Shown in pieces: positions 1-64,000 of a stretch of DNA of 64,000 nt. The notes under the pieces are model-generated. The model made no database searches. It was not told the DNA's origin and saw only the letters and a program-made list of their open reading frames with translations. The stretch is from an uncultured Candidatus Izemoplasmatales bacterium (lineage in GTDB: Bacteria > Bacillota_I > Bacilli_A > Izemoplasmatales > Izemoplasmataceae). How positions within the stretch are numbered: position 1 is the stretch's first letter; the number at the start of each line of letters is the position of its first letter. The stretch lies in the NCBI GenBank assembly GCA_964643385.1, contig CAZXSS010000001.1, positions 5,283 to 69,282 of the forward strand, given 5' to 3'. The position numbers and the translations under genes are program-made.

Positions 1-594
1 AAAATTATCACTAATCGATTCATCGGTTGGTCCATCTAGTTGAACATCGTTCGAATCAAATAAAACGATTAATCGTTCTAATCCAAGGTGCCCTGCCAAA
101 CTCATACCTTCTTGCGTGATGCCTTCTTGTAAATCGCCATCTCCACAGATTACGTAGGTATAATGATCGATAACATTTAGATCTTTTTTATTGAATGTTG
201 CGCGTAAATAGCGTTCAGCAATTGCCATACCAATAGCATTGGTAAAGCCTTGTCCAAGTGGACCTGTGGTTGCATCTAACCCTTCTGTATGACGGTATTC
301 AGGATGCCCGGGGGTTCGTGATTCTAATTGTCTGAAATTCTTTAGTTCTTCCATAGGTAAATCATAGCCTGCAAGATGCAATGTTGAATAGATAAGGGCT
401 GACCCGTGACCTGCAGATAAAACGAATCGGTCTCGGTTAAACCATTCTGGAGCGTTTGGTGTGACGTGTAAATGTTTAGTATACAGTGTATAAAGCATTG
501 GTGCTGCGCCTAAGACGATACCTGGATGACCACTATTGGCCTTGTTAATCATGTCTAGTCCTAAGAAACGCATGGTATTAATGGATTTTTGCAT
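1..594 (-). CDS. tkt: Transketolase, N-terminal part (gene runs off the window start)
   Basis: Not in ORF track. Manual translation from ATG 594: [33 protein letters not shown]...[16 protein letters not shown] (TPP-binding GDG motif). RBS GAAAGG upstream. Frame open to nt 1. Confidence 0.85.
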
Positions 595-660
595 GTATTA
601 TCAACCTTTCTTTTCTTATCATTCTTATTATACATGAATCTTTAAAAAAGATAAACCATA

Positions 661-693
661 GAGATTGAAAACACCCAACAATGTTGGGTGTTT
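661..693 (-). terminator. Hairpin terminator after sufB
   Basis: aaacacccaa / ttgggtgttt inverted repeat (669-693), 6 nt after the sufB stop. Short U tract (UUUUCAAU) on the minus strand. Confidence 0.55.
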
Positions 694-698
694 ATGTG

Positions 699-2111
699 TT
701 ATCCTATTGAACCTTCCATCTCTAGTTTGATCAGTTGATTCAACTCAACTGCATATTCCATTGGTAGTTCTTTTGCAAATGGTTCTATGAAGCCCATGAT
801 AATCATTTCTGTGGCTTCTTGTTCTGATAATCCACGACTCATTAAGTAGAATAATTGTTCTTCACTGACTTTTGAGACACTTGCTTCATGTTGAACCGTT
901 GCATTATTGTTCGTTACAATATTATAGGGTAGGGTATCTGATGTAGATTCATTATCTAAGATGATGGTATCACATTCAACATTACTTTTAGCGCCGATTG
1001 CGCCTTTAGTATGTCTAACAATACCGCGGTAATTCACACGACCACCTTTGGCACTCATTGATTTAGACACAATTGAGCTTGTCGTGTTTTTACCAATATG
1101 AATCATTTTAGCACCCGTATCTTGGTGCATTCCTTTTCCCGCAAACGCAATTGAAACGGTGGTTCCTTTGGCGCGGTCGCCTTTTAAAATGCAAGCTGGG
1201 TATTTCATATTGATTCCACTGCCGATGTTTCCATCAATCCATTCCATATGCGCATCTTCTTCAACTATAGCGCGTTTGGTAACTAAGTTAACGATATTGT
1301 TCGCCCAGTTTTGAATGGTTGAATAACGGCAATGACCACCTTTTTTAACGAAAATCTCAACGGTGGCAGCATGTAAACTATGCGTAGTATAAATAGGTGC
1401 GGTACATCCTTCTACATAGTGCAAGCTTGCGCCTTCATCAACAATAATTAATGTCCGTTCAAACTGTCCCATTTGTTCTGAGTTGATTCTAAAGTAAGAT
1501 TGTAATGGTTTATCAACTTTGACACCTTTTGGTACATAAATGAACGAGCCACCACTCCAAACAGCACTGTTTAAAGCGGCATATTTATTATCATCATAAG
1601 GAACGACTTTGCTAAAGTATTCTTTAAAGAGTTCAGGATATTCCCTTAATGCGGTATCGGTATCGGTGAATATAACCCCTTGATCTTCTAGTTCTTTAAT
1701 GGTTGAATGGTAGACAACTTCACTTTCAAATTGCGCGCCTACACCGGCCAAGAATTTTTGTTCTGCTTCTGGTATACCAAGTTTGTCAAAGGTGTTCTTA
1801 ATTTCTTCTGGAACATCTTCCCATGATGCTTCACTGCGTTCTGATGGTTTTATATAGTAAGTGATGTCTTCAAAATTCACAGCTTCTAAGCTTGGTCCCC
1901 AGTTTTGATTGGGTAAAGATATGAATTTTTTATATGATTTCAAACGGAATTCTTCCATCCATTTGGGTTCTTTTTTTATTTCTGATATTTCTTTAACAAT
2001 ATCCTCTGTAAGGCCTTTACCTGTATCTATAACGGATTTAGTTTCTGTCTTAAATCCGTATTTATAATCGCCGATAATGCGTTCGATTTCTTTTTTGGTT
2101 GTATCACTCAT
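699..2111 (-). CDS. sufB: Fe-S cluster assembly protein SufB
   Basis: 470-aa ORF with typical SufB sequence throughout; last gene of sufCDSUB order. ATG 2111 (MSDTTKK) preferred over the GTG at 2120 listed in the track. Confidence 0.93.
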
Positions 2112-2544
2112 CGTTATCACTCGCTTTCTTTAGCGTTTCTTCAAACGCTTTCCATGCAATGGATGCACATTTAACGCGCGCAGGAAATTTTGTGACGCCT
2201 TGGAATGCTAGCGCATCTTCTAATTCTGCGTCTTCATCAAATGGTTTGTTAATAATCATTTTTAAATAATTATTGGCTAAATATTCAGCGTCGCTGACTT
2301 TTTTACCCTTAAGTAAATCCGATAATACACTGGCACTGGCGCAGCAAATGCTACAGCCTGACCCATCATGTCTAATATCTTTTACAATGCCATCTTCAAC
2401 ATAGGATTGAACAGTGATATCATCACCACAACTCGGATTTTTAATATGGTGTGTATGATAATTTGGATCGGCTTTTAACCCTTTATTTCTTGGGTGTTTA
2501 TAGTGATCCATAATGATTTGTCTATATAAGGTTTCTAGTTGCAT
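2104..2544 (-). CDS. sufU: SufU/IscU-like sulfur-transfer scaffold
   Basis: [21 protein letters not shown] and RVKCASIAW motifs (three conserved Cys), sited between sufS and sufB. Confidence 0.9.
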
Positions 2545-2555
2545 CGTATGACCTC

Positions 2556-3764
2556 CTAAAAGCCTACATCGCTAAAGAATTGTCGTGCGTTTTTTACATT
2601 TTCAATAAAGACATCAACATCGTCTTCGGTGTTGTATACATAAAATGTTGCACGTAAAGTAGCGGCAACACCAAGCCATTTAATGACTAGTTGCGCACAA
2701 TGATGTCCAGCGCGCATGGCGATGTTGTTTTCATCAAAATAACTGACAGCATCATGCGGATGAACCCCGTCAAAATTAAAGGTAATAATGCCAGTTTCTG
2801 AGGTTTTATTGTAGACAGTAACGCCGTCAATGTTTAACAATGCGTTCACGGCTTTTTCTTTTAACGTGCGTTCGTGTTCAATAATGTTATTAATGCCTAT
2901 CGACTCGATATATTTAATTGCACTGGCAAATCCAATGGCTTCTGCGATTGGCGGTGTTCCCGTCTCAAACTTATACGGGCTGTCTTTCCATGTCCCATCA
3001 TAAGCATCGACATTATCATTCATGTCCCCGCCGTATTCTAGCGGTTCCATGGCATTTAATAAGTGTTCTTTTCCGTATAAAATACCGATTCCTGTTGGCC
3101 CAAACATTTTATGGGCTGAGAATGCTAAAAAATCACAATCTAAAGTTTGAACATCGATTGCCATATGCGGTGCAGCTTGGGCTGCATCAACACTGACAAT
3201 CGCATTTTTTTCATGGGCTAGTGCGATAATTTCTTTAAGCGGTGTAATGTAACCCATGACATTGGATATATAGGTTATGGCAACAACTTTGGTTTTATCT
3301 GTTAGTACCTTTTTAACATTCTCTATGGTTATTCTGCCTTCTTCTGTTAGCGGAATATAGATAAGTTTTGCGCCGACTTTCTTGGCAACTTGTTGCCACG
3401 GTAAAACATGTGAGTGATGTTCTAGCTCACTCACTATAATTTCATCACCTTTAGATACATGCTCAATCCCATAACGCAGTGCAACAAGGTTAAGTGCACT
3501 TGATGCGCCTCTAGTAAAGACGACTTCATTAAATGATGCGTTGATATAATCTGCGATGGTTTGGCGTGCGCTAGTGTAGTGTTCTGTTGCTTTGTAGCTC
3601 ATTTTATAAACGCCTCGGTGCACGTTAACTGGGTATTCTGTATAGTATTCGTTCATCGCATCAATCACGGGTTGTGGTGTCAAACTGCTTGCGGCAGTAT
3701 CTAAATAAATAAGTGATTGTTTTTGTAATATTGGAAAGTCTTTTTTAAGGGTACTTGCGTCCAT
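2556..3764 (-). CDS. sufS: Cysteine desulfurase SufS (class V aminotransferase)
   Basis: PLP-lysine motif SAHKMFGPTGIG and active-site RAGHHCAQ; 402 aa; suf operon context. Confidence 0.93.
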   Translation of the reverse strand: MDASTLKKDFPILQKQSLIYLDTAASSLTPQPVIDAMNEYYTEYPVNVHRGVYKMSYKATEHYTSARQTIADYINASFNEVVFTRGASSALNLVALRYGIEHVSKGDEIIVSELEHHSHVLPWQQVAKKVGAKLIYIPLTEEGRITIENVKKVLTDKTKVVAITYISNVMGYITPLKEIIALAHEKNAIVSVDAAQAAPHMAIDVQTLDCDFLAFSAHKMFGPTGIGILYGKEHLLNAMEPLEYGGDMNDNVDAYDGTWKDSPYKFETGTPPIAEAIGFASAIKYIESIGINNIIEHERTLKEKAVNALLNIDGVTVYNKTSETGIITFNFDGVHPHDAVSYFDENNIAMRAGHHCAQLVIKWLGVAATLRATFYVYNTEDDVDVFIENVKNARQFFSDVGF

Positions 3765-3772
3765 AGTTTCAC

Positions 3773-4804
3773 CTACTGTATTCTATCGTTTAGTAATGTT
3801 TCTATGTGCGTTTTTAAGTGTTCATTATGAATCATTGTATTAAGTGGGGCTAAATAGCCTTGAATAATTAAGCGTTCTGCGGCTTTTTGATCTAATCCGC
3901 GGCTCATTAAATAATAGAGTTGATCTTCATCAATTTTACCAATGGCTGCGCCGTGTGATGCTTCTACATCATATTCATCAATCAGTAAAAACGGGTTGGC
4001 ATCTAGTCTAGCGTTGTCACCGATAACAATACCTTTGTTGCTTTGTCTTGCGTTACTTCTTCGCATCCCTTTATGAATTTTACCGGTACCATCAAAGAGT
4101 AACGTACTCGCATCATTGGCAACGCCATAATGCTCAATGAAGCCTTCTGTAAATGGGGCACGGTGTTCAATCAGCGTTTTGATTAAGGCCTCTTGGTGTT
4201 TGGTGGTTAAGGCAACCGTTTTTGATGTTGCACGGGCATAATCTTCGGTTAGATAGACATTGTTTTCTTGGTGCATGACACCGCTTGCAAAGGCAGCGTG
4301 GGTATAGTTCATTGTTCCATACCGTTTAACGTCTGCATTTCTGATGGCTGCTTTAACGCTATCTTTGGTCATGTTAGAGATTGAGGTATATGAGAGTGTT
4401 GCTTGTTCTTGTACACGTGATTGACTCATTAACGTTACGCTGCGTTTGTTATCTGCATAAACATATTCAATGAGCGGAAACGATGATAAGCGATCAATAT
4501 CGATTTCTGTACGGTGAACTAAATCTTTATCACGCGCAATAATGAATACGTATAAGGGGATTTCAAACGTTACTTTTTTTCCTATAGATAATGCAAAAAA
4601 GCTGTTTACTTTATCCGTAGAAAACAGGTCTTTTTTGTCGCTATCGATGGTTGTTTTTGAAAAGATATCAGCGGTTTTATCTGTTGTAATATCTAGTGTA
4701 TCAAATGGCGCATTAAGCGTGCTATGGGTAATCGTTCCATCTTCTATTACTAAGACATTGTCTAGGTGGTCAATGATTGGCTTTAACGCGTTTGGAAGAG
4801 CCAT
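3773..4804 (-). CDS. sufD: Fe-S cluster assembly protein SufD (short form)
   Basis: C-terminal SufB/D beta-helix signature (EASHGAAIGKIDEDQLYYLMSRGL) and position between sufC and sufS. Confidence 0.85.
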   Translation of the reverse strand: MALPNALKPIIDHLDNVLVIEDGTITHSTLNAPFDTLDITTDKTADIFSKTTIDSDKKDLFSTDKVNSFFALSIGKKVTFEIPLYVFIIARDKDLVHRTEIDIDRLSSFPLIEYVYADNKRSVTLMSQSRVQEQATLSYTSISNMTKDSVKAAIRNADVKRYGTMNYTHAAFASGVMHQENNVYLTEDYARATSKTVALTTKHQEALIKTLIEHRAPFTEGFIEHYGVANDASTLLFDGTGKIHKGMRRSNARQSNKGIVIGDNARLDANPFLLIDEYDVEASHGAAIGKIDEDQLYYLMSRGLDQKAAERLIIQGYLAPLNTMIHNEHLKTHIETLLNDRIQ

Positions 4805-4806
4805 TA

Positions 4807-5640
4807 TTATTCTAAGGCTTCTTTCGTGGCACAGGTGCCTAACATAACGCGTGATGATTCTTCATCATCTTTAATGACGCGTTCGTCATCAATTCCTAGT
4901 TCTTCTTTAATCCAATCATAGCCATCTTGATCAATACGTTTCATAAGCTCTGTACTTCCTGATTTGACAATCCGTCCTTGCATCATTACATGGACATAAT
5001 CAGCGTTAATGTAGTCTAATAGACGTTGATAATGGGTAATAAGCAGTAAGCCAAGGTCATCAGATTGCATGCTTGTCACGTTGTCACCAACGATTTTTAA
5101 CGCATCAACATCTAACCCTGAATCGATTTCATCTAAAATGGCAATGCTTGGTTTCAGCATTTTCATTTGTAAGATTTCGTTACGCTTTTTCTCACCACCA
5201 CTGAAGCCTTCGTTTAAATATCTATGGGGTAAATCTTCACTCATCTTGAGTTCTTTAACGGCTTTATCATACGCACGGATAAACTTAAATAACGACAACT
5301 TATCATCATCAGCTAAGCGGGCGTTCATGGCACTTTTGATAAAGTCACTGTTGGTGACACCAGGTACTTCTGCAGGGGATTGCATCGCTAAGAATAATCC
5401 TAGACGGGCACGTTCATCAACACTCATAGCTAAAACGTCTTCACCATCTAATGTAATCGTTCCTTCAGTTACCTCGTAACGCGGATGTCCCATGATGACA
5501 CTTGCTAAGGTACTTTTACCTGTTCCATTTGGTCCCATGATGGCATGGGTTTCGCCACCCTTTATGGTTAAATCAACACCCTTTAGAATTTCTTTTCCTT
5601 CAACACGGGCGTGTAAGTTTTGAATTTTTAATATTGCCAT
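4807..5640 (-). CDS. sufC: Fe-S cluster assembly ATPase SufC
   Basis: Walker A GPNGTGKST, signature FSGGEKKR, Walker B ILDEIDSGLD. Strong RBS AAGGAGG. About 20 aa acidic C-terminal extension. Confidence 0.93.
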   Translation of the reverse strand: MAILKIQNLHARVEGKEILKGVDLTIKGGETHAIMGPNGTGKSTLASVIMGHPRYEVTEGTITLDGEDVLAMSVDERARLGLFLAMQSPAEVPGVTNSDFIKSAMNARLADDDKLSLFKFIRAYDKAVKELKMSEDLPHRYLNEGFSGGEKKRNEILQMKMLKPSIAILDEIDSGLDVDALKIVGDNVTSMQSDDLGLLLITHYQRLLDYINADYVHVMMQGRIVKSGSTELMKRIDQDGYDWIKEELGIDDERVIKDDEESSRVMLGTCATKEALE

Positions 5641-5716
5641 AATATTACCTCCTTAAGTCCATATTTATTGTATATGATAGACGCGTGTTTTGCTAACGAT
5701 ATGATATATTTTTTCA

Positions 5717-5746
5717 TAAAAAAAGATGCTAATAGGTAGCATCTTT
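5717..5746 (-). terminator. Rho-independent terminator after the MgtC-family gene
   Basis: aaagatgcta / tagcatcttt stem (5722-5746), followed on the minus strand by U7 (plus-strand A-run 5718-5724). Confidence 0.8.
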
Positions 5747-5752
5747 AATTGC

Positions 5753-6235
5753 TTAATGATGGATATCTTCAACCATCCCGCGAAAGACGTTTTTAATGAT
5801 GGTTAAGACAAATAAGACAAGTAGTGATAAGGTAATCCCCAACCAGTAATATCCGTACCCAAAGATAATGCCGATAATAGCGCCAATCCATAGGGTTGAT
5901 GCAGTCGTTAATCCACTGATATATCCATTGGTTTTAATGATGGCACCTGTTCCTAAAAACCCGATACCTGAAACAATTTGCGCAACAATCCGTTGCCGTT
6001 GTATAACGACTTCACCTTTGAAGTCTTCTGGTAAGGTTTGAATAAATTGGATGGCATCATAAATCATGTATTCTTGCACAATCGTCAGTCCAGCTGCCCC
6101 AAGCGCAACTAAAATGTGGGTGGTTAACCCAGCGATTTTGTTTCGTCTTTGGCGTTCGTATCCGATGAGGCCGACGAATAATATTGTAAGTCCTAAACTT
6201 TGTAAAATGTATAATAAATCAATTTCTTGTCCCAT
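5753..6235 (-). CDS. MgtC/SapB family membrane protein (membrane domain only)
   Basis: About 160 aa, 4-5 TM, GLTTASTLW motif typical of MgtC family. ATG 6235 has RBS GAAGGTGA; the track start at 6244 is GTG. Confidence 0.75.
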   Translation of the reverse strand: MGQEIDLLYILQSLGLTILFVGLIGYERQRRNKIAGLTTHILVALGAAGLTIVQEYMIYDAIQFIQTLPEDFKGEVVIQRQRIVAQIVSGIGFLGTGAIIKTNGYISGLTTASTLWIGAIIGIIFGYGYYWLGITLSLLVLFVLTIIKNVFRGMVEDIHH

Positions 6236-6263
6236 AAATATCACCTTCGTTATTTAACAATAT

Positions 6264-6292
6264 ATTATAAACGCTTACATGCTAAAAATCAA
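6264..6292 (-). promoter_or_regulatory. Sigma-70-type promoter for the MgtC-family gene
   Basis: Minus strand reads TTGATT-17 nt-TATAAT (plus-strand aatcaa 6287-6292, attata 6264-6269). Confidence 0.5.
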
Positions 6293-6323
6293 GCCCTTTT
6301 GGGGTATTTATGAAACTTCTTTC

Positions 6324-6358
6324 ATAAAAAAGAAAGGCATACCTTGCGGCATGCCTTT
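6324..6358 (-). terminator. Rho-independent terminator after PFOR
   Basis: aaaggcat(a)cc / gg(c)atgccttt stem with one G-U on the minus strand, followed by CUUUUUU. Confidence 0.8.
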
Positions 6359-6364
6359 GTAAGT

Positions 6365-9300
6365 TTATTCTGCTTTTTCTTCTGAATAGTCCATCGCTTC
6401 ATAGCGTTTATACATTCTATAACGGCTTTTAGCGTGTTCTAAGTTCTCTTTAAAGAGTTGTTCTGCTTTATCTGGGTTGATGTCAGCAAGCTGTGAATAG
6501 CGAGCTTCATTCATAAGGAATTCTTTATATTTATCCCATTTTGGTTCTTTAGAATCTAATTTAAATGGGTTTTTTCCTTCATCAGTTAATGCTGGATTAT
6601 AGCGGAAGGTTGGCCAGTATCCACTTTCGGTTGCAAGTTTCATTTGGTCGTTTGAGTGGGTAAGTCCACCTTTAATTTTGTGGGCAATACATGGGCTATA
6701 TGCAAGGACAATTGATGGTCCTTCATGTGCTTCTGCTTCACGCATAGCGCGAAGTACTTGTTGTTGGCTTGCCCCGATTGATACTTGAGCAACATAGACA
6801 TGACCATACGTCATTGCCATTGCCGCTAAGTCTTTTTTCTTACCAGGTTTACCAGATGCAGTAAAGGCAGCGATTGATCCTTTTGGTGCTGCTTTACTTG
6901 ATTGTCCACCAGTGTTCGAATAAACTTGGGTATCTAGTACTAAGATATTGATGTCATCATTATTGGCGATAACATGGTCAACACCACCAAAGCCAATATC
7001 ATATGCCCATCCGTCGCCACCGATAATCCAGTTTGATTGTTTAACGAGGTATTGTTCTAGGCTTCTAAATTCTTTTCCTAGTTCACCGTTCATATTTTGG
7101 ATTAATGGGTGTAGTTTGTTGGCGATCTCAAGTGTTCTTTCGCCATCTTTACGGTTTTCAACCCACTCAGTTAAGAGGGATGTCATTTCCTTAGGCATAT
7201 CGTCTTTATTTTCTGCGAATAATGTTTGAAGACGGTCACGGATAGCCTCTTGTGCATGACGCATTCCGAATCCGAACTCTGCATTATCTTCAAATAAACT
7301 GTTTGCCCATGCTGGACCGCGTCCATTGTCTAAGGTTGTGTATGGGGTTGCTGGGAATGATCCACCATAAATTGATGAACATCCTGTTGCGTTTGCAATC
7401 ATCATACGATCACCAAATAATTGGGTAACAAGTTTAACATATGGTGTTTCACCGCACCCTGCACATGCACCACTGAATTCAAAGAGTGGTTTGGCAAATT
7501 GTGAATTTTTCGCATTGGTTTTTTGAACTAAATTGTCTTTATATGAGACTTCATTGAATAAGTATTCTGCGTTTTTCGCTTCACCTTTTTCAATTTCATC
7601 ACCAATAGGACTCATTTTTAATGCTTTGTCTGGTTTAGCAGGACATACTTGAACACAAACACCGCATCCTGTACAGTCTAAGGTTGAGATTTGAATTTTA
7701 TACTTAAGATCTTCTAATCCTTTACCTTTAGCATCTAATGTTTTAAGACCTTCAGGTGCGTTTTCCATTTCTTCTTCTGTGAGTAAGAACGGACGAATTA
7801 CACCATGTGGACATGCGAATGCACATTGGTTACATTGGATACAGTTGTCATCAATCCACTCAGGAACGTAGTTGGCAATACCGCGTTTTTCATAAGCAGT
7901 AGACCCTTGTAACATGGTTCCGTCAAAGTAGTCTTCAAACGCTGATACTGGTAAGTCATATCCTTCAATTTTGTTTACTGGTTCAGCAATATTTTTTACG
8001 TAATCTGGAATATCTTTACGTTCAGGTTCTTTATCATCTTCAAGGTCTTTCCAAGCTGGGTCGATACTTACTTCGACAAGCCCTTCTTTTCCTTTTTCAA
8101 CAGCTGCCCAGTTTTTCTCAACGATGTCTTGTCCTTTACGTCCGTAAGCTTTTTTCGCGTAGTCTTTCATTAATTGCTGCGCTTCATCATAAGGCATGAT
8201 TTGTTCGTTTAAGGCAAAGAATGCTGATTGCATGATGGTATTGATTTTACCACCAAGACCAACTTCTTCTGCGAGTTTAACGGCATTAATGATGAATAAT
8301 TTCGCATCTTTTTCTGCCAGTTGACGTTTTACTTTATTTGGTAGTGCTTTTTGGATATCTTTTGGTGTTTTAATGGTATTAAGTAAGAATGTTCCGCCTT
8401 TACGTAATCCCTTTAACATGTCATATCCATGTAAGTATGATTCTTTTGAACATGAGACGAAGTGTGGTTGGCTAACTAAGTAGGTACTACGGATTGGGTT
8501 ATCACTGAAACGTAAATGCATGCGGGTAACCCCACCTGATTTTTTCGAGTCATAGCTTGAATAGGCTTGTGCATAAAGGTCTGTGTTTTCCCCGATAATT
8601 TTAATCGTATTTTTACTTGCGCCTACGGTACCATCACTACCAAATCCAAAGAATAATAATTCTGTGGTTGATGGGTCAATGGTATCAATGCCTTTTGCAG
8701 GTTTAAGTGATGAGTTATTAACGTCATCTTCAATACCAATGGTGAAGTTTGTTTTGAGTTCGCCAGCTAAGTTGTCATAAACTGCAACAATTTGTGCTGG
8801 GGTTGTGTCTTTACTTGAAAGACCATAACGTCCGCCAACGATAACTGGGGCGTTTTCTTTGCCGTAAAATACGCTTTTAATGTCTAGGAATAATGGTTCA
8901 CCAATTGATCCATTTTCTTTAGTGCGGTCTAAGACAGCGATGCGTTTTACTGTATCAGGTATTGCATCTAAGAAGTATTTTGTGCTAAACGGACGGAATA
9001 AATGAACTGATAAAAGTCCTACTTTACGACCGTTTTTGTTTAAGAAATCAACCGTTTCACGAATGGTTTCAGTGACTGATCCCATTGCGATGATAACATC
9101 TTCAGCGTCTTTGGCACCATAGTAAACAAACGGCGCATAATCGCGTCCAGTTTCTTTACTGATTTCTGCCATGTACTCATTAACAATATCAGGCACATTG
9201 GTATAAAATTTTTCTTGTAATTCGCGTGCTTGCATGTAAACGTCATCGTTTTGTGCAGACCCGCGAGTCACAGGATGTGATGAGTTAAGTGCGCGTTCTC

Positions 9301-9916
9301 TAAATGCTCTAACCGCGTCGCGGTCTATTAAGCGATCAAAGACGCTATAATCCATCACTTCAATTTTATTAACCTCATGTGATGTTCTGAAACCATCAAA
9401 GAAATGTAAGAATGGGACACTTGATTTAATAGCCGCTAAGTGTGCTATCCCTGCAAGGTCCATTGTTTGTTGAACTGATCCCGATGCAAGCATCGCAAAT
9501 CCTGTTTGACGTGTTGCCATAACATCTTGATGGTCTCCAAAAATAGATAGTGCTTGTACTGCTATACTACGTGCTGCAACATGAATAACGCCAGGGAGTA
9601 ATTCCCCTGCCATTTTATACATGTTAGGCATTTTTAAGAGTAACCCTTGAGATGCTGTATACGTGGTCGTCAGCGCGCCAGCTTGTAGTGAACCATGAAC
9701 CGTTCCTGCCGCTCCTGCTTCAGATTGCATTTCAATAACTTTAACAGGCATTCCGAAAAGATTTTTCTTTCCTTGTGAAGCCCATAAGTCAGTAAGCTCA
9801 GCCATCGGTGAAGATGGAGTGATTGGATAAATTCCGGCAACCTCAGTAAACGCATAAGATGCGTGTGCTGCGGCTTGATTTCCATCCATTGACTGGAATA
9901 CTTTTTTTGTCGCCAT
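6365..9916 (-). CDS. nifJ: Pyruvate:ferredoxin (flavodoxin) oxidoreductase, single-polypeptide type
   Basis: 1183 aa. Two 4Fe-4S motifs (CIQCNQCAFACP, CTGCGVCVQVCP), TPP domain GGDGWAYDIGFGG, typical N-terminus MDGNQAAAHASYAF. Confidence 0.96.
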   Translation of the reverse strand: MATKKVFQSMDGNQAAAHASYAFTEVAGIYPITPSSPMAELTDLWASQGKKNLFGMPVKVIEMQSEAGAAGTVHGSLQAGALTTTYTASQGLLLKMPNMYKMAGELLPGVIHVAARSIAVQALSIFGDHQDVMATRQTGFAMLASGSVQQTMDLAGIAHLAAIKSSVPFLHFFDGFRTSHEVNKIEVMDYSVFDRLIDRDAVRAFRERALNSSHPVTRGSAQNDDVYMQARELQEKFYTNVPDIVNEYMAEISKETGRDYAPFVYYGAKDAEDVIIAMGSVTETIRETVDFLNKNGRKVGLLSVHLFRPFSTKYFLDAIPDTVKRIAVLDRTKENGSIGEPLFLDIKSVFYGKENAPVIVGGRYGLSSKDTTPAQIVAVYDNLAGELKTNFTIGIEDDVNNSSLKPAKGIDTIDPSTTELLFFGFGSDGTVGASKNTIKIIGENTDLYAQAYSSYDSKKSGGVTRMHLRFSDNPIRSTYLVSQPHFVSCSKESYLHGYDMLKGLRKGGTFLLNTIKTPKDIQKALPNKVKRQLAEKDAKLFIINAVKLAEEVGLGGKINTIMQSAFFALNEQIMPYDEAQQLMKDYAKKAYGRKGQDIVEKNWAAVEKGKEGLVEVSIDPAWKDLEDDKEPERKDIPDYVKNIAEPVNKIEGYDLPVSAFEDYFDGTMLQGSTAYEKRGIANYVPEWIDDNCIQCNQCAFACPHGVIRPFLLTEEEMENAPEGLKTLDAKGKGLEDLKYKIQISTLDCTGCGVCVQVCPAKPDKALKMSPIGDEIEKGEAKNAEYLFNEVSYKDNLVQKTNAKNSQFAKPLFEFSGACAGCGETPYVKLVTQLFGDRMMIANATGCSSIYGGSFPATPYTTLDNGRGPAWANSLFEDNAEFGFGMRHAQEAIRDRLQTLFAENKDDMPKEMTSLLTEWVENRKDGERTLEIANKLHPLIQNMNGELGKEFRSLEQYLVKQSNWIIGGDGWAYDIGFGGVDHVIANNDDINILVLDTQVYSNTGGQSSKAAPKGSIAAFTASGKPGKKKDLAAMAMTYGHVYVAQVSIGASQQQVLRAMREAEAHEGPSIVLAYSPCIAHKIKGGLTHSNDQMKLATESGYWPTFRYNPALTDEGKNPFKLDSKEPKWDKYKEFLMNEARYSQLADINPDKAEQLFKENLEHAKSRYRMYKRYEAMDYSEEKAE

Positions 9917-9962
9917 TGCAAAACCTCCAATAATATTTTCTTATATGTTGTCATACAACAAA

Positions 9963-9991
9963 ATTATACTACAAGTCCTTGCTTTTCACAA
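9963..9991 (-). promoter_or_regulatory. Sigma-70-type promoter for PFOR
   Basis: Minus strand reads TTGTGA-17 nt-TATAAT, about 45 nt upstream of RBS GGAGG and ATG 9916. Confidence 0.6.
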
Positions 9992-10009
9992 CCTGAAATC
10001 CGGAATTAT

Positions 10010-10041
10010 AAAAAAAGAAAACACTTACATTTAGTGTTTTC
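10010..10041 (-). terminator. Rho-independent terminator after the kinase-fold gene
   Basis: gaaaacac / gtgttttc stem (10017-10041), followed by U7 on the minus strand. Confidence 0.8.
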
Positions 10042-10065
10042 TTTCAGTTTAGAATTCAAGGGGGA

Positions 10066-10938
10066 TTATTTCAATTTAGCAAGTAATGCCTCGGCTTTAT
10101 CTAAATACATAGCGGCCACTTTTGCGAAATCGACTTGTAAATCTTCGCTTAGTCCAATGAAGTCTTTATATAGGGCAACATTGTGCCATTGTAAGCATTG
10201 GAATGTGCGCCATAAATAGAGTCTATTCCATTCATCATCTGTGGGTGTTTTGTCTAAATAAACAGGTAAAAGTTTGATTGCGTGGTCAAAGTCATTATTC
10301 CCAAAACAGGCAATATCATAGAGTGGGTCATTGTTTCCAGTAAATTCCCAATCCACTAATTTTAGACTATCTTTGGTAATAACGAAGTTACTGATTTGTG
10401 CGTCTCCGTGACATAATACTTTCTCTTGTGAATCAAGTAGTGGTTGATTACTTAATAACGCGTTTTTGTAAGTAAAATACCGTGTGTCATGTTGATGTTC
10501 ATACGCTTTTACAAGGGTTTCATATTTGGTTAAGCGGGTAAATGGGTCGTAATCAAATTTGCTGGTTAAGTCGCTATGGTGAATTTTTTTCAAGGTTTTT
10601 GCGGCATCTTCTAGATAGTTAGTTGGATCTTTTTCATGCATTGGTGTGCCTTCAATATAGGTGGCAATTTTATACCCATTCTCAACGTCTAAAAACAGGG
10701 TATCGTTGCTTAAATTTAATGGTTCTATCAGCTCTAGATGATAGTGCTCTTTAACCCGGTCGACAAATTGTTCTGCATTTTTCCCAGGAATTCTAAAGGT
10801 GTATTTTTTGTCTTCTACGGTAATGACATAGGTATAGTTTGACATGCCACCCATTAGGCGTTTATCAAGGGCTACATCGGATTCATCTACCCCAAAAAAT
10901 GTGCTGCATACAGCTTTAATAATTGCTTCATGTTCCAT
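10066..10938 (-). CDS. Choline/ethanolamine-kinase family phosphotransferase (APH fold, LicA-like)
   Basis: Brenner-type motif LCHGDAQISNF and DWEFTGNNDPLYDIA. ATG 10938 has RBS AAGGAG; the track start is an upstream GTG. Confidence 0.65.
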   Translation of the reverse strand: MEHEAIIKAVCSTFFGVDESDVALDKRLMGGMSNYTYVITVEDKKYTFRIPGKNAEQFVDRVKEHYHLELIEPLNLSNDTLFLDVENGYKIATYIEGTPMHEKDPTNYLEDAAKTLKKIHHSDLTSKFDYDPFTRLTKYETLVKAYEHQHDTRYFTYKNALLSNQPLLDSQEKVLCHGDAQISNFVITKDSLKLVDWEFTGNNDPLYDIACFGNNDFDHAIKLLPVYLDKTPTDDEWNRLYLWRTFQCLQWHNVALYKDFIGLSEDLQVDFAKVAAMYLDKAEALLAKLK

Positions 10939-10950
10939 GATAATCACTCC

Positions 10951-11739
10951 TTAAAGTTGAATTAATTTTGTCGGAATATGTTGTTCAGCAACGATGATAT
11001 CATAAGCATCCATTGCTAAATTATAACTTGTAAAAATATCAGTAAATGTATCGATGACGTGGGTTTTTGTATTGCATTCAGCTGATGGGTGAGCTAAAAC
11101 GATGGTCTTTGTTTTATTGCCAATGAGTTTGGTAAGGTGATATGCTGAATCAGCGTTTGATAGATGTCCCTTAATTGAATCTATCCGTTTTTTTAGATAG
11201 TAAGGCCGTTCTGATGAAAATAGTAAAGAGACGTCATAATTGGCTTCAAATATATACATATCTGCATTTTTGATTAACGCATAATCCGTTTCTGGTAAAT
11301 AGCCAACATCAGTCATGTAGACGAGCTTTTTTCCTTCTGTTTCGATGATATAGCCTACCGCACTTACCGCGTCATGTGAAACATCAATAGGGGTAATCTT
11401 TAAATCGTTTAGGGTAAATGATTCTAGACTTTCTACGCGGTGAAAACATGTGTAGGGTAGTTCCATAGAAGGGCGTGCATATAAATGATTAAACGTATCT
11501 TCTTTTGTGAACACGTTTGCGCCTGTATATTTGATTAATGTTTGTAACCCTTTGACATGATCTGAATGTTCATGGGTGATGAGTACCGCATCAAGGGTGT
11601 CTAAGGATAGACCGCGTTCTAATAATCTTAGGCGTATTTGTCTATATGAAATACCGGCATCAATTAATAAGGTAGTGTGGTTTGTTTTTATATAGGTCGC
11701 GTTTCCTTTGGACCCGCTTGCTAGTATGACTATCTGCAT
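10951..11739 (-). CDS. MBL-fold metallo-hydrolase (YycJ/WalJ-like)
   Basis: HEHSDHVKG zinc motif near the N-terminus; 262 aa, a size typical of YycJ. Confidence 0.75.
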   Translation of the reverse strand: MQIVILASGSKGNATYIKTNHTTLLIDAGISYRQIRLRLLERGLSLDTLDAVLITHEHSDHVKGLQTLIKYTGANVFTKEDTFNHLYARPSMELPYTCFHRVESLESFTLNDLKITPIDVSHDAVSAVGYIIETEGKKLVYMTDVGYLPETDYALIKNADMYIFEANYDVSLLFSSERPYYLKKRIDSIKGHLSNADSAYHLTKLIGNKTKTIVLAHPSAECNTKTHVIDTFTDIFTSYNLAMDAYDIIVAEQHIPTKLIQL

Positions 11740-11916
11740 TGTATCACTCCGTTACAAAATTATTATACATGATTTTAATAATAGTGCAATGATGTTGCTA
11801 ATAATGTAATGTACAAAAACGTTTTTGCATGTCACATATTTCATTATGTTTGTTATTGTTTTAACAGATAAAAAATGATAATATATATATTGCGTATATT
11901 AAAAGGAGTGAACTTT

Positions 11917-14433
11917 ATGGAAAAAGCAATGATAAGAAAAATTATAATCGTCGTGTCACTACTGGTCTTAACGATAGTATTAGCACTCGGATGCAATTAC
12001 TTAACTCAAGATGATGATGATCCTATGGTTGATAACGCCGATGAGTCGTTTTTATCTTTGGGGAATATCTCGATTACTCGTGGCGATGTTTATGAACGTA
12101 CAAAAGCATTAGAAGGTATTAACCATTTACTTAATTATATCGATGAACAATTATTAGAAGATCACATTAATAATGTCGATGACAGTGACGTAGATGAAGA
12201 GTTAAACCGGATTAAGTATGGAACTACTGATCCAATTAAGATAGCTGAAATCCAAGCGGACGAAGCGCAAATGGAAGAGATAGAGGAACAATTCTATTAT
12301 ACTATAGCTTATGCCGGATTTGATCCTGATAAACCAGAAGAAATCGATCGATATATCCGTTTAAATCTAGCTAAGGAACTCGCAACTCAAGAACGTTTAC
12401 TCGTTGATTTCCAAGAAGATGAAACAGAGCTTGAGACCAATCTTTTAGATTATTATGAAGAAAATTATTATGGTGATGTCACTGCTATTGAACTGATTTT
12501 TCAAAATGAAGATGAGTTCAATGCTGTCATGAATCATTTTGATTTGGTGCCAAATTATGAAGGTGGCATTGGATTATATGAAGGGGACGACCCTATTGAA
12601 GATCTATCAAGAGAAGATTTAACAGACGCAAACACGCGCGTTTTAGATACCGATGAAGTATTTGAAATGTATGTATTAATCTATAACTATTTATATCAAT
12701 ATCGTGATCAATTACCAGAGGATGTAGAACAAACAAGTTTAGATACATTTTCTACTGAGTACTTCGAATTCGTTTATGACGATATGACAGAAAGTGCTCG
12801 GACACTTAATGTTGCTAACATTTTATTTGATGAATTATCTCTCGATGACGAAGATGAAGATGCACTCAATTACACAGTTGATAAACGTAGATATAATGAA
12901 GAAGATAGTATTACAAAAGATTATTATGTGATGTATTATAAAATTCATGAGCAATCAATTGATACCTATGACAATTTAAGCAATGAAGAAAAATCTGCGG
13001 TTCGCGAAGATTATTTAGATACTTTAACAACCGATGAGTTGGTAAATTCATATATGATTGAGTTACGTAATGAAAACAACCTTGTGTTCCACGACTCATT
13101 GTTACATAAAAGTTATGAACAAATGGTTGCTAACGTTGTCGGACCAGACTATGCGGTATATGAAAATCAAGACAATCAATTATTGGTTAGTCTAGATGAT
13201 TTCACGGTAAATACAGAAGAGTTCTTTGAATATGCATTAAGACGAACTGGTGCGTTAACATTGATTCAAATATATAAAGAACAGTATCTACTAAAAAGCA
13301 ATTATTTTACAAGCGCCTTTGGCGATAATCGTGATTTAATTAACAGTCGTAATGATAATTTAGAAGAACACCGTGAGTTTATTGAAAATTTGAAAGTCCA
13401 ATTTGCAAATCATCAATACTCACAAGTCTATTCATGGGATGAGTTTTTATACTTATTCTATGGTCATAAAAACGATGTTGATTTTATGCGACAATTGGTT
13501 GTTTCTGAACTGCAAAATTATTTAATCCCAGATTACTTAGATTATGACGATGCGCACGATTATGTTACGGAACAATATGATAATTATATTAATATGCGCG
13601 TAGAACACATTTTAATCTTTGTTGATTTTGATGGCGATTTAGAACCGGATGATTATGATACGTTCTTAGAAGGCTTAGATGACACTGAAAAAACTGCCTA
13701 TAATCTGAAAAAAGCAGAATTAGAAACGGCATTACTTGATGCGGCTGAAACAACAGGCTCACTAACTGAAGTCGTTGCTGAATATAATGAAGCTTTACGT
13801 GATGAGACTGATGAAGATAATCCTTGGGCGGAATTTAAAAACTACGGATTTAAAGTGCGCCATGAGAATTTATCTAGTGATGGTCAAGCCATTACGTATA
13901 ACCAAACCAAAACCTTTGTAGAAAACTTTACGACAAACATATACCGTATTTATGAAACATATCTAACCAATGAATATATTGATGAAGATAGTTTACTAGA
14001 TGATCGTATTTTCACTACTGAGTTTGGAATGCATCTTGTAAAAGCACGTAAAGCTGCAACGAATTTTGAAGCACCTAGCGCGGAATTCACAGACACTGAA
14101 AATGCATATGATAGCCGTGTTGAAAACACAAATGCTATTCCATCTAAAGATCAGATTGAAATTTGGGTAGAAGCGACTTTTGATATCTTAACCTCAGGAG
14201 AAACTAACATCGAACTTCCTGATGAAGTTGATACTGCAGTAAGTGTGTATTTTGAATCTTACTTCCAAGGTCTCCTTCCTAATCCACAAGAAAACTTTGA
14301 TCCGTTTGGTAATCTTGTTATGATTAATAAACTCTTAGATGAAGATGCAACTTACTCAGATGAAAATGAGCGAATTGAAGTCATGATTAGAGCGTTAAAA
14401 GATGTTTATCAAATGATTATATTTGGTGACTAA
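11917..14433 (+). CDS. Large hyper-acidic surface lipoprotein with PrsA/parvulin-like C-terminal signatures
   Basis: ATG 11917 after RBS AAAGGAG. Signal peptide ends in lipobox-like LALGC (Cys26). Very D/E-rich. VEHILIFVD and FGMHLVKA resemble the two parvulin His motifs but lie about 140 aa apart. Confidence 0.5.
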   Translation: MEKAMIRKIIIVVSLLVLTIVLALGCNYLTQDDDDPMVDNADESFLSLGNISITRGDVYERTKALEGINHLLNYIDEQLLEDHINNVDDSDVDEELNRIKYGTTDPIKIAEIQADEAQMEEIEEQFYYTIAYAGFDPDKPEEIDRYIRLNLAKELATQERLLVDFQEDETELETNLLDYYEENYYGDVTAIELIFQNEDEFNAVMNHFDLVPNYEGGIGLYEGDDPIEDLSREDLTDANTRVLDTDEVFEMYVLIYNYLYQYRDQLPEDVEQTSLDTFSTEYFEFVYDDMTESARTLNVANILFDELSLDDEDEDALNYTVDKRRYNEEDSITKDYYVMYYKIHEQSIDTYDNLSNEEKSAVREDYLDTLTTDELVNSYMIELRNENNLVFHDSLLHKSYEQMVANVVGPDYAVYENQDNQLLVSLDDFTVNTEEFFEYALRRTGALTLIQIYKEQYLLKSNYFTSAFGDNRDLINSRNDNLEEHREFIENLKVQFANHQYSQVYSWDEFLYLFYGHKNDVDFMRQLVVSELQNYLIPDYLDYDDAHDYVTEQYDNYINMRVEHILIFVDFDGDLEPDDYDTFLEGLDDTEKTAYNLKKAELETALLDAAETTGSLTEVVAEYNEALRDETDEDNPWAEFKNYGFKVRHENLSSDGQAITYNQTKTFVENFTTNIYRIYETYLTNEYIDEDSLLDDRIFTTEFGMHLVKARKAATNFEAPSAEFTDTENAYDSRVENTNAIPSKDQIEIWVEATFDILTSGETNIELPDEVDTAVSVYFESYFQGLLPNPQENFDPFGNLVMINKLLDEDATYSDENERIEVMIRALKDVYQMIIFGD

Positions 14434-14440
14434 ACCATTA

Positions 14441-14479
14441 AAATACCAATCCTAACAGTTAGGATTGGTATTTTTTTTT
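14441..14479. terminator. Bidirectional terminator between the lipoprotein and epimerase genes
   Basis: aaataccaatcctaac / gttaggattggtattt (about 14 bp stem), followed by T9 on the plus strand. Confidence 0.85.
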
Positions 14480-14488
14480 GGATATGGT

Positions 14489-15481
14489 TTATTTTTTTAA
14501 AACATCTTGTACAAGATTATCATAGCGCTTGTTAAAAGATTCATCGATGGTTTGTTTAAATGTATCATCGAGGTAATATTGTAGGGCGGTTTGAACAATG
14601 GTTTCGTATGGGGTTTCTGAACTGTAGTGTGTCGCAAGTGACTTGATTTTTGTGTTATCGAAATAAGCATTTAAGGTGTTGTCTCCTTGCATCGGACCCT
14701 TTTTATCTGGAAAATAGGTTAAGATTTTGTCAAGGGGAACATGAATGATGTTGGGTGTTTTGTTTAATGCTTTATAGACAATTTTGGCGAGTTCATTCCA
14801 TGTATACATATATTCAGATGTAATATGGACAGCCTCGTTATAAGCTTTTGAATTACCATATAAATCAACAAATCCTTTTGCGAAGTCTGCGTTATATGTG
14901 AGTGTCCAGATATTATTCCCATCATTGGGAATAACAATGACTTGGTCATGTAGTATGCGGTTAATCACAGTGAAAGGATGTGACCAGCTTGTGAGCTGGA
15001 AAGGGACTGAATGTTTATCATACGTATGGCTTGGTCTTACGATGGTAATCGCAAATGGTGGGTTTTCTAAGGCACTTAAATAGGCTTCGCACGCAATTTT
15101 ATTTTGGCTGTATCCCCATACTTTATTGGCAAGTGGTAAGGTTTCTTTAATGGGTTTTTCCCGTTTACTAATGTCATAACATGAAGCACTACTAATAAAG
15201 ATGTATTGTTTTGTTTTGTCTTTGAACAGTCTAATATCACGTTTAATATCATCAACGGTGAATGCAATAAAGTCGACGATGACATCGAAAGTGTGTCCCT
15301 TTAATTGTGCTAAGACTGCATCATCGTTATTAATGTCAGCCTTAAGGTGGGTTGCCTTATGTGGGATGATGTCTTTTTGGTTTCCACGGTTTAAAAGATA
15401 AAGGTCATGTCCTTGTTCAATCGTTCGCTCAGTGACTGCAGTTGAAATAATACCAGTTCCGCCGATTAATAGAATTTTCAT
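14489..15481 (-). CDS. NAD-dependent epimerase/dehydratase family (SDR) protein
   Basis: N-terminal Rossmann motif MKILLIGGTGIIS; 330 aa; RBS AAGGAG. Confidence 0.7.
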   Translation of the reverse strand: MKILLIGGTGIISTAVTERTIEQGHDLYLLNRGNQKDIIPHKATHLKADINNDDAVLAQLKGHTFDVIVDFIAFTVDDIKRDIRLFKDKTKQYIFISSASCYDISKREKPIKETLPLANKVWGYSQNKIACEAYLSALENPPFAITIVRPSHTYDKHSVPFQLTSWSHPFTVINRILHDQVIVIPNDGNNIWTLTYNADFAKGFVDLYGNSKAYNEAVHITSEYMYTWNELAKIVYKALNKTPNIIHVPLDKILTYFPDKKGPMQGDNTLNAYFDNTKIKSLATHYSSETPYETIVQTALQYYLDDTFKQTIDESFNKRYDNLVQDVLKK

Positions 15482-15500
15482 TGTTCATCTCCTTAAAATT

Positions 15501-15535
15501 AAAAGGTTATATCACGAATGATATAACCTTTTTTG
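15501..15535 (-). terminator. Hairpin terminator after L25/Ctc
   Basis: aaaaggttatatca / tgatataacctttt, 14-bp stem with cgaa loop; U-rich on both sides. Confidence 0.65.
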
Positions 15536-15556
15536 TGTTGTTTGTGTAAGGTGAGG

Positions 15557-16171
15557 TTATTCTTCGTCTTCAGTTTCTGCTTTTTGCTTAATCGCTTCTA
15601 CTTCAACTTCTTCTTCCTCTACGCCTTCTTCTGGTTCGTCTTCATAGGTTGGTTCTGTTACATTAACAACCATCTTTTCAGGGTCTTCTAAAATACGTAA
15701 GTCTTCTGAATGTTCGATGTCTTTAACACGTAATACATCGCCATCTTCCATGCCTTTTACGTCTAATGTAAAGTTTGAAACCCCTTTACCTGGTGAAAAT
15801 TCTGTTTCAATTGATTGGTTGATGAGTTGGACAACAAGTCCGCGTTTTTCAACTTCTTCTTTATTATCTAAGTATACAGGGATATCTGCGGTAATGGTAT
15901 CTGATGCGGTTACTTTGATTAAATCGAAGTGACGTACGTTATTGATGTTTAAAGGATCTGTTTGGATTTCTTTAATATAAACTTGGTGATTTTTACCATC
16001 TAAACGTACTTTGAAAGTCATACTTGTTCCAAATTCGTGATATGCATTCATAAATTCGTTATAATCAACTTGTACTGGTGTAGAGTCAATACGACGACCG
16101 TAAATGACGCCGGGAATTTGTAGTTGACTTCTAATGTCTTTAAGTTTTTCTGTCCGTTTTTTGAGTTTCAT
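15557..16171 (-). CDS. rplY: 50S ribosomal protein L25 / general stress protein Ctc
   Basis: IPGVIYG motif and two-domain Ctc length with an acidic tail. ATG 16171 (MKLKKR) follows RBS AGGAGG; the track start at 16198 would overlap the RBS. Confidence 0.85.
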   Translation of the reverse strand: MKLKKRTEKLKDIRSQLQIPGVIYGRRIDSTPVQVDYNEFMNAYHEFGTSMTFKVRLDGKNHQVYIKEIQTDPLNINNVRHFDLIKVTASDTITADIPVYLDNKEEVEKRGLVVQLINQSIETEFSPGKGVSNFTLDVKGMEDGDVLRVKDIEHSEDLRILEDPEKMVVNVTEPTYEDEPEEGVEEEEVEVEAIKQKAETEDEE

Positions 16172-16247
16172 AATAATTGCTCCTCCTATATCTTTCATGC
16201 AATAAGTGCATGGCTTTAACTATTTTAACACAGTGATGTGAAATTGT

Positions 16248-17177
16248 CTATTTTTTCATTTTGGCTTTGTAATATCGCTCTCTATCTAGTATGGGTAGTG
16301 AGGGGGTGAACTGGCCTTCATTAATACCTTTAAGTGCTTCTCCTAAGACGGCAAATTTCGAGTCAATATTATCGATAAAATGAAGCGCTAAGGCTTCTGG
16401 GATGTTTGGTTTTTTGGGAGATCCAAAGTTCCCGTAATAGTGATGTGATAAGATAATATGTTCTAATAATAACCGTTCTTCTGTATCGTAGAGGTCATGT
16501 TTCATCGCGGTTTTGGTGATTTCTTTAACGCCCATGGTGATGTGTCCGATCAGTTTTCCTTCTTTGGTATATTCAGGTTCTTTATAATTTGATAGTTCAA
16601 CGGTTTTCATTACATCGTGTAAGATGATTCCAGCGATGAGTAAGTCTTGATCTAAAAAATCATAAACAGCGAGTAGTCCATCAGCAAGTCTTAACATGCT
16701 TTCTGTATGATGGGCAAGCCCGCCAATATAAGCATGATGAAACTTGGTTGCTGCTGGATAAAGGTAAAACGGTTTTGTGTACCGGTCATAGATATCATCT
16801 AAAATGGTTTTGATGGTTGGATTGTTGACGCGTAAAAGAAACGTTTCGATGCTGGATTTTACCTTTTCAATGTCAATGGGTGCGAAATCATAAAAAATAC
16901 GCATCAGTTCTTCTTGTTCGTTTAGTGGTAAATCGCAGTCGTTGATATGGGTATACTTTTTGACGAGAGGTTGTTCTTTATCATTGTGGGTTACCATTTC
17001 GGTATCAAAAAGATATATATCTCCGTTTTTTAAACGGATCGATTCATCGATACGTAGTGTTGTAGGTTTTTGGATGGTTGCGGTATCTCTTAGTGTTTCT
17101 TCTGTTAATACACTTAAGGTATTTGTATCATACGATGTTTCGTTAGTTGATAAAACTTTGGCGTAAAATGGTGTCAT
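16248..17177 (-). CDS. yhaM: 3'-5' exoribonuclease YhaM (OB fold + HD domain)
   Basis: HHAYIGGLAHHTESML and LHDVMK HD-domain motifs; 309 aa. Confidence 0.85.
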   Translation of the reverse strand: MTPFYAKVLSTNETSYDTNTLSVLTEETLRDTATIQKPTTLRIDESIRLKNGDIYLFDTEMVTHNDKEQPLVKKYTHINDCDLPLNEQEELMRIFYDFAPIDIEKVKSSIETFLLRVNNPTIKTILDDIYDRYTKPFYLYPAATKFHHAYIGGLAHHTESMLRLADGLLAVYDFLDQDLLIAGIILHDVMKTVELSNYKEPEYTKEGKLIGHITMGVKEITKTAMKHDLYDTEERLLLEHIILSHHYYGNFGSPKKPNIPEALALHFIDNIDSKFAVLGEALKGINEGQFTPSLPILDRERYYKAKMKK

Positions 17178-17189
17178 ATAATCTTCCTT

Positions 17190-19268
17190 TCAGGCAAGTT
17201 TGAAAATGGTTGTTGAGATGCTATTTAGGGTGTAGCTTTGGTTATCTTTGTGAACATCTGAACTCTGATAAAGAATATCAACAGGTCGCTCAAATGTCAA
17301 TGTTTCTTTTTTCATCGTTGGCTTAAAGATGATAAGGTAATGTTGGGTGTCATCTTTCAAGGTATAATGCATGGTCCCTGATTTATTACAGTTAATATCG
17401 GTTTTTTCAAAGATTTTACTTCGCGATCTTAAACGTAATAAGGGAATGGTTTTTCTTATTTTGATAAGCTGTTTAAATCGTTCTATGGCGTCTTGATGTT
17501 GGTCAACTAAGTGCCAATCAATCATGTTTATCTCATCAGGCGATTTATAACTGTTTTCGACACATTGTTTGGTTCTAAAGAACTCTTGGCCCATGTGAAT
17601 AAACGGAACACCTTGAGATAAAAGGACAATGCTTGTGGCAAGTTCTTGTCTTAAGTGACGTGTGGTTTCATCTTCATTTGGTAATGATAAAGCGAGTTTA
17701 TCACGCAGGGTATGGTTATCGTGGCAAGCTGCATAGTTGATTGATTGTGCTGGATAATTAAATAAGACATGCGGGGCAATTGAGCCTTGAATGATGTTCA
17801 TCATCTTATCTAAACTTTTGGTGTTACCTTGAACATATCCTGTAGAGGCATCATCAAACGTCGAGCCTTTAACCGTATCTCTAAACAAGTCATTAAAGAA
17901 TCCGATATTAAATAGCACCTGCTTGTTTCGCATGTGCGCTAAATTAGGACGATCTGCCATTTTCCAGCCTTCACCGTAGACCAATACATCGGGTGATAGG
18001 TCTTCTAGTTTTTGTCTTATTGCATGCATTGTATCGATGTCGATGAGACCCATTAGATCAAACCGGTATCCATCTATTTTGAATGTATCTGTCCAATAAA
18101 GAATGGCATCAATAATGAGTTTTCTAATCATTGCGCGTTCTGTAGCAAGATCATTGCCGACACCACTTGCGTTTGTCAGCATTCCGCGTTCATCATAACG
18201 GTAACTATACCCAGGGACGAGAATCTCAAAAGGGAAGGTATCTGGGTCATAGACATGATTAAACACAACATCCATAACTACGCGGAGATTGTGGGCGTGA
18301 TAGTCATCGATTAACTCTCTTAACTCATTGATGCGTTGATATGGGGCGTTGGGGTCGGTGCAAAAACTGCCTTCTGGTACAAAGTATTGACTTGGATTAT
18401 AGCCCCAGTTATACGATGCAAAAGGCTTGGTTTCATCGACGCCTTCAAAGTCATACATAGGCATAATTTGGACATGGGTTACACCCAATGATTTAAGGTA
18501 ATCAAAGCCAGCAGGATGGTTTTTTGGTGTTGTGATATGTTGTCTATGGGCTGCTTTAAATGTGATAGGGTCATCGATGTTTAACGATGGGTCACTGGTA
18601 AGGTCGCGAATGCTCATTTCATAAATAATTGCATCTTCTGCATGTGAAGAAAACGCTGGGCTAGGGTGATGCATTTTGATTAAATGGTCTTTATTAATGA
18701 CCACACTGTGTTTTTTATTTGCGGTTGAGGATTTTGCATAAGGGTCAATAACGCGGCGTTGCTTGCCATTAACAAAGACATCATATATATACTCAGTTTG
18801 ATCGAGGTCGCCTTCAATTGTGACAGTCCAAATGCCGCGGTTGGTATATGTTAGTTGATGGGTGGTTTCTTTAGCATCTTTAAAAAGGATAACGTCTATA
18901 GACTTGGCAACAGGACTCCAGACTTTAAACTGTGTTTTCGTTGGTGTGTGGGTTGCGCCAAGGTCGTTTCCATCGTAAAAATAGACACTGTCAAATTGTT
19001 TTGTTCTAACAATTTTTCCCGTATATAGTTCTGTCTTAAAGGTATTATTGGCGTGGACATAATACCGCTTATTTAATAAAATATAGGCGTCAAATGTTAG
19101 GATGTACTTGTGTTCATGGTCCCGTTCTTCGTGTTCTTTAATGTTTAATGCGATGGTTTCATCGTTGCCTTCGACAGTAAAATGGGCGATGACATCTTTG
19201 GTCATAGATTTTGGGATCAAAATCGTAATGGTTTCAAAATCATCAAGGTATGCGTAATAGTCTTCCAT
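17190..19268 (-). CDS. pulA: Type I pullulanase (GH13), no signal peptide
   Basis: YNWGYNP pullulanase signature, DGYRFDLMG, YGEGW and CHDNHT catalytic regions. ATG 19268 (MEDYY) preferred; the track start at 19286 is TTG. Confidence 0.85.
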   Translation of the reverse strand: MEDYYAYLDDFETITILIPKSMTKDVIAHFTVEGNDETIALNIKEHEERDHEHKYILTFDAYILLNKRYYVHANNTFKTELYTGKIVRTKQFDSVYFYDGNDLGATHTPTKTQFKVWSPVAKSIDVILFKDAKETTHQLTYTNRGIWTVTIEGDLDQTEYIYDVFVNGKQRRVIDPYAKSSTANKKHSVVINKDHLIKMHHPSPAFSSHAEDAIIYEMSIRDLTSDPSLNIDDPITFKAAHRQHITTPKNHPAGFDYLKSLGVTHVQIMPMYDFEGVDETKPFASYNWGYNPSQYFVPEGSFCTDPNAPYQRINELRELIDDYHAHNLRVVMDVVFNHVYDPDTFPFEILVPGYSYRYDERGMLTNASGVGNDLATERAMIRKLIIDAILYWTDTFKIDGYRFDLMGLIDIDTMHAIRQKLEDLSPDVLVYGEGWKMADRPNLAHMRNKQVLFNIGFFNDLFRDTVKGSTFDDASTGYVQGNTKSLDKMMNIIQGSIAPHVLFNYPAQSINYAACHDNHTLRDKLALSLPNEDETTRHLRQELATSIVLLSQGVPFIHMGQEFFRTKQCVENSYKSPDEINMIDWHLVDQHQDAIERFKQLIKIRKTIPLLRLRSRSKIFEKTDINCNKSGTMHYTLKDDTQHYLIIFKPTMKKETLTFERPVDILYQSSDVHKDNQSYTLNSISTTIFKLA

Positions 19269-19272
19269 AATG

Positions 19273-20442
19273 TCACTCGCTTTCAAGTTCGTTTAAGAAT
19301 GCTTCTGCGGCGTCTTTTAATGCGTCTTTTTCATTTGGTAATGATTGATGTAAAACACGGTATAGTAAATGATCGATAACTAAGCGTATATGGCGTTTAT
19401 TTTTTGGTTTTAAGGTTTTAAGAATATCTTCACCTTTAAATGCTAAATCTTTCATAGAGGTAATTGGCAAAGATTTGTATAGTGTATTAATTCTCTCTTG
19501 TTGGTCGATATATCCAAGCATTTTGTTGACTGTGTTGGCTCTTAAACAGAGCGGTTTTTTATAGGAAAAAAGGTGTTCTGGTTGAAACCGTGCATGTTTT
19601 GTTTGTTGATGTATTGAAAGCATTGTTTTAATTTCGCTTTTTAAGATATTTGATAATTTGAGTATGTCTAATACAGTATAATCGTAATAGACTAAAAACG
19701 TTAATGCTTCTTTATGTGTGTATTCTATATCAACATCAGCAAGCGCGTTAAGTCCTTTTTCTAGTGGACCGAGGGCATCGTTAAATGATGTTTCTTTCAT
19801 ATAAGTTAATGCTTTTTGACTGTGTTTATAGTCAAAGAGTTCGATTAACTCATGTTGGATGCGTTCGATGGGTATGTGGGTCAAAAGTAATCTTTTATTT
19901 TGAATTGCATCTAGTGTATTGGCTTCAATTGAGAAATTAAGTTTTGCGGAAAAACGAAACGCCCGTAACATTCTTAATGCGTCTTCTTCAAATCGGTCGT
20001 TTGGATTATTTATTGTGCGGATAATTTTATTTTCTAAATCCTGACGTCCGTTAAAATAATCTTTTATATTACTGTCTTTATCCATGACCAACTGGTTGAT
20101 GGTAAAATCGCGTCTTGCAAGGTCTTCTTTTAAAGAGTTTGTATGACTAACGCGGTCCGGATGGCGATAATTTGAGTATGTGGTTTCCGTTCGGTACGTG
20201 GTTACTTCAAATGGGTGGTGATGGATTAATACGGTAACTGTCCCAAATTTTTCTCCTGTGACAATCACCCTATCAAAAATGTTTTTTATGTCATTAATTT
20301 TTGCGTTTGTGGTTATATCGATGTCTTTGGTTTGTATTCCTAAGAGATAGTCCCTAACATAACCGCCGACAAAATAGGCTTCAAAGCCTTTGTCATTTAA
20401 GGTTTCTAATATTGAGCGTCCGTATTCATGCATTTTTTCCAT
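19273..20442 (-). CDS. cca: CCA-adding tRNA nucleotidyltransferase
   Basis: GGYVRDYLLG...KDIDITT polymerase-beta motif and RRDFTINQL. ATG 20442 has RBS GGTGA; the upstream ATG 20454 abuts a TATAAT box. Confidence 0.88.
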   Translation of the reverse strand: MEKMHEYGRSILETLNDKGFEAYFVGGYVRDYLLGIQTKDIDITTNAKINDIKNIFDRVIVTGEKFGTVTVLIHHHPFEVTTYRTETTYSNYRHPDRVSHTNSLKEDLARRDFTINQLVMDKDSNIKDYFNGRQDLENKIIRTINNPNDRFEEDALRMLRAFRFSAKLNFSIEANTLDAIQNKRLLLTHIPIERIQHELIELFDYKHSQKALTYMKETSFNDALGPLEKGLNALADVDIEYTHKEALTFLVYYDYTVLDILKLSNILKSEIKTMLSIHQQTKHARFQPEHLFSYKKPLCLRANTVNKMLGYIDQQERINTLYKSLPITSMKDLAFKGEDILKTLKPKNKRHIRLVIDHLLYRVLHQSLPNEKDALKDAAEAFLNELESE

Positions 20443-20541
20443 TGTAATCACCATAAAAATTATACTATATATTGGCGGTTTTTTCTATCTTTATGAGGTT
20501 ATATTTGTGTTTATCTTGTATAATAGGAATAGGTGATAACA

Positions 20542-21153
20542 ATGCATAGTATTCAAGGTATGGTAAAAAGTACATTAGAGATTAAAAAATCCACGTTTTT
20601 AGGATTTGTCTTTCCCATTGAGAGTACACTAGATGTCAAACGTATATTGGCTGATATAAAAAGACAGTATCCAGGGGCAAATCATTATTGTTTTGCTTAT
20701 AGCATTGGCGAAAACGCGGATCAGCAAAAATTTGATGATGATGGGGAACCATCGCAAACAGCGGGGTTTCCGATGATGCAAGTGTTGCAAAAACAAGATT
20801 TAACCAATGTCTTGGCTATTGTGATTCGCTTTTTTGGTGGTATTAAATTGGGAGCTTCTGGACTAGTTAGAGCCTATACAAAAGCAATTAGCACGGCACT
20901 TAAGGATGCGGTTATAGTCTCTCCTATTCGTGTTTATCATGTTGATATTACGGTATCGTTTTCAATGTCTGGAAGTGTTGAACATTATTTAAGAGAGCAT
21001 GTTACGGTTAATGATATTACGTATACATCACATGTCACATATCATATTACTGTACAACAAGATGCGTTAGATGCTTTGACGCGTAGGATTACTGATATGA
21101 CACATGCACAAGCAACGATTGATGTGCTTGAGGATGTTTTGGTATACCAATAA
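20542..21153 (+). CDS. yigZ: YigZ / IMPACT family protein
   Basis: KKSTFLGF...NHYCFAY...DDGEPSQTAG...FGGIKLGASGL family motifs. ATG 20542 after RBS AGGTGA. Confidence 0.85.
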   Translation: MHSIQGMVKSTLEIKKSTFLGFVFPIESTLDVKRILADIKRQYPGANHYCFAYSIGENADQQKFDDDGEPSQTAGFPMMQVLQKQDLTNVLAIVIRFFGGIKLGASGLVRAYTKAISTALKDAVIVSPIRVYHVDITVSFSMSGSVEHYLREHVTVNDITYTSHVTYHITVQQDALDALTRRITDMTHAQATIDVLEDVLVYQ

Positions 21154-21180
21154 AAAAACGTTCAGAAGAACGTTTTATAA
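21152..21180. terminator. Bidirectional terminator (yigZ / 74-aa ORF)
   Basis: aaaacgttc-agaa-gaacgtttt hairpin. U7 on the minus strand, weaker UUUUAUAAA on the plus strand. Confidence 0.7.
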
Positions 21181-21399
21181 ACCCGCAATTAGTGTGGTCA
21201 ATTCTATTAAGCGCATGAGACCTCTTGTGACCAAATAGGCAAGCCCAATACTTAAGAAAATATAGATGATTTGAATTTGCCAAATGGCGCCTTTTTTAAA
21301 GATGCTGCTAATATCTGCAGCCATCATGGCTTTAAACGTCAAGGGAAAGATAATAAAAAATAAAATTAGTTCGGTAATGGCGCTTTGTAAAGGATCCAT
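21175..21399 (-). CDS. Small two-TM membrane protein, function unknown
   Basis: 74 aa with two hydrophobic helices. Very strong RBS AAGGAGGG, 5 nt before ATG 21399, embedded in the 3' end of the upstream gene (34-nt overlap). Confidence 0.55.
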   Translation of the reverse strand: MDPLQSAITELILFFIIFPLTFKAMMAADISSIFKKGAIWQIQIIYIFLSIGLAYLVTRGLMRLIELTTLIAGL

Positions 21400-21866
21400 G
21401 GGTCCCTCCTTTTAATATAGGCATCATCTTCTGTATCTGAACTGACTATTTGAATCGAAATACGGTTTGGTAAACAGGTGATGGGTTGGACTGGCGAGTT
21501 GGTTGGACCATGCAAACGACAGGTGTTATTTGGGCTGGTTTCGTAGATGACATCGACCATATGATTGTTATATTTGATGACGACAGGTCCGTTTTCTCCT
21601 AAGACGCAAGTGATGTTGTTTTCATTAAAACATTGGATATAATAAGGATTGTCTTCTGTTTCATCTGGTCTATAGATATAGGTTTCATCAATAATGGTAT
21701 ATGACCCATCTGTTAAACTAATATGTAAAATTTCTTGATTTTCATAAGTGACAACGGCCGTGGCATTTTCATCTGTTAATGTTGATTGTAATATTTGGAC
21801 AACGGCGTATCCAATGATTCCAACAACAAGCACAATAAATATTAACCATTTATCATTTTTTTTCAT
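21366..21866 (-). CDS. NusG domain II-containing membrane-anchored protein
   Basis: ATG 21866 (MKKNDKW), one N-terminal TM, then a beta-rich domain ending in TCRLHGP...PITCLPNRISIQI, like the C..C..CLP(N/H)K signature of the NusG_II family. Confidence 0.65.
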   Translation of the reverse strand: MKKNDKWLIFIVLVVGIIGYAVVQILQSTLTDENATAVVTYENQEILHISLTDGSYTIIDETYIYRPDETEDNPYYIQCFNENNITCVLGENGPVVIKYNNHMVDVIYETSPNNTCRLHGPTNSPVQPITCLPNRISIQIVSSDTEDDAYIKRRDPWILYKAPLPN

Positions 21867-21990
21867 GTATATCAACTCCGTATTTGCTAGATATATTATA
21901 CCATACATTTGTTCAATTATACCATTAATCTAAGGTTGTTTGTATACAAATCTATAAACGAAAAAAAAGCGGTTTTATTTGTATTGGTAG

Positions 21991-22019
21991 TTGACAAACT
22001 GTATTACAGCATTTATAAT
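21991..22019 (+). promoter_or_regulatory. Consensus sigma-70 promoter for the FMN-binding lipoprotein gene
   Basis: TTGACA (21991-21996)-17 nt-TATAAT (22014-22019), about 30 nt upstream of RBS TAGGAGG. Confidence 0.7.
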
Positions 22020-22057
22020 ACTATTGGAATGAAAACACACACTTAGGAGGAAATAAA

Positions 22058-22543
22058 ATGAAAAAATTATTAGCTTTATTAGTATCATTAGCATTTGTCT
22101 TTGCCCTTACAGCTTGTGGCGAAGAAGTTGAAGAAGGAGATTTCACCCCTGGCGTTCATACGGGTTATTCAATTGGGACCGACAATGGTACTGGAAAATC
22201 GGTAGCTACAACTGCTACACTGTTTGTTAACGAAAATGGTGTTATTGATTATGCATTTATTGATGTAGTTTACCCAAGCGGTGATGAAACAGATGGTTAT
22301 ACTTATACTACTAAACATGCCTTAGAAGATGACTATGGTATGAAAGGTGCAAGTCCAATTGGTCTTGAATGGTATGAACAATCACTTGCATTAGGTGAAG
22401 CTATTGTTGAAGAACAAGGTTGGCCTGGTGATATCGAAGATGGATACTTCGCTGAAGATGAAGATGTATTTGCAAGCGTAACAATCCGCGTTACTTCATA
22501 CAAAGCTGCATTTGACGATGCAATGGAACAAGCGACTGAGTAA
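22058..22543 (+). CDS. FMN-binding-domain lipoprotein (PplA/RnfG-like, extracytosolic)
   Basis: Signal peptide with lipobox LTAC (Cys20). TKHALEDDYGMK...EWYEQ...DVFASVTIRVTS resembles FMN_bind domains (D-x-x-[S/T]-G-A-T region). Strongly acidic. Confidence 0.65.
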   Translation: MKKLLALLVSLAFVFALTACGEEVEEGDFTPGVHTGYSIGTDNGTGKSVATTATLFVNENGVIDYAFIDVVYPSGDETDGYTYTTKHALEDDYGMKGASPIGLEWYEQSLALGEAIVEEQGWPGDIEDGYFAEDEDVFASVTIRVTSYKAAFDDAMEQATE

Positions 22544-22580
22544 TTTTATCACTAACTAAAGATTTCTAATGAACACAATT

Positions 22581-22616
22581 AAAAAGACACATTATTAACT
22601 TAATGTGTCTTTTTTA
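22581..22616. terminator. Bidirectional terminator (FMN lipoprotein / RnfD-like)
   Basis: aaaagacacatta / taatgtgtctttt, 13-bp stem followed by T-run on the plus strand; A-run upstream serves the minus strand. Confidence 0.85.
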
Positions 22617-22634
22617 TGCTTAAGAAAGGTGTTA

Positions 22635-23621
22635 CTATATACTCAACAACATAATAATACCAAGCCAAACCACACCACTTGCTATAGTTAAAGCGTTTCT
22701 AACGCGCGGAAAGGTCCGGGTTTGAAATTGCTCCATGACCCAGGTAATGAATTGGGCAAAGACAAGCGCGTAAATGGCTGCTTCAATAATGTCAAATTGT
22801 AATCGAAACCATATAGTTAAAATAACGGCTATTAATGGATAGATAATCATCATTTCATCGGTTTCTGGGGTTGATGTTGGTTCTGAGACAAAGAAGACCA
22901 GCATTAATGCGGTATAGCCTAACATGAGATAGGTGAATGTATTCCACAAGGTGTATTCTGTGAATATCGCAAAGACGATTACGCCGATAATCATATGAAT
23001 CACGTATAGTACGCTCATTTTTACATGGATGATTTTTGTTACTGATAAATAAATCCACAACATGAATAATATAAAGAATGCACTGGTTCCTAGCGTTAAT
23101 CCTTCATATAGCCCAAAGAAAAATTGAATGCGGCTAAATGGAAGATCATCAGCGTTAAATATCGCGACCATGGTTTCTGATATAGATAACATATCTCTAA
23201 AAATAAGTTGGACAATAAGTACAGCAAGTAAGACGGGATGGATAATGTGTTTCCTAAATAATATGAGAAATATAAAAGAAAATAACTTAATGATGATTAT
23301 TGTAATAATAATCACATAAAATGGTGCTTGAACGGGTAATAAAAGGCTTGCGAGCAATGCGTGTGTAATGCTTGTCATGTAGTTTCTATAGTGTGTTGTA
23401 TCTTGGTTTTTTAGATATCGGTAAACAAATACTAAAGCGCTTGAGAAGGCGACCGCAATTACTACTTGTAATAAGCCATAGAAGGCATATTCTAATCCAA
23501 TGAATGCTTGTAATATTAAGGCGATAACGGTCATAAATACGACGGCAATGTGATAACTTATGAGACGTTTCAAAGTATGTTCAACGGTACTTACGAGTGG
23601 TGTTTTTTGGATTTTAAACAT
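22635..23621 (-). CDS. RnfD/NqrB-like polytopic membrane protein (divergent)
   Basis: 328 aa, about 9-10 TM. ITHALLASLLLPVQAPFYV, GLTLGTSAFFILFMLWIYL and FFVSEPTSTPET align by eye with RnfD blocks (ITALLLAL.LPP, G.SLGETSAL, FFMATDPVTSP). Confidence 0.6.
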   Translation of the reverse strand: MFKIQKTPLVSTVEHTLKRLISYHIAVVFMTVIALILQAFIGLEYAFYGLLQVVIAVAFSSALVFVYRYLKNQDTTHYRNYMTSITHALLASLLLPVQAPFYVIIITIIIIKLFSFIFLILFRKHIIHPVLLAVLIVQLIFRDMLSISETMVAIFNADDLPFSRIQFFFGLYEGLTLGTSAFFILFMLWIYLSVTKIIHVKMSVLYVIHMIIGVIVFAIFTEYTLWNTFTYLMLGYTALMLVFFVSEPTSTPETDEMMIIYPLIAVILTIWFRLQFDIIEAAIYALVFAQFITWVMEQFQTRTFPRVRNALTIASGVVWLGIIMLLSI

Positions 23622-24753
23622 CGTTATCCCCCTTAAGTAATGCTTTGGCTTTTTTTACAAAATTCATTACGGGGATTTTCGATGGGCAATAATAGGTACA
23701 TAAGCCGCATTCAATACAAAGATTGGTTTTCATACTGCCCAAATAAATATCGTGTTCAACCGCATGCATAATCTTTGATGGCAATATTCCAGCGGGACAT
23801 TTATTATTACAGCGACCACATGAAATACAATCATAAACTTCGCGTTCTCTATGTTCTTGGATATAAAGTCCAACGATGGTTTTTGTAATTGAGAATTGGT
23901 CATGGTCGATGGCTTTCATTTCTAAACGTGAATTTTTAAGAATAGTGAGCGGTTTATTGGTTGTGTACCCATTAAAAATACGTTTTAAATCGGAAAATAG
24001 CGTACCGATTCTGACTTGGAAGACAGTGGGATTTTTTATCGCATCACCATGGACAATAACCCGGTTTAATACCGATGGGCGTTTGTATGTAATCATTTCG
24101 TTGAGTCTTAATATCGATTCAAACGATAGATAGTTATATGTTTGTGTTTTTCTTAATGTTCCGTTGAAGATATCATTGATGGCTTTGTGTCTAAAATCGA
24201 CACCTTTTTCTGGCTTGATTGATCTGACTTCAATGGGAAATGTTTGATTGTTTAAAAAGCGCGATGAGACATCGTCTTTAACGAGTAATACGACCGATTT
24301 AAATTGATATATATCATGTAATGTTTGTATGGTTCTCATGATGATATCATAGGTATTTTCGACAAATTTTTGGTCGAGTGTCGCAAAGGGCTCATCAAAA
24401 AATACAAGATCAACAACAAGGTATTTTTGGTGCATTGAGCCTAATTGCTCAATTGCCAAAGATGGAGAAAAATATGTTTCAATGCGTTTTTTTGTGGTCA
24501 TATTTTGGATGGCTTTGTCCACGGTGTTTTTGGTATCGTTTTCGATAATTACGTAGTTTTTAATGTCGTTATACTCATCTTTTTGAACAATAAATTGTTT
24601 GATAGTGCCACTCACTGTGCTATATACAAGGCCCGCTTCATCAAGCGGTGTGCCAATATTAACAGGGGTATTTAGTGTTAATGAAGGTTTGATTGAATCA
24701 ACAGGTAAGGCAATCAATTTTGGTTGAATATAGCTTTTTTCAGTAGATATCAT
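23614..24753 (-). CDS. RnfC-like iron-sulfur protein (short, nucleotide-binding motifs degenerate)
   Basis: C-terminal CISCGRCNNKCPAGILP and CIECGLCTYYCPSKIPV match the RnfC 2x[4Fe-4S] region. N-terminal barrel motif VYSTVSGTI. 8-nt overlap with the RnfD-like gene. Confidence 0.65.
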   Translation of the reverse strand: MISTEKSYIQPKLIALPVDSIKPSLTLNTPVNIGTPLDEAGLVYSTVSGTIKQFIVQKDEYNDIKNYVIIENDTKNTVDKAIQNMTTKKRIETYFSPSLAIEQLGSMHQKYLVVDLVFFDEPFATLDQKFVENTYDIIMRTIQTLHDIYQFKSVVLLVKDDVSSRFLNNQTFPIEVRSIKPEKGVDFRHKAINDIFNGTLRKTQTYNYLSFESILRLNEMITYKRPSVLNRVIVHGDAIKNPTVFQVRIGTLFSDLKRIFNGYTTNKPLTILKNSRLEMKAIDHDQFSITKTIVGLYIQEHREREVYDCISCGRCNNKCPAGILPSKIMHAVEHDIYLGSMKTNLCIECGLCTYYCPSKIPVMNFVKKAKALLKGDNDV

Positions 24754-24869
24754 TATCCCACCCCTTTTATTATTTTTCTTTATTATAACACGCGTTTATA
24801 TTTTTTTGATAATAGACATCGAAATTAATGAAATTATGATATAATATGTTAGACGAAAGGGGTTTTGCA

Positions 24870-25925
24870 ATGAAAATATTTAACTTTATAACGCTCTTAT
24901 TTATAGGGTTTCTATTGATTAGCTGCGATACTGGTAAAGAAGAACATCAAGAAATCTATTATGGTGTTTTTGATACAAGAATTGCCGTTACTACGTGGCT
25001 CGATAATCAAGATGAAAATGCCCTTTTTGATGAGATAGATGATATTTTAACACATGGCCATCAAGTCTCGACACGATATACAGACTATGAAGATATTCAT
25101 AATATTCATTACATTAATGCACATCCTGACGAAGTCATTGAGATTGACCCGTTACTAACTGAAATGATTGCGCTCAGTATTGATATACACGAGAATGTCT
25201 CGCCGTTATTTAATATAGCCCTTGGTGATGTGGTAGATATTTGGACCAATTATCGCGAGCAATGTCTATCAGATGAGGTTTGTGAGGTTCCATCTCAAGA
25301 TGAGCTCGAAGAAGCAGCAATGATGGCTGATCCTTCGCTGATTGAACTTGATGAAGATAACAATACAATTAAGATTCCCGAAGGTATGACCCTTGATCTA
25401 GGTGCGATTGCTAAAGGATATATTGCTGAAAAAGTTGGCGATTATCTTCGTTCTCAAGATGTAGAAATTTTTATGATAAACTCTGGTAGTTCAAACATTG
25501 AAGTTGAGGGAGCCAATCCGCATCCTGAAAGAGATTATTGGTCAATTGGTTTAAAAGATCCTGATAATCCACTTTCTAGATATGGACGTGTTCGCGTCCC
25601 TTCTGGTTATAGTGCGGTGACTAGTGGAGACTATGAACGGTTTTATACGGTTGATGGGCAGCAATATCACCATTTAATTAGTCCAATAACCTTATACCCT
25701 ACCTATCACACACGTACAGTAACGGTTATTTCTAAAGATCCTGGACTAGCAGATGTGTATTCTACCATTGCGTTTTTAATGCCTATTGATGAATCTATTG
25801 ATTTTATCAACAGCCTTGAAGATACTGAAGCGATTTGGCTAGATACAGATCGTGAAGCGCGCTTTAGTGAGAATTTTGAAGAAAATTATCTTATGGAAAT
25901 TTTGATTGAACAATATACAGACTAA
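24870..25925 (+). CDS. apbE: ApbE-family FAD:protein FMN transferase lipoprotein (FmnB-like)
   Basis: ATG 24870 with lipobox LLISC (Cys19). DLGAIAKGY and TSGDYERFY...YHHLISP ApbE motifs. Confidence 0.88.
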   Translation: MKIFNFITLLFIGFLLISCDTGKEEHQEIYYGVFDTRIAVTTWLDNQDENALFDEIDDILTHGHQVSTRYTDYEDIHNIHYINAHPDEVIEIDPLLTEMIALSIDIHENVSPLFNIALGDVVDIWTNYREQCLSDEVCEVPSQDELEEAAMMADPSLIELDEDNNTIKIPEGMTLDLGAIAKGYIAEKVGDYLRSQDVEIFMINSGSSNIEVEGANPHPERDYWSIGLKDPDNPLSRYGRVRVPSGYSAVTSGDYERFYTVDGQQYHHLISPITLYPTYHTRTVTVISKDPGLADVYSTIAFLMPIDESIDFINSLEDTEAIWLDTDREARFSENFEENYLMEILIEQYTD

Positions 25926-25967
25926 AAAAAATCACTTATCAGATTGTCCTGATAGGTGATTTTTTTA
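25925..25967. terminator. Bidirectional terminator (apbE / Gx transporter)
   Basis: aaaatcacttatcag / ctgataggtgatttt stem flanked by A8 and T7. Confidence 0.85.
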
Positions 25968-26510
25968 TTATGTATGATTTTCAGTTAATGGTTTTAATAT
26001 GTGTAAAAGTTGTATTGTTAGTTTTCCTACAATGAATCCTGATGGCAAACTGAGTAGCAACATTAATGGAAAGTAAGCAGCGATGTAATAATCAAAAAAG
26101 AGTATCGCAACAATCATTTGACCAAACACATGTCCAACTGCGCCAAGGATACTTACGCCAATAATTGAAAAGCTATTAAATGATTTTGCTAAAACCATGA
26201 TTGAGTACGCCAATAACCCACCAACGAGGCTTGTATAAAAGGGGATACTAGATAGTCCTGAATACAGTAACCCGACAAGTAATACTCTTAGTAATAAAAC
26301 AGTAAGGCTATCTTTTCTTCCGTAAGTATATAAAATTAATAATACAATGATATTTGCGAGTCCAATGCGCAATCCACCAACCCCTAATAAGGGCGCTAGA
26401 AACGGTCCGGCAAGGGCGGTAATGCCTTGCATAACAACCCGTTCAACAATGTTCAATACAACACTGAGGGCAAGCAACACGGAAAGCAATGTTAAGCGTT
26501 TTGTCTTCAT
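25968..26510 (-). CDS. Gx transporter family protein (Hpre_diP_synt_I-type membrane protein)
   Basis: 180 aa, 5 TM. LRIGLANIIVL and GAVGHVFGQMIVA resemble the KLGLANI / HN.GQL family motifs. Confidence 0.7.
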   Translation of the reverse strand: MKTKRLTLLSVLLALSVVLNIVERVVMQGITALAGPFLAPLLGVGGLRIGLANIIVLLILYTYGRKDSLTVLLLRVLLVGLLYSGLSSIPFYTSLVGGLLAYSIMVLAKSFNSFSIIGVSILGAVGHVFGQMIVAILFFDYYIAAYFPLMLLLSLPSGFIVGKLTIQLLHILKPLTENHT

Positions 26511-26570
26511 ATAATCACCTGAATAATTGTATCACTTTCGCATGCTTTGTGCAATGCTTTGAAAGATGTT

Positions 26571-28187
26571 TTATGTTTTTTTCTGGTTTTTTAAAAACGT
26601 ATAAAATTCGTTAAATTGTAGCGGTTTGGCATAATGATATCCTTGTGCATAATCGCAGTCGATTGATTTTAAATAGTCAGCTTCTTCTTTTGTTTCAACG
26701 CCTTCGGCGGTTGTTTTTACATTCAAGGACTTACCTAAATTAATTGCTGCTTTGGTGATGCTACAAAGTTGTGTGTCTTTTGTACAATTGTGAATAAATG
26801 AACGGTCAATTTTTAAAGAATGTACTTGATATCTATTTAGTTCACTTAAGGATGAATATCCAGTACCAAAATCATCTATTGATAAACTGATTTTTTCATG
26901 TTTTAATTGATCGATAAATTTTTTAGAAATACTTTTATTAATGATAAGGGATTGTTCGGTGATTTCAAATTCTACATATTTTCCGGGAATTTGATAGTCT
27001 TCTAACCATGTCTTAACGTTGTTGTAAAATGTTTTATCAAGCAGATTTTTTGCGGATATATTTATTGCTATTTTGAGTGGCATCCGGCTTTGCATCAACA
27101 TCTTAATACGTTCAAACACGCTTTTGATAACCCACTCTGTTAAATCATTGATGAGCGATGTATTTTCAATAAGAGGGATGAAATCATTAGGCATCATTAA
27201 ACCTAAGTCATCACTTTGCCAGCGCAACAAGGCTTCTGCCCCAATAGTCTCTTTTGTTTTTAAATCAATTTGTGGCTGGAATACTAAATATAATTCATTG
27301 TTATAGATTGCTTTATTAAATAAGCCTAAGATATTAATATTTTCGTGATTTGGGCTCATAGTATCGGTGTATTTTGCATAACTTACATAATTGCGTTCTG
27401 CATACCGAGAAGCGTACATAGCTTTAATTAAGGCTGTTTGTAAATCATCATTTGCCATGGTAATACCTAATGCTATATCGAGATAAATAGGAATATCTTT
27501 TATAATAAAGGTTTCCCTTAGGGTATCACTTAAATGCTCTAAGGTATTATCATCGACTTCATTTTCAAGTGTGATGATAAAACTTGATAATTCTTTTTGA
27601 TAGATACTGCTTGTATGTTTTAAGTTAATTATGCGTGATTGCATGAGTTGTAAAACATCATGATAGGCATCAATACCGAGTAAATCGATTAAATCTTGAT
27701 GATTCAAGATTTTTAAATGCATAATATAATGTGGGTGTTGATCAGCATCTTGATCAATTAAATCGGTTAATAAAGGGATATCTGTATAAATATCTTTTTT
27801 TAATATTTTAATACGTTCTAAATACGCTGTTTTTATAGCTTTTGAGAAATAGCCAATGGTTCCCCCAATAAGCATAAAGAAAATAATACGGTAAATCCAG
27901 TTGATAGGAGATTGCATAAGCATTGCATCGGTATCAATAGGCATAAATGGACCAAGTAGTAAGCCACCGATTAAGCCTTGAATTAGCCCACCGTAAACAC
28001 CAAAATAGATACCTGCTAAAAGAATCGGTATATACATTCCATGTGAATACACATATTGAATGCCTCCTGTAAGATATACCAATAGTGTAATTAGTATTGT
28101 AAGGATTATGAGACCAATTGCGAGAAATTTTTGAACTGATTTTTTAGGAGTCATAAATAATGTAATCCACCCATTTAATTTTTTCAT
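26571..28187 (-). CDS. Membrane-bound c-di-GMP phosphodiesterase (degenerate GGDEF + EAL)
   Basis: Four N-terminal TM. Central GGDEF-like fold with KELSSF in place of GGDEF. EAL domain with EALLRW, FIPLIENT, NISAKN, EFEITE, DDFGTGYSS, KIDRSF, AEGVET and QGYHYAKP. Confidence 0.85.
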   Translation of the reverse strand: MKKLNGWITLFMTPKKSVQKFLAIGLIILTILITLLVYLTGGIQYVYSHGMYIPILLAGIYFGVYGGLIQGLIGGLLLGPFMPIDTDAMLMQSPINWIYRIIFFMLIGGTIGYFSKAIKTAYLERIKILKKDIYTDIPLLTDLIDQDADQHPHYIMHLKILNHQDLIDLLGIDAYHDVLQLMQSRIINLKHTSSIYQKELSSFIITLENEVDDNTLEHLSDTLRETFIIKDIPIYLDIALGITMANDDLQTALIKAMYASRYAERNYVSYAKYTDTMSPNHENINILGLFNKAIYNNELYLVFQPQIDLKTKETIGAEALLRWQSDDLGLMMPNDFIPLIENTSLINDLTEWVIKSVFERIKMLMQSRMPLKIAINISAKNLLDKTFYNNVKTWLEDYQIPGKYVEFEITEQSLIINKSISKKFIDQLKHEKISLSIDDFGTGYSSLSELNRYQVHSLKIDRSFIHNCTKDTQLCSITKAAINLGKSLNVKTTAEGVETKEEADYLKSIDCDYAQGYHYAKPLQFNEFYTFLKNQKKT

Positions 28188-28251
28188 AATATACTCCTTT
28201 ATGTGTCCTACCCTTATCTTTACTATAGCACAAACAAATGTCTAGAACTAA

Positions 28252-28285
28252 CAAAAAGAAAGAACCTGCAATTTAGCAGGTTCTT
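28252..28285 (-). terminator. Rho-independent terminator after the padR-degV operon
   Basis: agaacctgc / gcaggttct stem followed by UUCUUUUUG on the minus strand. Confidence 0.8.
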
Positions 28286-28286
28286 A

Positions 28287-29156
28287 TCAGTCAATATTAT
28301 CAAGATTAAAATACGCAATGCCAACTGTGCCAACACCAGTATGACACCCAATGACTGGGGTTATTGGTGCGGCATAAAAACGGTTATTAGGATAGGCTTT
28401 ATCAATCCGGGATTTGACATAATCAAACCCAGCTTTATTGTCGCTTGTATCGTAGGTTATTACGAAGTTTTTAATGTCTTTTAAATCCTCTAAAACGTGA
28501 TCTACCATGCGTTCAAGGGCTTTTTTTTGTGTGCGCACTTTTTCAAAAGGCACGATTTTTCCTTCGTCATTTACTTCTAATATTGGTTTGATTTTAAGAA
28601 GACTCCCTAAGAATCCACTGGCGCCACTAAGTCGGCCATTTTTTACAAGTAAGCGTAAATTATCGACCATAAAATATTGTTTGCGACTAGTAGATAATTT
28701 TTCTAATGTTTTGATAATGGTATCAAGGGGTTTGCCTTCCTCAATCATACGCAACGCTTCTAATGATAAGAATCCTTCACTAATTGCGGCGTTTTTTGTA
28801 TTAATAACGTGTATGTTTAAGGGTTTATCATAGGCGTTTTTCGCCATGAGCGCTGTTTGATAGGTGCCGCTTAAGGCACTAGAAATGGTAATAACTAAGA
28901 CATTATCATAGCCATCTTCTAAGATTTGATCAAACGTTTCTGTTATTTCTCCAAGACTTGGCATGCTTGATGATGGCATCAGTGAGGTATCATTGTTTAG
29001 CATCTCATAAAATCGTTCAGCGGTGATGTCTATATAATCATTATATGTTTCATCATTAATGAGTATCTTACAGCGAACAATGTATAGGTTATCATAAGGA
29101 ACGTCTAAATAATCTAAGCATCCTGTACTTACAGCAATAACAGCAGTCTTCTTCAT
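28287..29156 (-). CDS. DegV family fatty-acid-binding protein (FakB-like), copy 1
   Basis: 289 aa with typical DegV blocks (ISSALSGTYQ, LVKNGRLSGASGFLGSLLKIKP, HTGVGTVG). Confidence 0.9.
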   Translation of the reverse strand: MKKTAVIAVSTGCLDYLDVPYDNLYIVRCKILINDETYNDYIDITAERFYEMLNNDTSLMPSSSMPSLGEITETFDQILEDGYDNVLVITISSALSGTYQTALMAKNAYDKPLNIHVINTKNAAISEGFLSLEALRMIEEGKPLDTIIKTLEKLSTSRKQYFMVDNLRLLVKNGRLSGASGFLGSLLKIKPILEVNDEGKIVPFEKVRTQKKALERMVDHVLEDLKDIKNFVITYDTSDNKAGFDYVKSRIDKAYPNNRFYAAPITPVIGCHTGVGTVGIAYFNLDNID

Positions 29157-29158
29157 TA

Positions 29159-29584
29159 TTAATCTCCTTTTTTATTGAGCAGTTTGTAGAGTAAACTTAA
29201 CGGCCAAAATAAAATACCTAGTGATGGAATAATAAACCATAGTCCTGCATCTGGAAAGTATTCAAGATTAACAAAGCCTAAAATACCGATGATAATTGCT
29301 GAACTGATAGCTGAAAATAACAAATCGTTACGATAATGTTGAATGGTTTTTTGTCGTTTATACCGTTTCTTCTCTTTATCCATGTTGGGATGATAAAAGT
29401 CATCGAGTTCACCAAACTCATTTATGGTTTTGTCGATGGCCTCTTCTTCTTCATATCCTTGTTCTTTTAAGTCTTCAACTTTTTCTGTCAGCATCTCAAT
29501 TAAAATTTGTTTTGTTTCCTCTGTTTCTTTGGTTCGCTTTTGTTTTTTAAACAGATGGTGAATAAAATCGTCAATTGCTTTCAT
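29159..29584 (-). CDS. PadR-associated membrane protein (helical N-domain + 2 TM)
   Basis: 141 aa. Charged N-terminal helices (EEEAIDKTINEFGELDDF), then two TM. 14-nt overlap with padR, an arrangement typical of PadR partner proteins. Confidence 0.55.
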   Translation of the reverse strand: MKAIDDFIHHLFKKQKRTKETEETKQILIEMLTEKVEDLKEQGYEEEEAIDKTINEFGELDDFYHPNMDKEKKRYKRQKTIQHYRNDLLFSAISSAIIIGILGFVNLEYFPDAGLWFIIPSLGILFWPLSLLYKLLNKKGD

Positions 29585-29912
29585 GTTGTGCCTCCAGAAG
29601 TTGTGACATGATTGCTTTAAGGTGATGCCATTCGTTTACTTTTTCTTTAAAAAAGGCTTTTCCTAACGTTGTAATTGTGTAGTACCGGCGTTTACCGCCA
29701 TGTGATTTTGTTCCAATATATGAGGTTATTAGTTCTTTTTTTTCTAAGCGTTGAACCAAACTATATAACGTTGCTTCTTTGATGATGAATGCATCGTTGG
29801 TTCGTTTCGCGATTTCGCTAGCAATTTCATACCCGTACCGATCTTTTTCGATAATGAGTTTTAAAATGATACCTTCTAGATGCCCGCGAATAATATCCGA
29901 ACTGATTTGCAT
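29571..29912 (-). CDS. PadR family transcriptional regulator
   Basis: ATG 29912 after RBS GGAGGTG. Winged-helix motif YGYEIASEI...EATLYSLVQRLEKKELI...GGKRRYYTIT. Confidence 0.88.
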   Translation of the reverse strand: MQISSDIIRGHLEGIILKLIIEKDRYGYEIASEIAKRTNDAFIIKEATLYSLVQRLEKKELITSYIGTKSHGGKRRYYTITTLGKAFFKEKVNEWHHLKAIMSQLLEAQHESN

Positions 29913-29947
29913 ATAAAAACACCTCCACACAAGATCATGTTTAATTC

Positions 29948-29976
29948 ATTTTATCAAATTAACCATGGTGTGTAAA
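29948..29976 (-). promoter_or_regulatory. Candidate promoter of the padR operon
   Basis: Minus strand reads TTTACA-17 nt-TAAAAT. The palindrome ACCATGGT lies in the spacer and is a possible operator. Confidence 0.45.
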
Positions 29977-29988
29977 GGCGTTTATCGC

Positions 29989-30429
29989 TTAGTATTTGCT
30001 TTTGAAGTAGATTGAGAGTTTTTCTAATGCGTCAATGAGAACGGTATTTTCTTCAAGATGCATGTCTTCGACAACCGCGTCAATCATTTCATCATGAAAC
30101 GCTTCGTGAATACGTAAGACTTCTTCCCCTTTATCGGTAAGTGTAATTACAACTTTGCGACGATCATCTTTGACACCACCGCGCTTACAATAGCCTTTTT
30201 GAACAAGTCTATTGACGCTTGTTGTAAGTGTTCCAACCGTAACGCGTAAGCGTTTTGCGATGTTACTCATTGTCGGTTCTTTGGTTTTTTCAATGGCTTC
30301 TAATACATGAACTTCACTCATTGATAGTTTAACACCGCGTTCTTTTAGGTTTTGTTGCTCTATGGTTAAAATACGGTTAAACACTTCAACAAGGAGTTCG
30401 TTAATGATTGCCTTTGGTGTAGAATCCAT
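29989..30429 (-). CDS. MarR family transcriptional regulator
   Basis: 146 aa; wHTH region MSNIAKRLRVTVGTLTTSVNRLVQKGY...DRRKVVITLT. Confidence 0.88.
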   Translation of the reverse strand: MDSTPKAIINELLVEVFNRILTIEQQNLKERGVKLSMSEVHVLEAIEKTKEPTMSNIAKRLRVTVGTLTTSVNRLVQKGYCKRGGVKDDRRKVVITLTDKGEEVLRIHEAFHDEMIDAVVEDMHLEENTVLIDALEKLSIYFKSKY

Positions 30430-30441
30430 AGCTTCCTCCCT

Positions 30442-31299
30442 TTAAATCTTTTTCGGTACCCAGCCTAATGCCACAGTCTTAGGTCCAGCATGTGCGCCGA
30501 CAACTGGTGTAAGTGGCGTGATAAGAACATCGCCTAGTTCTGGTTTTTGATTCAGTAGGTCTTGTTTGATGGCTTGGGCGGTTTCTTCATCATTTGCATG
30601 TGCAATGAAGACGTCTTGATTACTATTGTAATCTTCTTTTAAATATTTTTCAACAATTCGTTTAATTGCTTTTGAGCGGGTTCTGATTTTTTCTAAAGGC
30701 TCAACGCGTCCTTCTCTTGTTAAATGTAGCATCGGTTTGATTTTTAAGAGACTTCCTAAGAATCCACTCGCACCACTAAGACGCCCATTTTTAACTAAAT
30801 ATTTTAGTGTATCTACAGAAATAAGAATACCTTGGTGTTCGCGGATAACAATAAGTTTATCTAAGATTTCTGTCATTTGTTTGCCTTCTTCAATCATCTT
30901 TGCGGCGGTTAAAGCCATGTATGCTTCAGGGTAAGCAACTGTCAATGAATCAAAGACGCGTACTTTGATGCCTTCAACCATGTTGGCGGCCATACGTGCG
31001 CCTTCAAAAGTTCCACTTAATTTTGATGAAATGGTGATGGTTAAAATTTCATCATATCCATCTTTTTTTAATTGTTCATAGGTTTCTAAAATTACACCTG
31101 TTGCGGTTTGTGCTGTTGAAATGTGTAAATCACTGCTAGCTTCAAGTTTTTTGTAAAAATCATCGGCTTTAATATCAACAAAGTCAGTAAATTCTTCATC
31201 ACCAAATAATAACATTGAGCGAATGACACGAATATCATATGGATGATCCATATAATCGATACCTGAGTTCCCACATACTACGAGTCCAATTTTTGCCAT
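30442..31299 (-). CDS. DegV family fatty-acid-binding protein (FakB-like), copy 2
   Basis: ATG 31299 (MAKIGLVV) after RBS GGAGG; the track ATG 31311 lies inside the RBS. Same conserved blocks as copy 1. Confidence 0.9.
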   Translation of the reverse strand: MAKIGLVVCGNSGIDYMDHPYDIRVIRSMLLFGDEEFTDFVDIKADDFYKKLEASSDLHISTAQTATGVILETYEQLKKDGYDEILTITISSKLSGTFEGARMAANMVEGIKVRVFDSLTVAYPEAYMALTAAKMIEEGKQMTEILDKLIVIREHQGILISVDTLKYLVKNGRLSGASGFLGSLLKIKPMLHLTREGRVEPLEKIRTRSKAIKRIVEKYLKEDYNSNQDVFIAHANDEETAQAIKQDLLNQKPELGDVLITPLTPVVGAHAGPKTVALGWVPKKI

Positions 31300-31343
31300 A
31301 AAATCCTCCATTTGTTTTGAATATCAAATTATTCTTATATCAA

Positions 31344-31372
31344 AGTTTATCTTATTTTGAAGGGTTTGTCAA
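31344..31372 (-). promoter_or_regulatory. Candidate promoter of the degV-marR operon
   Basis: Minus strand reads TTGACA-17 nt-TAAACT. The 5' UTR carries a TTGATAT direct repeat and the small palindrome TTGAtatTCAA (31317-31327), a possible MarR operator. Confidence 0.45.
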
Positions 31373-31416
31373 TCAAAAAACGACTCTATCTAGGAAATGA
31401 TAGATAGAGTGCGTTT
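31373..31416 (-). terminator. Rho-independent terminator after nfnB
   Basis: actctatcta / tagatagagt, 10-bp stem extended by a bulged GC pair, followed by U6 on the minus strand. Confidence 0.8.
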
Positions 31417-31423
31417 TATTCAC

Positions 31424-32809
31424 TTATTTGGTTTCATTTTCAAGGTATTCATGCATATGATGCGCGGCATCTTTCCCAGCACCCATAGCGAGAATAACTG
31501 TCGCTGCGCCGGTGACAACATCGCCACCCGCAAATACACCATCAATACTTGTCATCTGATAGTCATCGGTAATAATACCGCCCCATGGTTCTGTTTCTAA
31601 TCCGAGGGTGTTGTCTTTAAGAATTGGGTTTGGCTTTTGCCCGATGGAAATAATGATGTTGTCGATATCGTGGGTGAGGTATTCGCCTGTTGGTAAAGGA
31701 CGGCGTCTTCCTGAGGTGTCAGGTTCTCCAAGTTTCATTTTTTCAACTTTAACCTGTTTTACCACGCGGTTATCACCGATGAGTTCTACAGGATTTTGTA
31801 AGAGTCTAAAATCAATACCTTCTTGTTCAGCGTGATGGATTTCTTCTACCCGTGCAGGTAAACTAGATCTATCTCGACGGTAAAGGATAAAGACTTCTTT
31901 GGCACCTAAGCGTTTGGCAGTACGGGCTGCATCCATGGCAACATTACCGCCACCAACAACGGCAATTTTATCACCGAGTTTAATTGGTGTTGAGGTACTT
32001 TCTTTATGGGTTCTGGCTTTCATTAAGTTAACTCTAGTTAAAAATTCATTGGCATAATAAACGCCGTTTAAATTTTCACCAGGAATCCCTAAACTACTTG
32101 GAAGGCCAGCTCCGCTTCCGATAAAAATGGCTTTAAATCCATCTTCTTTTAGTTGATTGATGGTAAGACTTTTACCGATGACGGCGTTTTTAATAAAGGT
32201 TACGCCCATGGCTTTTAAATTATTCACTTCGTGTTTAACGATTGATTTTGGTAATCGGAATTCAGGAATGCCGTATTGAAGCACGCCACCAAATTCATGG
32301 AGCGCTTCAAATACCGTGACATCATAGCCTTTCATTCTTAGGCTAGCGGCATTGGCAAGCCCAGCTGGGCCAGAACCAACCACAGCAACTTTTGTATTTT
32401 TAGTTGTTTCAATGGTTTGATTGGCAAGGTTATGCTCAATACCATAGTCACCAACATACCGTTCGAGTGCACCAATTGAGACGCTTTCTCCTTTTATATT
32501 TAGGATACATGCGCCTTCACACTGACTTTCTTGTGGGCACACTCTACCGCAAATTGACGGTAGAATGTTATCTTGGTAAAGGGTATTAAACGCGTCTTCT
32601 GGATCATCATTAACCAATGCTTTAATGAATCCAGGAATATCTACCTTAACGGGACAGGCTTTGATACAGCGCGGGTTTTTACAATCTATACATCTTAACG
32701 CTTCTTGTTTTGCTTGCGCTTTAGTATACCCTAAAGCGACTTCTAAAAAATTTGATTGACGGATTGACGGATCTTGTTCTGGCATGCGTGTACGTGGGAT
32801 TTTATTCAT
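31424..32809 (-). CDS. nfnB: NfnB-type NADPH-dependent oxidoreductase (GltD / glutamate synthase small-chain family; 2x[4Fe-4S] + FAD)
   Basis: 461 aa. N-terminal Cys clusters (CIDCKNPRCIKACP, CGRVCPQESQCEGAC), GSGPAGL and VVGGGNVAMD dinucleotide folds. 8-nt overlap with the NfnA-like gene. Confidence 0.75.
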   Translation of the reverse strand: MNKIPRTRMPEQDPSIRQSNFLEVALGYTKAQAKQEALRCIDCKNPRCIKACPVKVDIPGFIKALVNDDPEDAFNTLYQDNILPSICGRVCPQESQCEGACILNIKGESVSIGALERYVGDYGIEHNLANQTIETTKNTKVAVVGSGPAGLANAASLRMKGYDVTVFEALHEFGGVLQYGIPEFRLPKSIVKHEVNNLKAMGVTFIKNAVIGKSLTINQLKEDGFKAIFIGSGAGLPSSLGIPGENLNGVYYANEFLTRVNLMKARTHKESTSTPIKLGDKIAVVGGGNVAMDAARTAKRLGAKEVFILYRRDRSSLPARVEEIHHAEQEGIDFRLLQNPVELIGDNRVVKQVKVEKMKLGEPDTSGRRRPLPTGEYLTHDIDNIIISIGQKPNPILKDNTLGLETEPWGGIITDDYQMTSIDGVFAGGDVVTGAATVILAMGAGKDAAHHMHEYLENETK

Positions 32810-33623
32810 GTTTTAACCTCATATAACAGTCATGTTCTTCTTTTTTATAATAAGATTGGCGAGACATAAGTTCATCAAAGTCGACATTTTCTCCAGGAAA
32901 ATCTGGACCGTCAATACATGCAAAGAAGGTTTTTCCGTCAATCGTAACACGACAATTACCGCACATGCCTGTCCCATCAATCATAATTGGATTTAAAGAA
33001 ACATCGACAGAACGATTGTGTTCTTTAGCCATCATGGCAGTAAATTTCATCATAATAACGGGGCCAATGGCAATCACATGATCGATAGAATCATCATGTT
33101 CTAATAATGGTTTTAAGGTATCGGTAACTAGTCCTTTATCGCCTAAAGATCCATCATCAGTGGTAATATATACGTGGTCGCATATTTTTTCATACGCATC
33201 TTTTAAGATAATGTATTCTTTACTCCGCGCTCCTAAAATAACGGAAGTTTTAATGCCTTTTTCATGATAGGCTTTCATTTGGGGTAATAATGGGGCGCTT
33301 CCAACACCACCAGCAACACCAATAACATGGTTTTTATCTTCTCTTATGTGTGCCGCTTTACCCAATGGTCCAACAAAGTCTACCACTGTGTCACCTGCGA
33401 CTTTTTTGCCAAGTAATTTTGTGGAGTAGCCCATTTTTTGATAAATAATCGTAACGAGGTTGCCTTCTACACCAGCAATCGTTAAAGGAATACGTTCCCC
33501 ATCCTCTTCTACGCGTAAAATAATAAAGTGTCCGGGTTCTGCATTTCGAGCCACCAAGGGCGCATCAATAACCATAACATCAATGTCTTTGTTAATGACG
33601 TGTTTCTCTACTATTGTGTACAT
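32802..33623 (-). CDS. nfnA: NfnA-type FAD/[2Fe-2S] subunit (sulfide/dihydroorotate dehydrogenase-like electron-transfer subunit)
   Basis: 273 aa. FNR-like fold (GHFIILRV...RIPLTIAG, GVAGGVGSAP) and C-terminal 2Fe-2S motif DGTGMCGNCRV...FACIDGPDF. Confidence 0.75.
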   Translation of the reverse strand: MYTIVEKHVINKDIDVMVIDAPLVARNAEPGHFIILRVEEDGERIPLTIAGVEGNLVTIIYQKMGYSTKLLGKKVAGDTVVDFVGPLGKAAHIREDKNHVIGVAGGVGSAPLLPQMKAYHEKGIKTSVILGARSKEYIILKDAYEKICDHVYITTDDGSLGDKGLVTDTLKPLLEHDDSIDHVIAIGPVIMMKFTAMMAKEHNRSVDVSLNPIMIDGTGMCGNCRVTIDGKTFFACIDGPDFPGENVDFDELMSRQSYYKKEEHDCYMRLKHE

Positions 33624-33686
33624 GTTTACACCTCTTTTTTGTCAAAATAAAAACGCTTTCTTTTTTGCACTCATTCCTATTATAAC

Positions 33687-33716
33687 AAAAAAATCCGTTC
33701 ATGCACGGACTTTTTT
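33687..33716. terminator. Weak bidirectional hairpin terminator after the smr operon
   Basis: tccgt-tcatgc-acgga (only 5 bp), flanked by A7 upstream and T6 downstream. Confidence 0.45.
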
Positions 33717-33735
33717 GTTTAAGTACTATTGGGGG

Positions 33736-33975
33736 TTAATTCGTAAAAAGTTCTAAAATCGTTTCACCTTGATTCATGCTGTATTTACGGCGTTTTATCC
33801 GGTTACTTCTTAGTTCATTTGGGTTTTGTATCATCGTTTTAATTGCATCACCTCGGCTGTAGCCGTGAATAACAATAATTTCATGACACTCTTTTGGGGC
33901 ACTTGCAATGAACCGTTCGAGTATTTTTTTAGCATCTAATACCGTGTAGCCATGTAAATCGATTTCTAGTGTCAT
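33736..33975 (-). CDS. Stand-alone Smr (small MutS-related) domain protein
   Basis: 79 aa with LEIDLHGYTVLDAKKIL...IIVIHGYSRGDA, typical of the Smr fold. 4-nt overlap with the upstream gene. Confidence 0.75.
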   Translation of the reverse strand: MTLEIDLHGYTVLDAKKILERFIASAPKECHEIIVIHGYSRGDAIKTMIQNPNELRSNRIKRRKYSMNQGETILELFTN

Positions 33976-35066
33976 TCTTTATCCTCCAAGCGTACTATAT
34001 CGAGTTCTTCTTTAGTCATACGACGTCTACCGTGTTTTTTAAGATGCGATGCTATCACTTCATCAATTAAGTTAGGGTTTTTCTTCATAGCCGCAATGGT
34101 TTCGCTATCAATACCTTGAGAGAATGGGCAGCTTTGGATACATGTTCCACAATCGGTGCCAGTATTTTTCCATAAATTGAAACAGGTCTGATCGTCGAAT
34201 TTGTAAAATTGGCGACCATTTACCATGCGGGTGTGCGGTTGAATCGAATGACTAGGGCAATTCATTAAGCAGAGGCTACAGCGCTTGCAAAATTGTTCTA
34301 ACCCAAAGTCAACCGGTGCATCTGTTTCAAGCGGTAAGGTAGTTAATACAGCGCCTAGCCGCACACGGTCTCCGTATTCAGGCGTCACGATATGGTTAGC
34401 CATACCAATTTCGCCTAATCCTGCATCATAAGCTAGTGGGACGAGCGGGGTTAGATAAAAGGCTTCACTTTGAAATTGTGCATCATACCCAATCCCTTTG
34501 ATATAAAGTGCCAGTTTACTTCCCGTTTCGGCAATCTTTAAATAGACATTTTCCGTTTCCAGCATCTCTTCAAAGAAAGGGGCACGGTTTATATAGTCTA
34601 AGTCCATAGGAATCATATATACAATAGCGTGTGTATAGTGTTTATCTGTAGGTAATCCGTAATTATTGGTAATACCAATACGGTCGTTGACACCACCATG
34701 ATGTGAATAATAATGGGTTTTATTGAGTTTGACAATGCCTGTTTTGGCTGCGCCAAAATGTTTTGTGATGGCTTTAATATTTTTATGAAAATGTGCAGGT
34801 ATGGGTTGTTTTTGTGCGATGGCTTTTTTATTGACGGTGTCATGTAAGGCTTTAAGGATGGTTGTATTTGATTCAATCAAGGGTAAAAAGAGCGATTTAA
34901 AATAATCACTTTTGCGTAATTTTTCGGTTATGTTCATCCCGCGAACCTTGTCATCTAAGGGTTTAAGTTCTGGATGTGCTTTATAAAACTCAGTGTAGGC
35001 TTTTGAGCCTGGTTTTAAACGGGCACGGGAAAACATGGTGTTGCGTTCGTCATAAGTGATTTTCAT
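33972..35066 (-). CDS. RdhA/QueG-superfamily Fe-S protein (reductive dehalogenase-like, cytoplasmic)
   Basis: 364 aa, no signal or TAT motif. CKRCSLCLMNCP plus C(x11)CGTCIQSCP, the two-cluster pattern of the reductive dehalogenase / epoxyqueuosine reductase family. Confidence 0.6.
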   Translation of the reverse strand: MKITYDERNTMFSRARLKPGSKAYTEFYKAHPELKPLDDKVRGMNITEKLRKSDYFKSLFLPLIESNTTILKALHDTVNKKAIAQKQPIPAHFHKNIKAITKHFGAAKTGIVKLNKTHYYSHHGGVNDRIGITNNYGLPTDKHYTHAIVYMIPMDLDYINRAPFFEEMLETENVYLKIAETGSKLALYIKGIGYDAQFQSEAFYLTPLVPLAYDAGLGEIGMANHIVTPEYGDRVRLGAVLTTLPLETDAPVDFGLEQFCKRCSLCLMNCPSHSIQPHTRMVNGRQFYKFDDQTCFNLWKNTGTDCGTCIQSCPFSQGIDSETIAAMKKNPNLIDEVIASHLKKHGRRRMTKEELDIVRLEDKE

Positions 35067-35076
35067 GCTACCACCT

Positions 35077-35994
35077 CTAGGGGGTGAGTTTTGTTAAATC
35101 AAGCGCTTCGCTATAATCATTTCTTAAAATATGATCGACGTGTTCAATGACTCGGTCTGTCATGGCTGATTTACTTTGGGTTGTGTGTCCGCCGCAATGG
35201 GGACTAAGCACAACGTTATCAAATGTATGAATGGGATGAATTGATGGGTAAGTTACTGGCGTTTCTTTGGTAGGGTATTGATACCATACGTCGCTTGCGA
35301 ATCCTTTTAGTAACTTGGTTTTTAACGCTTGATATAGGGCATCTTCATTAAAAATTGGTCCGCGTCCGACATTGATAACGTATTTATTTTTTAAATACTT
35401 TATGTTTGTAAGGTTAAAGGCATCTTTGGTGTTTGTTGTAAGTGGTGCGGCAATGAATAATATATCTGTTTCATTCATTAAGCCTTCTAATGATGGTTCT
35501 TTTAAGGCATTGTGATAATCCTTGCCTCTATCAATAACATGTACGGTAACATTAAATGGGTCTAGCATCTCATGAATGTATTTTCCGATACGGCCGTATC
35601 CGTAGATGCCTACATGTTTATTAAACATGCTAACCCATGGGGTGCGGTCTTTTGTTGTGCGTTTTGACCACTCACCGGCTTTAAGGTTATTATGATAATT
35701 CGGAACATTGCCGAGTAAACTTAATGCCAGTTGTATGGCTTTTTCAGCCACAAATTTGGAATGGACGGTTGTGTTAAAAAGATGTACGTTTTCTTTTTTT
35801 AATGTTTCAATATCAATTCCGTCATGCCCTGTATATGGAATAATCACTGCATCTAAGTCCTCGTGATAATCATCTTTGTTAAACTGACCAGAAATGATGA
35901 TGTTCGCGTGTTTTTTGTCATCGGTTATGGTTATATTATGGGGTAATGTGTTTAGTTTATTGATTGTTTCTTTGTCTTTTGTATATATCTTCAC
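35077..35994 (-). CDS. D-isomer-specific 2-hydroxyacid dehydrogenase family protein
   Basis: GIYGYGRIGK NAD motif, catalytic region GRGPIF...SPHCGG. GTG start with RBS AGGTGGTG. Confidence 0.8.
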   Translation of the reverse strand: MKIYTKDKETINKLNTLPHNITITDDKKHANIIISGQFNKDDYHEDLDAVIIPYTGHDGIDIETLKKENVHLFNTTVHSKFVAEKAIQLALSLLGNVPNYHNNLKAGEWSKRTTKDRTPWVSMFNKHVGIYGYGRIGKYIHEMLDPFNVTVHVIDRGKDYHNALKEPSLEGLMNETDILFIAAPLTTNTKDAFNLTNIKYLKNKYVINVGRGPIFNEDALYQALKTKLLKGFASDVWYQYPTKETPVTYPSIHPIHTFDNVVLSPHCGGHTTQSKSAMTDRVIEHVDHILRNDYSEALDLTKLTP

Positions 35995-36005
35995 TGTGTC
36001 ACCAC

Positions 36006-36677
36006 CTATTTTTTAAATACGATTATATTCTTGTGATTGGTATATACTCTTTTAAGGTCGGTTTGGTTCATAAGATAGGTAAATGTTGTTTCGTTATAAA
36101 AGGCAATGTGGGTCGGGTCTCTTCGGTACCACCATGATAAGAAGGCATCATCATCATTAGGATGAAAACTGGTCATGATGGCTAAAAAACCGTCTTTATT
36201 TACCATGTTAGCGAGTTGTTTGAATGTTGTTAAAGGGTCGCTTAGATGTTCAAAGACCTCAGTAGAGGTAATGAGATCATAGGTTTTTTTAAAGATGGAT
36301 TCATCGTTGTGGAAATACGGATCATAGTGATCCATGACAAATCCTTTTTGTTTTAATAATTCATAAAGTACGGGACCAGGACCACTCCCAAAGTCTAGGC
36401 CAGAACCGGTGGTAATAAAAGGGTCTACCGCAACTGCGATAAACCGATTAAACATGTTAACATAGCCAACGTTTTCTAAAGAATTGTTATGGTGGGTATA
36501 TAGTGTTTTTTCGTCTTGATGGGTTGGATGAGAAAACGGGGCTTTGGTTATGAGTCCACATGTTTCACAGACATGATAAATGACAGGCTCGGGTTTATTA
36601 AGCACTGGATCGGTTAGGGTTCTCGTGTCTGATTGACATATGATACACGGATTAACTGTGGAATTTTTTACGTTCAT
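36006..36677 (-). CDS. Class I SAM-dependent methyltransferase with N-terminal Zn-ribbon
   Basis: CIICQS...CETCG zinc ribbon, then SAM motif I LDFGSGPGP. 26-nt overlap with the upstream LURP-one-like gene. Confidence 0.75.
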   Translation of the reverse strand: MNVKNSTVNPCIICQSDTRTLTDPVLNKPEPVIYHVCETCGLITKAPFSHPTHQDEKTLYTHHNNSLENVGYVNMFNRFIAVAVDPFITTGSGLDFGSGPGPVLYELLKQKGFVMDHYDPYFHNDESIFKKTYDLITSTEVFEHLSDPLTTFKQLANMVNKDGFLAIMTSFHPNDDDAFLSWWYRRDPTHIAFYNETTFTYLMNQTDLKRVYTNHKNIIVFKK

Positions 36678-37146
36678 GATTCATCTGATCAATAATAATA
36701 ATTAAGAATAAATGGAGTAGTGGGTCTTTGTCAACTTTTACATCAATTTCGTATGCATCTCCAAATGAGAAAACACGTTTTTCGATGCGTACTAATTCGT
36801 TGTCTTCATCATGAATGGCAAACACGTGTTGTAATACTGAGCCTTTAAAATAGAATTTTTTGTTGTTCATCGTAATGGTGTAACTTGGATTAAACCAGCC
36901 AAATGAACGATGAACTTGGGCAACGACTTTATCTTCGCTACTTAGTACATCATAGGTACGATGGGGATTTAAGTTAAAGCGACGAACAGCACGATAAAGA
37001 ACTTGATTGGACATGTCTTTCATTATAAGCGAGCGCATTCCTAATAAGAATTTTCCTTTTATTTTGAAAAGCTCACCTTGTGATTCATCACGAATTTTAA
37101 AACTTCGAAATTGTGCGAAGTGTTTGGGTTTGATATAAAATTTCAT
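36652..37146 (-). CDS. LURP-one-related (DUF567, tubby C-terminal-like) protein
   Basis: 164 aa with the repetitive beta-hairpin pattern (F.I.D..G...F.I.GK...; YEIDV..D.D..L.L) characteristic of the LOR family. Strong RBS AGGAGGTG. Confidence 0.65.
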   Translation of the reverse strand: MKFYIKPKHFAQFRSFKIRDESQGELFKIKGKFLLGMRSLIMKDMSNQVLYRAVRRFNLNPHRTYDVLSSEDKVVAQVHRSFGWFNPSYTITMNNKKFYFKGSVLQHVFAIHDEDNELVRIEKRVFSFGDAYEIDVKVDKDPLLHLFLIIIIDQMNHERKKFHS

Positions 37147-37174
37147 GTGGCACCTCCTATAATGCGTTACTCAT

Positions 37175-37202
37175 ATTATACTTGATTTTTAATGTTTGTG
37201 AA
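37175..37202 (-). promoter_or_regulatory. Candidate promoter of the LOR-MTase-DH-Rdh-Smr operon
   Basis: Minus strand reads TTCACA-16 nt-TATAAT in the 61-nt gap after the OLD-like gene. Confidence 0.5.
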
Positions 37203-37207
37203 AGGGT

Positions 37208-38401
37208 TTAAGCTTGTTTCATTTCAAAATCGTTTAATATTGTGTTGATTTCTTGTGTGAATGGGTGATGTTTGGATAAATGATGCAGGGCCCAACTGGC
37301 GAGGATTTGTTTGATGATATCGTCTTTTTTTCTAGCGCGGTTAAAAAGTTGATATTTGGTTTTAGGTGGGGTTTTAAAGTTTGTGTGAAGCTGCTGGTTC
37401 ATTACCTTAACGTCCGCATAAAGTTCAATGATGTCACGCTTTAATGTATAGCTATCTTTCGCATGGACATCACCATCGGTAATCGAGAGGGTTTTAAAAT
37501 CGGCTTTTTCGAGTTGCTTTTTAATAAAGCGGATATTCCCAAATCCACCGGCAGGTAAAACGCGGTAGGTATGGTGCTTGTTTAAGAGTCTTAACGCTTT
37601 TTCAAACCACGGTACATCATACTTACCTTCAACGAGTAGGAAGGTTTTACGGTAGTTTTTTGAGACGGTTTTGGTGATGGTATCTAGTTCTTGTTTGATG
37701 TCTTTTTTATATAGGGGTTGAATGTGATAGGGATAGGTGTTTACGAACGTTTTACGGTTGGTGGTGATGATGGATTGATAGCTTTTTTCAAATATATGGG
37801 TGAGGGTATGGGTAATTGGTAAACTATTTTCTACTCGGTCGATGCCTAAAATAACATGCTTTAAATCCGTTGCTTCTAATAGTTTCTTTTGGACATACGT
37901 TTGTTCTTTTTTAGTAATTGAATGGGTGGGGATTAAGGTGTGTCTTACATGGTTTTTTTGATAATAAGGGTTTGCGGTATCTTTAAAATAAGGATAGGCT
38001 TCAAGCCACGGCGTGATATCAACTGATGGCGTAGGCATGGTTGTCTCGATAACATCGTTTAGTGTTGTTTCTAAGGGGTTGGGACGTTCTTTAAAATAAA
38101 GATAATGCAAATGACTAATGTCGGATAAATTTCCAATAGACAGTTCACTATTAAAAACGAAGTTTGGTGGGCTAAAGACTTTACGGTAGCGTTTATTGTT
38201 AATAAAGCATTCGATAATGACATCAGCGGATTTGTTTCTAATAAAACGGCGGTCTATGCGGTGATTAAAGAAAATATCAAGGGCTTCTAAAACCGTTGTT
38301 TTACCACTTTGATGTGTGCCAATAAATAGCGTATGATCGCCTAAGACAATGGATTGCTTTTTGAATGCTCTATAGTTTTTTATATAAATATGTGCTATCA
38401 T
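37208..38401 (-). CDS. Compact OLD/DUF4435-like protein: ABC-type ATPase head fused to a Toprim-like nuclease domain
   Basis: ATG 38401 (MIAHIYIKNYRAF) after RBS AAGGTGA. Walker A GTHQSGKTT, Walker B-like VILGIDRVE. C-terminal LLVEGKYDVPWF ... ITDGD (Toprim E and DxD). Confidence 0.6.
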   Translation of the reverse strand: MIAHIYIKNYRAFKKQSIVLGDHTLFIGTHQSGKTTVLEALDIFFNHRIDRRFIRNKSADVIIECFINNKRYRKVFSPPNFVFNSELSIGNLSDISHLHYLYFKERPNPLETTLNDVIETTMPTPSVDITPWLEAYPYFKDTANPYYQKNHVRHTLIPTHSITKKEQTYVQKKLLEATDLKHVILGIDRVENSLPITHTLTHIFEKSYQSIITTNRKTFVNTYPYHIQPLYKKDIKQELDTITKTVSKNYRKTFLLVEGKYDVPWFEKALRLLNKHHTYRVLPAGGFGNIRFIKKQLEKADFKTLSITDGDVHAKDSYTLKRDIIELYADVKVMNQQLHTNFKTPPKTKYQLFNRARKKDDIIKQILASWALHHLSKHHPFTQEINTILNDFEMKQA

Positions 38402-38485
38402 ATTAATCACCTTACCTTCGGTATTTGTTCGTAAATTTTGGGGCGAACGTCTTGTTATCTCTATTATACACGAAAGGACGATTTG

Positions 38486-39823
38486 ATGCATAAAAACCGT
38501 GTACAGGTTCTCAATCATAATGCGGTTGATGAATCGAAAGATTATGTATTATATTGGTTGCAACATTCGCAGCGTGTGGCGTATAATTATGCGTTAAGCT
38601 ATGCGATAAAAGAAGCGAATAGATTAAAGAAACCACTTAAAGTGGTGTTTATATTAACACCTGATTATCCTGAGGCGAACAAACGGCATTACCAGTTTAT
38701 GTTAGAAGGTATTGTTGGCTTATATGATGCCATGCATGAACTAAATGTATCGTTTGATGTGGTTGTCGGTAACTTTTCACCTTGTTTAGAAAAGTATATA
38801 AAGAACGCGTGTTTATTGATCATGGATGATGCGTATTTAAAACCTTTACGCGAAATAAAAAGACAGATTGCAAAAAAGGCTACGGTGTTTACTGTTCAAG
38901 TTGTCAGTGATGTAATTGTGCCAGTTTATAAAGCAAGCGATAAGTGTGAATATTCAGCACGGACAATTCGGCCAAAACTATTAAAACACGTCGATGACTA
39001 TTTAGATGAAAATGATATAACCCCGTGCGATGTTGCCTCTAGTGATGAGGTTAAACAACCCTCTTTAGATTCGTTACTTACCCATATTGATGATGACATA
39101 CCCGCGAGTTCCCGCTTTAAAGGTGGGTATCAAGAAGGTATGCGCGTGCTTCATGATTTTATTGATGCATCGCTGCCTGATTATAAAGACAGCAATGACC
39201 CCAGCAAACACCTAACAAGCACGTTAAGTCCTTATTTACATTTTGGACAATTGTCGCCTGTTGAAGTTTATTTATTGGTTGAATCATATAAAGATACTTA
39301 CCGAGAAAGTGTAGAAAACTTTTTAGAACAATTGCTTGTAAGACGAGAGCTTGCTTATAATTTTGTTTGGTACTCTAAGGGGTACGATCAGTTTGATAAG
39401 ATGACATATGATTGGGCGTATAAAACGATGGATTTACACCGTGATGATGAACGTGACTATATCTATAGCGAGAACGATTATATTACGTTTAATACACATG
39501 ATGAGTATTTTAATGCCGCAATGAAAGAGATGGTTAAAACAGGGTATATGCATAATTATATGCGGATGTATTGGGCGAAGAAAATTATTGAATGGAGTAA
39601 TGATTACGTCTCAGCCTATGAAATGATTGTCACGTTGAATAATCGCTACTTTATTGATGGGCGTGATGCGGTTAGTTATGCGAGTATCGCGTGGGTGTTT
39701 GGGCGTCATGATAGGGCGTGGACTGAACGGCCAGTGTTTGGTAAGTTGCGGTATATGAATGCAAACGGGTTAAAGCGTAAGTTTGATATTGATGATTATG
39801 TAACATGGTGTGATGAGTTATAG
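38486..39823 (+). CDS. phr: Class II CPD photolyase
   Basis: ATG 38486 after RBS AAAGGA. YVLYWLQHSQRVAYNYAL, LSPYLHFGQLSP and MRMYWAKKIIEWS match class II deoxyribodipyrimidine photolyases. Confidence 0.85.
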   Translation: MHKNRVQVLNHNAVDESKDYVLYWLQHSQRVAYNYALSYAIKEANRLKKPLKVVFILTPDYPEANKRHYQFMLEGIVGLYDAMHELNVSFDVVVGNFSPCLEKYIKNACLLIMDDAYLKPLREIKRQIAKKATVFTVQVVSDVIVPVYKASDKCEYSARTIRPKLLKHVDDYLDENDITPCDVASSDEVKQPSLDSLLTHIDDDIPASSRFKGGYQEGMRVLHDFIDASLPDYKDSNDPSKHLTSTLSPYLHFGQLSPVEVYLLVESYKDTYRESVENFLEQLLVRRELAYNFVWYSKGYDQFDKMTYDWAYKTMDLHRDDERDYIYSENDYITFNTHDEYFNAAMKEMVKTGYMHNYMRMYWAKKIIEWSNDYVSAYEMIVTLNNRYFIDGRDAVSYASIAWVFGRHDRAWTERPVFGKLRYMNANGLKRKFDIDDYVTWCDEL

Positions 39824-39856
39824 AAAATGCGGACAATGGCTGTCCGCATTTTTTTA
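39823..39856. terminator. Bidirectional terminator (phr / ABC-FtsX gene)
   Basis: aaaatgcggaca-atggc-tgtccgcatttt, 12-bp stem followed by T7. Confidence 0.9.
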
Positions 39857-42274
39857 TAAATCGTATTGGGTGTTGATTTGTGCCGGGGTTTTTCTTAGTA
39901 AGATGAAGACGGGGAGTAAGCCTGAGAGAATGTTAATAGTATAGAGTAAGGCAATGCCTGTTAACACACTTAAAAATGACACATGCGCGATGGTAAAGGC
40001 GTCACCAATGGCGTTTTGGGCAGAATATAGAATATAGGTCATGATGCTAAAGCCAATGAATGAACTGAATGTTGTGAGTACGGCAGTTTCAATGGCAAAG
40101 CGTTTTAAGATATGAGTTTTCTTAGTTCCAAGTGAACGGAAAACTCCGATTTCATAGATTCTAGAAATCATTGAAGAGCGGATGACAAAGAAGAAACTGA
40201 TGGCACTAGCAAGAATGACGATGCCTGAGAAGATTAGACTAGGCATGGCGTTACGCACTTGTGTAGTGTAAAATTCATCGCGGAGTTCTTGGTAGAGGTA
40301 TCTGCCTTCCATATCATTTTGATTAACGGTGTTTAGTGCTTGATCGATGTCGCTTGCAAAGATATAACGTTCAGTATTATCGCCACCAGAACGGTTAAAG
40401 ATGAATTCTTTAAGCAATGCATCAGGGGCGATTACTGAACTGTTGGTTAAGTCATCATCAATAAATTCATAAAGTCCAACAATGGTGACATCCTCCCCTA
40501 ATAAATTGTGGCTTCTCGGTGTAAAATCGTTTGGGTTTTGTGATGGCATGCGTGGCATGAGTATTTCGTTGTCATTTTGAATGGTGCGACCAGCAACAAT
40601 ATTAATCTCATTTTCTAAAAGCGAATAGGGATGCGCTTGGTCTTTGAGTTCGTTCATAATACCGAATGCTTCGTTTGTATAGATGACAGGCGCGGCGGTA
40701 TCACTAATGCCAACAATTTCAAAGACAAAGTCGCCACTTGAGGTTGATATTGGTATGGTAAACCGCAATAAATCTTTATAAGTATCGAAGCCTAAGGCAT
40801 GGTAGGGGTCTTGATTAAAGATGTGATCTTTAATCCAAGCTTGGTCTACGACGACTTCGTATGGGTTATTGGGCATGCGGCCGTGTGATAAATCACGAGA
40901 CTGTATTTCTGTGAGTGGGATGGTTCTGGAATAAATTGAGATGTTATCTTGGTAGTATCCTCCGACATAAACCGGTGGTGTACTTAATCTAATGACGCTT
41001 TCTATAGGAAGATAATAGACATTTGAGATGGCGTCATTGGTTTTTAACGCTGTTAAATCATCATAGGTGAATTCACCTGTTACTTCGATGGTTTGTTTAG
41101 GAAATTCAACAAAGTCACTGTCTTCAACGGTAATAATATTAAAGGTGTTAGAGATGGCTTGGGCAAAGACCATGGCACCGATTAAGAAGCCGATGTAAAG
41201 GAGTTTTTGTCCTTTGCCTGCTTGCCATAATTTAGCCAAGGTATGATAGATAACGTGTTTAATATTGACAGGGTTTTTTGGTTTGGTGTATGGAGTTTCT
41301 CTGATGATTGATTGGTAGTTAAATGACGTGCTTTCTTCTAGTGGGGTAAGGTCTTCTTCTTTGCCTTTGTGCACGGTAATATCAGGACGATCTTTTAAGC
41401 TGACAATGTTTTTGATGTTTTTGTCACTAATGTCTAAATATAGGGTGTTATTTTTGATAATAAGTTGTACGGTGACGGGGGCGTCTAAATCTTTGTAGAC
41501 GTCGATATTTGCGTGATCGCTTTTAGGGCTGTCATGGGTTAAACTACCTAAATAAATATCAGAGCTGGTTCTTGCGTCTAATTCTCCTGTTTGGGTGTTT
41601 TCTTTGTCGCTTTTAATTTGTCCGTCTTCGATTTCAATAATTCTATCGGCGAAATAATTGGCCAGATGACGTTCATGGGTGACTAGGACGACAAGTTTTT
41701 CTTTGCTGATTTGTTTAATAATTTGCATGATGTCGATTGAGTTTTTCGAATCGAGGTTTCCAGTTGGTTCGTCGGCTAAAACGACGCTCGGGTTTTTTGC
41801 AAGGGCTCTAGCAATGGCAACGCGTTGTTGTTCTCCGCCTGAGAGTTGGCTGGCAAGACGGTTTTTGTATTTTTCCATATGAACGGCTTCAAGCAAATAT
41901 ATAATCCGTTTTTCGATTTCTTCTAAGTCTGTGAGCCCAATCATCCTTAGTGTTAAGGCGATGTTTTCATAGACGGTTTGGTCTTTAAGTAGATAGTAGT
42001 TTTGAAAAATCATTCCGATGTGTTTCATTCGTTGTTCATCAAACACGCGCGATGAATACTTATGAATGGCTTGGTCGTTGATGGTAATGGTGCCATCACG
42101 GAAGTTATCCATGCCACCTAAAACGTTTAGGAGGGTTGTTTTCCCGCTTCCTGATTCTCCGAGTAATACCACAAGGCCTTTTTGTGGGAATGTGAGGGAG
42201 ATGTCGTTTAATACGTGGATTTCGTTTTTCTTGTTGCGGTTATAATATTTTTCTAAGTTATGAACTTTTAACAT
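39854..42274 (-). CDS. Fused ABC ATPase - FtsX/MacB-type permease, subunit 2 of tandem pair
   Basis: 806 aa. [27 protein letters not shown]; then TM1, an extracytoplasmic domain of about 300 aa, and a three-TM FtsX C-terminus. Confidence 0.88.
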
Positions 42275-42278
42275 CGAA

Positions 42279-44480
42279 TCACTCCACTCTCAGCGCTTGC
42301 ATGACGCTGTCTTTAAATATTCTTGAATTGAATCTAAGGCCGGTTAATACTGCGAGTAAAACAAGTAATGCACCCATAGAAATATAGTTTATTATGGTAA
42401 AGAAACGCAAGTAATTTGGAATTAAGAAGAATAGGTTCGCATTGAGAATTAAGAAGGTTAAAACGAGTATGTATGCAAAAACAAAGACCATGATAAGTTC
42501 AAATATGGTGATTCTATATAGGTCTTTTTTGGTCGCGCCAATTGACCTAAAAATGACATAATCTTTTTTTCTTGAAACCATAATGTTTTTAAATGTAATA
42601 TAGGTAATAAAATACAGTACGATGAATAACACGCTCATTAAAAAGACACTCATAACGCGTTCAAAGATTTGAAATCCTTGACTGCCTGGATATTCATAGT
42701 TAGCAGGGTATAAGGTAAAATAGACGTCTTCATCGAACGTTTCTATAAGGTGTTCTGCATCGTAGCTATCTTCTACTATCAGACTTATTTGTTTATCTAA
42801 TGGGACAAATAGTGTATTAAAGGTGGTTGTATTCATTTTAATCGCAACGAAATCATTCACGGAGTCAATGGTTTCAACGAGGTGGACATCGATGGGACTA
42901 GCTAAGGTCAAGGGATAATCTAAGCTGAATTCAAATGTGTATGAGGCAATGTCTTCATTGCTTATGGCCCCTAAGCCAAATTGATCTTTTATTAAGTTCA
43001 TACCTTCATGGGTAATGTGGATATCATTATCAGCTAAGCTATCATCAATATCGATATTAAACCAATCAATTGTTATATCGGTATCCTCATAGTTTACGGC
43101 TAATTGTACATTGCTAGAAATACTGTCAAACTGATATATCGGAACAGTGAAGATATTCGGATGGGTATAGGCGTGATTTCCATATCCATCGATAATACCG
43201 ACCACCGTTACTTCCGCTTTATTAAAGATGTTTGAATCATTCATCATATATTCAAATCGCTCAGTAATAAATGATATCTCTAATGTGTCGTTAAGTTGAT
43301 ATTCTTCTTGGTAGCCTTCATAAACGACGATTTCATTGATGTTTTCTGGTAAGCGACCGTGTTTTAAATCGCGTGATTCTATTGCGGTACTTGGCATTAA
43401 AAAGGTATAACGGAAGTTCGCATCAAACTCGGATTCGTTATTAATGAGGATAACCTCTGTGTCGATAACGGGATCAAAGGTGACAATATCTTTAACGCGT
43501 GGATTATTGCTTAAGGTGTTCAGTTCGTCTGCGGTAAATGCTTTATTGTCCCATTTAGACATAATGAGTCTCGATTTATGGCTGTTGTTAACAACAGGGT
43601 TCCATCCATCATACATGACGGTTTGGTTACTGATTTGTGCGCCGTATGTTAAAGAAAATGCTGCGACAATAAAAAGTGCAATGAGCATCATTAAAATCAG
43701 TCTTTTTGGCATTGAAACAAGGTTTCTAAATGCCATCATGAGTTGTTCTTTGATGGTCATACCGGCGTGGAATTCTGTGAGTTCAAAGGTTTTTGCTTCA
43801 GTTTTTTTAATGATGTTATCTTCAACGATTTCTCCGTCAAATAAGCGTACGTGACGGGTAGCAACGTTTTTAACTTGCTCGTAACTATGAGTTACAACGA
43901 TGACAAGTTTATTTTTACTTATGTCTTTTAATAGGTTTATAATGGTTTTTGAAGTATCTTTATCTAAGTTTCCTGTTGGTTCATCAGCCACGATGATCGG
44001 CGCGTCTTTTGCGAGCGCTCTAGCAATTGAGACACGTTGTTTTTGGCCACCTGATAGGGTGCTTGATTTTTGGTGGGCTTGTTTGGTTAATCCTACTTGG
44101 TCGATGAGTTCAAGGGCACGCTCTTTACGTTTATCTTCATCATACCCTTGAATGATTAAAGCCGCGAGGACATTTTGATACACAGTATAGGCATCGATAA
44201 TATTATAGTTTTGAAAGATAAAGCCAATATATTGGCTACGGTAGTGTTCCCAGTCTTCTTTAGAATAATAACTGGTTTCCTCACCAGCAATATAAAGTTC
44301 GCCTTCTTCATAGCTATCTAGGCCACTAAGGACATTAAGAAGGGTACTTTTCCCAGACCCACTTTCTCCTGTAATGACAACGAATTCGTTGTTGTTTAAA
44401 GATAGGTTAATTCGTCTTAATGCTTGGTTTACGGTTTGTTCTGTTCGGTAATATTTTGAGACATTATCTAGTCTAAGCAT
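42279..44480 (-). CDS. Fused ABC ATPase - FtsX/MacB-type permease, subunit 1 of tandem pair
   Basis: [27 protein letters not shown], and the same TM/ECD/FtsX layout. ATG 44480 (MLRLDNV) is 9 nt after GAGAGG; the track ATG 44489 abuts the RBS. Confidence 0.85.
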   Translation of the reverse strand: MLRLDNVSKYYRTEQTVNQALRRINLSLNNNEFVVITGESGSGKSTLLNVLSGLDSYEEGELYIAGEETSYYSKEDWEHYRSQYIGFIFQNYNIIDAYTVYQNVLAALIIQGYDEDKRKERALELIDQVGLTKQAHQKSSTLSGGQKQRVSIARALAKDAPIIVADEPTGNLDKDTSKTIINLLKDISKNKLVIVVTHSYEQVKNVATRHVRLFDGEIVEDNIIKKTEAKTFELTEFHAGMTIKEQLMMAFRNLVSMPKRLILMMLIALFIVAAFSLTYGAQISNQTVMYDGWNPVVNNSHKSRLIMSKWDNKAFTADELNTLSNNPRVKDIVTFDPVIDTEVILINNESEFDANFRYTFLMPSTAIESRDLKHGRLPENINEIVVYEGYQEEYQLNDTLEISFITERFEYMMNDSNIFNKAEVTVVGIIDGYGNHAYTHPNIFTVPIYQFDSISSNVQLAVNYEDTDITIDWFNIDIDDSLADNDIHITHEGMNLIKDQFGLGAISNEDIASYTFEFSLDYPLTLASPIDVHLVETIDSVNDFVAIKMNTTTFNTLFVPLDKQISLIVEDSYDAEHLIETFDEDVYFTLYPANYEYPGSQGFQIFERVMSVFLMSVLFIVLYFITYITFKNIMVSRKKDYVIFRSIGATKKDLYRITIFELIMVFVFAYILVLTFLILNANLFFLIPNYLRFFTIINYISMGALLVLLAVLTGLRFNSRIFKDSVMQALRVE

Positions 44481-44510
44481 ACCCGTCATCCTCTCGTTTT
44501 AACTTCCTTA

Positions 44511-44519
44511 ATTATAGCA
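44511..44519 (-). promoter_or_regulatory. Extended -10 promoter element for the tandem ABC-FtsX genes
   Basis: Minus strand reads TGCTATAAT, about 15 nt upstream of the RBS and directly downstream of the preceding terminator. Confidence 0.5.
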
Positions 44520-44522
44520 CAT

Positions 44523-44550
44523 AAAAAAAATACGCGGAATGCGTATTTTA
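44523..44550 (-). terminator. Rho-independent terminator after the 210-aa membrane protein gene
   Basis: aaaatacgc-ggaat-gcgtatttt hairpin followed by U8 on the minus strand. Confidence 0.8.
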
Positions 44551-45180
44551 AATTTTTTTAATGTAGGCTATTTGATTGTTTAATGTTGTTTGTTCAAAGC
44601 CCATGCGTTTTAGATAGTTAATATGTTTTTCTTTGTCAGTAAAGGTGATGAATTTGGTGTATCCTTGGTCTTTTAATGCATCGCTGGTGTTTTTAAATAC
44701 GTAGTCGGTTGTTTTGAAATCTTGGTATGCTGGAATGGCGTAATCTAAGGTTATTTCAAGGGTGTCTTCATTATATTCATTGGTAATAAAAATGCCTGCA
44801 GGAGTCATATTTCTTAAGATGAGGAATCGGTAGTCACTATTATGTAATTGTTTTTGGGTAAATGTCATCGTGTTATTAATATCATCGCGATAAAATGAGA
44901 GAAAGGCTTTTAAATATTCATCGTCTTTGTCGATGGCGATGACCTTAAAGTAATCTTCGCTTTTAAACATCTGTGCGAGATAATAAATATTGATAAAAAT
45001 AATACCGGTGTTCATGATAATAATTGGGTAGGACACGATGAAGTATCCATAGATGACAAAAATGACAGCGCCGATAAGATTTATAATACGTAAACGCTTA
45101 ACGGAACGCATAATAAGCGATACTAAAATAATAAATGAGGCAAGGGTTCCGATTGGCTCAATAAACATTTCAAAATTCAT
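44548..45180 (-). CDS. Hypothetical protein: three-TM N-domain fused to a soluble GNAT-like C-domain
   Basis: 210 aa. Three TM helices in aa 1-75, then about 130 aa ending in a YLKRMGFE-type motif. RBS AAAGGAG. Confidence 0.4.
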   Translation of the reverse strand: MNFEMFIEPIGTLASFIILVSLIMRSVKRLRIINLIGAVIFVIYGYFIVSYPIIIMNTGIIFINIYYLAQMFKSEDYFKVIAIDKDDEYLKAFLSFYRDDINNTMTFTQKQLHNSDYRFLILRNMTPAGIFITNEYNEDTLEITLDYAIPAYQDFKTTDYVFKNTSDALKDQGYTKFITFTDKEKHINYLKRMGFEQTTLNNQIAYIKKI

Positions 45181-45272
45181 AGTGGTGCTCCTTTCTTTGT
45201 AACGACTTTATATAATAGCATGTTTTAATTGTTTTTGGTAGTCTTTAGATTAGGTTTTTTTATCTTTTTTTG

Positions 45273-45281
45273 TGCTATAAT
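45273..45281 (+). promoter_or_regulatory. Extended -10 promoter element for the HD-GYP gene
   Basis: TGCTATAAT, 29 nt upstream of ATG 45310. Confidence 0.45.
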
Positions 45282-45309
45282 AAATTATAAGCTTTTAAGG
45301 ACGTGAATC

Positions 45310-47340
45310 ATGATGCGCAATAGAAAAAAGTCGATTTACTATTATAGTTTCATCACATTGCTTGTCTTTATAGGGGTATTGCTTGGGTATTTATTTATTT
45401 TACCACCAAGGCGCGCAAGCATTGTATGGCCAGCATTGGGACTTGCCTTTGGATTTCGGTATAGTTTAGGGCGTAAAGTATTGCCTTATATCATCCTCGG
45501 GTATTTTTTAGGATATTTCTTTAGCGAAACACTTATTTCTAATAATGTGTTTTATATGGCGTTTGTCGTTGCGCTAATCATGAGTATATTTTTATTTATT
45601 GCATTAGAACTTGGTATAAAAACTGTTAGATGGATTCATTATAAATCCAAAATCACATTATACAGTTTGTTGAAATATGCCATTGTAGGGTTAGTGATTG
45701 CACTTTTTACAAGTATTACTGGATCACTATTTTATGCAAGTTTAGGCTATATTCCTTTTGATACTTATTTCGGTAGTACGCTTGTTTGGATTTTAGGCGA
45801 TTTTTTTAGTCTTGTTGGCTTTGGTTTGCCTGTAATATACAGTGTCAAATTTGATACAAATTCTTTGCAGGAAAAACCATTCCTTAAACTTATCATTTAT
45901 GGATTATTTCTCTTGACACTTGTTGTATTATTAACAGATCTTGTGCCGGCTTTAAACTTTAGAAACCATAAATTTATTTTGGCTTTCTTCTCTTTCGTCT
46001 TAGCATTTTATCTACCCTACCGGACGATCTATTTATTCCATATAATTTTGCTGACAACCATGGTTATTTTTTCGCCTTTCAATCATATGGTTAATTACTT
46101 GCGGTTAATGATGGAAGTAAACTTATTTTTAGCACTCATGGCTATAACAACCATAACCATTAAGTACCATATACGGGCAATAAATATTAATAAAGATACG
46201 ATATCTGCAAAAGCTGAACGGTTGGATTTATTACTTAATGCTTTAGATAATTTGTTGGCAATGCCTTCAGAAAGCAATAAACTAGAACACCATAATATCA
46301 ATGACCATTTAAGTCAAATGTTTAGAATGGTTTATACGTTGTTTGATAAGGCTGATTATGGTTCATGTATGATTATTAATCGGACGATTGAGTTTATCGA
46401 TGGTATAGGGTTTGATATTGATGTTTTAAATCAGTTAAAATTAACTGGTAAAACACACACGTCGTATCATTTAGACGAACCGTATATTCAAACACAAGCA
46501 GAAACACACCTTAACAAAGACTTAGGTGAGAAATATTATGCAGTATATAAAAAGGCCAATCCTGCGATTAAAGAAAGTCTTTATGTTGGGTTTAGAATTG
46601 CTAAAGACATTGTGTGTGAAATGAGTTTTGATTTAAAAATCGATAGTGATGATTACTATACACAAGATGACTTGATGTTTTTTAGTTCTTTACAAACGTT
46701 GCTTGGCAGTTTTTATGAAACAGAAAAAGTCACAAGAGAATATAGTACTCTTAAAAACGATATTATTTTGAGTTTATTAAGAACGTTAGAACTCTTCGAT
46801 AAACAAGCAGGCATTCATAGTATGGATGTGGCCTTAATAGCGCAGCATCTCGCAGAAAAACTCAACCTTCATGAAGGGTTAGTTAACGATATTTATTGGG
46901 CGGGCATTGTCCATGATATTGGTAAGTTGGGTATTGATATGTCCGTCTTGAAAAAAGACGGGTTATACACAGTCAATGATTATGAGACAATGCAAGCGCA
47001 TGCGTTACTTAGCTATCAAATCTTGTCTAAGTCTGATGAACTGAAGTCTATTGCGAGTATTGTCAAACACCATCATGAATGGGTCGATGGATCTGGGTAC
47101 CCTGATCAAATTACGGGAAATGAGATTCCATTGCCCGCAAAGATATTACATATTGCAGAAGCTGTAGCGGTGATGATGCGTGAATGGTCTTATCAAGATG
47201 CGAAATCTGATCAGGAGATTATTGAAGAATTGCGTAAACAAAAAGGCACACAATTTGATTCTAAATGTGCTGATGCGATGATTGAATTAATTGAAAACGG
47301 CGTATTAGAAGAGGTTAAACAAGCAAACAGAGCTGATTAA
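45310..47340 (+). CDS. Polytopic membrane sensor with C-terminal HD-GYP domain (c-di-GMP phosphodiesterase family)
   Basis: About 9 TM in aa 1-290, a middle domain of unknown type, then HDIGKLGI ... HHEWVDGSGYP. Confidence 0.85.
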   Translation: MMRNRKKSIYYYSFITLLVFIGVLLGYLFILPPRRASIVWPALGLAFGFRYSLGRKVLPYIILGYFLGYFFSETLISNNVFYMAFVVALIMSIFLFIALELGIKTVRWIHYKSKITLYSLLKYAIVGLVIALFTSITGSLFYASLGYIPFDTYFGSTLVWILGDFFSLVGFGLPVIYSVKFDTNSLQEKPFLKLIIYGLFLLTLVVLLTDLVPALNFRNHKFILAFFSFVLAFYLPYRTIYLFHIILLTTMVIFSPFNHMVNYLRLMMEVNLFLALMAITTITIKYHIRAININKDTISAKAERLDLLLNALDNLLAMPSESNKLEHHNINDHLSQMFRMVYTLFDKADYGSCMIINRTIEFIDGIGFDIDVLNQLKLTGKTHTSYHLDEPYIQTQAETHLNKDLGEKYYAVYKKANPAIKESLYVGFRIAKDIVCEMSFDLKIDSDDYYTQDDLMFFSSLQTLLGSFYETEKVTREYSTLKNDIILSLLRTLELFDKQAGIHSMDVALIAQHLAEKLNLHEGLVNDIYWAGIVHDIGKLGIDMSVLKKDGLYTVNDYETMQAHALLSYQILSKSDELKSIASIVKHHHEWVDGSGYPDQITGNEIPLPAKILHIAEAVAVMMREWSYQDAKSDQEIIEELRKQKGTQFDSKCADAMIELIENGVLEEVKQANRAD

Positions 47341-47356
47341 TCAGCTCTGTTTTTTA
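47328..47356. terminator. Perfect 22-nt palindrome containing both convergent stop codons; bidirectional terminator
   Basis: cagagctgatt|aatcagctctg (47328-47349), then T6. TAA of the HD-GYP gene (47338-47340) and TGA of kamE (47341-47343) sit at the palindrome centre. Confidence 0.75.
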
Positions 47357-48075
47357 TGGAGTGCTTGAACGGCGAAACTGGCAACATCATACGCGTACTT
47401 TTTAGGACCGAAGCCAGCATCATAGCCTAGTTCTTTAGCTAGCGCATGATTGATTCTAGCGCCGCCGATGATGACGATAAAATCATCACGTTTATTTTCT
47501 GCTTCTAAGAGTTCTATGAAGGCTGTGAGGTTTTGAATGTGCACGTCTTTTTGGGTAACGGTTTGACTAATTAAAATCACATCTGCTTGATGGGTTATGG
47601 CTTCTTCTAGCAATGTTTCATTATCGATTTGACTGCCTAAGTTAATTGCCTGAATGCCTTTATAGCGTTCTAAACCGTAATTTCCGTTGAATCCTTTCAT
47701 ATTCATGATGGCATCAATGCCTACGGTGTGTGCATCTGTACCGGTTGATGCGCCAATGAAGGTAAGTGGTCTGTCAAAATGGGTGGCGATATATGTTTCA
47801 ACGGCTTCTTTGCTCATCGTATCTGATTCAATATCTGTGACGGTGATTGTACTTGGATCAATTTGATGGCGGATAGAACCGTAGACAATGTAAAAACTGA
47901 AGTCATCACTCAAGGGTGTGCTATGCACAACACTTGCGTTTTCTAACCCCATCTTATGTGCAAATGCTTTGGCTGTTTCTTCGCCTAGTGTGTCGCATGG
48001 CAAGGGTAAGGTAAAACTAACTTGGACTTTTCCATCGTTTAAGGTATCGCCATAAGGTCTTATGAATTTACTCAT
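47341..48075 (-). CDS. kamE: Lysine 5,6-aminomutase beta subunit (B12-binding)
   Basis: 244 aa. Cobalamin base-off motif GTDAHTVGID. 8-nt overlap with kamD. Confidence 0.88.
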   Translation of the reverse strand: MSKFIRPYGDTLNDGKVQVSFTLPLPCDTLGEETAKAFAHKMGLENASVVHSTPLSDDFSFYIVYGSIRHQIDPSTITVTDIESDTMSKEAVETYIATHFDRPLTFIGASTGTDAHTVGIDAIMNMKGFNGNYGLERYKGIQAINLGSQIDNETLLEEAITHQADVILISQTVTQKDVHIQNLTAFIELLEAENKRDDFIVIIGGARINHALAKELGYDAGFGPKKYAYDVASFAVQALHKKQS

Positions 48076-49633
48076 GATTTGCCTCCTTAAGATGGGTTAT
48101 CATCATGTCCATCACTGGGTTATGGTAGTGTTTGTGTTTTTTTATTACGCCGTCTAACCCTTTTCCTTTGGTTGGGCTGCGTTTAACATCTGCGAAAACA
48201 CCTTTTTCTAGCGAGCTAAATAAGCCGTCTTTTTTGATGGTATCTAGCAGCGCTTTCGCATCATTTAATACGTTAATCGCACGGGTGGCAATAATCCCGT
48301 CGTCTTTATAGGTAATTTCTTGTCCGAAATCTTTGAAGGCTTTATATATAAGTGAGGTATTATCTAAGGCTAGTGCTCTATCACTCATAAACGGGGTATG
48401 AATGGCTTCGGTAATCATCCCTAGTAAATGGATGTTTTGATTGGTCGTGACGGTCGCAATATTAAAGAGGGTATTTAATGTCGTGCCTTTAAAGATATCC
48501 CCGGTCATATGTTTTGTTGGGGGCATATATTTTAGCGGGGCGTTTTTAAAAATATCTCTTGATAATTGGGCGCTGGCTATTTCATATAAAAAGCTGTTTT
48601 CAATCGTAGGATCAATTTCATAGGCATGACCAAGTCCCATGAGTGATTCTTTCATATATGCGGTTTTTGCGAATTGTTCGTTAATGAACTGACTCGCTAA
48701 TACGTTATGAGCATGATGAAAGGCGTCTGCGGTAGTTAGGTAATTATCTTCTCCGGTATTAATGGTGATGTCTGCGTACGCACTGATAACGCGGGAAAAA
48801 TATTGATCAATCATCGTGCGTTTCATATTAATATCACGGAAGATAATCCCATAAAGCGAATCATTGAGCATCATATCTAAGCGTTCTATTGCGCCGAGTG
48901 CGGCGATTTCAGGCATGCAAAGACCGGATGCGTAGTTGACAAGTTTAATATAGCGTTTTTCGGTTTTTGAGACAGTATCAAGCGCTTCGCGCATTAAGCG
49001 GAAGTTTTCTTGGGTAGCGTAAGTTCCGCCGAAGCCTTCAGTAGTAGCACCATAGGGGACATAATCAAGTAATGATTGACCGGTTGTTCTTATAACGGCG
49101 ATTACATCAGCACCGTTTTTCGCTGCGGATACAGCTTGTTTAATGTCTTCGTGGATGTTGCCGGTTGCGACAATAACATATTTTTCTGGTTGATTTTCTC
49201 TTGGAAATGTGTCTAAAAATTGATGACGCGTGCTGGTTTGATGGTTGATTTTTTTCAGTGTTTTTTTAATGTATGGGGTTAATAAGTCTAGATAAGGACT
49301 ATCTGTTTCATCATGATAGATAGATAAATCAATGGTGCCTTCGTTAATGGCATAGGCGATGGCTTGTGGTGATTGATCATGTGCGTGCATCGCATAACTC
49401 ATGTAGTGGGCTATCCCTTTATCTAACCCGTTATTATTCAAAATATGATCAACAACGATATTGGCATAAGGGATATCAAAATCGTTGATGCCATCAATAC
49501 CTAAAAACCTTGCGATGGTACGTTCAACACTTACAGTGGTGTAGTCATCAATCATTGCTTTCATGTTTTTTGCGATGGTTTTTGCATCTTCTCTACAGGC
49601 GTTGATGGTTTGTATGTTTAGTGGTAATCTCAT
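48068..49633 (-). CDS. kamD: Lysine 5,6-aminomutase alpha subunit
   Basis: 521 aa TIM-barrel-size protein directly upstream of the B12-binding subunit within a kamA/kdd/kce/kal cluster. Confidence 0.85.
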   Translation of the reverse strand: MRLPLNIQTINACREDAKTIAKNMKAMIDDYTTVSVERTIARFLGIDGINDFDIPYANIVVDHILNNNGLDKGIAHYMSYAMHAHDQSPQAIAYAINEGTIDLSIYHDETDSPYLDLLTPYIKKTLKKINHQTSTRHQFLDTFPRENQPEKYVIVATGNIHEDIKQAVSAAKNGADVIAVIRTTGQSLLDYVPYGATTEGFGGTYATQENFRLMREALDTVSKTEKRYIKLVNYASGLCMPEIAALGAIERLDMMLNDSLYGIIFRDINMKRTMIDQYFSRVISAYADITINTGEDNYLTTADAFHHAHNVLASQFINEQFAKTAYMKESLMGLGHAYEIDPTIENSFLYEIASAQLSRDIFKNAPLKYMPPTKHMTGDIFKGTTLNTLFNIATVTTNQNIHLLGMITEAIHTPFMSDRALALDNTSLIYKAFKDFGQEITYKDDGIIATRAINVLNDAKALLDTIKKDGLFSSLEKGVFADVKRSPTKGKGLDGVIKKHKHYHNPVMDMMITHLKEANHE

Positions 49634-50625
49634 CGGTTGCCCTCCTCTTCTTGGACGTTAATTACTGGGACGCTAATGGCGTCTTGCATGGCACTGTGAA
49701 AGGCCACTTTGTCATATCCCTGTCCGGTTGGTCTAAAGGGATTAATCGTGACACATAGTAAAGGTATTGTATGCAAGACTTCAATTCTGATGTTTAACTT
49801 TTTGATATAGGTAAAATAGTGGGTTGGTAATAATAGTTTGGTCGCATTATCTATAACTAATGTAACGTTTTTTTCTTTATGGTTAATAAAGTAATCGATG
49901 ATGCGTTTTGTGATGGCGCCTTTTATATAGAGTGTTTTATTACCTGCTTCATTGGCGGGCGTTAATACGTGTCCAATCACTTTTGGGGTGTTGTGCTTGT
50001 TGGTGGTAATAGTTAAAGGGTCACCGCTTTTTAGTGTAGATAAATCCAATCCTGTTTGCGGATATTGAAAACTTTTAACGATGGCTTGTGTTGCTTTAAT
50101 TGTTGTTGCCATGTCTGGATGAAGGCTAGCCCCTGTTGCAAGAATCACGCCATCAAGGGATGGTATGCTTGCTACGGTTTTTCGGTTAAATGCGCCATCA
50201 ACCAAAATAATATCTGACAAAGGTTTTAATGTGGTGATGATGGTGCTTAAATCTTTATTGGTTGATGGGCCAGCAATTACAACATTACCAGGATGTGTTA
50301 TCTTGATGATAACAATATTGCCTAGTGCTGTAGAACACGTTGTTCGTTTAATGAGACTATATTTTATAAGCGTGTCTTTTAGTGTATCTTCTGCCGTAGC
50401 AATAATCATACCTTTTTTGACTGTGATTTGTGGTTTCGGAAGAAAGGTTAATTGGTCGATTTGTTCACCATCTAAACCGATGCTTGTGAGTGCGATGCGC
50501 GTATCATTAGGTAATGTTTTAATGCAGGCATTTAATGTGGTTGTTTTGCCGGTGTTTTTGGCAAGCCCAATAATTGCAAGTGTGGTTGGTTGTGCGGTTG
50601 ATAATACGGTATGTAAAGTTGTCAT
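49630..50625 (-). CDS. P-loop NTPase between kamA and kamD; candidate aminomutase reactivase ATPase (KamC-like)
   Basis: 331 aa. N-terminal GLAKNTGKTT P-loop. Start ATG abuts the kamA stop; 4-nt overlap with kamD. Confidence 0.5.
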   Translation of the reverse strand: MTTLHTVLSTAQPTTLAIIGLAKNTGKTTTLNACIKTLPNDTRIALTSIGLDGEQIDQLTFLPKPQITVKKGMIIATAEDTLKDTLIKYSLIKRTTCSTALGNIVIIKITHPGNVVIAGPSTNKDLSTIITTLKPLSDIILVDGAFNRKTVASIPSLDGVILATGASLHPDMATTIKATQAIVKSFQYPQTGLDLSTLKSGDPLTITTNKHNTPKVIGHVLTPANEAGNKTLYIKGAITKRIIDYFINHKEKNVTLVIDNATKLLLPTHYFTYIKKLNIRIEVLHTIPLLCVTINPFRPTGQGYDKVAFHSAMQDAISVPVINVQEEEGNR

Positions 50626-51864
50626 TTACTTATAGTCAGGTTCTAGACTAATGCGATTGCCATCTAATAACCCACTAACCCCATTTAGACGTGTATTTTG
50701 ACAGTCTTCACATTCACATTGTGCGACGTAATGCGTTGGTTCTGAATAGGTTGTAATCACACCTTCATAATTTCTTAAGACAATTTTACCTGGGGCTTGG
50801 GATATAACGTAGTTTGGCATCACAGGAATTTTTCCGCCACCACCTGGGGCATCAACAACGAATGTTGGGACCGAAAATCCACTGGTATGACCGCGTAACC
50901 CTTCAATAATTTCTATGCCTTTACTTACAGGGGTTCTAAAATGTTCAATACCCATGGATAAATCACATTGATAAATGTAGTATGGTTTAACGCGAATCGC
51001 GACGAGGCCTTGCATAAGTTTGCGCATCACATGAACACAGTCATTAACCCCACGGAGTAAGACGCTTTGGTTTCCTAAAGGGATACCGGCATTGGCGAGT
51101 TTATCGATGGCTGCTTTACTGTCTTCTGTGATTTCAAGGGGATGATTAAAGTGGGTGTTTAAATATATCGGATGGTACTTTTTAAGCATGTTTACTAAAT
51201 CATCTGTAATCCGCTGTGGCATAACAACGGGGGTTCTTGTGCCAAAGCGAATGACGGCGACGTGATCAATACCGCGGAGTGCTTTTAAAATATACTCGAT
51301 GCGCTCATCGCTTACAAGTAAGGCATCACCGCCGCTTAATAACACATCATTGATTTCTTCATGGTTGCGGATATAGTCAATGGCTTGGTCGATATGATCT
51401 TGTGGGGAAACTTGATCGTGCATGCCAGCAAACCGTCGTCTTGTACAGTGGCGACAATACATGCTACACATGTCGGTAATTAAAAATAACACGCGGTTAG
51501 GATAACGGTGGGTTAACCCAGGAACCGGTGAATCATGGTCTTCTGCGAGTGGGTCTAGTAAGTCGTGTTTAGATACGGTAAGTTCATTCGCTAAGGGGAC
51601 CGCTTGAAGTCTAATTGGATCATATTCGTTGCTTGGATCAATTAGGGTAAGATAATAGGGTGTTATAGCCATTCTAAATCGCCCAAGCACATCACTGATC
51701 ATTGAAGCTTCACGGTCCGATAAATGGATGTATTTTTCTAGGTCTTCAACGGTTGTGATGCGGTTTTTTACTTGCCAATGCCAGTCATTCCAATCGGTAT
51801 CACTAACAGTGGGAAAGTAGACTTCTTTACGTTTTAGATGGGCTTTATTTAATTGCGGTTTCAT
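50626..51864 (-). CDS. kamA: L-lysine 2,3-aminomutase (radical SAM, PLP)
   Basis: CSMYCRHCTRRR radical-SAM cluster motif, WNDWHWQ, typical length of 412 aa. Confidence 0.95.
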   Translation of the reverse strand: MKPQLNKAHLKRKEVYFPTVSDTDWNDWHWQVKNRITTVEDLEKYIHLSDREASMISDVLGRFRMAITPYYLTLIDPSNEYDPIRLQAVPLANELTVSKHDLLDPLAEDHDSPVPGLTHRYPNRVLFLITDMCSMYCRHCTRRRFAGMHDQVSPQDHIDQAIDYIRNHEEINDVLLSGGDALLVSDERIEYILKALRGIDHVAVIRFGTRTPVVMPQRITDDLVNMLKKYHPIYLNTHFNHPLEITEDSKAAIDKLANAGIPLGNQSVLLRGVNDCVHVMRKLMQGLVAIRVKPYYIYQCDLSMGIEHFRTPVSKGIEIIEGLRGHTSGFSVPTFVVDAPGGGGKIPVMPNYVISQAPGKIVLRNYEGVITTYSEPTHYVAQCECEDCQNTRLNGVSGLLDGNRISLEPDYK

Positions 51865-51875
51865 AATGGTCCTCC

Positions 51876-52916
51876 TTAGATATATTTTTGGGAAAATAGG
51901 GTTCTTATTTTATCGCTTTCTCTAATAATATTTAAGGTTGTTTCGGCGTGGTTTTTTGTGTACCCGTTACCAATAATCATTTGTACATCTTTGCCGACAC
52001 CTTCAGCGCCAAGTGCTGCTTTTGTGAAACTAGTGGCCATTGAAAAGAAATAGACAATGCCATCGTCTTTGGTGCTTAAGATGGAGGCCATTTCAGTATC
52101 AGGGACATTGACCACGTTAATGGTTAAATCCGCTAACTTATTGTCAGTAATGCGGGCGATTTTTTGGTAAACGTCAACAGCATTTTGCGCATCAGCTAAG
52201 ATAACATCATCACATATATCTAAAGAAGCTAATTGATCGATTTGTGCAGGTTCATTAACAAGCCCAATGACTTTACCGTTTTTACCAACGTGTTTTTTAG
52301 CTTGATAGGCACAAAGAATACCGCTTTTACCAGCCGCACCAATAATGAAGACAGTGTCATCTTTTTTTGCGAGTTTTTTAACTTGGGCAGGTGCACCGGC
52401 AACATCTAAACCAGCTAAGACGAGTTTTGGATTTAAATCATCAGGGATTTCAGCGTATAAGCCTGAATCAAATAAAATGGCTTGACCTTTGATGGTGACT
52501 TGTTCGTTCGTTACGTTAATATCGATGATGTCATCAATGTGTAATGGTGTTAAAGATAAAGAAACAAGGGTTGCGATGGTTGTGCCTACTTTCAGTTGTT
52601 GATTATGGAAGTCTTTGCCGACTTCTAAAACATCACCAATAAGCATACCACCACTTTTAGTCACGGGGTTTTGCATTTTGCCTTTGGTTTTAACAATATC
52701 TTTAATCATTTGTTTCATGATGGTTTTATCATTGTTTGCGGCCTGTTTAATTTGATGAAATGAGGCAGAATCAATGTTTAATGTATGGACATTAATTTTT
52801 AGTTCATTTGCATGTAGTGTCATTGATGCATCGATCACATCGGCGGCTTGTGGTAAGGTGGGTTTATCAGATAATACCCGGTGGGTTCCATATGGACATA
52901 ATTTCATTAAAGTCAC
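51876..52916 (-). CDS. kdd: L-erythro-3,5-diaminohexanoate dehydrogenase
   Basis: 346 aa. Rossmann motif IIGAAGKSG. Conserved position in the lysine fermentation cluster. Confidence 0.78.
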   Translation of the reverse strand: MTLMKLCPYGTHRVLSDKPTLPQAADVIDASMTLHANELKINVHTLNIDSASFHQIKQAANNDKTIMKQMIKDIVKTKGKMQNPVTKSGGMLIGDVLEVGKDFHNQQLKVGTTIATLVSLSLTPLHIDDIIDINVTNEQVTIKGQAILFDSGLYAEIPDDLNPKLVLAGLDVAGAPAQVKKLAKKDDTVFIIGAAGKSGILCAYQAKKHVGKNGKVIGLVNEPAQIDQLASLDICDDVILADAQNAVDVYQKIARITDNKLADLTINVVNVPDTEMASILSTKDDGIVYFFSMATSFTKAALGAEGVGKDVQMIIGNGYTKNHAETTLNIIRESDKIRTLFSQKYI

Positions 52917-53734
52917 TCCTTTATGTTTAGTATTCTGCGGGCTTCTTTAGGGGTTGCGATTAAGCGATTGTGGGTTTTAGCAATGGCGACGACTTTTTCA
53001 ACGAGTTGTTTATTGCCTTTGGCAAGAACACCTTTTTCTAAATAGATATTGTCTTCTAAGCCAACGCGGACATGACCACCTGCTTTAATGGCAAGTTCAG
53101 CAAGCGAAAACTCATATTTCCCAATACCAGCAACACTGTAGGTTGCATCAGGTGGTATGGATGCTTTTAAGAAATGAAAATCTCTTTCTTCACCGGTCAT
53201 GCCTCCGTTTACACCTAAGACAAAACTAAAATGTAAGGGGGCATGAATAAAGCCTTTTTTGTGTAATCTTAAAACGGTATCTATGTGTCCTTTTTCAAAA
53301 CATTCTAGTTCTTTAAAGATATGATTGTTTTCCATGATTTTAGCCATTTTTTTGATGTCATTTTCTGTATTAACAAATATCGCATCGCCACCAAAATTTA
53401 AAGTACCACAATCAAGGGTAGCCATTTCAATAGGCAGTTCGGTCACGGCGAGGCGCTCTTTTAATGACATGCCAACAGCGCCACCGGTTGATGGTTGGAT
53501 AATGACATCTGGGCATACAGCTTTGATGGCATCAATTAATACTTTATAGCGGGTCTTATCTTGAGTTGGTGTGCCATCTTCTTCTCTTGCATGTAAATGG
53601 ATAATGCTTGCGCCGGCTTGATAAGCAGCCTGTGCTTCTTGGACTATCTCATCTTTGGTGTAGGGAATATAAGGGGTATGGTCCTTGGTGACCTCTGCGC
53701 CTGTGATGGCACATGTGATAATCAGTTTATCCAC
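52913..53734 (-). CDS. kce: 3-keto-5-aminohexanoate cleavage enzyme (BKACE/DUF849 family)
   Basis: [11 protein letters not shown]...IPYT..EI...[16 protein letters not shown] family signature; 273 aa. Confidence 0.85.
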
Positions 53735-54110
53735 GTTGATTTTCCTTTAAAACGACGCAGGTGCCAATGGCTTTGGTTGTGAGGATGCGTTCTTCTAAAA
53801 GATCCGCAGCTGAATCACTGATGTCTTTTCTTGGGGTGATTACTTTATAACAAGCAAATTCCATTTTACGTGATGTATTGCCTATGGCGATAATTTTGCC
53901 TTCAAGTTCAATAAAGTCACCAGCGTAAAGTGGGGCTAAAAAATCGATATCTTCATAACTTCTAAATAATCCTTCATCACCATCGTGACGAATCAGTAGT
54001 TCGGTGGCTAAATCACCAAATAAGGCAAGGACTTTAGCGCCATCTACTAAATTGCCGCCGTAGTGCGCATCGGCTTGAGATAGGCGTAATCTTAACGTTG
54101 TTTTCTCCAT
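53727..54110 (-). CDS. kal: 3-aminobutyryl-CoA ammonia-lyase (hot-dog fold)
   Basis: 127 aa hot-dog-size protein immediately upstream of kce; 8-nt overlap. Confidence 0.72.
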
Positions 54111-54112
54111 TA

Positions 54113-54535
54113 TTATTCCTCCATCTTTTTGTTTTTTTTCGGCATCAGCATAGCTTCGCCGGTTAATAGTTTTAAATTGTCTTTTGAGATGATATCTGTG
54201 GTGAAATAGGCGCGGTTTTTTTCTTTATCTAAGGATTTAACGGTAACTTTTATCGTGAGTTCTTGATCGGGATAGACAGGTTTTAAAAAGGTTAGCGATT
54301 GTGAGACATAAATGGTGCCTTCACCGGGGTACTCTAGACCGAAGATTTTACTGAATAGTGATCCGACAAGCATGCCATGAACAATGGGTTGTCTAAACAC
54401 TGTTGATTTACAGTAGTCCTCATCAAAATGGGCCGGATTATAATCGGCGGTGATGCGGGCAAATGCTTCAACATCTTGTTTGGTAATGATGCGAGTATAT
54501 TCTTTGGTATCCCCAATACGCATTGAATGTATCAT
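54113..54535 (-). CDS. MaoC-like (R)-specific enoyl-CoA hydratase/dehydratase
   Basis: DYNPAHFDE and IVHGML hydratase motifs. True start ATG 54535 (MIHSMRIGD) follows RBS AAGGAGGA; the track N-terminal extension to 54601 would run through the terminator hairpin. Confidence 0.82.
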
Positions 54536-54550
54536 GAATATCCTCCTTAA

Positions 54551-54590
54551 AAAATATAAAATAAAAAAGCTGTCCTTAGGACAGCTCTCC
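54551..54590 (-). terminator. Riboswitch expression-platform terminator
   Basis: Minus strand reads GAGAGCUGUCC-UAA-GGACAGCUUUUUUAUUUUAUAUUUUUU: 8 perfect bp plus A-U and G-U extensions, and a long U tract, 15 nt before the RBS. Confidence 0.85.
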
Positions 54591-54745
54591 ATGATGGTCA
54601 TGGCAATGACTAAAGTGTGCCTTTAATCATCAAGTATATAGATGAGACAGCCATATACTTTCGGCGAAGTTTCCCTTCTTTAATAAAGTCGAATGTCTCG
54701 TTCTCAAGCCCTTATTAAATACCCAATACTTCGCGCCTCTGTTTA
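54579..54745 (-). promoter_or_regulatory. Lysine riboswitch (L-box) aptamer
   Basis: Minus strand carries ACAG-AGGCGCGAAGU..., AGGGAAACUUCGCCGAAAG, GGCUGUC, CAUUGCCA, the CCAUGA/UCAUGG hairpin and 3' GGAGAGCUGU. These match conserved L-box core strings known from lysC leaders. Confidence 0.85.
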
Positions 54746-54757
54746 CATTCCACTCGT

Positions 54758-54787
54758 ATTATAGTATATAAATGTAAGCGTTGTCAA
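54758..54787 (-). promoter_or_regulatory. Consensus promoter driving the riboswitch and lysine operon
   Basis: Minus strand reads TTGACA (54787-54782)-18 nt-TATAAT (54763-54758), about 12 nt before the aptamer P1. Confidence 0.7.
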
Positions 54788-54962
54788 TAGCTTTTCGATG
54801 ATTCGTATAGAAATCGTTATGAGGCGTTATTTAAGGAGCTTTACGTATTTTGGTTTAGTAGGATATTGATGGATATTAAAGTGGTGTTTTTGTGTTTCAA
54901 TTTTTGTGAATGGTATTTATCTTGTTTTATTGTATAATAAAGATAAGAAAGGATGGATGCCA

Positions 54963-57323
54963 ATGAAAGGTTTATGGATTGATCAATTCAAAAAACTGTG
55001 GCAACGTCCTTTAGAGACGCTAATAATGAGTATGATTGTTTTTGCGATTACGTTTAGTTTCATGGTTATTCATCCGTTGAGTACACGCTTAGATAATCAT
55101 GTAGAATCCTATTTAGACAATCAACATGTTGAAGATTTTCATATTACTATGGGGATGATTGATTTCAATCATTTGACTGGAGCACAACGGCTTGATGTCT
55201 ATCAAACGATGAATTTATATGCGAGATTCCCAGCACTTGATGAGGATGACCCTTATCAAATGAACCAAATAAATATGGCGATATCTGAGTCGATTTATCA
55301 GTATCCTGAGTTAATTGATAGACTCTATGATTCGATGATTGAAGATGTTTTTGATGAAAGTTATACTGTAGAAAAACGCTTGCGCATGCAGCTTGAAGAT
55401 GGGGCTTATAGTTACCGCTTTATTTCTGTAAATGAAACCGTGAATGTGCCGTATATGGTAGAAGGTAATGTCCCTCGTGAAGGCGAAATTGCTTTGCTAG
55501 CGCCTTTTAAAGAGGCCCATGATTTGGCTTTAGGCGATAGGTATGAGATTCAAGGGAAGACATTTACTATTTCTGGTTTTTTCTACGCACCAGATTATAT
55601 TTTACCCGCTGTAAATTCGACAAACTTACATTATGACGCTCAGCGTGATGTGATTGTTTTAGCACCGGAGGCGACATTACTATCTTTTTCTGTTCCTTTT
55701 CGTGTTGATTATCAAGTTATAGGTGATTTTTCCTTGCTTGCTGGTTCGTTTGATGTGTATGATATTTTGGCTGCGGACTTACACTTATACGGCCGGAACA
55801 TGCGTATGGTAGAGACAGTTGTACCAAGAGATTTGAATTACCGTATTCAAGCAGTGTCGTTTGAAAGTCAGTTTACTGAAGTGTTTGTTTATCGGTTTTT
55901 AGCGATATTTTTTGTGTTGTCATTGGGTGTGTTTATGTTTTATCTTAAACGTCTAATCGACAGACAAAAAGAAGACTTTATGATGCTTAGAAAACTTGGC
56001 TATGGTAGGCAATCACTTATTTATAGTATGGGTAGTGTCATCTTTGTTTATGGCGGGATTATGTTACTGGCAACGGTGTTTGGACTTGGTATTGGCTATA
56101 TGATGTTTGATGCTTATAGCGCGCGGTATGTGATGCCTTTTACTGATTATACATTCCCCTTTATCAGTGTTCTTATTGGCTTTGTACTTCCATTTATTGT
56201 TTTATCTTTATTTATTCTAGGCTATACAGCATATCATATCGCTAAAAGACTGAAAACAAAATCTATAACAAAATTTACCATGCGTATGGCTAAACTTGGG
56301 CATGGTGTGCTAAATGGTATAATATTTTTAGTTATTGCGAGTATGATTTTAATCTCTGTCTTTTCATCACAGCTTTTATCGGGATTTAAAGACGATACCT
56401 TAGAAGGTAAACACTTTGCTTCAATGATATATTATTATCATTTTCAAAGTGATCCACTGCATGATGGGGAAGAAGGATTTATTCATCACTCTTTGTCTAT
56501 TACGCAAATTAACGATGAACGATTAGATGATGCGATGATTGTTCAAGGATATGGCATCGATAAAGATACAACGCTTTTACAGTTAAACGATGATGAAACC
56601 AATGTTGTGCCTTTACTAACTGATACTGGTGTGATTTTTTCCCAAAACGCCGCAAAAATTCATGGTGTTGAAGCTGGAGATATCGTGAAGATTAAGATTG
56701 GTTATGTGCAAGCATCATTCACGGTGTTGGCGGTGAGTGATGAATGGATGGAACGGAGTATCTATCTTATGGATGACACGATGCTTGAGATGTTAGGTTA
56801 TGAGGATATGACACTTTATAACGGTATGTTTTCTGAAGACGTGGTTGACGATGAATCCCTTGTTTACCGGCATTTACAATATGGGGTTATGGTAGATCAA
56901 ATTGAGATGATGTTTTATGCAAGCAGTGCGCTCATTTGGGCGATTATGGTGTTATCGATTGGTCTAGCTAGCGTTATGTTATATTTTTTCATCTATGATC
57001 GCTTGCAATTTGCTAGTGCGTATCTATTAACACTTAGGGCATTAGGTTATACAATAAAAGAAACATACATTGTGTTTTTTAAACACATGTATCTCTTGTT
57101 TATGATTGGCTTTATTTTTGCGATTTTCATCGCGCAGTTTGTCATTTTGCGTGTGCTAGATTATGTGTATGATACGTTTGGATTTACGTTCCCGTTTGCA
57201 CTCAATGGTGTTACCATTGCCCTAGTGTTTATTGGTCTGAGTCTTTTGTTTATTGTTAGTACTTATGTGCTTCATAAACGGCTTGCCAATCAATCGCTTA
57301 GTACGCTATTAAAAAAGGTTTAA
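54963..57323 (+). CDS. ABC transporter permease with two FtsX/MacB-type modules (no adjacent ATPase)
   Basis: Two repeats of TM - large extracytoplasmic domain - three TM. ATG 54963 is 9 nt after GAAAGGA; the track start at 54906 is GTG, and ATG 54957 is also possible. Confidence 0.8.
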   Translation: MKGLWIDQFKKLWQRPLETLIMSMIVFAITFSFMVIHPLSTRLDNHVESYLDNQHVEDFHITMGMIDFNHLTGAQRLDVYQTMNLYARFPALDEDDPYQMNQINMAISESIYQYPELIDRLYDSMIEDVFDESYTVEKRLRMQLEDGAYSYRFISVNETVNVPYMVEGNVPREGEIALLAPFKEAHDLALGDRYEIQGKTFTISGFFYAPDYILPAVNSTNLHYDAQRDVIVLAPEATLLSFSVPFRVDYQVIGDFSLLAGSFDVYDILAADLHLYGRNMRMVETVVPRDLNYRIQAVSFESQFTEVFVYRFLAIFFVLSLGVFMFYLKRLIDRQKEDFMMLRKLGYGRQSLIYSMGSVIFVYGGIMLLATVFGLGIGYMMFDAYSARYVMPFTDYTFPFISVLIGFVLPFIVLSLFILGYTAYHIAKRLKTKSITKFTMRMAKLGHGVLNGIIFLVIASMILISVFSSQLLSGFKDDTLEGKHFASMIYYYHFQSDPLHDGEEGFIHHSLSITQINDERLDDAMIVQGYGIDKDTTLLQLNDDETNVVPLLTDTGVIFSQNAAKIHGVEAGDIVKIKIGYVQASFTVLAVSDEWMERSIYLMDDTMLEMLGYEDMTLYNGMFSEDVVDDESLVYRHLQYGVMVDQIEMMFYASSALIWAIMVLSIGLASVMLYFFIYDRLQFASAYLLTLRALGYTIKETYIVFFKHMYLLFMIGFIFAIFIAQFVILRVLDYVYDTFGFTFPFALNGVTIALVFIGLSLLFIVSTYVLHKRLANQSLSTLLKKV

Positions 57324-57343
57324 TGCACATTATGCATTAAACC
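57311..57343 (-). terminator. Terminator of the gpx operon, embedded in convergent gene ends
   Basis: ggtttaatgca / tgcattaaacc, 11-bp stem (57317-57343) enclosing both stop codons (57321-57323 and 57330-57332). U6 follows on the minus strand only. Confidence 0.65.
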
Positions 57344-57596
57344 ATTCGAAAGCATCATCATTGCCGAAGGTATAATCAGTGTTTGAGACAAAAAGCGCAT
57401 GAATTTTCTTACCTTCAATCCGGGCAAAGACAACTTGGTCTCGCGCTGTATCGTAATACGGTGTGTAGGTTTCTTCGCCGATGGTTAATTTACTGTTTGA
57501 GGGAATCTTTTCGAATCGTTTCAGTGATTTGGAAATATGGTTTTGAAATCGTCCGTTTAATATTAATGTTTTTGTTCTTAAGATTTTATCTGTCAT
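57330..57596 (-). CDS. Hypothetical 88-aa protein, translationally coupled to gpx
   Basis: Strong RBS AGAGGTGA, 4 nt before ATG 57596. 11-nt overlap with the gpx 3' end. No recognisable motif. Confidence 0.55.
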   Translation of the reverse strand: MTDKILRTKTLILNGRFQNHISKSLKRFEKIPSNSKLTIGEETYTPYYDTARDQVVFARIEGKKIHALFVSNTDYTFGNDDAFEWFNA

Positions 57597-58077
57597 GCTT
57601 CACCTCTAGTAATGTGTCGATGTCTTCTTTTATCGTTAGTGGGTCGATATTTGATGGATAGCGTTTATAGATATCGCCATCTTTTGTAATTAAGAATTTT
57701 TCGAAGTTCCAAGCGATGTTATCATTATATGGAAATGGTGCATATTTAATTAAATGATCATATAATGGGTGTCTGTTTGGGCCGTTGACACGGGTTTTTT
57801 GAAACATTGGAAAACTGACCCCGTAATGAAGTGTACAATAGTCTAATATTTCCTTATTGGTGCCTGGGTCTTGGTTTTTAAACTGATTACTAGGAAAGCC
57901 AAGAACTGTAAAGCCTTGATCTTTATAAAGTTGATATAATGTTTCTAATGATTCAAATTGTGGTGTATACCCACATTTACTTGCGGTATTGACAACGAGG
58001 ATGACATGGCCTCGTAATGATTCTAATGATGTCATGGGGTTATTTAGTGGCTCAAGCGGAATCGAATAGATATCCAT
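57586..58077 (-). CDS. gpx: Glutathione peroxidase family (Cys-type, BsaA-like)
   Basis: VNTASKCGYTPQ active-site motif, FPSNQF, WNFEKFL. Confidence 0.92.
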   Translation of the reverse strand: MDIYSIPLEPLNNPMTSLESLRGHVILVVNTASKCGYTPQFESLETLYQLYKDQGFTVLGFPSNQFKNQDPGTNKEILDYCTLHYGVSFPMFQKTRVNGPNRHPLYDHLIKYAPFPYNDNIAWNFEKFLITKDGDIYKRYPSNIDPLTIKEDIDTLLEVKHDR

Positions 58078-58125
58078 AAGGTGCTCCTTTCAAAATATAG
58101 ATAAATTTGAACAAAGGGTGATTTG

Positions 58126-58728
58126 ATGAAAAACAAAGATTTGAAACATGAGATTATTAAGGCGGCATACAAGGCTTTTGCAAAAGCAAGCTATCGTAAG
58201 GTATCGACCAATGATATTGTCGATGAGGCGGGTGTGTCTAAAGGACTATTGTTTCATTATTTTAAAAATAAAAAATCACTATACCTTACCCTTTATGAGA
58301 TGGCTTGGTTAATTATTCATAAGGATATTTTTGATGATTTCCCTTATGAAGAACGGGATGTGTTTGAACGCTTGAAATTTTTGATTTTAAGGAAAAGCCA
58401 AGCGATGCAAGAACACAAAACTTTAACGTCGTTTATTAAGCAAGTCCATATGAATGATGATAAGGAAATTGCAAAAAAACGGAGTCAGATGTATCATGCG
58501 TTCCAACAAAAAAATTATAAACGGGTATTTGAGAACATCGATACCTCATTATTTAAACGGCCGGATTATCATGATGAAATCTTCAAAGTTGTGACATGGA
58601 CGTTTAATAAGTTGATGCATGATTGGGAAAAACAACATGCCCATAAAGATACGCATGAAGCCATTACTATTTTAGAGGAAGAATTGTGTCACTATACACG
58701 GTTCTTCAAGCGGTATTTTTATAGTTAA
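58126..58728 (+). CDS. TetR/AcrR family transcriptional regulator
   Basis: N-terminal HTH YRKVSTNDIVDEAGVSKGLLFHYFKNK. Divergent from gpx. ATG 58126 after RBS AAAGGGTG. Confidence 0.88.
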   Translation: MKNKDLKHEIIKAAYKAFAKASYRKVSTNDIVDEAGVSKGLLFHYFKNKKSLYLTLYEMAWLIIHKDIFDDFPYEERDVFERLKFLILRKSQAMQEHKTLTSFIKQVHMNDDKEIAKKRSQMYHAFQQKNYKRVFENIDTSLFKRPDYHDEIFKVVTWTFNKLMHDWEKQHAHKDTHEAITILEEELCHYTRFFKRYFYS

Positions 58729-59052
58729 TTATACCAATCCGGTAATGCGTGCGGTATGCGCGATAATCATCACAAACAGCCCATAAATCAAGAGTGCATT
58801 AACAACGATTCCAAGAATGATGTTAATAACGAATCGTAAGCGAATATCGCGGTTGTCGATGCGGTGGGCAAGAATGTATTGGATGGTGTATGAAAAATAC
58901 CTCAGTAAAACCCAACTATTTGCAAGTGCTGTTATAATTAGGATGATTGTTATCAAAGGGTTTATGTCATAAAGCAATCCAGACACAACGATGTGTGCAC
59001 CGGCAATCACTGTTAACAATATGAGTTTTTTTAGTAAGCGTTGCGGTTTCAT
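58729..59052 (-). CDS. Hypothetical three-TM membrane protein
   Basis: 107 aa with three hydrophobic helices and RBS AGGTGA. Its stop codon is back-to-back with the tetR stop (TAATTA). Confidence 0.5.
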   Translation of the reverse strand: MKPQRLLKKLILLTVIAGAHIVVSGLLYDINPLITIILIITALANSWVLLRYFSYTIQYILAHRIDNRDIRLRFVINIILGIVVNALLIYGLFVMIIAHTARITGLV

Positions 59053-59072
59053 TATATCACCTAAATGTGCAA

Positions 59073-59103
59073 AAGGATAATCAGTGGATTATCCTTTTTT
59101 TAT
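59073..59103. other. Strong hairpin + T8 at the degV-3 3' end (terminator-like on the plus strand)
   Basis: aaggataatc-agtg-gattatcctt followed by T8 on the plus strand. On the minus strand it sits between degV-3 and the 107-aa ORF with only a weak U tract. Confidence 0.5.
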
Positions 59104-59946
59104 TGTGTATCCTAGACCAATAGCGCCAGGGCCTGCGTGGGCGCCAACAGCGGGTGTTAGTGGCATACTAAAGACGGTTTCGATGGTTGGGTCAGCTTCT
59201 TTTAAGCGTTTTTCAATGTAGTCACGGGTTTCAATGTTATTGGCATGACAAATAAACGGTGTGACATCTTTATCGGTTGTTTCTTTTAGGTACATGTCAA
59301 TGACACGGTTAACGGCTTTTTTGAAGGTTCGTATTTTTTCGACGTTTTCTACTTTACCTTCTTTAGAAATATGTAAAAGTGGTTTAATTTTTAGCATACT
59401 AGCAACGAACCCTTGCGCGTTTGATAATCGACCGTTTTTGACTAAGTAGGCTAAGGTTTCTACGGCAAAATAGATATGATTGTTATCTCTTATATGGGTA
59501 ATATCTTTAAGGATGGTATCAACGTCTTTCCCTGATGCGGCAAGTTCTGCGGCACGAAGTGCCATGGTGGCTTCAGGGTAGGCAACGCTTTTTGAGTCAA
59601 TAACGTGCACATTGAGTCCGTCTACTTTTTTTGCGGCCACTTGGGCTGCGCTATAAATTCCGCTCATGTGTGAACTTATCGTAACGACGATGAGGTCTGT
59701 ATAGCCATCATCTTTCATCGATTGATATAAGTCAACCATTGAGGCGGTTGATGGTTGTGAGGTTTTTGGGACGAGTGACTTATCAGCGCTGATTTTTTTG
59801 TAAAAGTCATCGGCGGTGAGTTCAACATGATCAAGGTATTCTTCCTCATCAAAATGAATCATTGAACGCATGATTCTAATATCGTAAGGGTGATCAAAAT
59901 AATCTAAACATGCATTGGTATCTGCGATTACGCCTATTTTTTTCAT
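59089..59946 (-). CDS. DegV family fatty-acid-binding protein (FakB-like), copy 3
   Basis: ATG 59946 (MKKIGVIADTN). Conserved blocks ISSHMSGIYS, LVKNGRLSNAQGF, HAGPGAIG. Confidence 0.9.
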   Translation of the reverse strand: MKKIGVIADTNACLDYFDHPYDIRIMRSMIHFDEEEYLDHVELTADDFYKKISADKSLVPKTSQPSTASMVDLYQSMKDDGYTDLIVVTISSHMSGIYSAAQVAAKKVDGLNVHVIDSKSVAYPEATMALRAAELAASGKDVDTILKDITHIRDNNHIYFAVETLAYLVKNGRLSNAQGFVASMLKIKPLLHISKEGKVENVEKIRTFKKAVNRVIDMYLKETTDKDVTPFICHANNIETRDYIEKRLKEADPTIETVFSMPLTPAVGAHAGPGAIGLGYTIKKG

Positions 59947-59962
59947 TGGGTGTCTCTCTCCT

Positions 59963-60655
59963 TTAGTGGATAATTTCAACGAGTAGGAAATGGGCTTTGT
60001 TTTGTGTTTTCAGGGTAACAGATTCATCGGTTAAGAAGGCATCGTGTGTTGATAGGGATTTGGTGTTTACGGTGGCGTTGCCTTCTAGTAAGACACCGTA
60101 AAGCTGGGTGTTGTCTTTATGGATGATGTCTTGTATGTGAGGATGTTTTAGTTCAGTAATATAGATGTTGATATGTTGTTTGATGGTAATTTTACCATTT
60201 TTTTCTTTGTTAGAGATGATGTGTACTAGTTGGTTTTTACGAACATCTTCTAAGATTGAAATGTTGGTGTAATAAGGATTAATTCCCCGTTCGTTAGGTT
60301 CGATCCATAGTTGAACCAATTTTAATGGTTCGTCCCCTTCGTTTTCTTCTTTGTGGGTAATTCCTGACCCGGCACTTAAATATTGCACTGAGCCTTTTTG
60401 TAGGTGGCCTGTATGACCGAGAGAATCTTGGTAAGATAGTTTACCTTGATAGACATAAGTAATGATTTCCATGTCGCGGTGCTTATGATTTTCATACCCA
60501 GCCGCAACATCGATGGTTTCATCGTTTAAGACACGTAAAGGGCCGATACCGGGATGTTTTCGTGTTGTTTTTTTGTCGAAAGGAAAATGATGAATGCAGT
60601 GAATTTCACCATAGTCTCTGGTTTCAAATTCGTCTTTTTTGTAATGTAATATCAC
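59963..60655 (-). CDS. Pirin family protein (bicupin)
   Basis: HKHRDMEIITYV and GSGITHKEEN cupin metal motifs. GTG start with RBS AAGGAG. Confidence 0.82.
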   Translation of the reverse strand: MILHYKKDEFETRDYGEIHCIHHFPFDKKTTRKHPGIGPLRVLNDETIDVAAGYENHKHRDMEIITYVYQGKLSYQDSLGHTGHLQKGSVQYLSAGSGITHKEENEGDEPLKLVQLWIEPNERGINPYYTNISILEDVRKNQLVHIISNKEKNGKITIKQHINIYITELKHPHIQDIIHKDNTQLYGVLLEGNATVNTKSLSTHDAFLTDESVTLKTQNKAHFLLVEIIH

Positions 60656-60669
60656 GTTACCTGTCTCCT

Positions 60670-61203
60670 TTAGTCAAAATTACGTGCTAGGATAAAGAAT
60701 AGATCGCTTAGTCTATTAAGGTATTTTTGGACATAGGTTAAATCGTCGCGTTTTGTGGTATCAATATACCGTATTAAGGTACGCTCAGCACGTCGTGTGA
60801 TGGCACGAGATACATCAAAGTATGCCCCTTTTAATGTGGTTTCTGATCCAGGTAAATAGAATTTAGGATCGATGGGTTTGCCTTCTAAAAACGTGGCTTC
60901 TTCATCTTCAATAAAGGTTATGTCTTTGTCGTTAATTTGTCTTAATGCATTATAACGATCTGGATGAATTGATTTGTTTGTGGCGATAAGGGCGTTAATG
61001 GCTTGCAACGTGGTTTGGATGTTTTTTATTTTTTCATAGTGGGTGTGGTGAAATGTAAGTCCAAGCATACTAGATAACTCATCGATGGTACCTAATGTTT
61101 CAAAGAGTAAATCGCTTTTGCTAAATGCTTCGTTTGAGTAATTTTTTGATGTCCCTTTGTCACCGGTTTTTGTGGAAATTTGTGTATATTTATCGATTGC
61201 CAT
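60670..61203 (-). CDS. pduO: PduO-type ATP:cob(I)alamin adenosyltransferase
   Basis: TKTGDKGTS N-terminal motif, DELSSMLG, RRAER. 177 aa. Confidence 0.88.
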   Translation of the reverse strand: MAIDKYTQISTKTGDKGTSKNYSNEAFSKSDLLFETLGTIDELSSMLGLTFHHTHYEKIKNIQTTLQAINALIATNKSIHPDRYNALRQINDKDITFIEDEEATFLEGKPIDPKFYLPGSETTLKGAYFDVSRAITRRAERTLIRYIDTTKRDDLTYVQKYLNRLSDLFFILARNFD

Positions 61204-61273
61204 TAGGAATCACTCCTTTTTTCTCTATAAGTGTATTGTAGCATGTGTTATGTGGTTTTGTTTCACTGATGTT

Positions 61274-62131
61274 TTATTTTTTAAAAGTCTTAACGCGTTT
61301 AAATGATAACGCAATAAATAGTATCAGTAAGATAAGTGTGATGATAATAATGGTGAGTAATGTTAAGGGGGTATCGCCTAAGGTTAGTTTAATTCCTAGT
61401 AGATGGGTATAGGTTTCGCGCATCTCTATATGATTAACAAACGCACGGTCTAAGGCTTCTTCCATATAAACGATTCTAAACGCACTGGCGAGTTGTAACG
61501 TGGGTAAGGCACTCATAATAGTTTGGGTTGTGCTAGGCAAACTGCCAACAACGACATAAAGTCCCGCTAAAAATCCGATTAAGGTTCCAACTAACGTACT
61601 GAGTGTACCATGAGCATTGGATGTTTTAATGTAAGTTGTGACGAAGAAAAATATGGCAGAAAATAGCCCATTTGATAATAAGAGTAATAAGAGTAAACTT
61701 AGGATGGTTAATAGTGATGGTGTATAGGTAAATGTAAAACCTAAATAAAGCAGACCAATGGTTAAGTTGATGGTACTTAACACCATGCCAATGATAATGG
61801 CACTGATAAGATAACTTAAAACGATGAGTTTACGATTCACTGGGGAAACATAAAAATCGTTGATGGCTTTTACTTCTAAGTCCCTAACCATAATGCCTAA
61901 GAAACCTAACGGTACAGTAACAGTTGAAACCATTAAAACACCAGCGAGTACCCAACTGTGAATGACGAAGTTGGCGTCTGGAAGCTCGGCAAACTCACCA
62001 CCAAAAGCGTTCTTTAAAAAGAGTAAGAATAATCCTAATATGATTAAAACGCTTAAAAATGAGAAAAATACAGCCCAACGATCTCTTAAGAAGTTGGTTA
62101 TATGTCGTTTAACAAGAGCGTGAATAATCAT
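61274..62131 (-). CDS. ABC-2 type transporter permease
   Basis: 285 aa, 6 TM. Start overlaps the ATPase gene stop by 1 nt. Confidence 0.75.
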   Translation of the reverse strand: MIIHALVKRHITNFLRDRWAVFFSFLSVLIILGLFLLFLKNAFGGEFAELPDANFVIHSWVLAGVLMVSTVTVPLGFLGIMVRDLEVKAINDFYVSPVNRKLIVLSYLISAIIIGMVLSTINLTIGLLYLGFTFTYTPSLLTILSLLLLLLLSNGLFSAIFFFVTTYIKTSNAHGTLSTLVGTLIGFLAGLYVVVGSLPSTTQTIMSALPTLQLASAFRIVYMEEALDRAFVNHIEMRETYTHLLGIKLTLGDTPLTLLTIIIITLILLILFIALSFKRVKTFKK

Positions 62132-63039
62132 TATACTGTCCCCCCTTCTAAGGCGTCTCCTGTGATGTTTAAGAAGACATCATCCATATTGGCTTTAACA
62201 ATCTCAAATGATGCGATATAGGGTTTAAACTGATTGACTAACGCAATACCTTCAAAGGAATCTTTTAACGGTATGTGAATGATGGCGGCATTTTTATGAT
62301 AAGTAATATTATGTTTATCTAAGGCTTCTGTTAAGCCGTCTTTAGGGTATATTTTTAATGTGTCATCAGCGTATGTTTTGCGTAAGTTGTCTGCGGAATC
62401 TTCGGCTTTAATCATGCCGTTATGTAAGATAATGACATGGTCTGCATCAAGGACTTCTTCCATGTAGTGGGTGGTGAGTAAAATGGTCATGTTATTTTGT
62501 TCTTTAAGTGTTAAGATTAAGTTCCAGATATCTTTTCTGCTTTTTGGGTCAAGTCCTGTAGTTGGTTCATCGAGCATGAGTAAACGTGGGTTGTGTAAAA
62601 GGGCTCTAGCAATGTCAGCTTTACGTTTTTGTCCGCCAGATAAGGTGTTGAATGGTTGATGTAGGAAGTCATCAAAATGGATGAGTGTGTTTAACTCATT
62701 AAGGGTTTTTTCAAACGTTGGTTTGTCCATGTGATAAAAGGCGCGACGGATGTTTAGATTTTCATATACGGTTAACAGTGGGTCTAGGGTTGTATATTGA
62801 AACACGACGCCAATGCTGCGTCTGATGGCATCATCATCGTTGTCTAATGTATGACCGTTAATGGTGACATCGCCTTCATCTTTTTGTAGTAAGGTGGCAA
62901 GGATTTCAATGGTGGTGCTTTTTCCTGCGCCGTTTGGCCCAAGCAAGGCAAAAAATGCGTTTTCTTTTACAGAAAAAGAGATGTGTTTAATAGCGTGAAC
63001 GGTGTCATAATGTTTTGATAAATTGTTTACGGTAATCAT
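62131..63039 (-). CDS. ABC transporter ATP-binding protein (DrrA/ABC-2 exporter type)
   Basis: GPNGAGKST, LSGGQKRK, LMLDEPTTGLD; 302 aa. Confidence 0.9.
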   Translation of the reverse strand: MITVNNLSKHYDTVHAIKHISFSVKENAFFALLGPNGAGKSTTIEILATLLQKDEGDVTINGHTLDNDDDAIRRSIGVVFQYTTLDPLLTVYENLNIRRAFYHMDKPTFEKTLNELNTLIHFDDFLHQPFNTLSGGQKRKADIARALLHNPRLLMLDEPTTGLDPKSRKDIWNLILTLKEQNNMTILLTTHYMEEVLDADHVIILHNGMIKAEDSADNLRKTYADDTLKIYPKDGLTEALDKHNITYHKNAAIIHIPLKDSFEGIALVNQFKPYIASFEIVKANMDDVFLNITGDALEGGTV

Positions 63040-63052
63040 AATAAACTCCTTA

Positions 63053-64000
63053 CTATAATATTGGGGTGAATATACTCAATAACCCTTCGAACAAGCGGGT
63101 GACAATAGAGCGGTTGCTCCATGAGGCGTAGTCAAGTTTTTCTGAGTCTTGTTTGTCTTGGATGAAATGGTCAACAACATCTTGAACTGCGTCATGGGTA
63201 ATGAGTGCGGTAATTTCAAAGTCGATGACGGCTGAGCGGTTATCAAGATTATATGATCCTACACTGGCTAGTTTATCATCAATGATGAGGACTTTTGCAT
63301 GGCAAAACCCTTTGGTATAACGGTAGATATTAATACCGTGGTTTAGTAGTACGGTTGTATAAAACTTCGTGACGTTATAAACAAGCTGTTTGTCTGGACG
63401 ACCTGGGATAATGATTTCAACTTCAACCCCGCTTTGTTTGGCGACGATAAGCGCCGTCAACATCTCTTGATCGATAGCCATATAAGGGGTCATAATGCGA
63501 ATGGTTTTTTCTGCGTTCATAATCATTTTTAAATAGACATTACGAATATGCGCTTCATTAGAATCGGGTCCTGATTGGAGTATTTGGGTGATGCCGTGAC
63601 TTTTGACTTTATGGATTGGGTAGTAAAAATCATCGGTAATAAAGGTATTCGTATTATAGTAGTAATCTTTGAAGAAAATCGCGGTTAAGGATTTAACAGC
63701 CTCACCTTCGATTTTGATTTGGGTGTCTCTAAAAAAGTAATCATAGGCAATGGAATTATCGTATTCATCAGCTAAGTTCATGCCTCCGGTATACCCGATT
63801 TTACCATCAATAACGACAATTTTTCTATGGTTCCGGTAATTGATTCTGGTGTTAAAAAGCGGAAAAAAGATGCGGTCATTGATGAGAAAATCAACCTTGC
63901 TTTGGTAGAGACGTTTTTTCATTTTACGTGATAGTTTAGAAAGTCCAAAGGCATCGCCAATAAGTTTGACACGGAGGCCTTCGTCTGCTTTTTTCATCAG
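63053..64000 (-). CDS. cls: Cardiolipin synthase (PLD superfamily), C-terminal about 315 aa; N-terminus beyond window
   Basis: Two HKD motifs (HRKIVVIDG...GGMN and CHAKVLIIDD...GSYNLD). The frame stays open to nt 64000, so the ATG at 63997 is not the true start. Confidence 0.88.
   Translation of the reverse strand: MMKKADEGLRVKLIGDAFGLSKLSRKMKKRLYQSKVDFLINDRIFFPLFNTRINYRNHRKIVVIDGKIGYTGGMNLADEYDNSIAYDYFFRDTQIKIEGEAVKSLTAIFFKDYYYNTNTFITDDFYYPIHKVKSHGITQILQSGPDSNEAHIRNVYLKMIMNAEKTIRIMTPYMAIDQEMLTALIVAKQSGVEVEIIIPGRPDKQLVYNVTKFYTTVLLNHGINIYRYTKGFCHAKVLIIDDKLASVGSYNLDNRSAVIDFEITALITHDAVQDVVDHFIQDKQDSEKLDYASWSNRSIVTRLFEGLLSIFTPIL

Follow-up and report, generated by a model that had tools for sequence, protein, structure and literature searches.

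Rnf operons flanked by apbE, eetA and eetB have been identified in 572 genomes and are most pronounced in Clostridia (Rivera-Lugo et al. 2023, PMC9973259). In the text and Data Set S1 of the same study, EetB is PF07456 (Hpre_diP_synt_I, the FAD-exporting ECF-S subunit) and EetA is PF07009 (NusG_II). The flavin-based extracellular electron transfer locus of Listeria monocytogenes consists of FmnB, PplA, EetA, EetB, FmnA, Ndh2, DmkA and DmkB, and its membrane passage is Ndh2/DMK. Two-subunit "Nqr/Rnf-like" complexes, in which electrons are proposed to move one way from the cytosol to the outside, have also been described (Meheust et al. 2021; Huang et al. 2024). In Na+-NQR, the RnfC-fold subunit NqrA has lost its cofactor sites and stays bound to the RnfD/NqrB-type subunit (PMC11889175). 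For the Rnf complex of A. woodii, the Na+ path has been placed in RnfA/E, the termini of RnfD insert into RnfC, and RnfD has been reported to act in electron transfer only.

In this study, we report the characterisation of a seven-gene island within a 64-kb stretch of DNA (the window, 64,000 nucleotides). The island is carried by a wall-less Izemoplasmatales bacterium, and brings together a flavin-attachment kit (ApbE, EetA and EetB), a two-subunit Rnf remnant, here called RnfC' and RnfD', and a probable flavin-carrying lipoprotein. Our favoured explanation, to which we assign a probability of about 0.5, has two modules, a lipoprotein matured by ApbE/EetAB and a cut-down Rnf acting as a one-way electron wire. 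An ORF check recovered all seven genes at 21175-26510, and the features are as follows.

21155..21176, no strand: hairpin terminator common to the eetA-DUF1146 unit (minus strand) and a convergent UPF0029/YigZ gene (plus strand)
21175..21399, minus strand: 74-aa two-TM DUF1146 (YwzB-like) protein (DUF1146, 30.9 bits)
21366..21866, minus strand: EetA homologue, 166 aa, with N-terminal membrane anchor and NusG_II domain (PF07009, 48.4 bits); start probable
21991..22019, plus strand: sigma-70 consensus promoter TTGACA-17-TATAAT of the lipoprotein gene (12/12 matches)
22058..22543, plus strand: acidic lipoprotein of 161 aa (lipobox LTAC) containing one divergent FMN_bind-type domain ("type A")
22463..22483, plus strand: variant flavinylation motif D136-V-F-A-S-V-T142, aligned to DAISGAT of PDB 2kzx_A
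22581..22614, no strand: hairpin terminator separating the convergent lipoprotein gene and rnfC'D'
22635..23621, minus strand: RnfD', 328-aa RnfD/NqrB-family membrane protein (PF03116, E=3e-16)
23614..24753, minus strand: RnfC', cytoplasmic protein of 379 aa with an RnfC fold and two CxxCxxCxxxCP [4Fe-4S] motifs
24870..25925, plus strand: ApbE/FmnB-type FAD:protein FMN transferase, a lipoprotein (MKIFNFITLLFIGFLLISC; Pfam ApbE, 188 bits); start most likely
25925..25966, no strand: hairpin terminator with an 18-bp stem, separating convergent apbE and eetB
25968..26510, minus strand: EetB homologue, 180-aa ECF-S-type membrane protein (PF07456, Hpre_diP_synt_I, 93.9 bits)

The family assignments of an earlier, sequence-only reading held, that of the lipoprotein to FMN_bind by remote homology only, and its view of an island built around extracytosolic flavinylation was supported. 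Pfam returned ApbE, NQR2_RnfD_RnfE (PF03116), Fer4, Hpre_diP_synt_I and NusG_II as that reading had anticipated, but not FMN_bind, RnfC_N or SLBB. Its hairpin terminators were confirmed, whereas its count of three transcription units was too low, as five are set apart by the three terminators. Purifying selection acts on all seven genes, with dN/dS values of 0.03-0.16 (0.05-0.11 for the flanking genes). The layout was found again in 10 distinct related genomes and is thus more than a chance arrangement. Collinearity of the flanks extends from NfnAB to ribosomal protein L25 in all related loci, and adjacency by itself says little, since this wide synteny is common to all RnfC'D' loci. Inserted genes are found elsewhere (pntAB in locus L019, an EAL gene in the window), and the island core stays intact.

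The ApbE matches solved FAD:protein FMN transferases at 1e-28, and its proposed nature as a lipoprotein with the lipobox LLISC was borne out. The ORF opens at 24846, directly after a TGnTATAAT -10 element at 24837-24845, and the most likely start, judged from this arrangement, is the downstream codon at 24870 (MKIFNF...). EetA and EetB had been thought missing; both are present, since the genes previously described as NusG_II and Gx-transporter proteins are PF07009 and PF07456 in the published definitions (PMC9973259). The EetB homologue has five TM-like segments and is predicted to be an FAD exporter subunit; neither an ECF-T nor an ECF-A gene for it was found in the 64-kb window. The EetA homologue has one TM segment and four Cys. 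Its ORF as called spans 21366-21908 (minus strand), and a GGAG ribosome-binding site precedes the ATG at 21866, which is probably the start.

The lipoprotein gene has the perfect promoter previously claimed for it and an AGGAGG ribosome-binding site at about 22044; the mature protein has a pI of 4.05. It had been called an FMN_bind-domain lipoprotein, and no match to Pfam FMN_bind was obtained even at E<=10. Remote homology upheld the assignment: PDB 2kzx_A is matched along its entire length by the type-A profile (E=3.7e-9) and scores 31.8 bits with Pfam FMN_bind, above the 22-bit cutoff. On this evidence the lipoprotein belongs to a large and divergent family of the FMN_bind type, whose motif is D-x-x-[AST]-[GS]-[VCA]-[TS]. 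Among 316 domains from 149 family representatives, the acceptor position is always T or S (311/311), 294 have D or E at position -6, and the window motif DVFASVT falls inside this norm. For comparison, the RnfG motifs of Ca. Izimaplasma HR1 and locus L021 are DAVSGVS and DSIAGVT, respectively, and in the K. pneumoniae fumarate reductase either G->A or A->V leaves about 50% flavinylation (PMC12052999). T142 is predicted, from the motif alignment, to be the FMN acceptor. This is the sole ORF in the window to combine a lipobox with a flavinylation-type motif, and it is the probable substrate of the ApbE. Its structure model was poor (pLDDT 52).

RnfC' and RnfD' are a genuine Rnf remnant of two subunits, as had been suggested; the end of rnfC' and the beginning of rnfD' share 8 nt. 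Pfam matches of RnfC' are confined to Fer4 families, its score against TIGR01945 rnfC (107.6 bits) is under the cutoff of that model, and RnfC_N and SLBB are visible only in the alignment and the predicted structure (pLDDT 82). Foldseek placed RnfC chains first (E about 1e-22, TM 0.62-0.63), followed by NqrA. The GGAGFP segment forming the NADH/FMN loop is deleted in the alignment. RnfC' has exactly eight Cys, those of the two cluster motifs, and all are invariant across proteins down to 33% identical. RnfD' has 10 TM-like segments and no ApbE recognition (flavinylation) motif, which means that the island may lack one of the two flavins found along the canonical wire. The riboflavin-ligand positions N123 and D249 of A. 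woodii RnfD correspond to invariant His128 and Glu247, and the most conserved stretch of RnfD' is its first 24 residues.

The missing covalent-FMN motif, and the constant position of the pair between apbE and eetA, would also fit a role other than electron transfer, such as a flavin or small-molecule channel or scaffold aiding the trafficking of FAD or riboflavin to ApbE, in which RnfD' would be the RnfD/NqrB membrane part and RnfC' an Fe-S lid that senses redox state, or else an NqrA/NqrB-like quinone-linked module. NqrA, the Nqr counterpart of RnfC and the second-best structural match of RnfC', is itself retained despite the loss of all its cofactors (PMC11889175). RnfC', in contrast, keeps both [4Fe-4S] motifs, and the invariance of its cluster-binding Cys and of the flavin-ligand positions of RnfD', together with the electron-transfer role reported for A. 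woodii RnfD, makes such a role unlikely. We know of no transporter function in the RnfD/NqrB family.

Comparison with related loci revealed the origin of the pair. In Ca. Izimaplasma HR1 and L021/L022 the orthologous slot contains eetB, apbE, hydrogenase-rnfCDGEAB, a lipoprotein gene and eetA-DUF1146. Because a complete rnfCDGEAB fills the same syntenic slot there, RnfC'D' descends from a full rnf operon, and the lineage has lost rnfGEAB. The two proteins are only 27-29% identical to the HR1 full-operon copies at the same locus, and no RnfG, E, A or B gene was found within 8-10 kb in any of the 10 distinct loci, or in the 64-kb window. The latter is all of this genome that was in view, and two Rnf complexes have been reported in Izimaplasma genomes (PMC6256511); RnfC' and RnfD' might thus join RnfG, E, A and B encoded elsewhere in an ordinary ion-pumping Rnf, served by ApbE/EetAB in the common arrangement beside rnf, with the lipoprotein as an unrelated ApbE client. 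We regard this as improbable, since shifting four genes to another place should not by itself remodel C and D to this extent, RnfC' having lost the NADH/FMN loop and RnfD' the flavinylation motif.

In 8/10 distinct loci the slot beside RnfD' is occupied by a lipoprotein that bears a flavinylation-type motif, and these lipoproteins belong to two families without detectable homology to each other. In the remaining RnfC'D' loci, L014 and L018, the slot is without a lipoprotein. Members of the lipoprotein family are also present beside ApbE/EetA/EetB in L003, where there is no Rnf gene, and alone in L020, so the family is linked more closely to the flavinylation module than to RnfC'D'. Such occurrences, together with the collinear flanks, could mean that the genes are neighbours by inheritance only, with the island divided into two or three separate functions, namely flavinylation of clients whose genes may lie anywhere, an orphan pair of an Fe-S and a membrane protein, and DUF1146. 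We consider this doubtful, as non-homologous lipoproteins, each with a flavinylation-type motif, have refilled the RnfD' slot, the core has stayed intact despite the pntAB and EAL insertions, and the ancestral gene order is that of a recognised functional cluster.

Under the favoured two-module explanation, EetB, with ECF-T and ECF-A parts encoded elsewhere and EetA as its usual companion, would deliver FAD to the external face of the membrane, and the lipoprotein ApbE would transfer its FMN moiety to Thr142 of the abundant acidic lipoprotein. RnfC', with two [4Fe-4S] clusters and no NADH/FMN site, would dock on the 10-helix RnfD', which probably still holds a non-covalent flavin. The pair would thereby keep just the straight RnfC-RnfD segment of the Rnf path, which in Rnf ends at the outward-facing FMN of RnfG; the outer partner contacted here would be the flavinylated lipoprotein and, in relatives, another flavinylated lipoprotein with up to six domains. 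Electrons would pass from the cytoplasmic Fe-S clusters of RnfC' through RnfD' to the surface flavoprotein as putative acceptor, along a non-pumping, one-way wire that would link a low-potential donor in the cytoplasm to the cell surface. Ion pumping is not expected, since RnfA/E are absent. The donor is a guess, because RnfC' has lost its only known substrate site; most plausibly it would be ferredoxin from PFOR, and PFOR and NfnAB-type genes were found in the window as previously noted.

Among known systems, the Rnf operons with apbE/eetA/eetB likewise have rnf genes surrounded by ApbE, PF07456 EetB and PF07009 EetA, and HR1 and L021 share with the island its syntenic position, its DUF1146 and a homologous lipoprotein domain. 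The island differs from the HR1 hydrogenase-rnfCDGEAB in having no rnfG, rnfE, rnfA, rnfB or hydrogenase genes, all of which are absent from the window, and from full Rnf in the NADH/FMN loop and ApbE motif missing from its RnfC and RnfD. The proposed wire would resemble the Nqr/Rnf-like class, which also pairs an RnfD/NqrB-type subunit lacking a flavinylation site with an extracytosolic flavinylated partner (predicted in the island). In that class, however, electrons enter on the cytosolic side through an NqrF-type NAD-binding domain (PF00175) that is fused to RnfD, and the partner is a membrane-anchored NqrC/RnfG homologue, whereas the island has a separate RnfC-derived 2x[4Fe-4S] protein without a nucleotide site and a lipoprotein of a divergent FMN_bind family. 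The island lies outside the operational definition of this class, and the RnfC'D' form falls under none of the ten system definitions of Meheust et al. 2021. With Listeria the island shares an ApbE-type lipoprotein (FmnB), EetA, EetB and a flavin-bearing surface lipoprotein (predicted here). The absence of Ndh2 and DmkA/B noted by the sequence-only reading was confirmed within the 64-kb window, which also has no FmnA (ECF-T); membrane passage would be through RnfC'D' instead. The lipoprotein has one domain and a D-x-x-A-S-V-T motif, and is at most a putative PplA orthologue. The claim that the combination matches no described system was overstated, given the complete rnfCDGEAB at the orthologous position in HR1 and another genome; the reduced RnfC'D' form is, as far as could be found in the literature, undescribed.

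The 74-aa two-TM ORF proved to be a real gene. It shares 34 nt with the end of eetA, has an AGGAGG upstream and a dN/dS of 0.03, and a DUF1146 gene follows eetA in every related locus of the clade.

Pfam searches of the island (window 21175-26510) confirmed that the seven open reading frames put forward by a sequence-only reading of this DNA all exist as described. DUF1146, NusG_II, RnfD-like, ApbE and Hpre_diP_synt_I proteins were matched directly, and the RnfC-like protein through Fer4 families. RnfC' and RnfD' denote the cut-down RnfC- and RnfD-like pair.

21175-21399, minus strand: DUF1146/YwzB-like protein with two TM segments (PF06612, 30.9 bits)
start at 21866: eetA, NusG_II protein (PF07009, 48.4 bits)
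21991-22019: consensus promoter
22058-22543, plus strand: 161-aa acidic lipoprotein
22635-23621, minus strand: rnfD', RnfD-like protein (PF03116, E=3e-16)
23614-24753, minus strand: rnfC', RnfC-like protein (Fer4 families only)
start at 24870: apbE, ApbE protein (PF02424, 188 bits)
last gene of the island: eetB, Hpre_diP_synt_I protein (PF07456, 93.9 bits)

The consensus promoter and three hairpin terminators were found to be real; the three transcription units of the earlier reading were recounted as five, although three convergent/divergent blocks do hold them. The NusG_II gene has a GGAG ribosome-binding site ahead of its probable start, and a TGnTATAAT -10 element precedes the most likely ApbE start. 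An 8-nt overlap joins rnfC' to rnfD'; eetA and the DUF1146 gene share 34 nt and are translationally coupled. The DUF1146 gene follows eetA in all Izemoplasmatales loci examined, including those with a full rnf operon, but not in the operon of a distant Bacilli MAG (locus L003). Within the island, an Rfam scan detected neither an FMN riboswitch nor any other RNA. Its sole match was a lysine riboswitch (RF00168, 82 bits, window 54574-54749) 28 kb off, upstream of a lysine-fermentation operon (47341-54749, minus strand) encoding a MaoC-like dehydratase, BKACE, lysine 2,3-aminomutase and the alpha and beta subunits of D-lysine 5,6-aminomutase. PFOR and NfnAB-type genes are both present in the window, as had been claimed, and the remaining genes are of housekeeping or fermentation type (SUF, PFOR, NfnAB-type, DegV and the lysine-fermentation operon under its riboswitch).

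Izemoplasmatales are wall-less Bacilli formerly placed in the Tenericutes. At 88% identity, an "uncultured Candidatus Izemoplasmatales bacterium" was the nearest relative to carry a name. RnfC' and RnfD' were found at 100% identity on an 81-kb NCBI MAG contig, and look-up of the exact window RnfC' sequence returned no record.

The claim that EetA and EetB are missing proved wrong, because PF07456 is the family used by Rivera-Lugo et al. 2023 (PMC9973259) to search for EetB homologues and PF07009 (NusG_II) proteins are EetA in Data Set S1 of that study; the NusG_II gene is eetA and the Gx-transporter gene is eetB. EetB of Listeria is an FAD-binding ECF-S subunit required for FAD export and PplA flavinylation (PMC9973259). 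Among 4,214 eetB-containing genomes surveyed there, eetA was colocalised in 3,328, apbE in 2,169 and Rnf genes in 572, with eetB-Rnf colocalisation strongest in the class Clostridia. ApbE, EetA and EetB together form a known flavin-trafficking and attachment module, and the island very probably carries it as its maturation module. Compared with the Listeria-type locus for flavin-based extracellular electron transfer (EET), FmnB (the extracytosolic ApbE), EetB (PF07456) and EetA (PF07009) are all matched, whereas no counterpart of the membrane protein and operational marker Ndh2, of DmkA/DmkB or of FmnA was found among window ORFs of at least 110 aa. Ndh2 and DmkA/B had rightly been called absent. 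Pfam annotation of the large ORFs of the 64-kb window likewise turned up neither Ndh2 nor quinone, ECF-T/A, hydrogenase or further rnf genes. A literature search joining ApbE, NusG and flavinylation found no paper.

The SLBB and 2x[4Fe-4S] portions of RnfC' matched RnfC (7zc6_C, E=1e-15), and its AlphaFold model (pLDDT 82) matched RnfC chains over the full length in Foldseek (E about 1e-22, TM 0.62-0.63), with NqrA next. In a 31-sequence alignment including 20 RnfC' family members, the canonical RnfC rows carry GxGGAGFP and INAVECEPY, and the glycine motif is gone from the 406- and 425-aa Izimaplasma RnfC rows. All 20 RnfC' members lack the entire GGAGFP loop, a deletion of about 23 residues, and Pfam gave no PF01512 (Complex1_51K) match in RnfC'. 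Relative to Rnf, the RnfC fold and both C-terminal [4Fe-4S] cluster motifs (CxxCxxCxxxCP, all eight Cys invariant) are retained, whereas the NADH/FMN site formed by the GGAGFP loop has no counterpart. Because this loop is deleted and the eight cluster cysteines are invariant, RnfC' is concluded to be an Fe-S protein without an NADH/FMN site.

RnfD' (328 aa, 10 TM-like segments including one at the end, PF03116 only) belongs to a very small family of 17 clusters among 5.8 billion proteins, with 8 loci among 185,579 species genomes. All carriers are Izemoplasmatales or Acholeplasmatales, and one of them, Liberiplasma polymorphum, is cultured and offers an experimental handle. The ApbE recognition motif of RnfD, D-x-x-[ST]-G-A-T, is absent from RnfD' in every alignment. 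With phmmer and bridged L-INS-i, the invariant T150 (S-E-T-M) lies at the acceptor position of A. woodii T156 and the five preceding motif residues are deleted. MAFFT-auto placed F155 there instead; a replacement of the acceptor by Phe155 was dropped as alignment-dependent. RnfD' may hold a cryptic acceptor threonine. The riboflavin ligands of A. woodii RnfD, N123 and D249 (PMC11889175), correspond to invariant H128 and E247, which are conservative replacements by alignment.

The lipoprotein had been described as carrying an FMN_bind domain. A direct Pfam match to FMN_bind (PF04205) was not obtained even at E<=10, and an NCBIfam scan was also without FMN_bind; remote homology was nevertheless supported through PDB 2kzx_A, which itself passes Pfam FMN_bind. 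A 12-domain profile built from related loci matched 2kzx_A over its full length (E=3.7e-9), a smaller lipoprotein-domain profile gave E=8e-4, and the DVFASVT motif of the lipoprotein aligned with DAISGAT. Close homologues of the window protein number five only, and an exhaustive HMMER search placed the domain in a family of 1,180 representative clusters at 50% identity, with 1-6 domains per protein. Motif statistics were drawn from 316 domains of the top 149 representatives. T or S occupies the acceptor position in 311/311 domains, and D or E occurs at position -6 in 294. A, S or T is found at position -3, G or S at -2, and V (155), C (117) or A (26) at -1, making D-x-x-[AST]-[GS]-[VCA]-[TS] the family norm. 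Against D-x-x-[ST]-G-A-[ST], the window motif D-V-F-A-S-V-T keeps the D and the acceptor T and differs at positions -3, -2 and -1. The profile match and the motif pattern thus identify the lipoprotein as a divergent domain of the FMN_bind type, whose variant of this motif is shared across the family. Only 18/100 top family representatives matched FMN_bind at E<=1e-3. Since the Pfam model misses most members of this large family, PF04205-based genome surveys of flavinylation probably undercount it as a family of probable ApbE substrates, independently of any half-Rnf model.

Flavinylation of the lipoprotein is plausible and fairly probable, because single G->A and A->V motif changes in another substrate leave ~50% flavinylation (PMC12052999), because RnfG of Ca. 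Izimaplasma HR1 (locus L017) and of locus L021 carries flavinylation-type motifs ending SGVS and AGVT, and because six tandem domain copies in a relative (locus L019) each read D-x-[IV]-A-G-V-T. Within the 64 kb, the lipoprotein alone combines a lipobox with a flavinylation-type motif in one ORF. Its dS against the orthologue in locus L001 is 0.30, unusually low beside 0.8-2.3 for neighbouring genes, which fits strong codon-usage constraint under high expression; the perfect promoter, an AGGAGG ribosome-binding site and the low dS suggest that the gene is highly expressed. An AlphaFold2 model from a 6-sequence alignment reached pLDDT 52, and its Foldseek matches (GFP, secretagogin and others) were discarded as meaningless. 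A two-domain family member at locus L020 has no ApbE nearby, making its context uninformative.

The complete genome of HR1 revealed the origin of the pair. There the same syntenic interval is bounded by PadR-DegV-eetB and, at its other end, by eetA-DUF1146-UPF0029-CCA-pullulanase. Its first gene is apbE, followed by lipoproteins carrying flavinylation motifs, a small NADH_4Fe-4S protein, an [FeFe]-hydrogenase, the full rnfC-D-G-E-A-B set and, last, a rhodanese-lipoprotein that shares homology with the window lipoprotein in its C-terminal half. The same arrangement occurs in a second genome (L021/L022), and these Izimaplasma RnfCs are the closest outgroups of RnfC' (27-32% identity). Because both genomes carry the full rnf cluster in the same slot, the window arrangement is a known cluster type that was reduced in this lineage: the hydrogenase genes and rnfGEAB were lost, and rnfC and rnfD were kept and remodelled. 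All seven island genes show dN/dS of 0.03-0.16 between the window and the 88%-identical relative (flanking genes 0.05-0.11), ratios that are approximate because dS is near saturation. Decay of RnfC'D' into pseudogenes was ruled out, the ORFs being intact in all loci with dN/dS of 0.03-0.05.

The operons of HR1 (L017:6936-14912, CP009415) and L021/L022:6858-15284 are themselves unusual. A 117-aa NADH_4Fe-4S protein and the [FeFe]-hydrogenase large subunit lie directly upstream of rnfCDGEAB, co-directional and with a 12-nt gap. RnfC lacks the GGAGFP NADH/FMN motif, RnfB has 101-103 aa with PF04060 alone and no polyferredoxin part, and RnfG (669-781 aa) carries a C-terminal D-x-[VI]-[SA]-G-V-[ST] motif. 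This operon may encode a hydrogenase-coupled Rnf. Rhodanese-domain lipoproteins adjoin apbE and rnf in these genomes (L017:15082-15921, L017:5955-6761 and L021:5863-6684, all minus strand), one of them fused to a type-A flavin domain, the kind found in the window lipoprotein, with motif DGLAGVS; such lipoproteins hint that the acceptor side may involve extracellular sulfur-compound chemistry.

An Rnf complex requires all six subunits, most often encoded in a single operon, whereas only C and D homologues were found in the window, and RnfC'D' could in principle be completed by rnfGEAB encoded elsewhere. Searches by tblastn with HR1 queries detected no RnfG, E, A or B in the window or near any RnfC'D' locus (flanks of loci among L001-L019), and we consider such partners unlikely.

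In A. woodii, electrons pass from FMN(C) and clusters C1 and C2 of RnfC through riboflavin and FMN(D) of RnfD to FMN(G), a straight transmembrane wire, and Na+ transport proceeds via RnfA/E with RnfD taking no part (PMC11889175). By analogy, RnfC'D' would be the Rnf wire minus its NADH/FMN entry point. In Nqr/Rnf-like complexes the RnfD-like subunit has no flavinylation site, and the covalent flavin of its partner is predicted to sample the RnfD-like pocket. On these two grounds, the retained A. woodii wire and the Nqr/Rnf-like parallel, we propose that a reduced cytoplasmic carrier, most plausibly ferredoxin made by PFOR, would donate electrons to the 2x[4Fe-4S] clusters of RnfC', from which they would pass to a non-covalent flavin in RnfD', to covalent FMN on the lipoprotein and on to an external acceptor, with ApbE, EetB and EetA providing flavin supply and attachment. 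The analysis establishes which parts are present, which sites were lost, the descent and the selection; each transfer step is one that we infer, and the overall mechanism is given a probability of roughly 0.5. That RnfC'D' forms a transmembrane wire is slightly favoured. A role of the pair as a channel, a scaffold or an NqrA/B-like module, in keeping with NqrA as the next structural match of RnfC', is improbable given the retained cluster cysteines. The fullest form of the proposed wire, a half-Rnf in which ferredoxin-fed RnfC' on a flavin-holding RnfD' serves wall-less Izemoplasmatales as an EET conduit without quinone, cytochrome or NADH to covalently flavinylated surface lipoproteins of 1 to 6 domains, is tentative and on the doubtful side.

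Adjacency of the island genes could also reflect inheritance only. Among 10 distinct RnfC'D' loci, the neighbourhood is conserved and the slot downstream of rnfD' is filled in 8/10 by a convergent lipoprotein with a flavinylation-type motif. Four of these lipoproteins belong to type A (window, L007, L010 and L019) and four to type B, ending D-x-V-T-G-A-T-W-[SN]-D-F (L004, L005, L012 and L013). Homology between the two types was not detected (hhalign probability 1.8%), and the refilling of one slot with non-homologous lipoproteins that bear such a motif speaks for function over synteny alone. On the other side, the slot is empty in L014 and L018, and L003 has a type-A lipoprotein in an ApbE-EetA-EetB operon without Rnf genes, both of which count against a tight link between the lipoprotein and RnfC'D'. 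Inheritance alone is nonetheless given little weight.

Meheust et al. 2021 used RnfB as the operational Rnf marker and Ndh2 as that of EET, and defined Nqr/Rnf-like systems by a single protein in which a PF03116 membrane domain at the N terminus is joined to a PF00175 NAD-binding domain at the C terminus. The island lies outside the RNF, EET and NQR/RNF-like classes because it has no RnfB, no Ndh2 and no PF00175 fusion to RnfD', and it does not fall under NQR. It shares with Nqr/Rnf-like systems an RnfD-like subunit without a flavinylation motif beside an extracytosolic partner with a flavinylation-type motif (DVFASVT). The cluster would work most like the NQR/RNF-like class and descends from the Rnf+ApbE+EetAB class. 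The suggestion that this is not a described system is qualified by that descent, and it stands for the reduced RnfC'D' form, of which no description was found in the literature searched. In the available parts of the data sets of Meheust et al. 2021 and Rivera-Lugo et al. 2023, Izemoplasmatales, Acholeplasmatales and DUF1146 gave no match. If the proposed mechanism is true, a linear RnfC-RnfD-flavoprotein segment can persist by itself under selection, a natural dissection of Rnf; fermenters making reduced ferredoxin would have a non-pumping outlet for cytoplasmic reducing power; and an eleventh type of membrane passage would join the ten flavinylation-associated systems now defined.

Further variation was observed around the related loci. 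In L019, a 998-aa lipoprotein (L019:11219-14215, minus strand) adjoins RnfD' and is a candidate multi-flavinylated "flavin wire"; it combines a single Big_2 domain with six type-A domains in tandem, all of which end in D-x-[IV]-A-G-V-T-I-N; pntAB (transhydrogenase) is inserted there between eetB and apbE. Large proteins of 785 and 578 aa with weak N_methyl (prepilin-type) matches stand on either side of the ApbE-EetA-EetB-lipoprotein operon of L003 (L003:464-10147), and a lipoprotein signal peptidase comes after it. In the window, a membrane-anchored EAL-domain (c-di-GMP phosphodiesterase-type) gene (26571-28187, minus strand) is inserted between eetB and DegV, and is present only there and in the closest relative among the related loci. 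An 852-aa very acidic ORF (11875-14433, plus strand) has an N-terminal membrane/lipoprotein signal (…LALGC) and no Pfam domain, and a counterpart of about 843 aa occupies the same position in L004 and L007.

What the first reader, a model, noticed from the sequence alone, without database searches (positions are those of the whole stretch)
22635..24753. Orphan RnfC/RnfD-like pair with degenerate cofactor motifs and no RnfA/B/E/G partners
The two overlapping genes (8-nt overlap) align by eye with RnfC and RnfD block by block, but key motifs differ.

**RnfC-like (379 aa, shorter than typical RnfC)**
- It keeps both ferredoxin motifs (C309-C319, C346-C356) and the N-terminal barrel.
- The NADH/FMN-site strings GxGGAGFPT and NGAECEP are replaced by EQLGSMHQK (aa 102-110) and VDLVFFDEPF (aa 114-123).

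**RnfD-like**
- It keeps the LPxxAP, G.(S/T)LG(E/T)S and FF(M/V)(A/S)(T/E)(D/P) blocks.
- It has no canonical [S/T]GA[S/T] flavinylation site; the closest string is SISET, aa 146-150.
- The GGLG.NPFNPA loop is degenerate.

No RnfA, RnfE, RnfB or RnfG genes are in the window. This looks like a repurposed two-subunit module: Fe-S input, no NADH site, possibly no covalent FMN. It does not look like a classical ion-pumping Rnf or a decaying pseudogene, because both ORFs are intact and have good RBSs.
Basis: seen in the sequence. Interest (0 to 1): 0.65.

Follow-up and report, generated by a model that had tools for sequence, protein, structure and literature searches.

The report
Cut-down Rnf pair: RnfC/RnfD only
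Two overlapping, well-conserved genes are what is left of a six-subunit Rnf membrane redox complex in a wall-less marine-sediment-type bacterium, and with their flavin-handling neighbours they probably carry electrons across the membrane to a surface flavoprotein instead of pumping ions.

Summary
Window 23614-24753(-) and 22635-23621(-) encode divergent RnfC and RnfD homologues that overlap by 8 nt. Eight Fe-S cysteines are kept. The RnfC NADH/FMN glycine loop and the RnfD [S/T]GA[S/T] flavinylation motif are gone. No RnfA/B/E/G is in the 64 kb.

New points:
- **Origin.** The pair is the positional orthologue of a hydA-rnfCDGEAB cluster in Izimaplasma HR1. That complete cluster already lacks both motifs, so the degeneracy predates the reduction.
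- **Selection.** dN/dS is 0.03 and 0.05, so neither gene is decaying.
- **RnfD sites.** The Thr that carries FMN and both riboflavin-contact positions are invariant in the family.
- **Neighbours.** The pair sits with ApbE (flavin transferase), an EetB homologue (FAD exporter) and a surface lipoprotein. The lipoprotein domain matches PDB 2kzx (E 4e-9), and its DVFASVT aligns to that protein's DAISGAT. Relatives carry TGAT, or six AGVT repeats.

Best reading: an Rnf-derived half-circuit that wires cytoplasmic Fe-S clusters to extracytosolic flavoproteins. It is not an ion pump. I rate it a new variant of the known partial NQR/RNF-like and flavin-based electron-export systems. The donor, the direction of flow, any covalent flavin, and whether rnfAEGB exist elsewhere in the genome are untested.

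The parts
23614..24753 (-). rnfC-like gene (379 aa). Cytoplasmic subunit with an N-terminal barrel, a degenerate Rossmann-like domain without the FMN/NADH glycine loop, an SLBB-like region, and two [4Fe-4S] motifs (C309-C319, C346-C356).
   Evidence: TIGR01945 gives 107.6 bits, below cutoff. Family profile against 7zc6_C gives E 1.3e-45 over the full length. The 8 Cys are invariant. dN/dS is 0.031.
22635..23621 (-). rnfD-like gene (328 aa). Polytopic membrane subunit that overlaps rnfC-like by 8 nt. T150, H128 and E247 occupy the positions of A. woodii RnfD T156 (FMN link) and N123/D249 (riboflavin contacts).
   Evidence: PF03116 gives 59.9 bits. HMMER alignment to 9eri_D. Family invariants (that alignment's numbering is 1 lower). 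AF2 plus Foldseek place RnfD first, TM 0.64. dN/dS is 0.045.
24754..24845 (.). Divergent intergenic region between rnfC-like and apbE. It holds promoter-like hexamers on both strands and the rnfC-like ribosome-binding site (AAAGGGGTGGG, 24767-24757 on the minus strand).
22581..22614 (-). Terminator-like hairpin (14-bp stem followed by a T run) that closes the two-gene operon. It lies between the convergent rnfD-like and lipoprotein genes.
24846..25925 (+). ApbE-family FAD:protein FMN transferase with a lipoprotein signal (LLISC), transcribed divergently from rnfC-like. It is adjacent to the pair in every related locus.
   Evidence: PF02424 gives 188 bits. Synteny. dN/dS is 0.088.
25968..26510 (-). 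EetB homologue (PF07456, ECF-S-like). In Listeria, EetB is the substrate-binding subunit of the FAD exporter that supplies ApbE.
   Evidence: PF07456 gives 93.9 bits. Function of the family from PMC9973259. dN/dS is 0.045.
22058..22543 (+). Surface lipoprotein (161 aa, lipobox LTAC) with one divergent FMN_bind-type domain. Its acceptor-site motif is DVFASVT, where relatives have D.VAGVT or D.VTGAT.
   Evidence: Domain profile against PDB 2kzx_A gives E 4e-9, with the motif aligned to DAISGAT. Sub-threshold FMN_bind hits in three relatives. TGAT forms in L001/L002/L009/L010. A six-repeat form in L014. It is the only match to the relaxed motif in the window.
21175..21908 (-). NusG_II-domain membrane protein (21366-21908) and a DUF1146 small membrane protein (21175-21399). 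They are conserved neighbours of both the reduced and the complete Rnf loci. Their role is unknown and their membership of the system is uncertain.
   Evidence: PF07009 gives 48.4 bits. TIGR02327 is weak. Synteny.

Best explanation
**What it is.** The pair is the surviving RnfC-RnfD half of an ancestral hydrogenase-linked rnfCDGEAB operon of Izemoplasmatales. The two hydrogenase genes upstream and rnfG, rnfE, rnfA and rnfB downstream were lost.

**How it probably works (inferred).**
- In canonical Rnf, electrons cross the membrane twice. One crossing runs through RnfB-RnfA/E-RnfG and is coupled to Na+. The return crossing runs through RnfD flavins to the two RnfC [4Fe-4S] clusters.
- Only the second crossing is kept here.
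- The RnfC-like subunit docks on the conserved N- and C-terminal tails of RnfD-like. It takes electrons at its two [4Fe-4S] clusters from a low-potential cytoplasmic donor, most likely reduced ferredoxin from the PFOR encoded in the window. It cannot use NADH.
- The electrons pass through the riboflavin-site and FMN-site positions of RnfD-like to the outer face.
- There they reach flavinylated surface lipoproteins made by the adjacent ApbE, using FAD exported via the EetB homologue, and then go on to an unknown extracellular or surface acceptor.
- The module would be a non-pumping electron outlet. It is analogous to the NQR/RNF-like two-subunit systems and to Listeria flavin-based extracellular electron transfer.

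**Status of the steps.** Shown: homology, cofactor-ligand conservation, loss of partners, synteny, purifying selection. Inferred: complex formation, donor, direction of flow, flavin occupancy, acceptor.
For: **Origin**
- Izimaplasma HR1 (CP009415) has, between ApbE and NusG_II-DUF1146-Impact-CCA-PulA-HD, the genes for a 117-aa NuoF-C-like 4Fe-4S protein, HydA, and RnfC, D, G, E, A and a short B. L020 and L017 show the same cluster.
- The window has the same flanks but only C and D.
- In a presence/absence matrix over 21 loci, every reduced locus lacks 4Fe4S, HydA and RnfG/E/A/B.

**The pair is functional**
- dN/dS is 0.031 and 0.045, with dS saturated.
- The 8 Cys are invariant down to 26% identity.
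- A 4- or 8-nt C/D overlap is kept in all loci.
- The RnfD-like N-terminal tail (TPLVST.EN..KR.ISYH) and the EQFQ.R C-terminal tail are conserved. In A. woodii these tails bind RnfC (PMC11889175).

**The C-D half is a transmembrane wire**
- The cofactor order is FMN(G), FMN(D), riboflavin(D), then the RnfC clusters, and the Na+ path is in RnfA/E.
- T150, H128 and E247 align to T156, N123 and D249 and are invariant.

**No NADH site.**

**Flavinylation context**
- ApbE is always adjacent, and insertions occur only outside the ApbE|C|D trio.
- PF07456 is the EetB FAD exporter family and commonly colocalises with apbE and Rnf.
- The lipoprotein domain is homologous to 2kzx with a canonical SGAT at the aligned site. 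Relatives carry TGAT or six AGVT repeats.
- An A-to-V change in the motif still allows about 50% flavinylation in a model substrate (PMC12052999).

**Donor.** PFOR is at 6365-9916.
Against: - No biochemical data exist for any member.
- The window's own lipoprotein has the most degenerate acceptor motif (ASVT, three departures from [ST]GA[ST]). Two related loci (L011, L016) have no lipoprotein gene at this position, so the partner is not obligatorily encoded in cis.
- The loop around T150 is 5 residues shorter than in canonical RnfD and is modelled with low confidence (pLDDT <50 for residues 147-174). Flavin binding there is unproven.
- The whole region is collinear among these genomes, so adjacency to EetB, NusG_II and DUF1146 is weak evidence of shared function.
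- How a cytoplasmic donor would reach the RnfC-like clusters without the FMN domain is unknown.
- A second rnf operon elsewhere in the genome is not excluded.
Confidence: 0.5

Rival explanations
1. The pair is an alternative C-D module that assembles in trans with RnfA, E, G and B from a second, complete rnf operon elsewhere in the genome. The result would still be an ion-translocating complex, but with a different cytoplasmic partner than NAD+.
For: Izimaplasma HR1, HR2 and ZiA1 are reported to have two Rnf complexes (PMC6256511). The RnfD fold is retained. Only 64 kb of this genome is visible.
Against: - A second operon would bring its own RnfC and RnfD.
- The pair occupies the locus where the complete operon sits in relatives, so its own partners were deleted.
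- RnfD-like has diverged far from both canonical and HR1-type RnfD: TIGR01946 gives 20 bits against 126 bits for HR1 RnfD, and the GGLG.N loop is lost.
- None of the 11 distinct reduced loci has A/E/G/B within the flanks obtained, about 2-9 kb on each side.
Confidence: 0.15
2. The wire is the same but runs inward. The module takes electrons from an extracellular or surface donor, via flavinylated lipoproteins, into the cytoplasm to reduce a cytoplasmic Fe-S acceptor.
For: The Rnf C-D branch is reversible in canonical complexes. Nothing in the sequence fixes the direction.
Against: - A fermenter with PFOR and NfnAB-like genes more plausibly needs an outlet for reducing equivalents, especially after losing the locus-linked hydrogenase.
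- Without the Na+-coupled branch there is no evident driving force for uphill reduction of low-potential clusters.
Confidence: 0.12
3. The RnfD-like protein has been recruited for a non-redox membrane role, for example flavin or small-solute handling. The RnfD/NqrB fold is distantly related to urea and ammonium channels. RnfC-like would act as an Fe-S-containing regulatory or stabilising subunit.
For: Foldseek also returns urea transporter and Amt/Rh channels at TM about 0.4. The neighbours EetB and ApbE concern flavin trafficking.
Against: - All eight cluster ligands of RnfC-like and the three flavin-site positions of RnfD-like are invariant over deep divergence. That is what an electron-transfer chain predicts.
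- The channel hits are far weaker than the RnfD/NqrB hits.
Confidence: 0.08
4. The two genes are decaying leftovers of the deleted operon and have no function.
For: They score far below the curated cutoffs for rnfC and rnfD, and cofactor motifs are lost.
Against: - dN/dS is 0.03-0.05, as low as neighbouring housekeeping genes.
- The ORFs are intact and overlapping in 11 distinct loci spanning 21-89% identity.
- The motif losses are shared with complete operons.
Confidence: 0.02

Closest known systems
Canonical Rnf complex (RnfABCDGE; structures 9eri A. woodii, 7zc6 C. tetanomorphum, 8ahx A. vinelandii)
   Same: RnfC-like aligns over its full length to RnfC, with both [4Fe-4S] sites. RnfD-like has the RnfD fold, and the FMN-Thr and riboflavin-contact positions are conserved. 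Gene order is C then D, with translational overlap.
   Different: - There is no RnfA/E (the Na+ path and its [2Fe-2S] cluster), no RnfG and no RnfB.
- RnfC lacks the FMN/NADH glycine loop.
- RnfD lacks the D..[ST]GA[ST] ApbE motif and the GGLG.N loop.
- Both score below the NCBIfam cutoffs.
- It therefore cannot be a ferredoxin:NAD+ ion pump.
Izimaplasma HR1-type hydA-rnfCDGEAB cluster (CP009415, L021; also L017, L019, L020)
   Same: It occupies the same chromosomal position and has the same flanks. It is the closest sequence relative of both proteins (27-29% identity; RnfD profile E 4e-31). It shows the same loss of the RnfC glycine loop and of the canonical RnfD motif.
   Different: HR1 keeps a [FeFe] hydrogenase, a 117-aa 4Fe-4S protein, a 669-aa RnfG, RnfE, RnfA and a 103-aa RnfB. 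The window has none of these.
NQR/RNF-like two-subunit systems (Meheust et al. 2021, PMC8238504; Huang et al. 2024, PMC11334425)
   Same: It is a partial Rnf/Nqr system with a single transmembrane path. The RnfD/NqrB-like subunit lacks the flavinylation motif, pairs with an extracytosolic FMN_bind-type protein, and colocalises with ApbE. Unidirectional export of electrons was proposed for it.
   Different: There the cytoplasmic input is an NqrF-type NAD-binding domain (PF00175) fused to the membrane domain. Here it is a separate RnfC-like Fe-S subunit with no nucleotide site. The taxa differ (Actinobacteria and CPR there, Izemoplasmatales here). The published operational definitions (RnfB for RNF, a PF00175 fusion for NQR/RNF-like) would not capture this cluster.
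Listeria flavin-based extracellular electron transfer (Ndh2, EetA, EetB, FmnA, FmnB/ApbE, PplA)
   Same: An EetB homologue, an extracytosolic ApbE and an FMN_bind-type surface lipoprotein are encoded together.
   Different: The membrane electron step in Listeria uses Ndh2 and a demethylmenaquinone pool. Here it would be an Rnf-derived Fe-S/flavin wire. No Ndh2, EetA or FmnA was identified next to the pair.
Stand-alone RnfC homologues (PrdC of proline reductase, PduS cobalamin reductase; from general knowledge, with TIGR04481 seen as a weak hit for HR1 RnfC)
   Same: These are RnfC-type Fe-S proteins that work outside a six-subunit Rnf complex.
   Different: They keep the flavin/NADH domain and have no RnfD partner. 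The window protein lacks that site and is translationally coupled to RnfD-like.

Membership tests
Canonical Rnf complex (ferredoxin:NAD+ oxidoreductase, ion-translocating) | Six subunits including RnfA and RnfE (membrane [2Fe-2S] cluster and ion path), RnfG and RnfB, normally in one operon | tested here: not met
   tblastn with RnfG/E/A/B from the nearest complete operons finds nothing in 64 kb. They are absent from all reduced-type loci. The rest of the genome was not visible.
Canonical Rnf complex (ferredoxin:NAD+ oxidoreductase, ion-translocating) | RnfC FMN/NADH site (G.GGA.FP glycine loop and N.AECEP) | tested here: not met
   Profile and pairwise alignments to 7zc6_C and 9eri_C place YFSPSLAIEQL and VDLVFFDEPF at these sites. 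Complex1_51K gives only E 0.073.
Canonical Rnf complex (ferredoxin:NAD+ oxidoreductase, ion-translocating) | RnfC C-terminal two [4Fe-4S] clusters | tested here: met
   Two CxxCxxCxxxCP motifs, all 8 Cys invariant.
Canonical Rnf complex (ferredoxin:NAD+ oxidoreductase, ion-translocating) | RnfD covalent FMN on the Thr of D..[ST]GA[ST] | tested here: inconclusive
   The motif is absent, but the invariant T150 aligns with FMN-linked T156 of A. woodii RnfD. Flavinylation itself cannot be tested with these tools.
Canonical Rnf complex (ferredoxin:NAD+ oxidoreductase, ion-translocating) | Scores above the curated family cutoffs (TIGR01945 rnfC 245.95; TIGR01946 rnfD 207.05) | tested here: not met
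   107.6 and 20.1 bits.
NQR2_RnfD_RnfE superfamily (PF03116) / RnfD fold | Pfam gathering score and the RnfD/NqrB fold | tested here: met
   59.9 bits against 27.7. Foldseek top hits are 9eri_D, 8rbq_D, 7zc6_D and then NqrB, with TM 0.58-0.64.
NQR/RNF-like two-subunit system (Meheust 2021) | NqrB/RnfD-like membrane domain fused to an NqrF-type NAD-binding domain (PF00175) | tested here: not met
   RnfD-like is 328 aa with PF03116 only. The cytoplasmic partner is a separate RnfC-like protein.
NQR/RNF-like two-subunit system (Meheust 2021) | Membrane subunit without the flavinylation motif, plus an extracytosolic FMN_bind partner and ApbE nearby | tested here: inconclusive
   The motif is absent and ApbE is adjacent. 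The partner lipoprotein is homologous to an SGAT-bearing domain (2kzx, E 4e-9), but it is below the Pfam FMN_bind cutoff and carries ASVT.
Listeria-type flavin-based extracellular electron transfer | EetB (PF07456) together with an extracytosolic ApbE/FmnB | tested here: met
   PF07456 gives 93.9 bits and PF02424 gives 188 bits with a lipobox. Family role from PMC9973259.
Listeria-type flavin-based extracellular electron transfer | Ndh2, EetA, FmnA and quinone biosynthesis (DmkA/B) as the membrane electron step | not tested
   None was seen among the roughly 35 window ORFs scanned, but the window was not scanned exhaustively for them.

The most novel reading that the evidence does not exclude
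RnfC plus RnfD alone form a self-sufficient, non-pumping transmembrane electron wire: [4Fe-4S] x2, then riboflavin, then FMN. In wall-less Izemoplasmatales this wire replaced a hydrogenase-coupled Rnf as the outlet for ferredoxin-level electrons. It feeds a new class of surface (multi-)flavoproteins whose acceptor motif is D..AGVT instead of D..[ST]GA[ST]. That would make it a natural 'half-Rnf', showing that the two arms of the Rnf U-shaped pathway are separable modules.
Probability: 0.35. Interest if true: 0.7.

Novelty: new variant of a known kind. Interest (0 to 1): 0.55.

Why it matters
- **A natural test of the Rnf model.** Structural work splits Rnf and Nqr into a Na+-coupled arm (RnfB-A/E-G) and a return arm (RnfD-C). 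A lineage that keeps only the return arm, under strong selection and next to the flavinylation machinery, tests whether that arm works alone as a membrane electron conduit.
- **A wider catalogue.** It adds an Fe-S-input, ferredoxin-level version to the flavin-based extracytosolic electron-transfer systems, beyond the NAD(P)H-input NQR/RNF-like type.
- **A variant ApbE motif.** It points to a variant ApbE acceptor motif (AGVT) that motif-based surveys would miss.
- **An annotation correction.** Genome papers on Izemoplasmatales count such loci as 'Rnf complexes' and infer ion pumping. For this subtype that inference is probably wrong.
- **Limits on impact.** The family is confined to one order (8 of 185,579 GTDB species representatives), and everything functional is inferred.

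Tried and rejected
- **AF2 of RnfC-like.** The single-sequence run gave pLDDT 31 and was discarded.
- **hhalign of the lipoprotein domain.** Comparison with two ad hoc FMN_bind alignments gave only a 25-27-column motif-local match (probability 2-4%, P about 0.01-0.02), which is not convincing alone. A profile search of PDB sequences settled the homology instead.
- **Second homologue search.** The search with the mixed alignment A3 hit the candidate cap and did not return the distant members. Their contexts were obtained through cluster members.
- **Literature.** Nothing specific turned up on this subtype. The Liberiplasma search gave only a validation list. The Izemoplasma isolate paper just lists 'RNF complex', and its supplement has no Rnf entries. 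Skennerton 2016 is not held. The Rnf/Nqr review does not mention partial or Mollicutes systems.
- **Pseudogene reading.** Rejected on dN/dS and conservation.
- **Motif loss as a signature of repurposing.** Rejected because complete operons share the losses.
- **PrdC/PduS-type stand-alone RnfC.** Rejected because the flavin/NADH domain is degenerate and an RnfD partner is coupled.
Full report
**1. The observation**

The window is low-GC (about 36%). The closest relatives of its proteins are from Izemoplasmatales and Acholeplasmatales-type MAGs and from the isolate Liberiplasma polymorphum.

Two ORFs on the minus strand, 23614-24753 (379 aa) and 22635-23621 (328 aa), overlap by 8 nt.

- The first matches TIGR01945 rnfC at 107.6 bits (E 5.5e-31), far below the curated cutoff of 245.95. 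It carries two 4Fe-4S motifs. Complex1_51K reaches only E 0.073.
- The second passes PF03116 (59.9 bits against 27.7) but scores only 20.1 bits on TIGR01946 rnfD.
- A strong ribosome-binding site precedes the first gene, and a 14-bp-stem terminator follows the second. The pair is therefore a self-contained bicistronic operon.

**2. The motifs**

*RnfC-like.* A profile of ten RnfC-like sequences aligns over its full length with the RnfC structures: 7zc6_C at E 1.3e-45, and also 9eri_C and 8ahx_C.

- The canonical IVGMGGATFPTHVKL is replaced by a glycine-free segment, window KRIETYFSPSLAIEQL.
- NAAECEPYLTCD is replaced by VDLVFFDEPFATLD.
The first is shifted by a few residues, and the conclusion does not change.
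- All eight cluster cysteines are invariant.

*RnfD-like.* The HMMER alignment to A. woodii RnfD (9eri_D) can be read against the structural paper (PMC11889175).

- Window T150 sits at the position of T156, the Thr that carries covalent FMN.
- H128 sits at N123 and E247 at D249, the two residues that hydrogen-bond riboflavin.
- All three are invariant in 16 family members (that alignment omits the first Met, so its numbers are one lower).
- The ApbE recognition motif D..[ST]GA[ST] is absent, and the loop is five residues shorter.
- An AF2 model built with the family alignment (pLDDT 70.5) finds RnfD chains first (TM 0.64) and then NqrB. The T150 loop is low-confidence.

So loss of the motif is real. 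Loss of the flavin is not demonstrated.

**3. No partners at the locus**

tblastn with RnfG, RnfE, RnfA, RnfB, HydA and the small 4Fe-4S protein from the nearest complete operons finds nothing in the 64 kb. RnfE in this lineage is 64-91% identical between genomes, so a copy would not have been missed.

**4. Where the pair comes from**

The family is narrow.

- There are 17 clusters in the 5.8-billion-protein index.
- There are 8 loci among 185,579 GTDB species representatives.
- In an exhaustive profile search only 5 representatives score below 1e-30 and 443 below 1e-3.

Its deepest members (35% and 21% identity) still show ApbE divergent from RnfC-like, followed by RnfD-like, with NusG_II and DUF1146 further on. 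Insertions (a PNT transhydrogenase, a nucleoside phosphorylase) occur only outside the ApbE|C|D trio.

The next-nearest RnfD relatives (E 4e-31 and weaker) lie in complete operons. RnfE from these operons is from Izimaplasma itself. The complete genome of Izimaplasma HR1 shows the key picture. Between ApbE and NusG_II-DUF1146-Impact-CCA-PulA-HD, exactly the flanks of the window pair, lie:

- two lipoprotein genes;
- a 117-aa NuoF-C-terminal-like 4Fe-4S protein;
- a [FeFe] hydrogenase;
- RnfC (406 aa), RnfD (367 aa), RnfG (669 aa), RnfE, RnfA and a 103-aa RnfB.

L020 and L017 are the same. HR1 RnfC and RnfD hit the window pair at 29% and 28% identity, and the flanking ApbE and NusG_II at 36% and 41%. 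A presence/absence matrix over 21 loci separates the two types cleanly. Reduced-type loci have C and D only. Full-type loci have the 4Fe-4S protein, HydA and C-D-G-E-A-B, as far as each contig reaches.

The window pair is therefore the remnant of a hydrogenase-linked rnf operon.

The full-type RnfC already lacks the glycine loop (SVNQISVDGLYTDVDF in place of GIVGMGGATFPTHVKL). The full-type RnfD already has VEGTPL or VGDTPL in place of T[TG]ATPL. Both score below the NCBIfam cutoffs (206 and 126 bits). The 'degenerate motifs' thus predate the reduction.

**5. Is it alive?**

Against the 88%-identical relative L006, dN/dS is 0.031 for RnfC-like and 0.045 for RnfD-like. dS is saturated (1.6-2.3), so these are upper-range estimates. 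They are as low as the neighbouring HD (0.039) and CCA (0.060) genes.

Several features are kept across the family:

- intact ORFs;
- a 4- or 8-nt overlap between the two genes;
- all cluster ligands;
- highly conserved N- and C-terminal tails of RnfD-like. In A. woodii these tails insert into RnfC.

Decay is excluded.

**6.

- **ApbE.** Window 24846-25925 encodes an ApbE lipoprotein (188 bits).
- **EetB homologue.** Window 25968-26510 belongs to PF07456. In Listeria this family is EetB, the substrate-binding subunit of the FAD exporter that feeds ApbE. It colocalises with apbE in 2,169 genomes, most often with Rnf and EET systems (PMC9973259).
- **Lipoprotein.** Window 22058-22543 encodes a 161-aa lipoprotein with no Pfam hit.
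  - Its domain recurs at the same position in relatives in several forms: short forms with D.VAGVT; longer forms with a canonical D.VTGAT (L001, L002, L009, L010); a rhodanese fusion in HR1 (DGLAGVS); a tandem pair in L020; and six repeats, each DD.[VI]AGVTIN, in a 998-aa protein in L014.
  - Three relatives give sub-threshold FMN_bind hits (E 0.002-0.01).
  - A profile of nine domains hits PDB 2kzx_A at E 4e-9 over 126 columns. The family's DvvAgVT aligns to that protein's DAISGAT, a canonical flavinylation motif.
  - The relaxed motif D..[STA][GS][AV][ST] occurs once among all window ORFs of 80 aa or more, in this lipoprotein.
  - In a model substrate, A-to-V and G-to-A substitutions still allow about 50% flavinylation (PMC12052999).

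The locus therefore encodes FAD export, a flavin transferase, a likely flavin-acceptor surface protein, and the RnfC/D pair.

**7. Mechanism**

In Rnf the electron path is U-shaped. It runs from ferredoxin to RnfB, to the RnfA/E [2Fe-2S] cluster (coupled to Na+), and to FMN on RnfG outside. It returns via FMN and riboflavin in RnfD to the two RnfC clusters and the RnfC FMN, and ends at NAD+.

Removing A/E/G/B and the RnfC flavin site leaves a linear wire from cytoplasmic [4Fe-4S] clusters to the outer-face flavin pocket of RnfD. I infer that the pair works as such a wire.

- It would take electrons from a low-potential cytoplasmic donor. The window encodes PFOR, hence reduced ferredoxin, and an NfnAB-like pair.
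- It would deliver them to flavinylated surface lipoproteins, without ion pumping.
- This is the logic proposed for the NQR/RNF-like systems, where an RnfD-like domain without a flavinylation site receives the covalently bound flavin of its extracytosolic partner. The input module is different here.
- Loss of the locus-linked hydrogenase in the same lineage fits a switch of electron outlet. That is speculation.

I give the origin and 'functional but not a pump' parts about 0.85 confidence. The specific outward-wire mechanism gets about 0.45, and the whole statement 0.5.

**8. Rivals**

- Assembly in trans with A/E/G/B from a second operon: 0.15. Izimaplasma genomes are said to hold two Rnf complexes.
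- The same wire running inward: 0.12.
- A non-redox role for the RnfD fold: 0.08.
- Decay: 0.02.

**9. Comparison and novelty**

It is not a member of canonical Rnf, since four defining features were tested and not met. It is not a member of the published NQR/RNF-like class either, since it has no PF00175 fusion.

The operational definitions of the large flavinylation survey (RnfB for RNF, the fusion for NQR/RNF-like) would leave this cluster unclassified. The genome papers I could read simply count 'Rnf complexes'.

I rate it a new variant of a known kind. Interest is moderate (0.55). It offers a natural dissection of the Rnf pathway and a possible new ApbE acceptor motif, but it is confined to one order and is wholly inferential.

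Noticed in passing
L021 3592-11568 (Izimaplasma HR1, CP009415); also L020 2740-10576 and L017 4157-11444: The complete relatives form a hydrogenase-Rnf cluster. It comprises a 117-aa NuoF-C-terminal-like 4Fe-4S protein, a CpI-type [FeFe] hydrogenase, an RnfC without the NADH/FMN loop, an RnfD without the canonical flavinylation motif, an oversized RnfG (602-788 aa), and an RnfB cut down to its first Fe-S domain (103 aa). This looks like an Rnf whose cytoplasmic end is wired to a hydrogenase instead of NAD+. That would be an ion-coupled ferredoxin:H+ oxidoreductase, functionally like Ech.
   Followed up: partly
L014 9029-12025(-) and L015 6669-9227(-): These are 998-aa and 852-aa lipoproteins with six and five tandem ~145-aa domains. 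Each domain ends in DD.[VI]AGVTIN[VI]D[GA]Y and is homologous to the window's 161-aa lipoprotein. They may be multi-flavinylated surface proteins with a non-canonical ApbE acceptor motif (AGVT instead of [ST]GA[ST]).
   Followed up: partly
L018 8001-9065: A solitary RnfD-like gene (P0178, 354 aa; cluster of 15 members on contigs up to 254 kb) has no [ST]GA[ST] motif and no Rnf, ApbE or FMN_bind gene within 8 kb. It is another, different kind of orphan RnfD.
   Followed up: no
proteins P0029, P0031, P0039, P0069 and many others: Many of the weaker hits to the RnfD-like profile are 450-870-aa proteins. In those scanned, an RnfD domain is fused to one to four FMN_bind domains, for example P0069 with four DGIDT[AS]TGAT sites.
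   Followed up: partly
window 33972-35994(-): A 364-aa protein with a 4Fe-4S dicluster domain lies next to a D-2-hydroxyacid dehydrogenase, just downstream of an NfnAB-like pair (31424-33623). The same Fer4 and dehydrogenase pairing recurs in L016. It may be a ferredoxin-linked lactate or hydroxyacid redox module.
   Followed up: no
window 26571-28187(-): An EAL-domain protein (538 aa) is inserted between the eetB homologue and the DegV gene in the window and in L006 only. Other relatives have nothing there, or have a PNT transhydrogenase (L014, L015) or a nucleoside phosphorylase (L016) between eetB and apbE.
   Followed up: no
window 1-12000 and 28000-34000: GC skew is negative at 1-10 kb, positive from about 10 kb to 28 kb, negative again at 28-34 kb, and positive after that. 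Most genes throughout are on the minus strand, so the switches are not explained by coding strand.
   Followed up: no
window 11875-14433(+): An 852-aa ORF with no Pfam hit is conserved at the edge of the syntenic block in relatives (837-843 aa in L001, L004 and L021).
   Followed up: no

What the first reader, a model, noticed from the sequence alone, without database searches (positions are those of the whole stretch)
54551..54787. Unannotated lysine riboswitch wired as an apparent ON switch in front of the lysine-fermentation operon
**Aptamer.** The 427-nt gap upstream of the maoC-kal-kce-kdd-kam operon holds a minus-strand consensus promoter (TTGACA-18-TATAAT). It is followed by an element carrying the conserved L-box core strings:
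- ACAG-AGGCGCGAAGU
- AGGGAAACUUCGCCGAAAG
- GGCUGUC
- CAUUGCCA
- a CCAUGA/UCAUGG hairpin
- 3' GGAGAGCUGU

**Expression platform.** The 3' end of the aptamer (GAGAGCUGU, which includes the CUGU strand pairing with the 5' ACAG of P1) is itself the 5' arm of a strong intrinsic terminator (AGCUGUCC-UAA-GGACAGCU plus a long U tract). No separate antiterminator segment lies between them. Ligand-stabilised P1 and the terminator therefore appear mutually exclusive, which predicts read-through when lysine is bound.

**Why it matters.** Characterised lysine riboswitches (lysC and transporter leaders) are OFF switches. An ON design fits substrate induction of a catabolic pathway. I recall that comparative genomics has proposed activating LYS elements upstream of kamA-type operons in a few anaerobes, but I cannot verify that here. 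The P1 helix is only about 4 Watson-Crick pairs, so the switching logic needs a test.
Basis: partly seen in the sequence, partly recalled or inferred. Interest (0 to 1): 0.75.

Follow-up and report, generated by a model that had tools for sequence, protein, structure and literature searches.

The report
Lysine-activated riboswitch before lysine-fermentation operon
This is a genuine lysine-sensing RNA switch whose own 3' end doubles as one arm of a transcription terminator, so lysine should turn on the genes that ferment lysine; the design was predicted by comparative genomics in 2003, so this is a clean new example and not a new kind of element.

Summary
Rfam RF00168 (lysine riboswitch) matches window 54749..54574 on the minus strand at 82.3 bits (gathering score 30, full-length model). 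It sits between a 12/12 sigma-70 promoter and an intrinsic terminator.

The terminator's 5' arm is the aptamer's J5/1 strand plus the P1 3' strand (GAGAG-CUGU-CC). No antiterminator segment lies between them.

The operon downstream is maoC-kal-kce-kdd-kamA-kamB-kamD-kamE. Seven of the eight genes are NCBIfam equivalogs above cutoff.

The same wiring appears in 30 of 32 lysine-riboswitch leaders found upstream of kal in other genomes. Compensatory changes preserve both P1 and the terminator.

In an unselected sample of 120 metagenomic L-boxes, 58 have a separate terminator (median 44 nt downstream, the classical OFF layout). The only three followed by kal/kce are three of the four with the compact direct-overlap layout (Fisher p = 1.4e-5).

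ON logic is therefore well supported computationally but untested experimentally. Activating lysine elements before lysine-catabolic genes were already proposed (Rodionov 2003, cited in PMC2258182; PMC5584792). This is a new member of a known kind.

One extra finding: a conserved CcpA cre-like site overlaps the -35 hexamer.

The parts
54758..54787 (-). Sigma-70-type promoter: -35 TTGACA (54787-54782), 18-nt spacer, -10 TATAAT (54763-54758). The predicted transcription start is near 54751.
   Evidence: 12 of 12 match. The promoter sits at the same distance from the aptamer in orthologous leaders.
54772..54787 (-). cre-like (CcpA-type) operator TTGACAACGCTTACAT overlapping the -35 hexamer. It probably adds catabolite repression to the riboswitch control (inferred).
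   Evidence: It is the only match to WTGNNARCGNWWWCAW in the window. An exact consensus match is present in 17 of 32 orthologous leaders, 37-45 nt upstream of the aptamer.
54574..54749 (-). Lysine riboswitch aptamer (L-box, RF00168) with helices P1-P5 around a five-way junction.
   Evidence: 82.3 bits against a gathering score of 30; across 32 leaders, 89% of cells are paired and 46 of 52 pairs change on both sides.
54739..54742 (-). P1 5' strand, ACAG.
   Evidence: Covariance-model alignment. The third pair covaries C-G to U-A among leaders.
54695..54699 (-). L2 loop GAGAC, which forms a kissing interaction with L3.
   Evidence: 88.5% paired against about 40% when the partner is slid; all 5 pairs change on both sides.
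54644..54648 (-). L3 loop GUCUC, the kissing partner of L2.
54581..54584 (-). P1 3' strand, CUGU. The same four bases lie inside the terminator 5' arm and are the switching element.
54565..54589 (-). Intrinsic terminator hairpin GAGAGCUGUCC-UAA-GGACAGCUUUU. The 5' arm is the last base of P5, then J5/1 (AGAG), then the P1 3' strand (CUGU), then CC.
   Evidence: -14.9 kcal/mol; 0 of 2000 shuffles.
54551..54568 (-). U-rich tract following the terminator stem (UUUUUUAUUUUAUAUUUU).
54533..54548 (-). Ribosome-binding site AAGGAGGA (54548-54541) and maoC start codon ATG (54535-54533). It lies downstream of the terminator and is not sequestered in either conformer.
54113..54535 (-). MaoC-like (R)-specific enoyl-CoA hydratase domain protein, the first gene of the operon.
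   Evidence: PF01575, 1.8e-20.
53727..54110 (-). kal, 3-aminobutyryl-CoA ammonia-lyase.
   Evidence: NF052388 equivalog, 180.5 bits against a cutoff of 160. (source names).
52913..53734 (-). kce, 3-keto-5-aminohexanoate cleavage enzyme.
   Evidence: NF052387, 407.9 against 382.
51876..52916 (-). kdd, L-erythro-3,5-diaminohexanoate dehydrogenase.
   Evidence: NF052381, 237 against 200.
50626..51864 (-). kamA, lysine 2,3-aminomutase.
   Evidence: TIGR03820, 609 against 525.
49630..50625 (-). kamB, lysine 5,6-aminomutase reactivase subunit.
   Evidence: NF052386, 288 against 210.
47341..49633 (-). kamD and kamE, lysine 5,6-aminomutase alpha (49633..48068) and beta (48075..47341) subunits. This is the end of the co-directional gene run.
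   Evidence: NF052384, 808 against 600; NF052385, 364 against 280.

Best explanation
This is an L-lysine riboswitch that works as a transcriptional ON switch for the lysine-fermentation operon maoC-kal-kce-kdd-kamA-kamB-kamD-kamE.

1. Transcription starts near 54751 from a consensus promoter.
2. Helices P2-P5 and the L2-L3 kissing loop fold first.
3. The last aptamer segment to emerge, GAGAG-CUGU, can take either of two roles. It can close the five-way junction (J5/1 plus a 4-bp P1 with ACAG). Alternatively it can serve as the 5' arm of the terminator hairpin with GGACAGCUUUU, which is transcribed only about 6 nt later.
4. Without lysine the terminator wins. It is about 11 kcal/mol more stable than P1, so transcription stops at the U tract before maoC.
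5. With lysine bound, J5/1 and P1 are locked into the junction long enough for RNA polymerase to clear the U tract, and the operon is transcribed.

Because the terminator is far more stable, control must be kinetic, not at equilibrium. A cre-like operator over the -35 hexamer probably adds catabolite repression.

Shown: aptamer identity, structure overlap, conservation, covariation and gene context. Inferred: lysine as the ligand, the direction of the effect, kinetic control and the role of the cre site.
For: - Aptamer: RF00168 at 82.3 bits over the full model. Across 32 homologous leaders, 89% of cells are paired, 46 of 52 pairs carry double-sided changes and 0 of 500 shuffles reach this. The L2-L3 kissing loop covaries.
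- Platform: it is the only terminator-like site in the leader. Its 5' arm begins 5 nt upstream of the P1 3' strand and covers all four P1 3' bases.
- Energies with P2-P5 held fixed: -37.6 with P1, -34.5 without P1 and -48.8 kcal/mol with the terminator. The minimum-free-energy fold has the canonical P1 at transcript length 171 and the terminator from length 183.
- Conservation: 30 of 32 kal-linked leaders, from Izemoplasmatales, Acholeplasmataceae, Christensenella, Oscillospiraceae and other Clostridia, have a U-tract hairpin covering at least 3 of the 4 inner P1 3' bases.
- Dual constraint: J5/1 position -2 pairs A-U in 18 leaders and C-G in 8. P1 3' position +2 pairs G-C or G-U in 21 and A-U in 7 with the terminator arm. 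The same base pairs C-G or U-A within P1.
- Control: among 120 unselected metagenomic L-boxes, 58 have a separate terminator starting 20-117 nt (median 44) after P1. Four have a compact direct overlap. All three loci with kal/kce downstream are among those four (Fisher p = 1.4e-5).
- Context: seven lysine-fermentation equivalogs lie directly downstream on the same strand.
- Literature: ON-logic lysine riboswitches that bury terminator pieces are reported in PMC2258182. Positive control of kal/kce is reported in PMC5584792.
Against: - There is no experimental evidence for this element. I found no experimental test of any natural lysine ON switch in the searchable library.
- P1 has only 4 Watson-Crick pairs and adds just -3.1 kcal/mol. 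Whether bound lysine can hold off an 11-bp terminator is an assumption.
- The gap between the P1 3' strand and the terminator 3' arm is only 5 nt (CC plus the UAA loop), leaving a very short decision window.
- The P2 loop-E motif reads UGGGUA where the consensus has AGUA.
- Ligand specificity was not tested.
- Two of the 32 leaders deviate: L054 has a weak U tract and L070 has two hairpins.
Confidence: 0.85

Rival explanations
1. This is a classical OFF switch. Lysine binding promotes termination, or blocks translation, as in lysC and transporter leaders.
For: All experimentally characterised natural lysine riboswitches mentioned in the papers read here repress expression (PMC9495366; PMC10974012). 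The aptamer itself cannot be told apart from OFF-type aptamers at the junction core.
Against: - An OFF switch needs a terminator that can coexist with the bound aptamer, plus an antiterminator. Here the terminator 5' arm is J5/1 plus the P1 3' strand, so bound aptamer and terminator cannot coexist.
- OFF-type leaders in the control set place the terminator a median of 44 nt further downstream.
- The ribosome-binding site lies beyond the terminator and is unpaired in both conformers.
- Repressing a lysine-catabolic operon with lysine makes no physiological sense.
Confidence: 0.03
2. This is an ON switch of the same architecture, but the aptamer has drifted to sense a related compound (beta-lysine, D-lysine or another pathway intermediate) and not L-lysine.
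For: Specificity was not tested. This clade carries small deviations from the Rfam consensus in P2 (UGGGUA where the consensus has AGUA; GAAGGG where it has GAAAGG).
Against: - The junction strings that are upper-case in the Rfam consensus (AGAGG.GC, GCCGAA, the G and CA of CUGuCA, GGAG.GCU) are all kept.
- The score is 82 bits, typical for lysine aptamers.
- L-lysine is the pathway substrate and the natural inducer.
Confidence: 0.05
3. The hairpin is a leaky constitutive attenuator and the aptamer is a non-functional relic. Real control comes from proteins, for example a factor bound at the cre-like site.
For: The terminator is 11 kcal/mol more stable than the P1 state. A conserved protein-operator-like sequence overlaps the promoter.
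Against: A relic would not keep 89% pairing with compensatory changes in all helices and in the kissing loop across 32 leaders from several orders. It also would not keep the exact register between the P1 3' strand and the terminator.
Confidence: 0.04
4. Lysine control acts mainly after transcription, through mRNA stability or translation as in E. coli lysC, and the hairpin serves only as a structural or 5'-stabilising element.
For: Dual-acting lysine riboswitches exist in Gammaproteobacteria (PMC5584792 section 10).
Against: The hairpin is followed by a long U tract in 30 of 32 leaders, which is the signature of intrinsic termination. The ribosome-binding site has no conserved pairing partner, because the sequences 3' of CUGU differ completely between leaders.
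Confidence: 0.03

Closest known systems
Predicted activating LYS elements (L-boxes) upstream of lysine-catabolic kal/kce/kam genes in Thermoanaerobacter tengcongensis, Fusobacterium nucleatum and Clostridium sticklandii (Rodionov et al. 2003, as cited in PMC2258182; PMC5584792 section 13)
   Same: The aptamer family, the position in front of lysine-fermentation genes and the proposed logic are all the same: ligand binding buries part of a terminator stem and gives positive control.
   Different: - The lineage differs: an Izemoplasmatales-like member of Bacilli/Mycoplasmatota.
- The operon begins with maoC and carries the whole pathway in one unit.
- P1 is only 4 bp, against 8-11 bp in clostridial versions.
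- A cre-like site overlaps the promoter.
- I could not read the 2003 paper itself, so a detailed comparison of its proposed structures was not possible.
Bacillus subtilis lysC-type L-box (classical lysine OFF riboswitch)
   Same: Same RF00168 aptamer: five helices, L2-L3 kissing loop and the same junction core. Control is through an intrinsic terminator.
   Different: OFF leaders add an extra folding element, an antiterminator, and place the terminator well downstream. In the control set the median is 44 nt after the P1 3' strand (PMC2258182). Here the terminator starts 5 nt before the P1 3' strand, which gives the opposite logic.
pbuE (ydhL) adenine riboswitch and gcvT glycine riboswitch (natural ON switches named in PMC2258182)
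   Same: The expression-platform principle is the same: the aptamer's 3' strand is shared with the terminator 5' arm, so ligand binding prevents termination. As with gcvT, the substrate induces its own catabolic pathway.
   Different: The aptamer classes and ligands are different and unrelated in sequence. The comparison concerns how the element works, not family membership.
Engineered lysine-ON riboswitches (Zhou and Zeng 2015; Lys-A variants in PMC10974012)
   Same: Lysine-dependent activation of a downstream gene using an L-box aptamer.
   Different: Those were made by library selection from OFF switches and act in other hosts. This one is natural, compact (about 200 nt from transcription start to U tract) and transcriptional.

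Membership tests
Lysine riboswitch / L-box (Rfam RF00168) | Covariance-model score at or above the curated gathering score, over the full model | tested here: met
   82.3 bits against 30, E 5.6e-20, model positions 1-182 of 182.
Lysine riboswitch / L-box (Rfam RF00168) | Five helices P1-P5 around a junction, supported by covariation | tested here: met
   Across 32 homologous leaders, 89% of cells are paired and 46 of 52 pairs change on both sides. Slid controls give 39-48% paired.
Lysine riboswitch / L-box (Rfam RF00168) | Conserved junction core (AGAGG.GC, GCCGAA, UG.CA, GGAG.GCU) | tested here: met
   All are present in the window and invariant or nearly so in the 11-sequence alignment.
Lysine riboswitch / L-box (Rfam RF00168) | L2-L3 loop-loop (kissing) interaction | tested here: met
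   GAGAC (54699-54695) pairs with GUCUC (54648-54644). 88.5% of cells are paired, all 5 pairs show double-sided changes, and slid controls give 29-51%.
Lysine riboswitch / L-box (Rfam RF00168) | Loop E (sarcin-ricin) and K-turn motifs in P2 | tested here: inconclusive
   The window reads UGGGUA and GAAGGG where the consensus has AugAGUA and GAAAGG. No dedicated motif analysis was done.
Lysine riboswitch / L-box (Rfam RF00168) | Selective binding of L-lysine | not testable with these tools
   This needs in-line probing or ITC.
Activating (ON-type) lysine riboswitch of lysine-fermentation operons | Located in the 5' leader of lysine-catabolic genes (kal, kce, kam), on the same strand | tested here: met
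   maoC-kal-kce-kdd-kamA-kamB-kamD-kamE lie directly downstream.
Activating (ON-type) lysine riboswitch of lysine-fermentation operons | The terminator stem shares bases with the aptamer's closing helix, with no intervening antiterminator | tested here: met
   The terminator 5' arm starts 5 nt before the P1 3' strand and covers all 4 of its bases. The two states are mutually exclusive.
Activating (ON-type) lysine riboswitch of lysine-fermentation operons | The architecture is conserved in orthologous leaders and specific to this gene context | tested here: met
   30 of 32 kal leaders have it. Compensatory changes are present. In 120 unselected L-boxes, 3 of the 4 compact direct overlaps are followed by kal/kce, against 0 of 116 for the rest.
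Activating (ON-type) lysine riboswitch of lysine-fermentation operons | Lysine increases read-through or expression | not testable with these tools
   This needs transcription assays or reporters.
Classical OFF-type L-box expression platform | A separate downstream terminator, plus an antiterminator formed with the P1 3' strand | tested here: not met
   There is no second terminator in the leader. In OFF-type controls the terminator starts 20-117 nt after P1. Here it starts at -5.
CcpA catabolite-responsive element (cre) | Match to the consensus WTGNNARCGNWWWCAW at or near a promoter | tested here: met
   TTGACAACGCTTACAT at 54787-54772 is the single match in the window. By chance 0.35 matches are expected and 29% of shuffles have at least one.
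CcpA catabolite-responsive element (cre) | Conservation beyond what the promoter hexamers require | tested here: met
   An exact consensus match is present in 17 of 32 leaders, 37-45 nt upstream of the aptamer, while the rest of the spacer varies.
CcpA catabolite-responsive element (cre) | CcpA and HPr kinase encoded in the genome; binding or repression shown | not tested
   Only a 64 kb window is available and it was not searched for these genes.

The most novel reading that the evidence does not exclude
In the Izemoplasmatales/Acholeplasmataceae lineage the lysine switch has been pared down to a minimal kinetic ON device. P1 is only 4-5 bp, so ligand control would be exerted mainly by locking the junction strand J5/1 (GAGAG) away from the base of the terminator, with P1 playing a minor part. 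The riboswitch is combined with a CcpA-type operator over the -35 hexamer. The operon would then compute 'lysine present AND no preferred sugar' within about 240 nt. This would be the first natural lysine-ON switch whose mechanism could be dissected, and a ready-made part for lysine-responsive activation.
Probability: 0.3. Interest if true: 0.45.

Novelty: new member of a known kind. Interest (0 to 1): 0.33.

Why it matters
- It shows that an uncultured Izemoplasmatales-like bacterium induces its complete lysine-fermentation pathway directly with lysine through RNA.
- It extends a prediction made for a handful of anaerobes to at least 31 further genomes in two phyla-level groups.
- Natural lysine ON switches are little known outside comparative genomics. 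A 2024 engineering paper still states that natural lysine riboswitches only repress and had to select activating variants (PMC10974012). A compact natural ON platform, with many sequence variants in hand, is directly usable for testing kinetic riboswitch models and as a lysine-inducible part.
- It is not a new principle.

Tried and rejected
- Primary papers: I tried to read Rodionov 2003 (DOI and PMC290268), Serganov and Patel 2009 (PMC3744886), Serganov 2008 (PMC3726722) and Garst 2008 (PMC2504901). None is held. The prior prediction is therefore cited second-hand, and the lysine-contacting bases could not be mapped.
- Experimental validation: literature searches for a tested natural lysine ON switch found only engineered ones.
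- Source record: the look-up of encoding contigs on the 100%-identical Kal protein P0001 returned nothing, so the window's source record is not identified. The nearest genome is an Izemoplasmatales MAG (L001, 95% Kal identity).
- Longer P1: I looked for a longer or alternative P1 in the window. Only a non-canonical GGA/UCC plus GU/GC pairing appears in the unconstrained fold. It is not conserved and was rejected.
- RBS sequestration: I looked for sequestration of the ribosome-binding site in either state and found none that is conserved.
- Terminator finder artefact: my automatic finder picked long irregular hairpins that start in the aptamer 3' end for several control loci (L101, L125, L133, L186). 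Inspection showed asd-like genes and a separate downstream terminator, so these are ordinary OFF leaders, not further ON switches.
- Failed scripts: two scripts crashed on an unbalanced structure string and were redone.
- Thermodynamic switching was rejected. The terminator is favoured by about 11 kcal/mol, more than plausible ligand-binding energy, so control must be kinetic.

Full report
**Observation**

On the minus strand the leader reads, in order:
- -35 TTGACA (54787-54782), an 18-nt spacer and -10 TATAAT (54763-54758);
- an aptamer-like region;
- the hairpin GAGAGCUGUCC-UAA-GGACAGCUUUU (54589-54565) followed by a long U tract;
- the ribosome-binding site AAGGAGGA (54548-54541);
- ATG at 54535.

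A scan of the whole window against Rfam 15 gives one gathering-level hit. It is RF00168 (lysine riboswitch) at 54749..54574 on the minus strand: 82.3 bits against a gathering score of 30, E 5.6e-20, covering model positions 1-182. In the model alignment P1 is AAACAG/CUGUCC with two outer A.C mismatches, which leaves four Watson-Crick pairs: ACAG 54742-54739 with CUGU 54584-54581. The promoter is a 12 of 12 consensus match. The hairpin is the only terminator-like site between 54300 and 55100. Shuffling the 43 nt downstream of the aptamer never reproduced a hairpin this stable with the P1 3' strand paired into it (0 of 2000).

**Gene context**

The co-directional genes downstream are:
- a MaoC-like hydratase (Pfam);
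- seven NCBIfam equivalogs, all above their curated cutoffs: KAL, KCE, KDD, lysine 2,3-aminomutase (KamA), reactivase KamB, and lysine 5,6-aminomutase alpha and beta.

This is the complete lysine-to-acetate/butyrate fermentation set. Kal homologues carry the source name 3-aminobutyryl-CoA ammonia-lyase. The closest ones come from Izemoplasmatales, Acholeplasmataceae and 'Tenericutes' MAGs. The nearest genome locus (L001, 95% Kal identity) is an uncultured Candidatus Izemoplasmatales bacterium.

**Is the aptamer real and under selection?**

A Kal alignment retrieved 80 kal loci from one-genome-per-species contigs.
- Rfam found RF00168 upstream of kal, on the same strand, in 10 of the first 12 loci.
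- A covariance model built from these plus the window found 32 leaders, the window plus 31 loci, always upstream of kal on the coding strand.
- On that alignment 89% of cells are paired. 46 of 52 pairs show changes on both sides. No shuffle reaches this, and slid controls fall to 39-48%.
- The tertiary L2-L3 kissing interaction, GAGAC/GUCUC in the window, also covaries (UGGAC/GUCCA, UAGGC/GCCUA, GGGGU/ACCCC and others). It is 88.5% paired against 29-51% when slid.
- P1 covaries at its third pair: C-G in 22 leaders and U-A in 9.

These leaders are functional L-box aptamers.

**Expression platform**

In the window the terminator 5' arm is made of the last base of P5, the junction strand J5/1 (AGAG), the P1 3' strand (CUGU) and CC. 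Only CC and the UAA loop separate the P1 3' strand from the 3' arm. With P2-P5 held as in the Rfam structure, the energies are:

| State | Energy (kcal/mol) |
|---|---|
| P1 formed | -37.6 |
| No P1 | -34.5 |
| Terminator formed | -48.8 |

The unconstrained minimum-free-energy fold contains the canonical P1 when the transcript is 171 nt long. It switches to the terminator once the transcript reaches 183 nt. Three things follow:
- the two structures are mutually exclusive;
- termination is the default state;
- a ligand can only act by holding J5/1 and P1 in the junction while polymerase passes the U tract, which is kinetic control (inference).

No sequence is available to form an antiterminator. 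The ribosome-binding site is free in both states.

**Conservation of the wiring**

In 30 of the 32 kal leaders the best U-tract hairpin starts 1-6 nt before the P1 3' strand and covers at least 3 of its 4 inner bases. 27 cover all four. The loop-proximal halves of these hairpins share no sequence, so the hairpin is maintained by selection and not by shared ancestry alone.

I anchored each hairpin on a single pair and scored the other eight base-of-stem positions:
- 93.5% are paired, against 85.4% when 3' arms are swapped among leaders (0 of 1000 swaps reach the observed value).
- J5/1 position -2 is A-U in 18 leaders and C-G in 8.
- The third P1 3' base pairs G-C or G-U in 21 leaders and A-U in 7.
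- That same base pairs C-G or U-A inside P1. One nucleotide is therefore tracked by two alternative partners, which is what a switch requires.

There are two exceptions. L054 (Caloramator) has the overlapping hairpin but a weak U tract. L070 (Alkalithermobacter) has an overlapping hairpin followed by a second, separate terminator. That may be a three-hairpin version of the same logic, but I did not analyse it further.

P1 is 4-5 bp in the window's clade and 8-11 bp in several Clostridia, where the terminator is correspondingly longer.

**Control set**

An exact-pattern scan of metagenome contigs for the generic L-box core returned 120 loci, unselected for gene context. The same terminator finder classified them as follows:

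| Class | Loci |
|---|---|
| Separate terminator starting 20-117 nt (median 44) after the P1 3' strand (classical OFF layout) | 58 |
| No U-tract hairpin within 160 nt | 26 |
| Only a weak hairpin (above -10 kcal/mol) | 15 |
| Terminator starting 1-14 nt after P1 | 6 |
| Long irregular hairpin starting in the aptamer 3' end | 6 |
| Too little downstream sequence | 5 |
| Compact direct overlap | 4 |

tblastn with the window's eight proteins found kal/kce downstream in exactly three loci (L117, L178, L185). All three are in the direct-overlap class (Fisher p = 1.4e-5). The fourth direct-overlap locus, and several of the long irregular ones, precede asd-like, deacylase-like or transporter-like genes and have an ordinary terminator further downstream. 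By the same count, the median contiguous P1 in this sample is 5 bp, so a 4-bp P1 is short but not aberrant.

**Comparison with what is known**

- Barrick and Breaker (PMC2258182) state that certain lysine riboswitches, citing Rodionov et al. [quoted passage not shown] They add that most transcriptional riboswitches are OFF switches with an extra folding element.
- Mukherjee and Sengupta (PMC5584792 section 13) list lysine riboswitches upstream of kal/kce in C. sticklandii, F. nucleatum and Thermoanaerobacter. They describe these as positively regulated, citing Serganov and Patel 2009.

The element is therefore a member of RF00168 and of the already proposed activating subclass. It works like the pbuE adenine and gcvT glycine ON switches without being related to them. 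I could not read the 2003 paper. I also found no paper in the library reporting an experimental test of a natural lysine ON switch. A 2024 engineering paper still treats natural lysine riboswitches as repressors only.

**Additional feature**

The 16-mer TTGACAACGCTTACAT (54787-54772), which includes the -35 hexamer, matches the CcpA cre consensus WTGNNARCGNWWWCAW exactly. It is the only such match in the window. That alone is weak evidence, because 29% of shuffles have at least one match. However, the motif recurs as TTGACA[AG]CGCTT[AT]CAT in 17 of the 32 leaders, 37-45 nt upstream of the aptamer, while the rest of the promoter spacer varies. Catabolite repression layered on lysine induction is a reasonable but untested inference.

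**Verdict**

The direction of regulation and the ligand remain inferred. The element is a new member of a known kind. Interest is modest. Its value lies in a broad, well-aligned set of natural lysine-ON platforms and a possible two-input promoter-leader.

Noticed in passing
window 54772-54787 (-): A cre-like (CcpA-type) operator, TTGACAACGCTTACAT, overlaps the -35 hexamer. It is the only consensus match in the window. It is conserved as TTGACA[AG]CGCTT[AT]CAT in 17 of 32 orthologous leaders at a fixed distance from the aptamer. This suggests catabolite repression of lysine fermentation.
   Followed up: partly
L070:5732-6010 (Alkalithermobacter paradoxus) and L054:5762-6000 (Caloramator fervidus): These are variant expression platforms on kal-linked L-boxes. 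L070 has a P1-overlapping hairpin without a U tract, followed by a second, separate terminator, so it may be a three-hairpin ON design. L054 has a 22-bp overlapping hairpin with only a weak U tract.
   Followed up: no
L054, L075, L070, L060 compared with the window clade (alignment A3): P1 length differs sharply between lineages: 4-5 bp in Izemoplasmatales and Acholeplasmataceae, against 8-11 bp (UGCAUAAAUAG/CUAUUUAUGCA) in several Clostridia. Terminator length scales with it, from about -15 to between -25 and -41 kcal/mol.
   Followed up: partly
L017:1-122: A cobalamin riboswitch (RF00174, 52.6 bits, cut at the locus edge) lies about 4 kb upstream of the lysine riboswitch in an Acholeplasmataceae MAG, close to the B12-dependent lysine 5,6-aminomutase cluster.
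   Followed up: no
L024-L080, various: About 49 of the 80 kal loci gave no L-box hit within the sequence held. They include Myxococcota, Bacteroidales, Thermotogae (Marinitoga, Fervidobacterium), Cetobacterium, Spirochaetaceae and an Asgard archaeon MAG. Lysine fermentation in those lineages must be controlled differently or from further upstream. Some of these loci are truncated upstream.
   Followed up: no
window 45310-47340 (+): A MASE1 plus HD-GYP (HD_5) domain protein converges on the end of the kam operon. It may be a cyclic-di-GMP phosphodiesterase. No link to the riboswitch was examined.
   Followed up: no
window 54113-54601 (-): The longest mechanical ORF for maoC starts at an ATG (54601) inside helix P5 of the aptamer. 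The start preceded by a ribosome-binding site is 54535. An automatic annotation that used the long ORF would hide the riboswitch.
   Followed up: yes
L081-L200 (metagenome L-box sample): Only 3 of 120 unselected L-box matches (2.5%) are of the kal/kce ON type. The others mostly precede asd-like, deacylase-like or transporter-like genes with separate terminators.
   Followed up: partly
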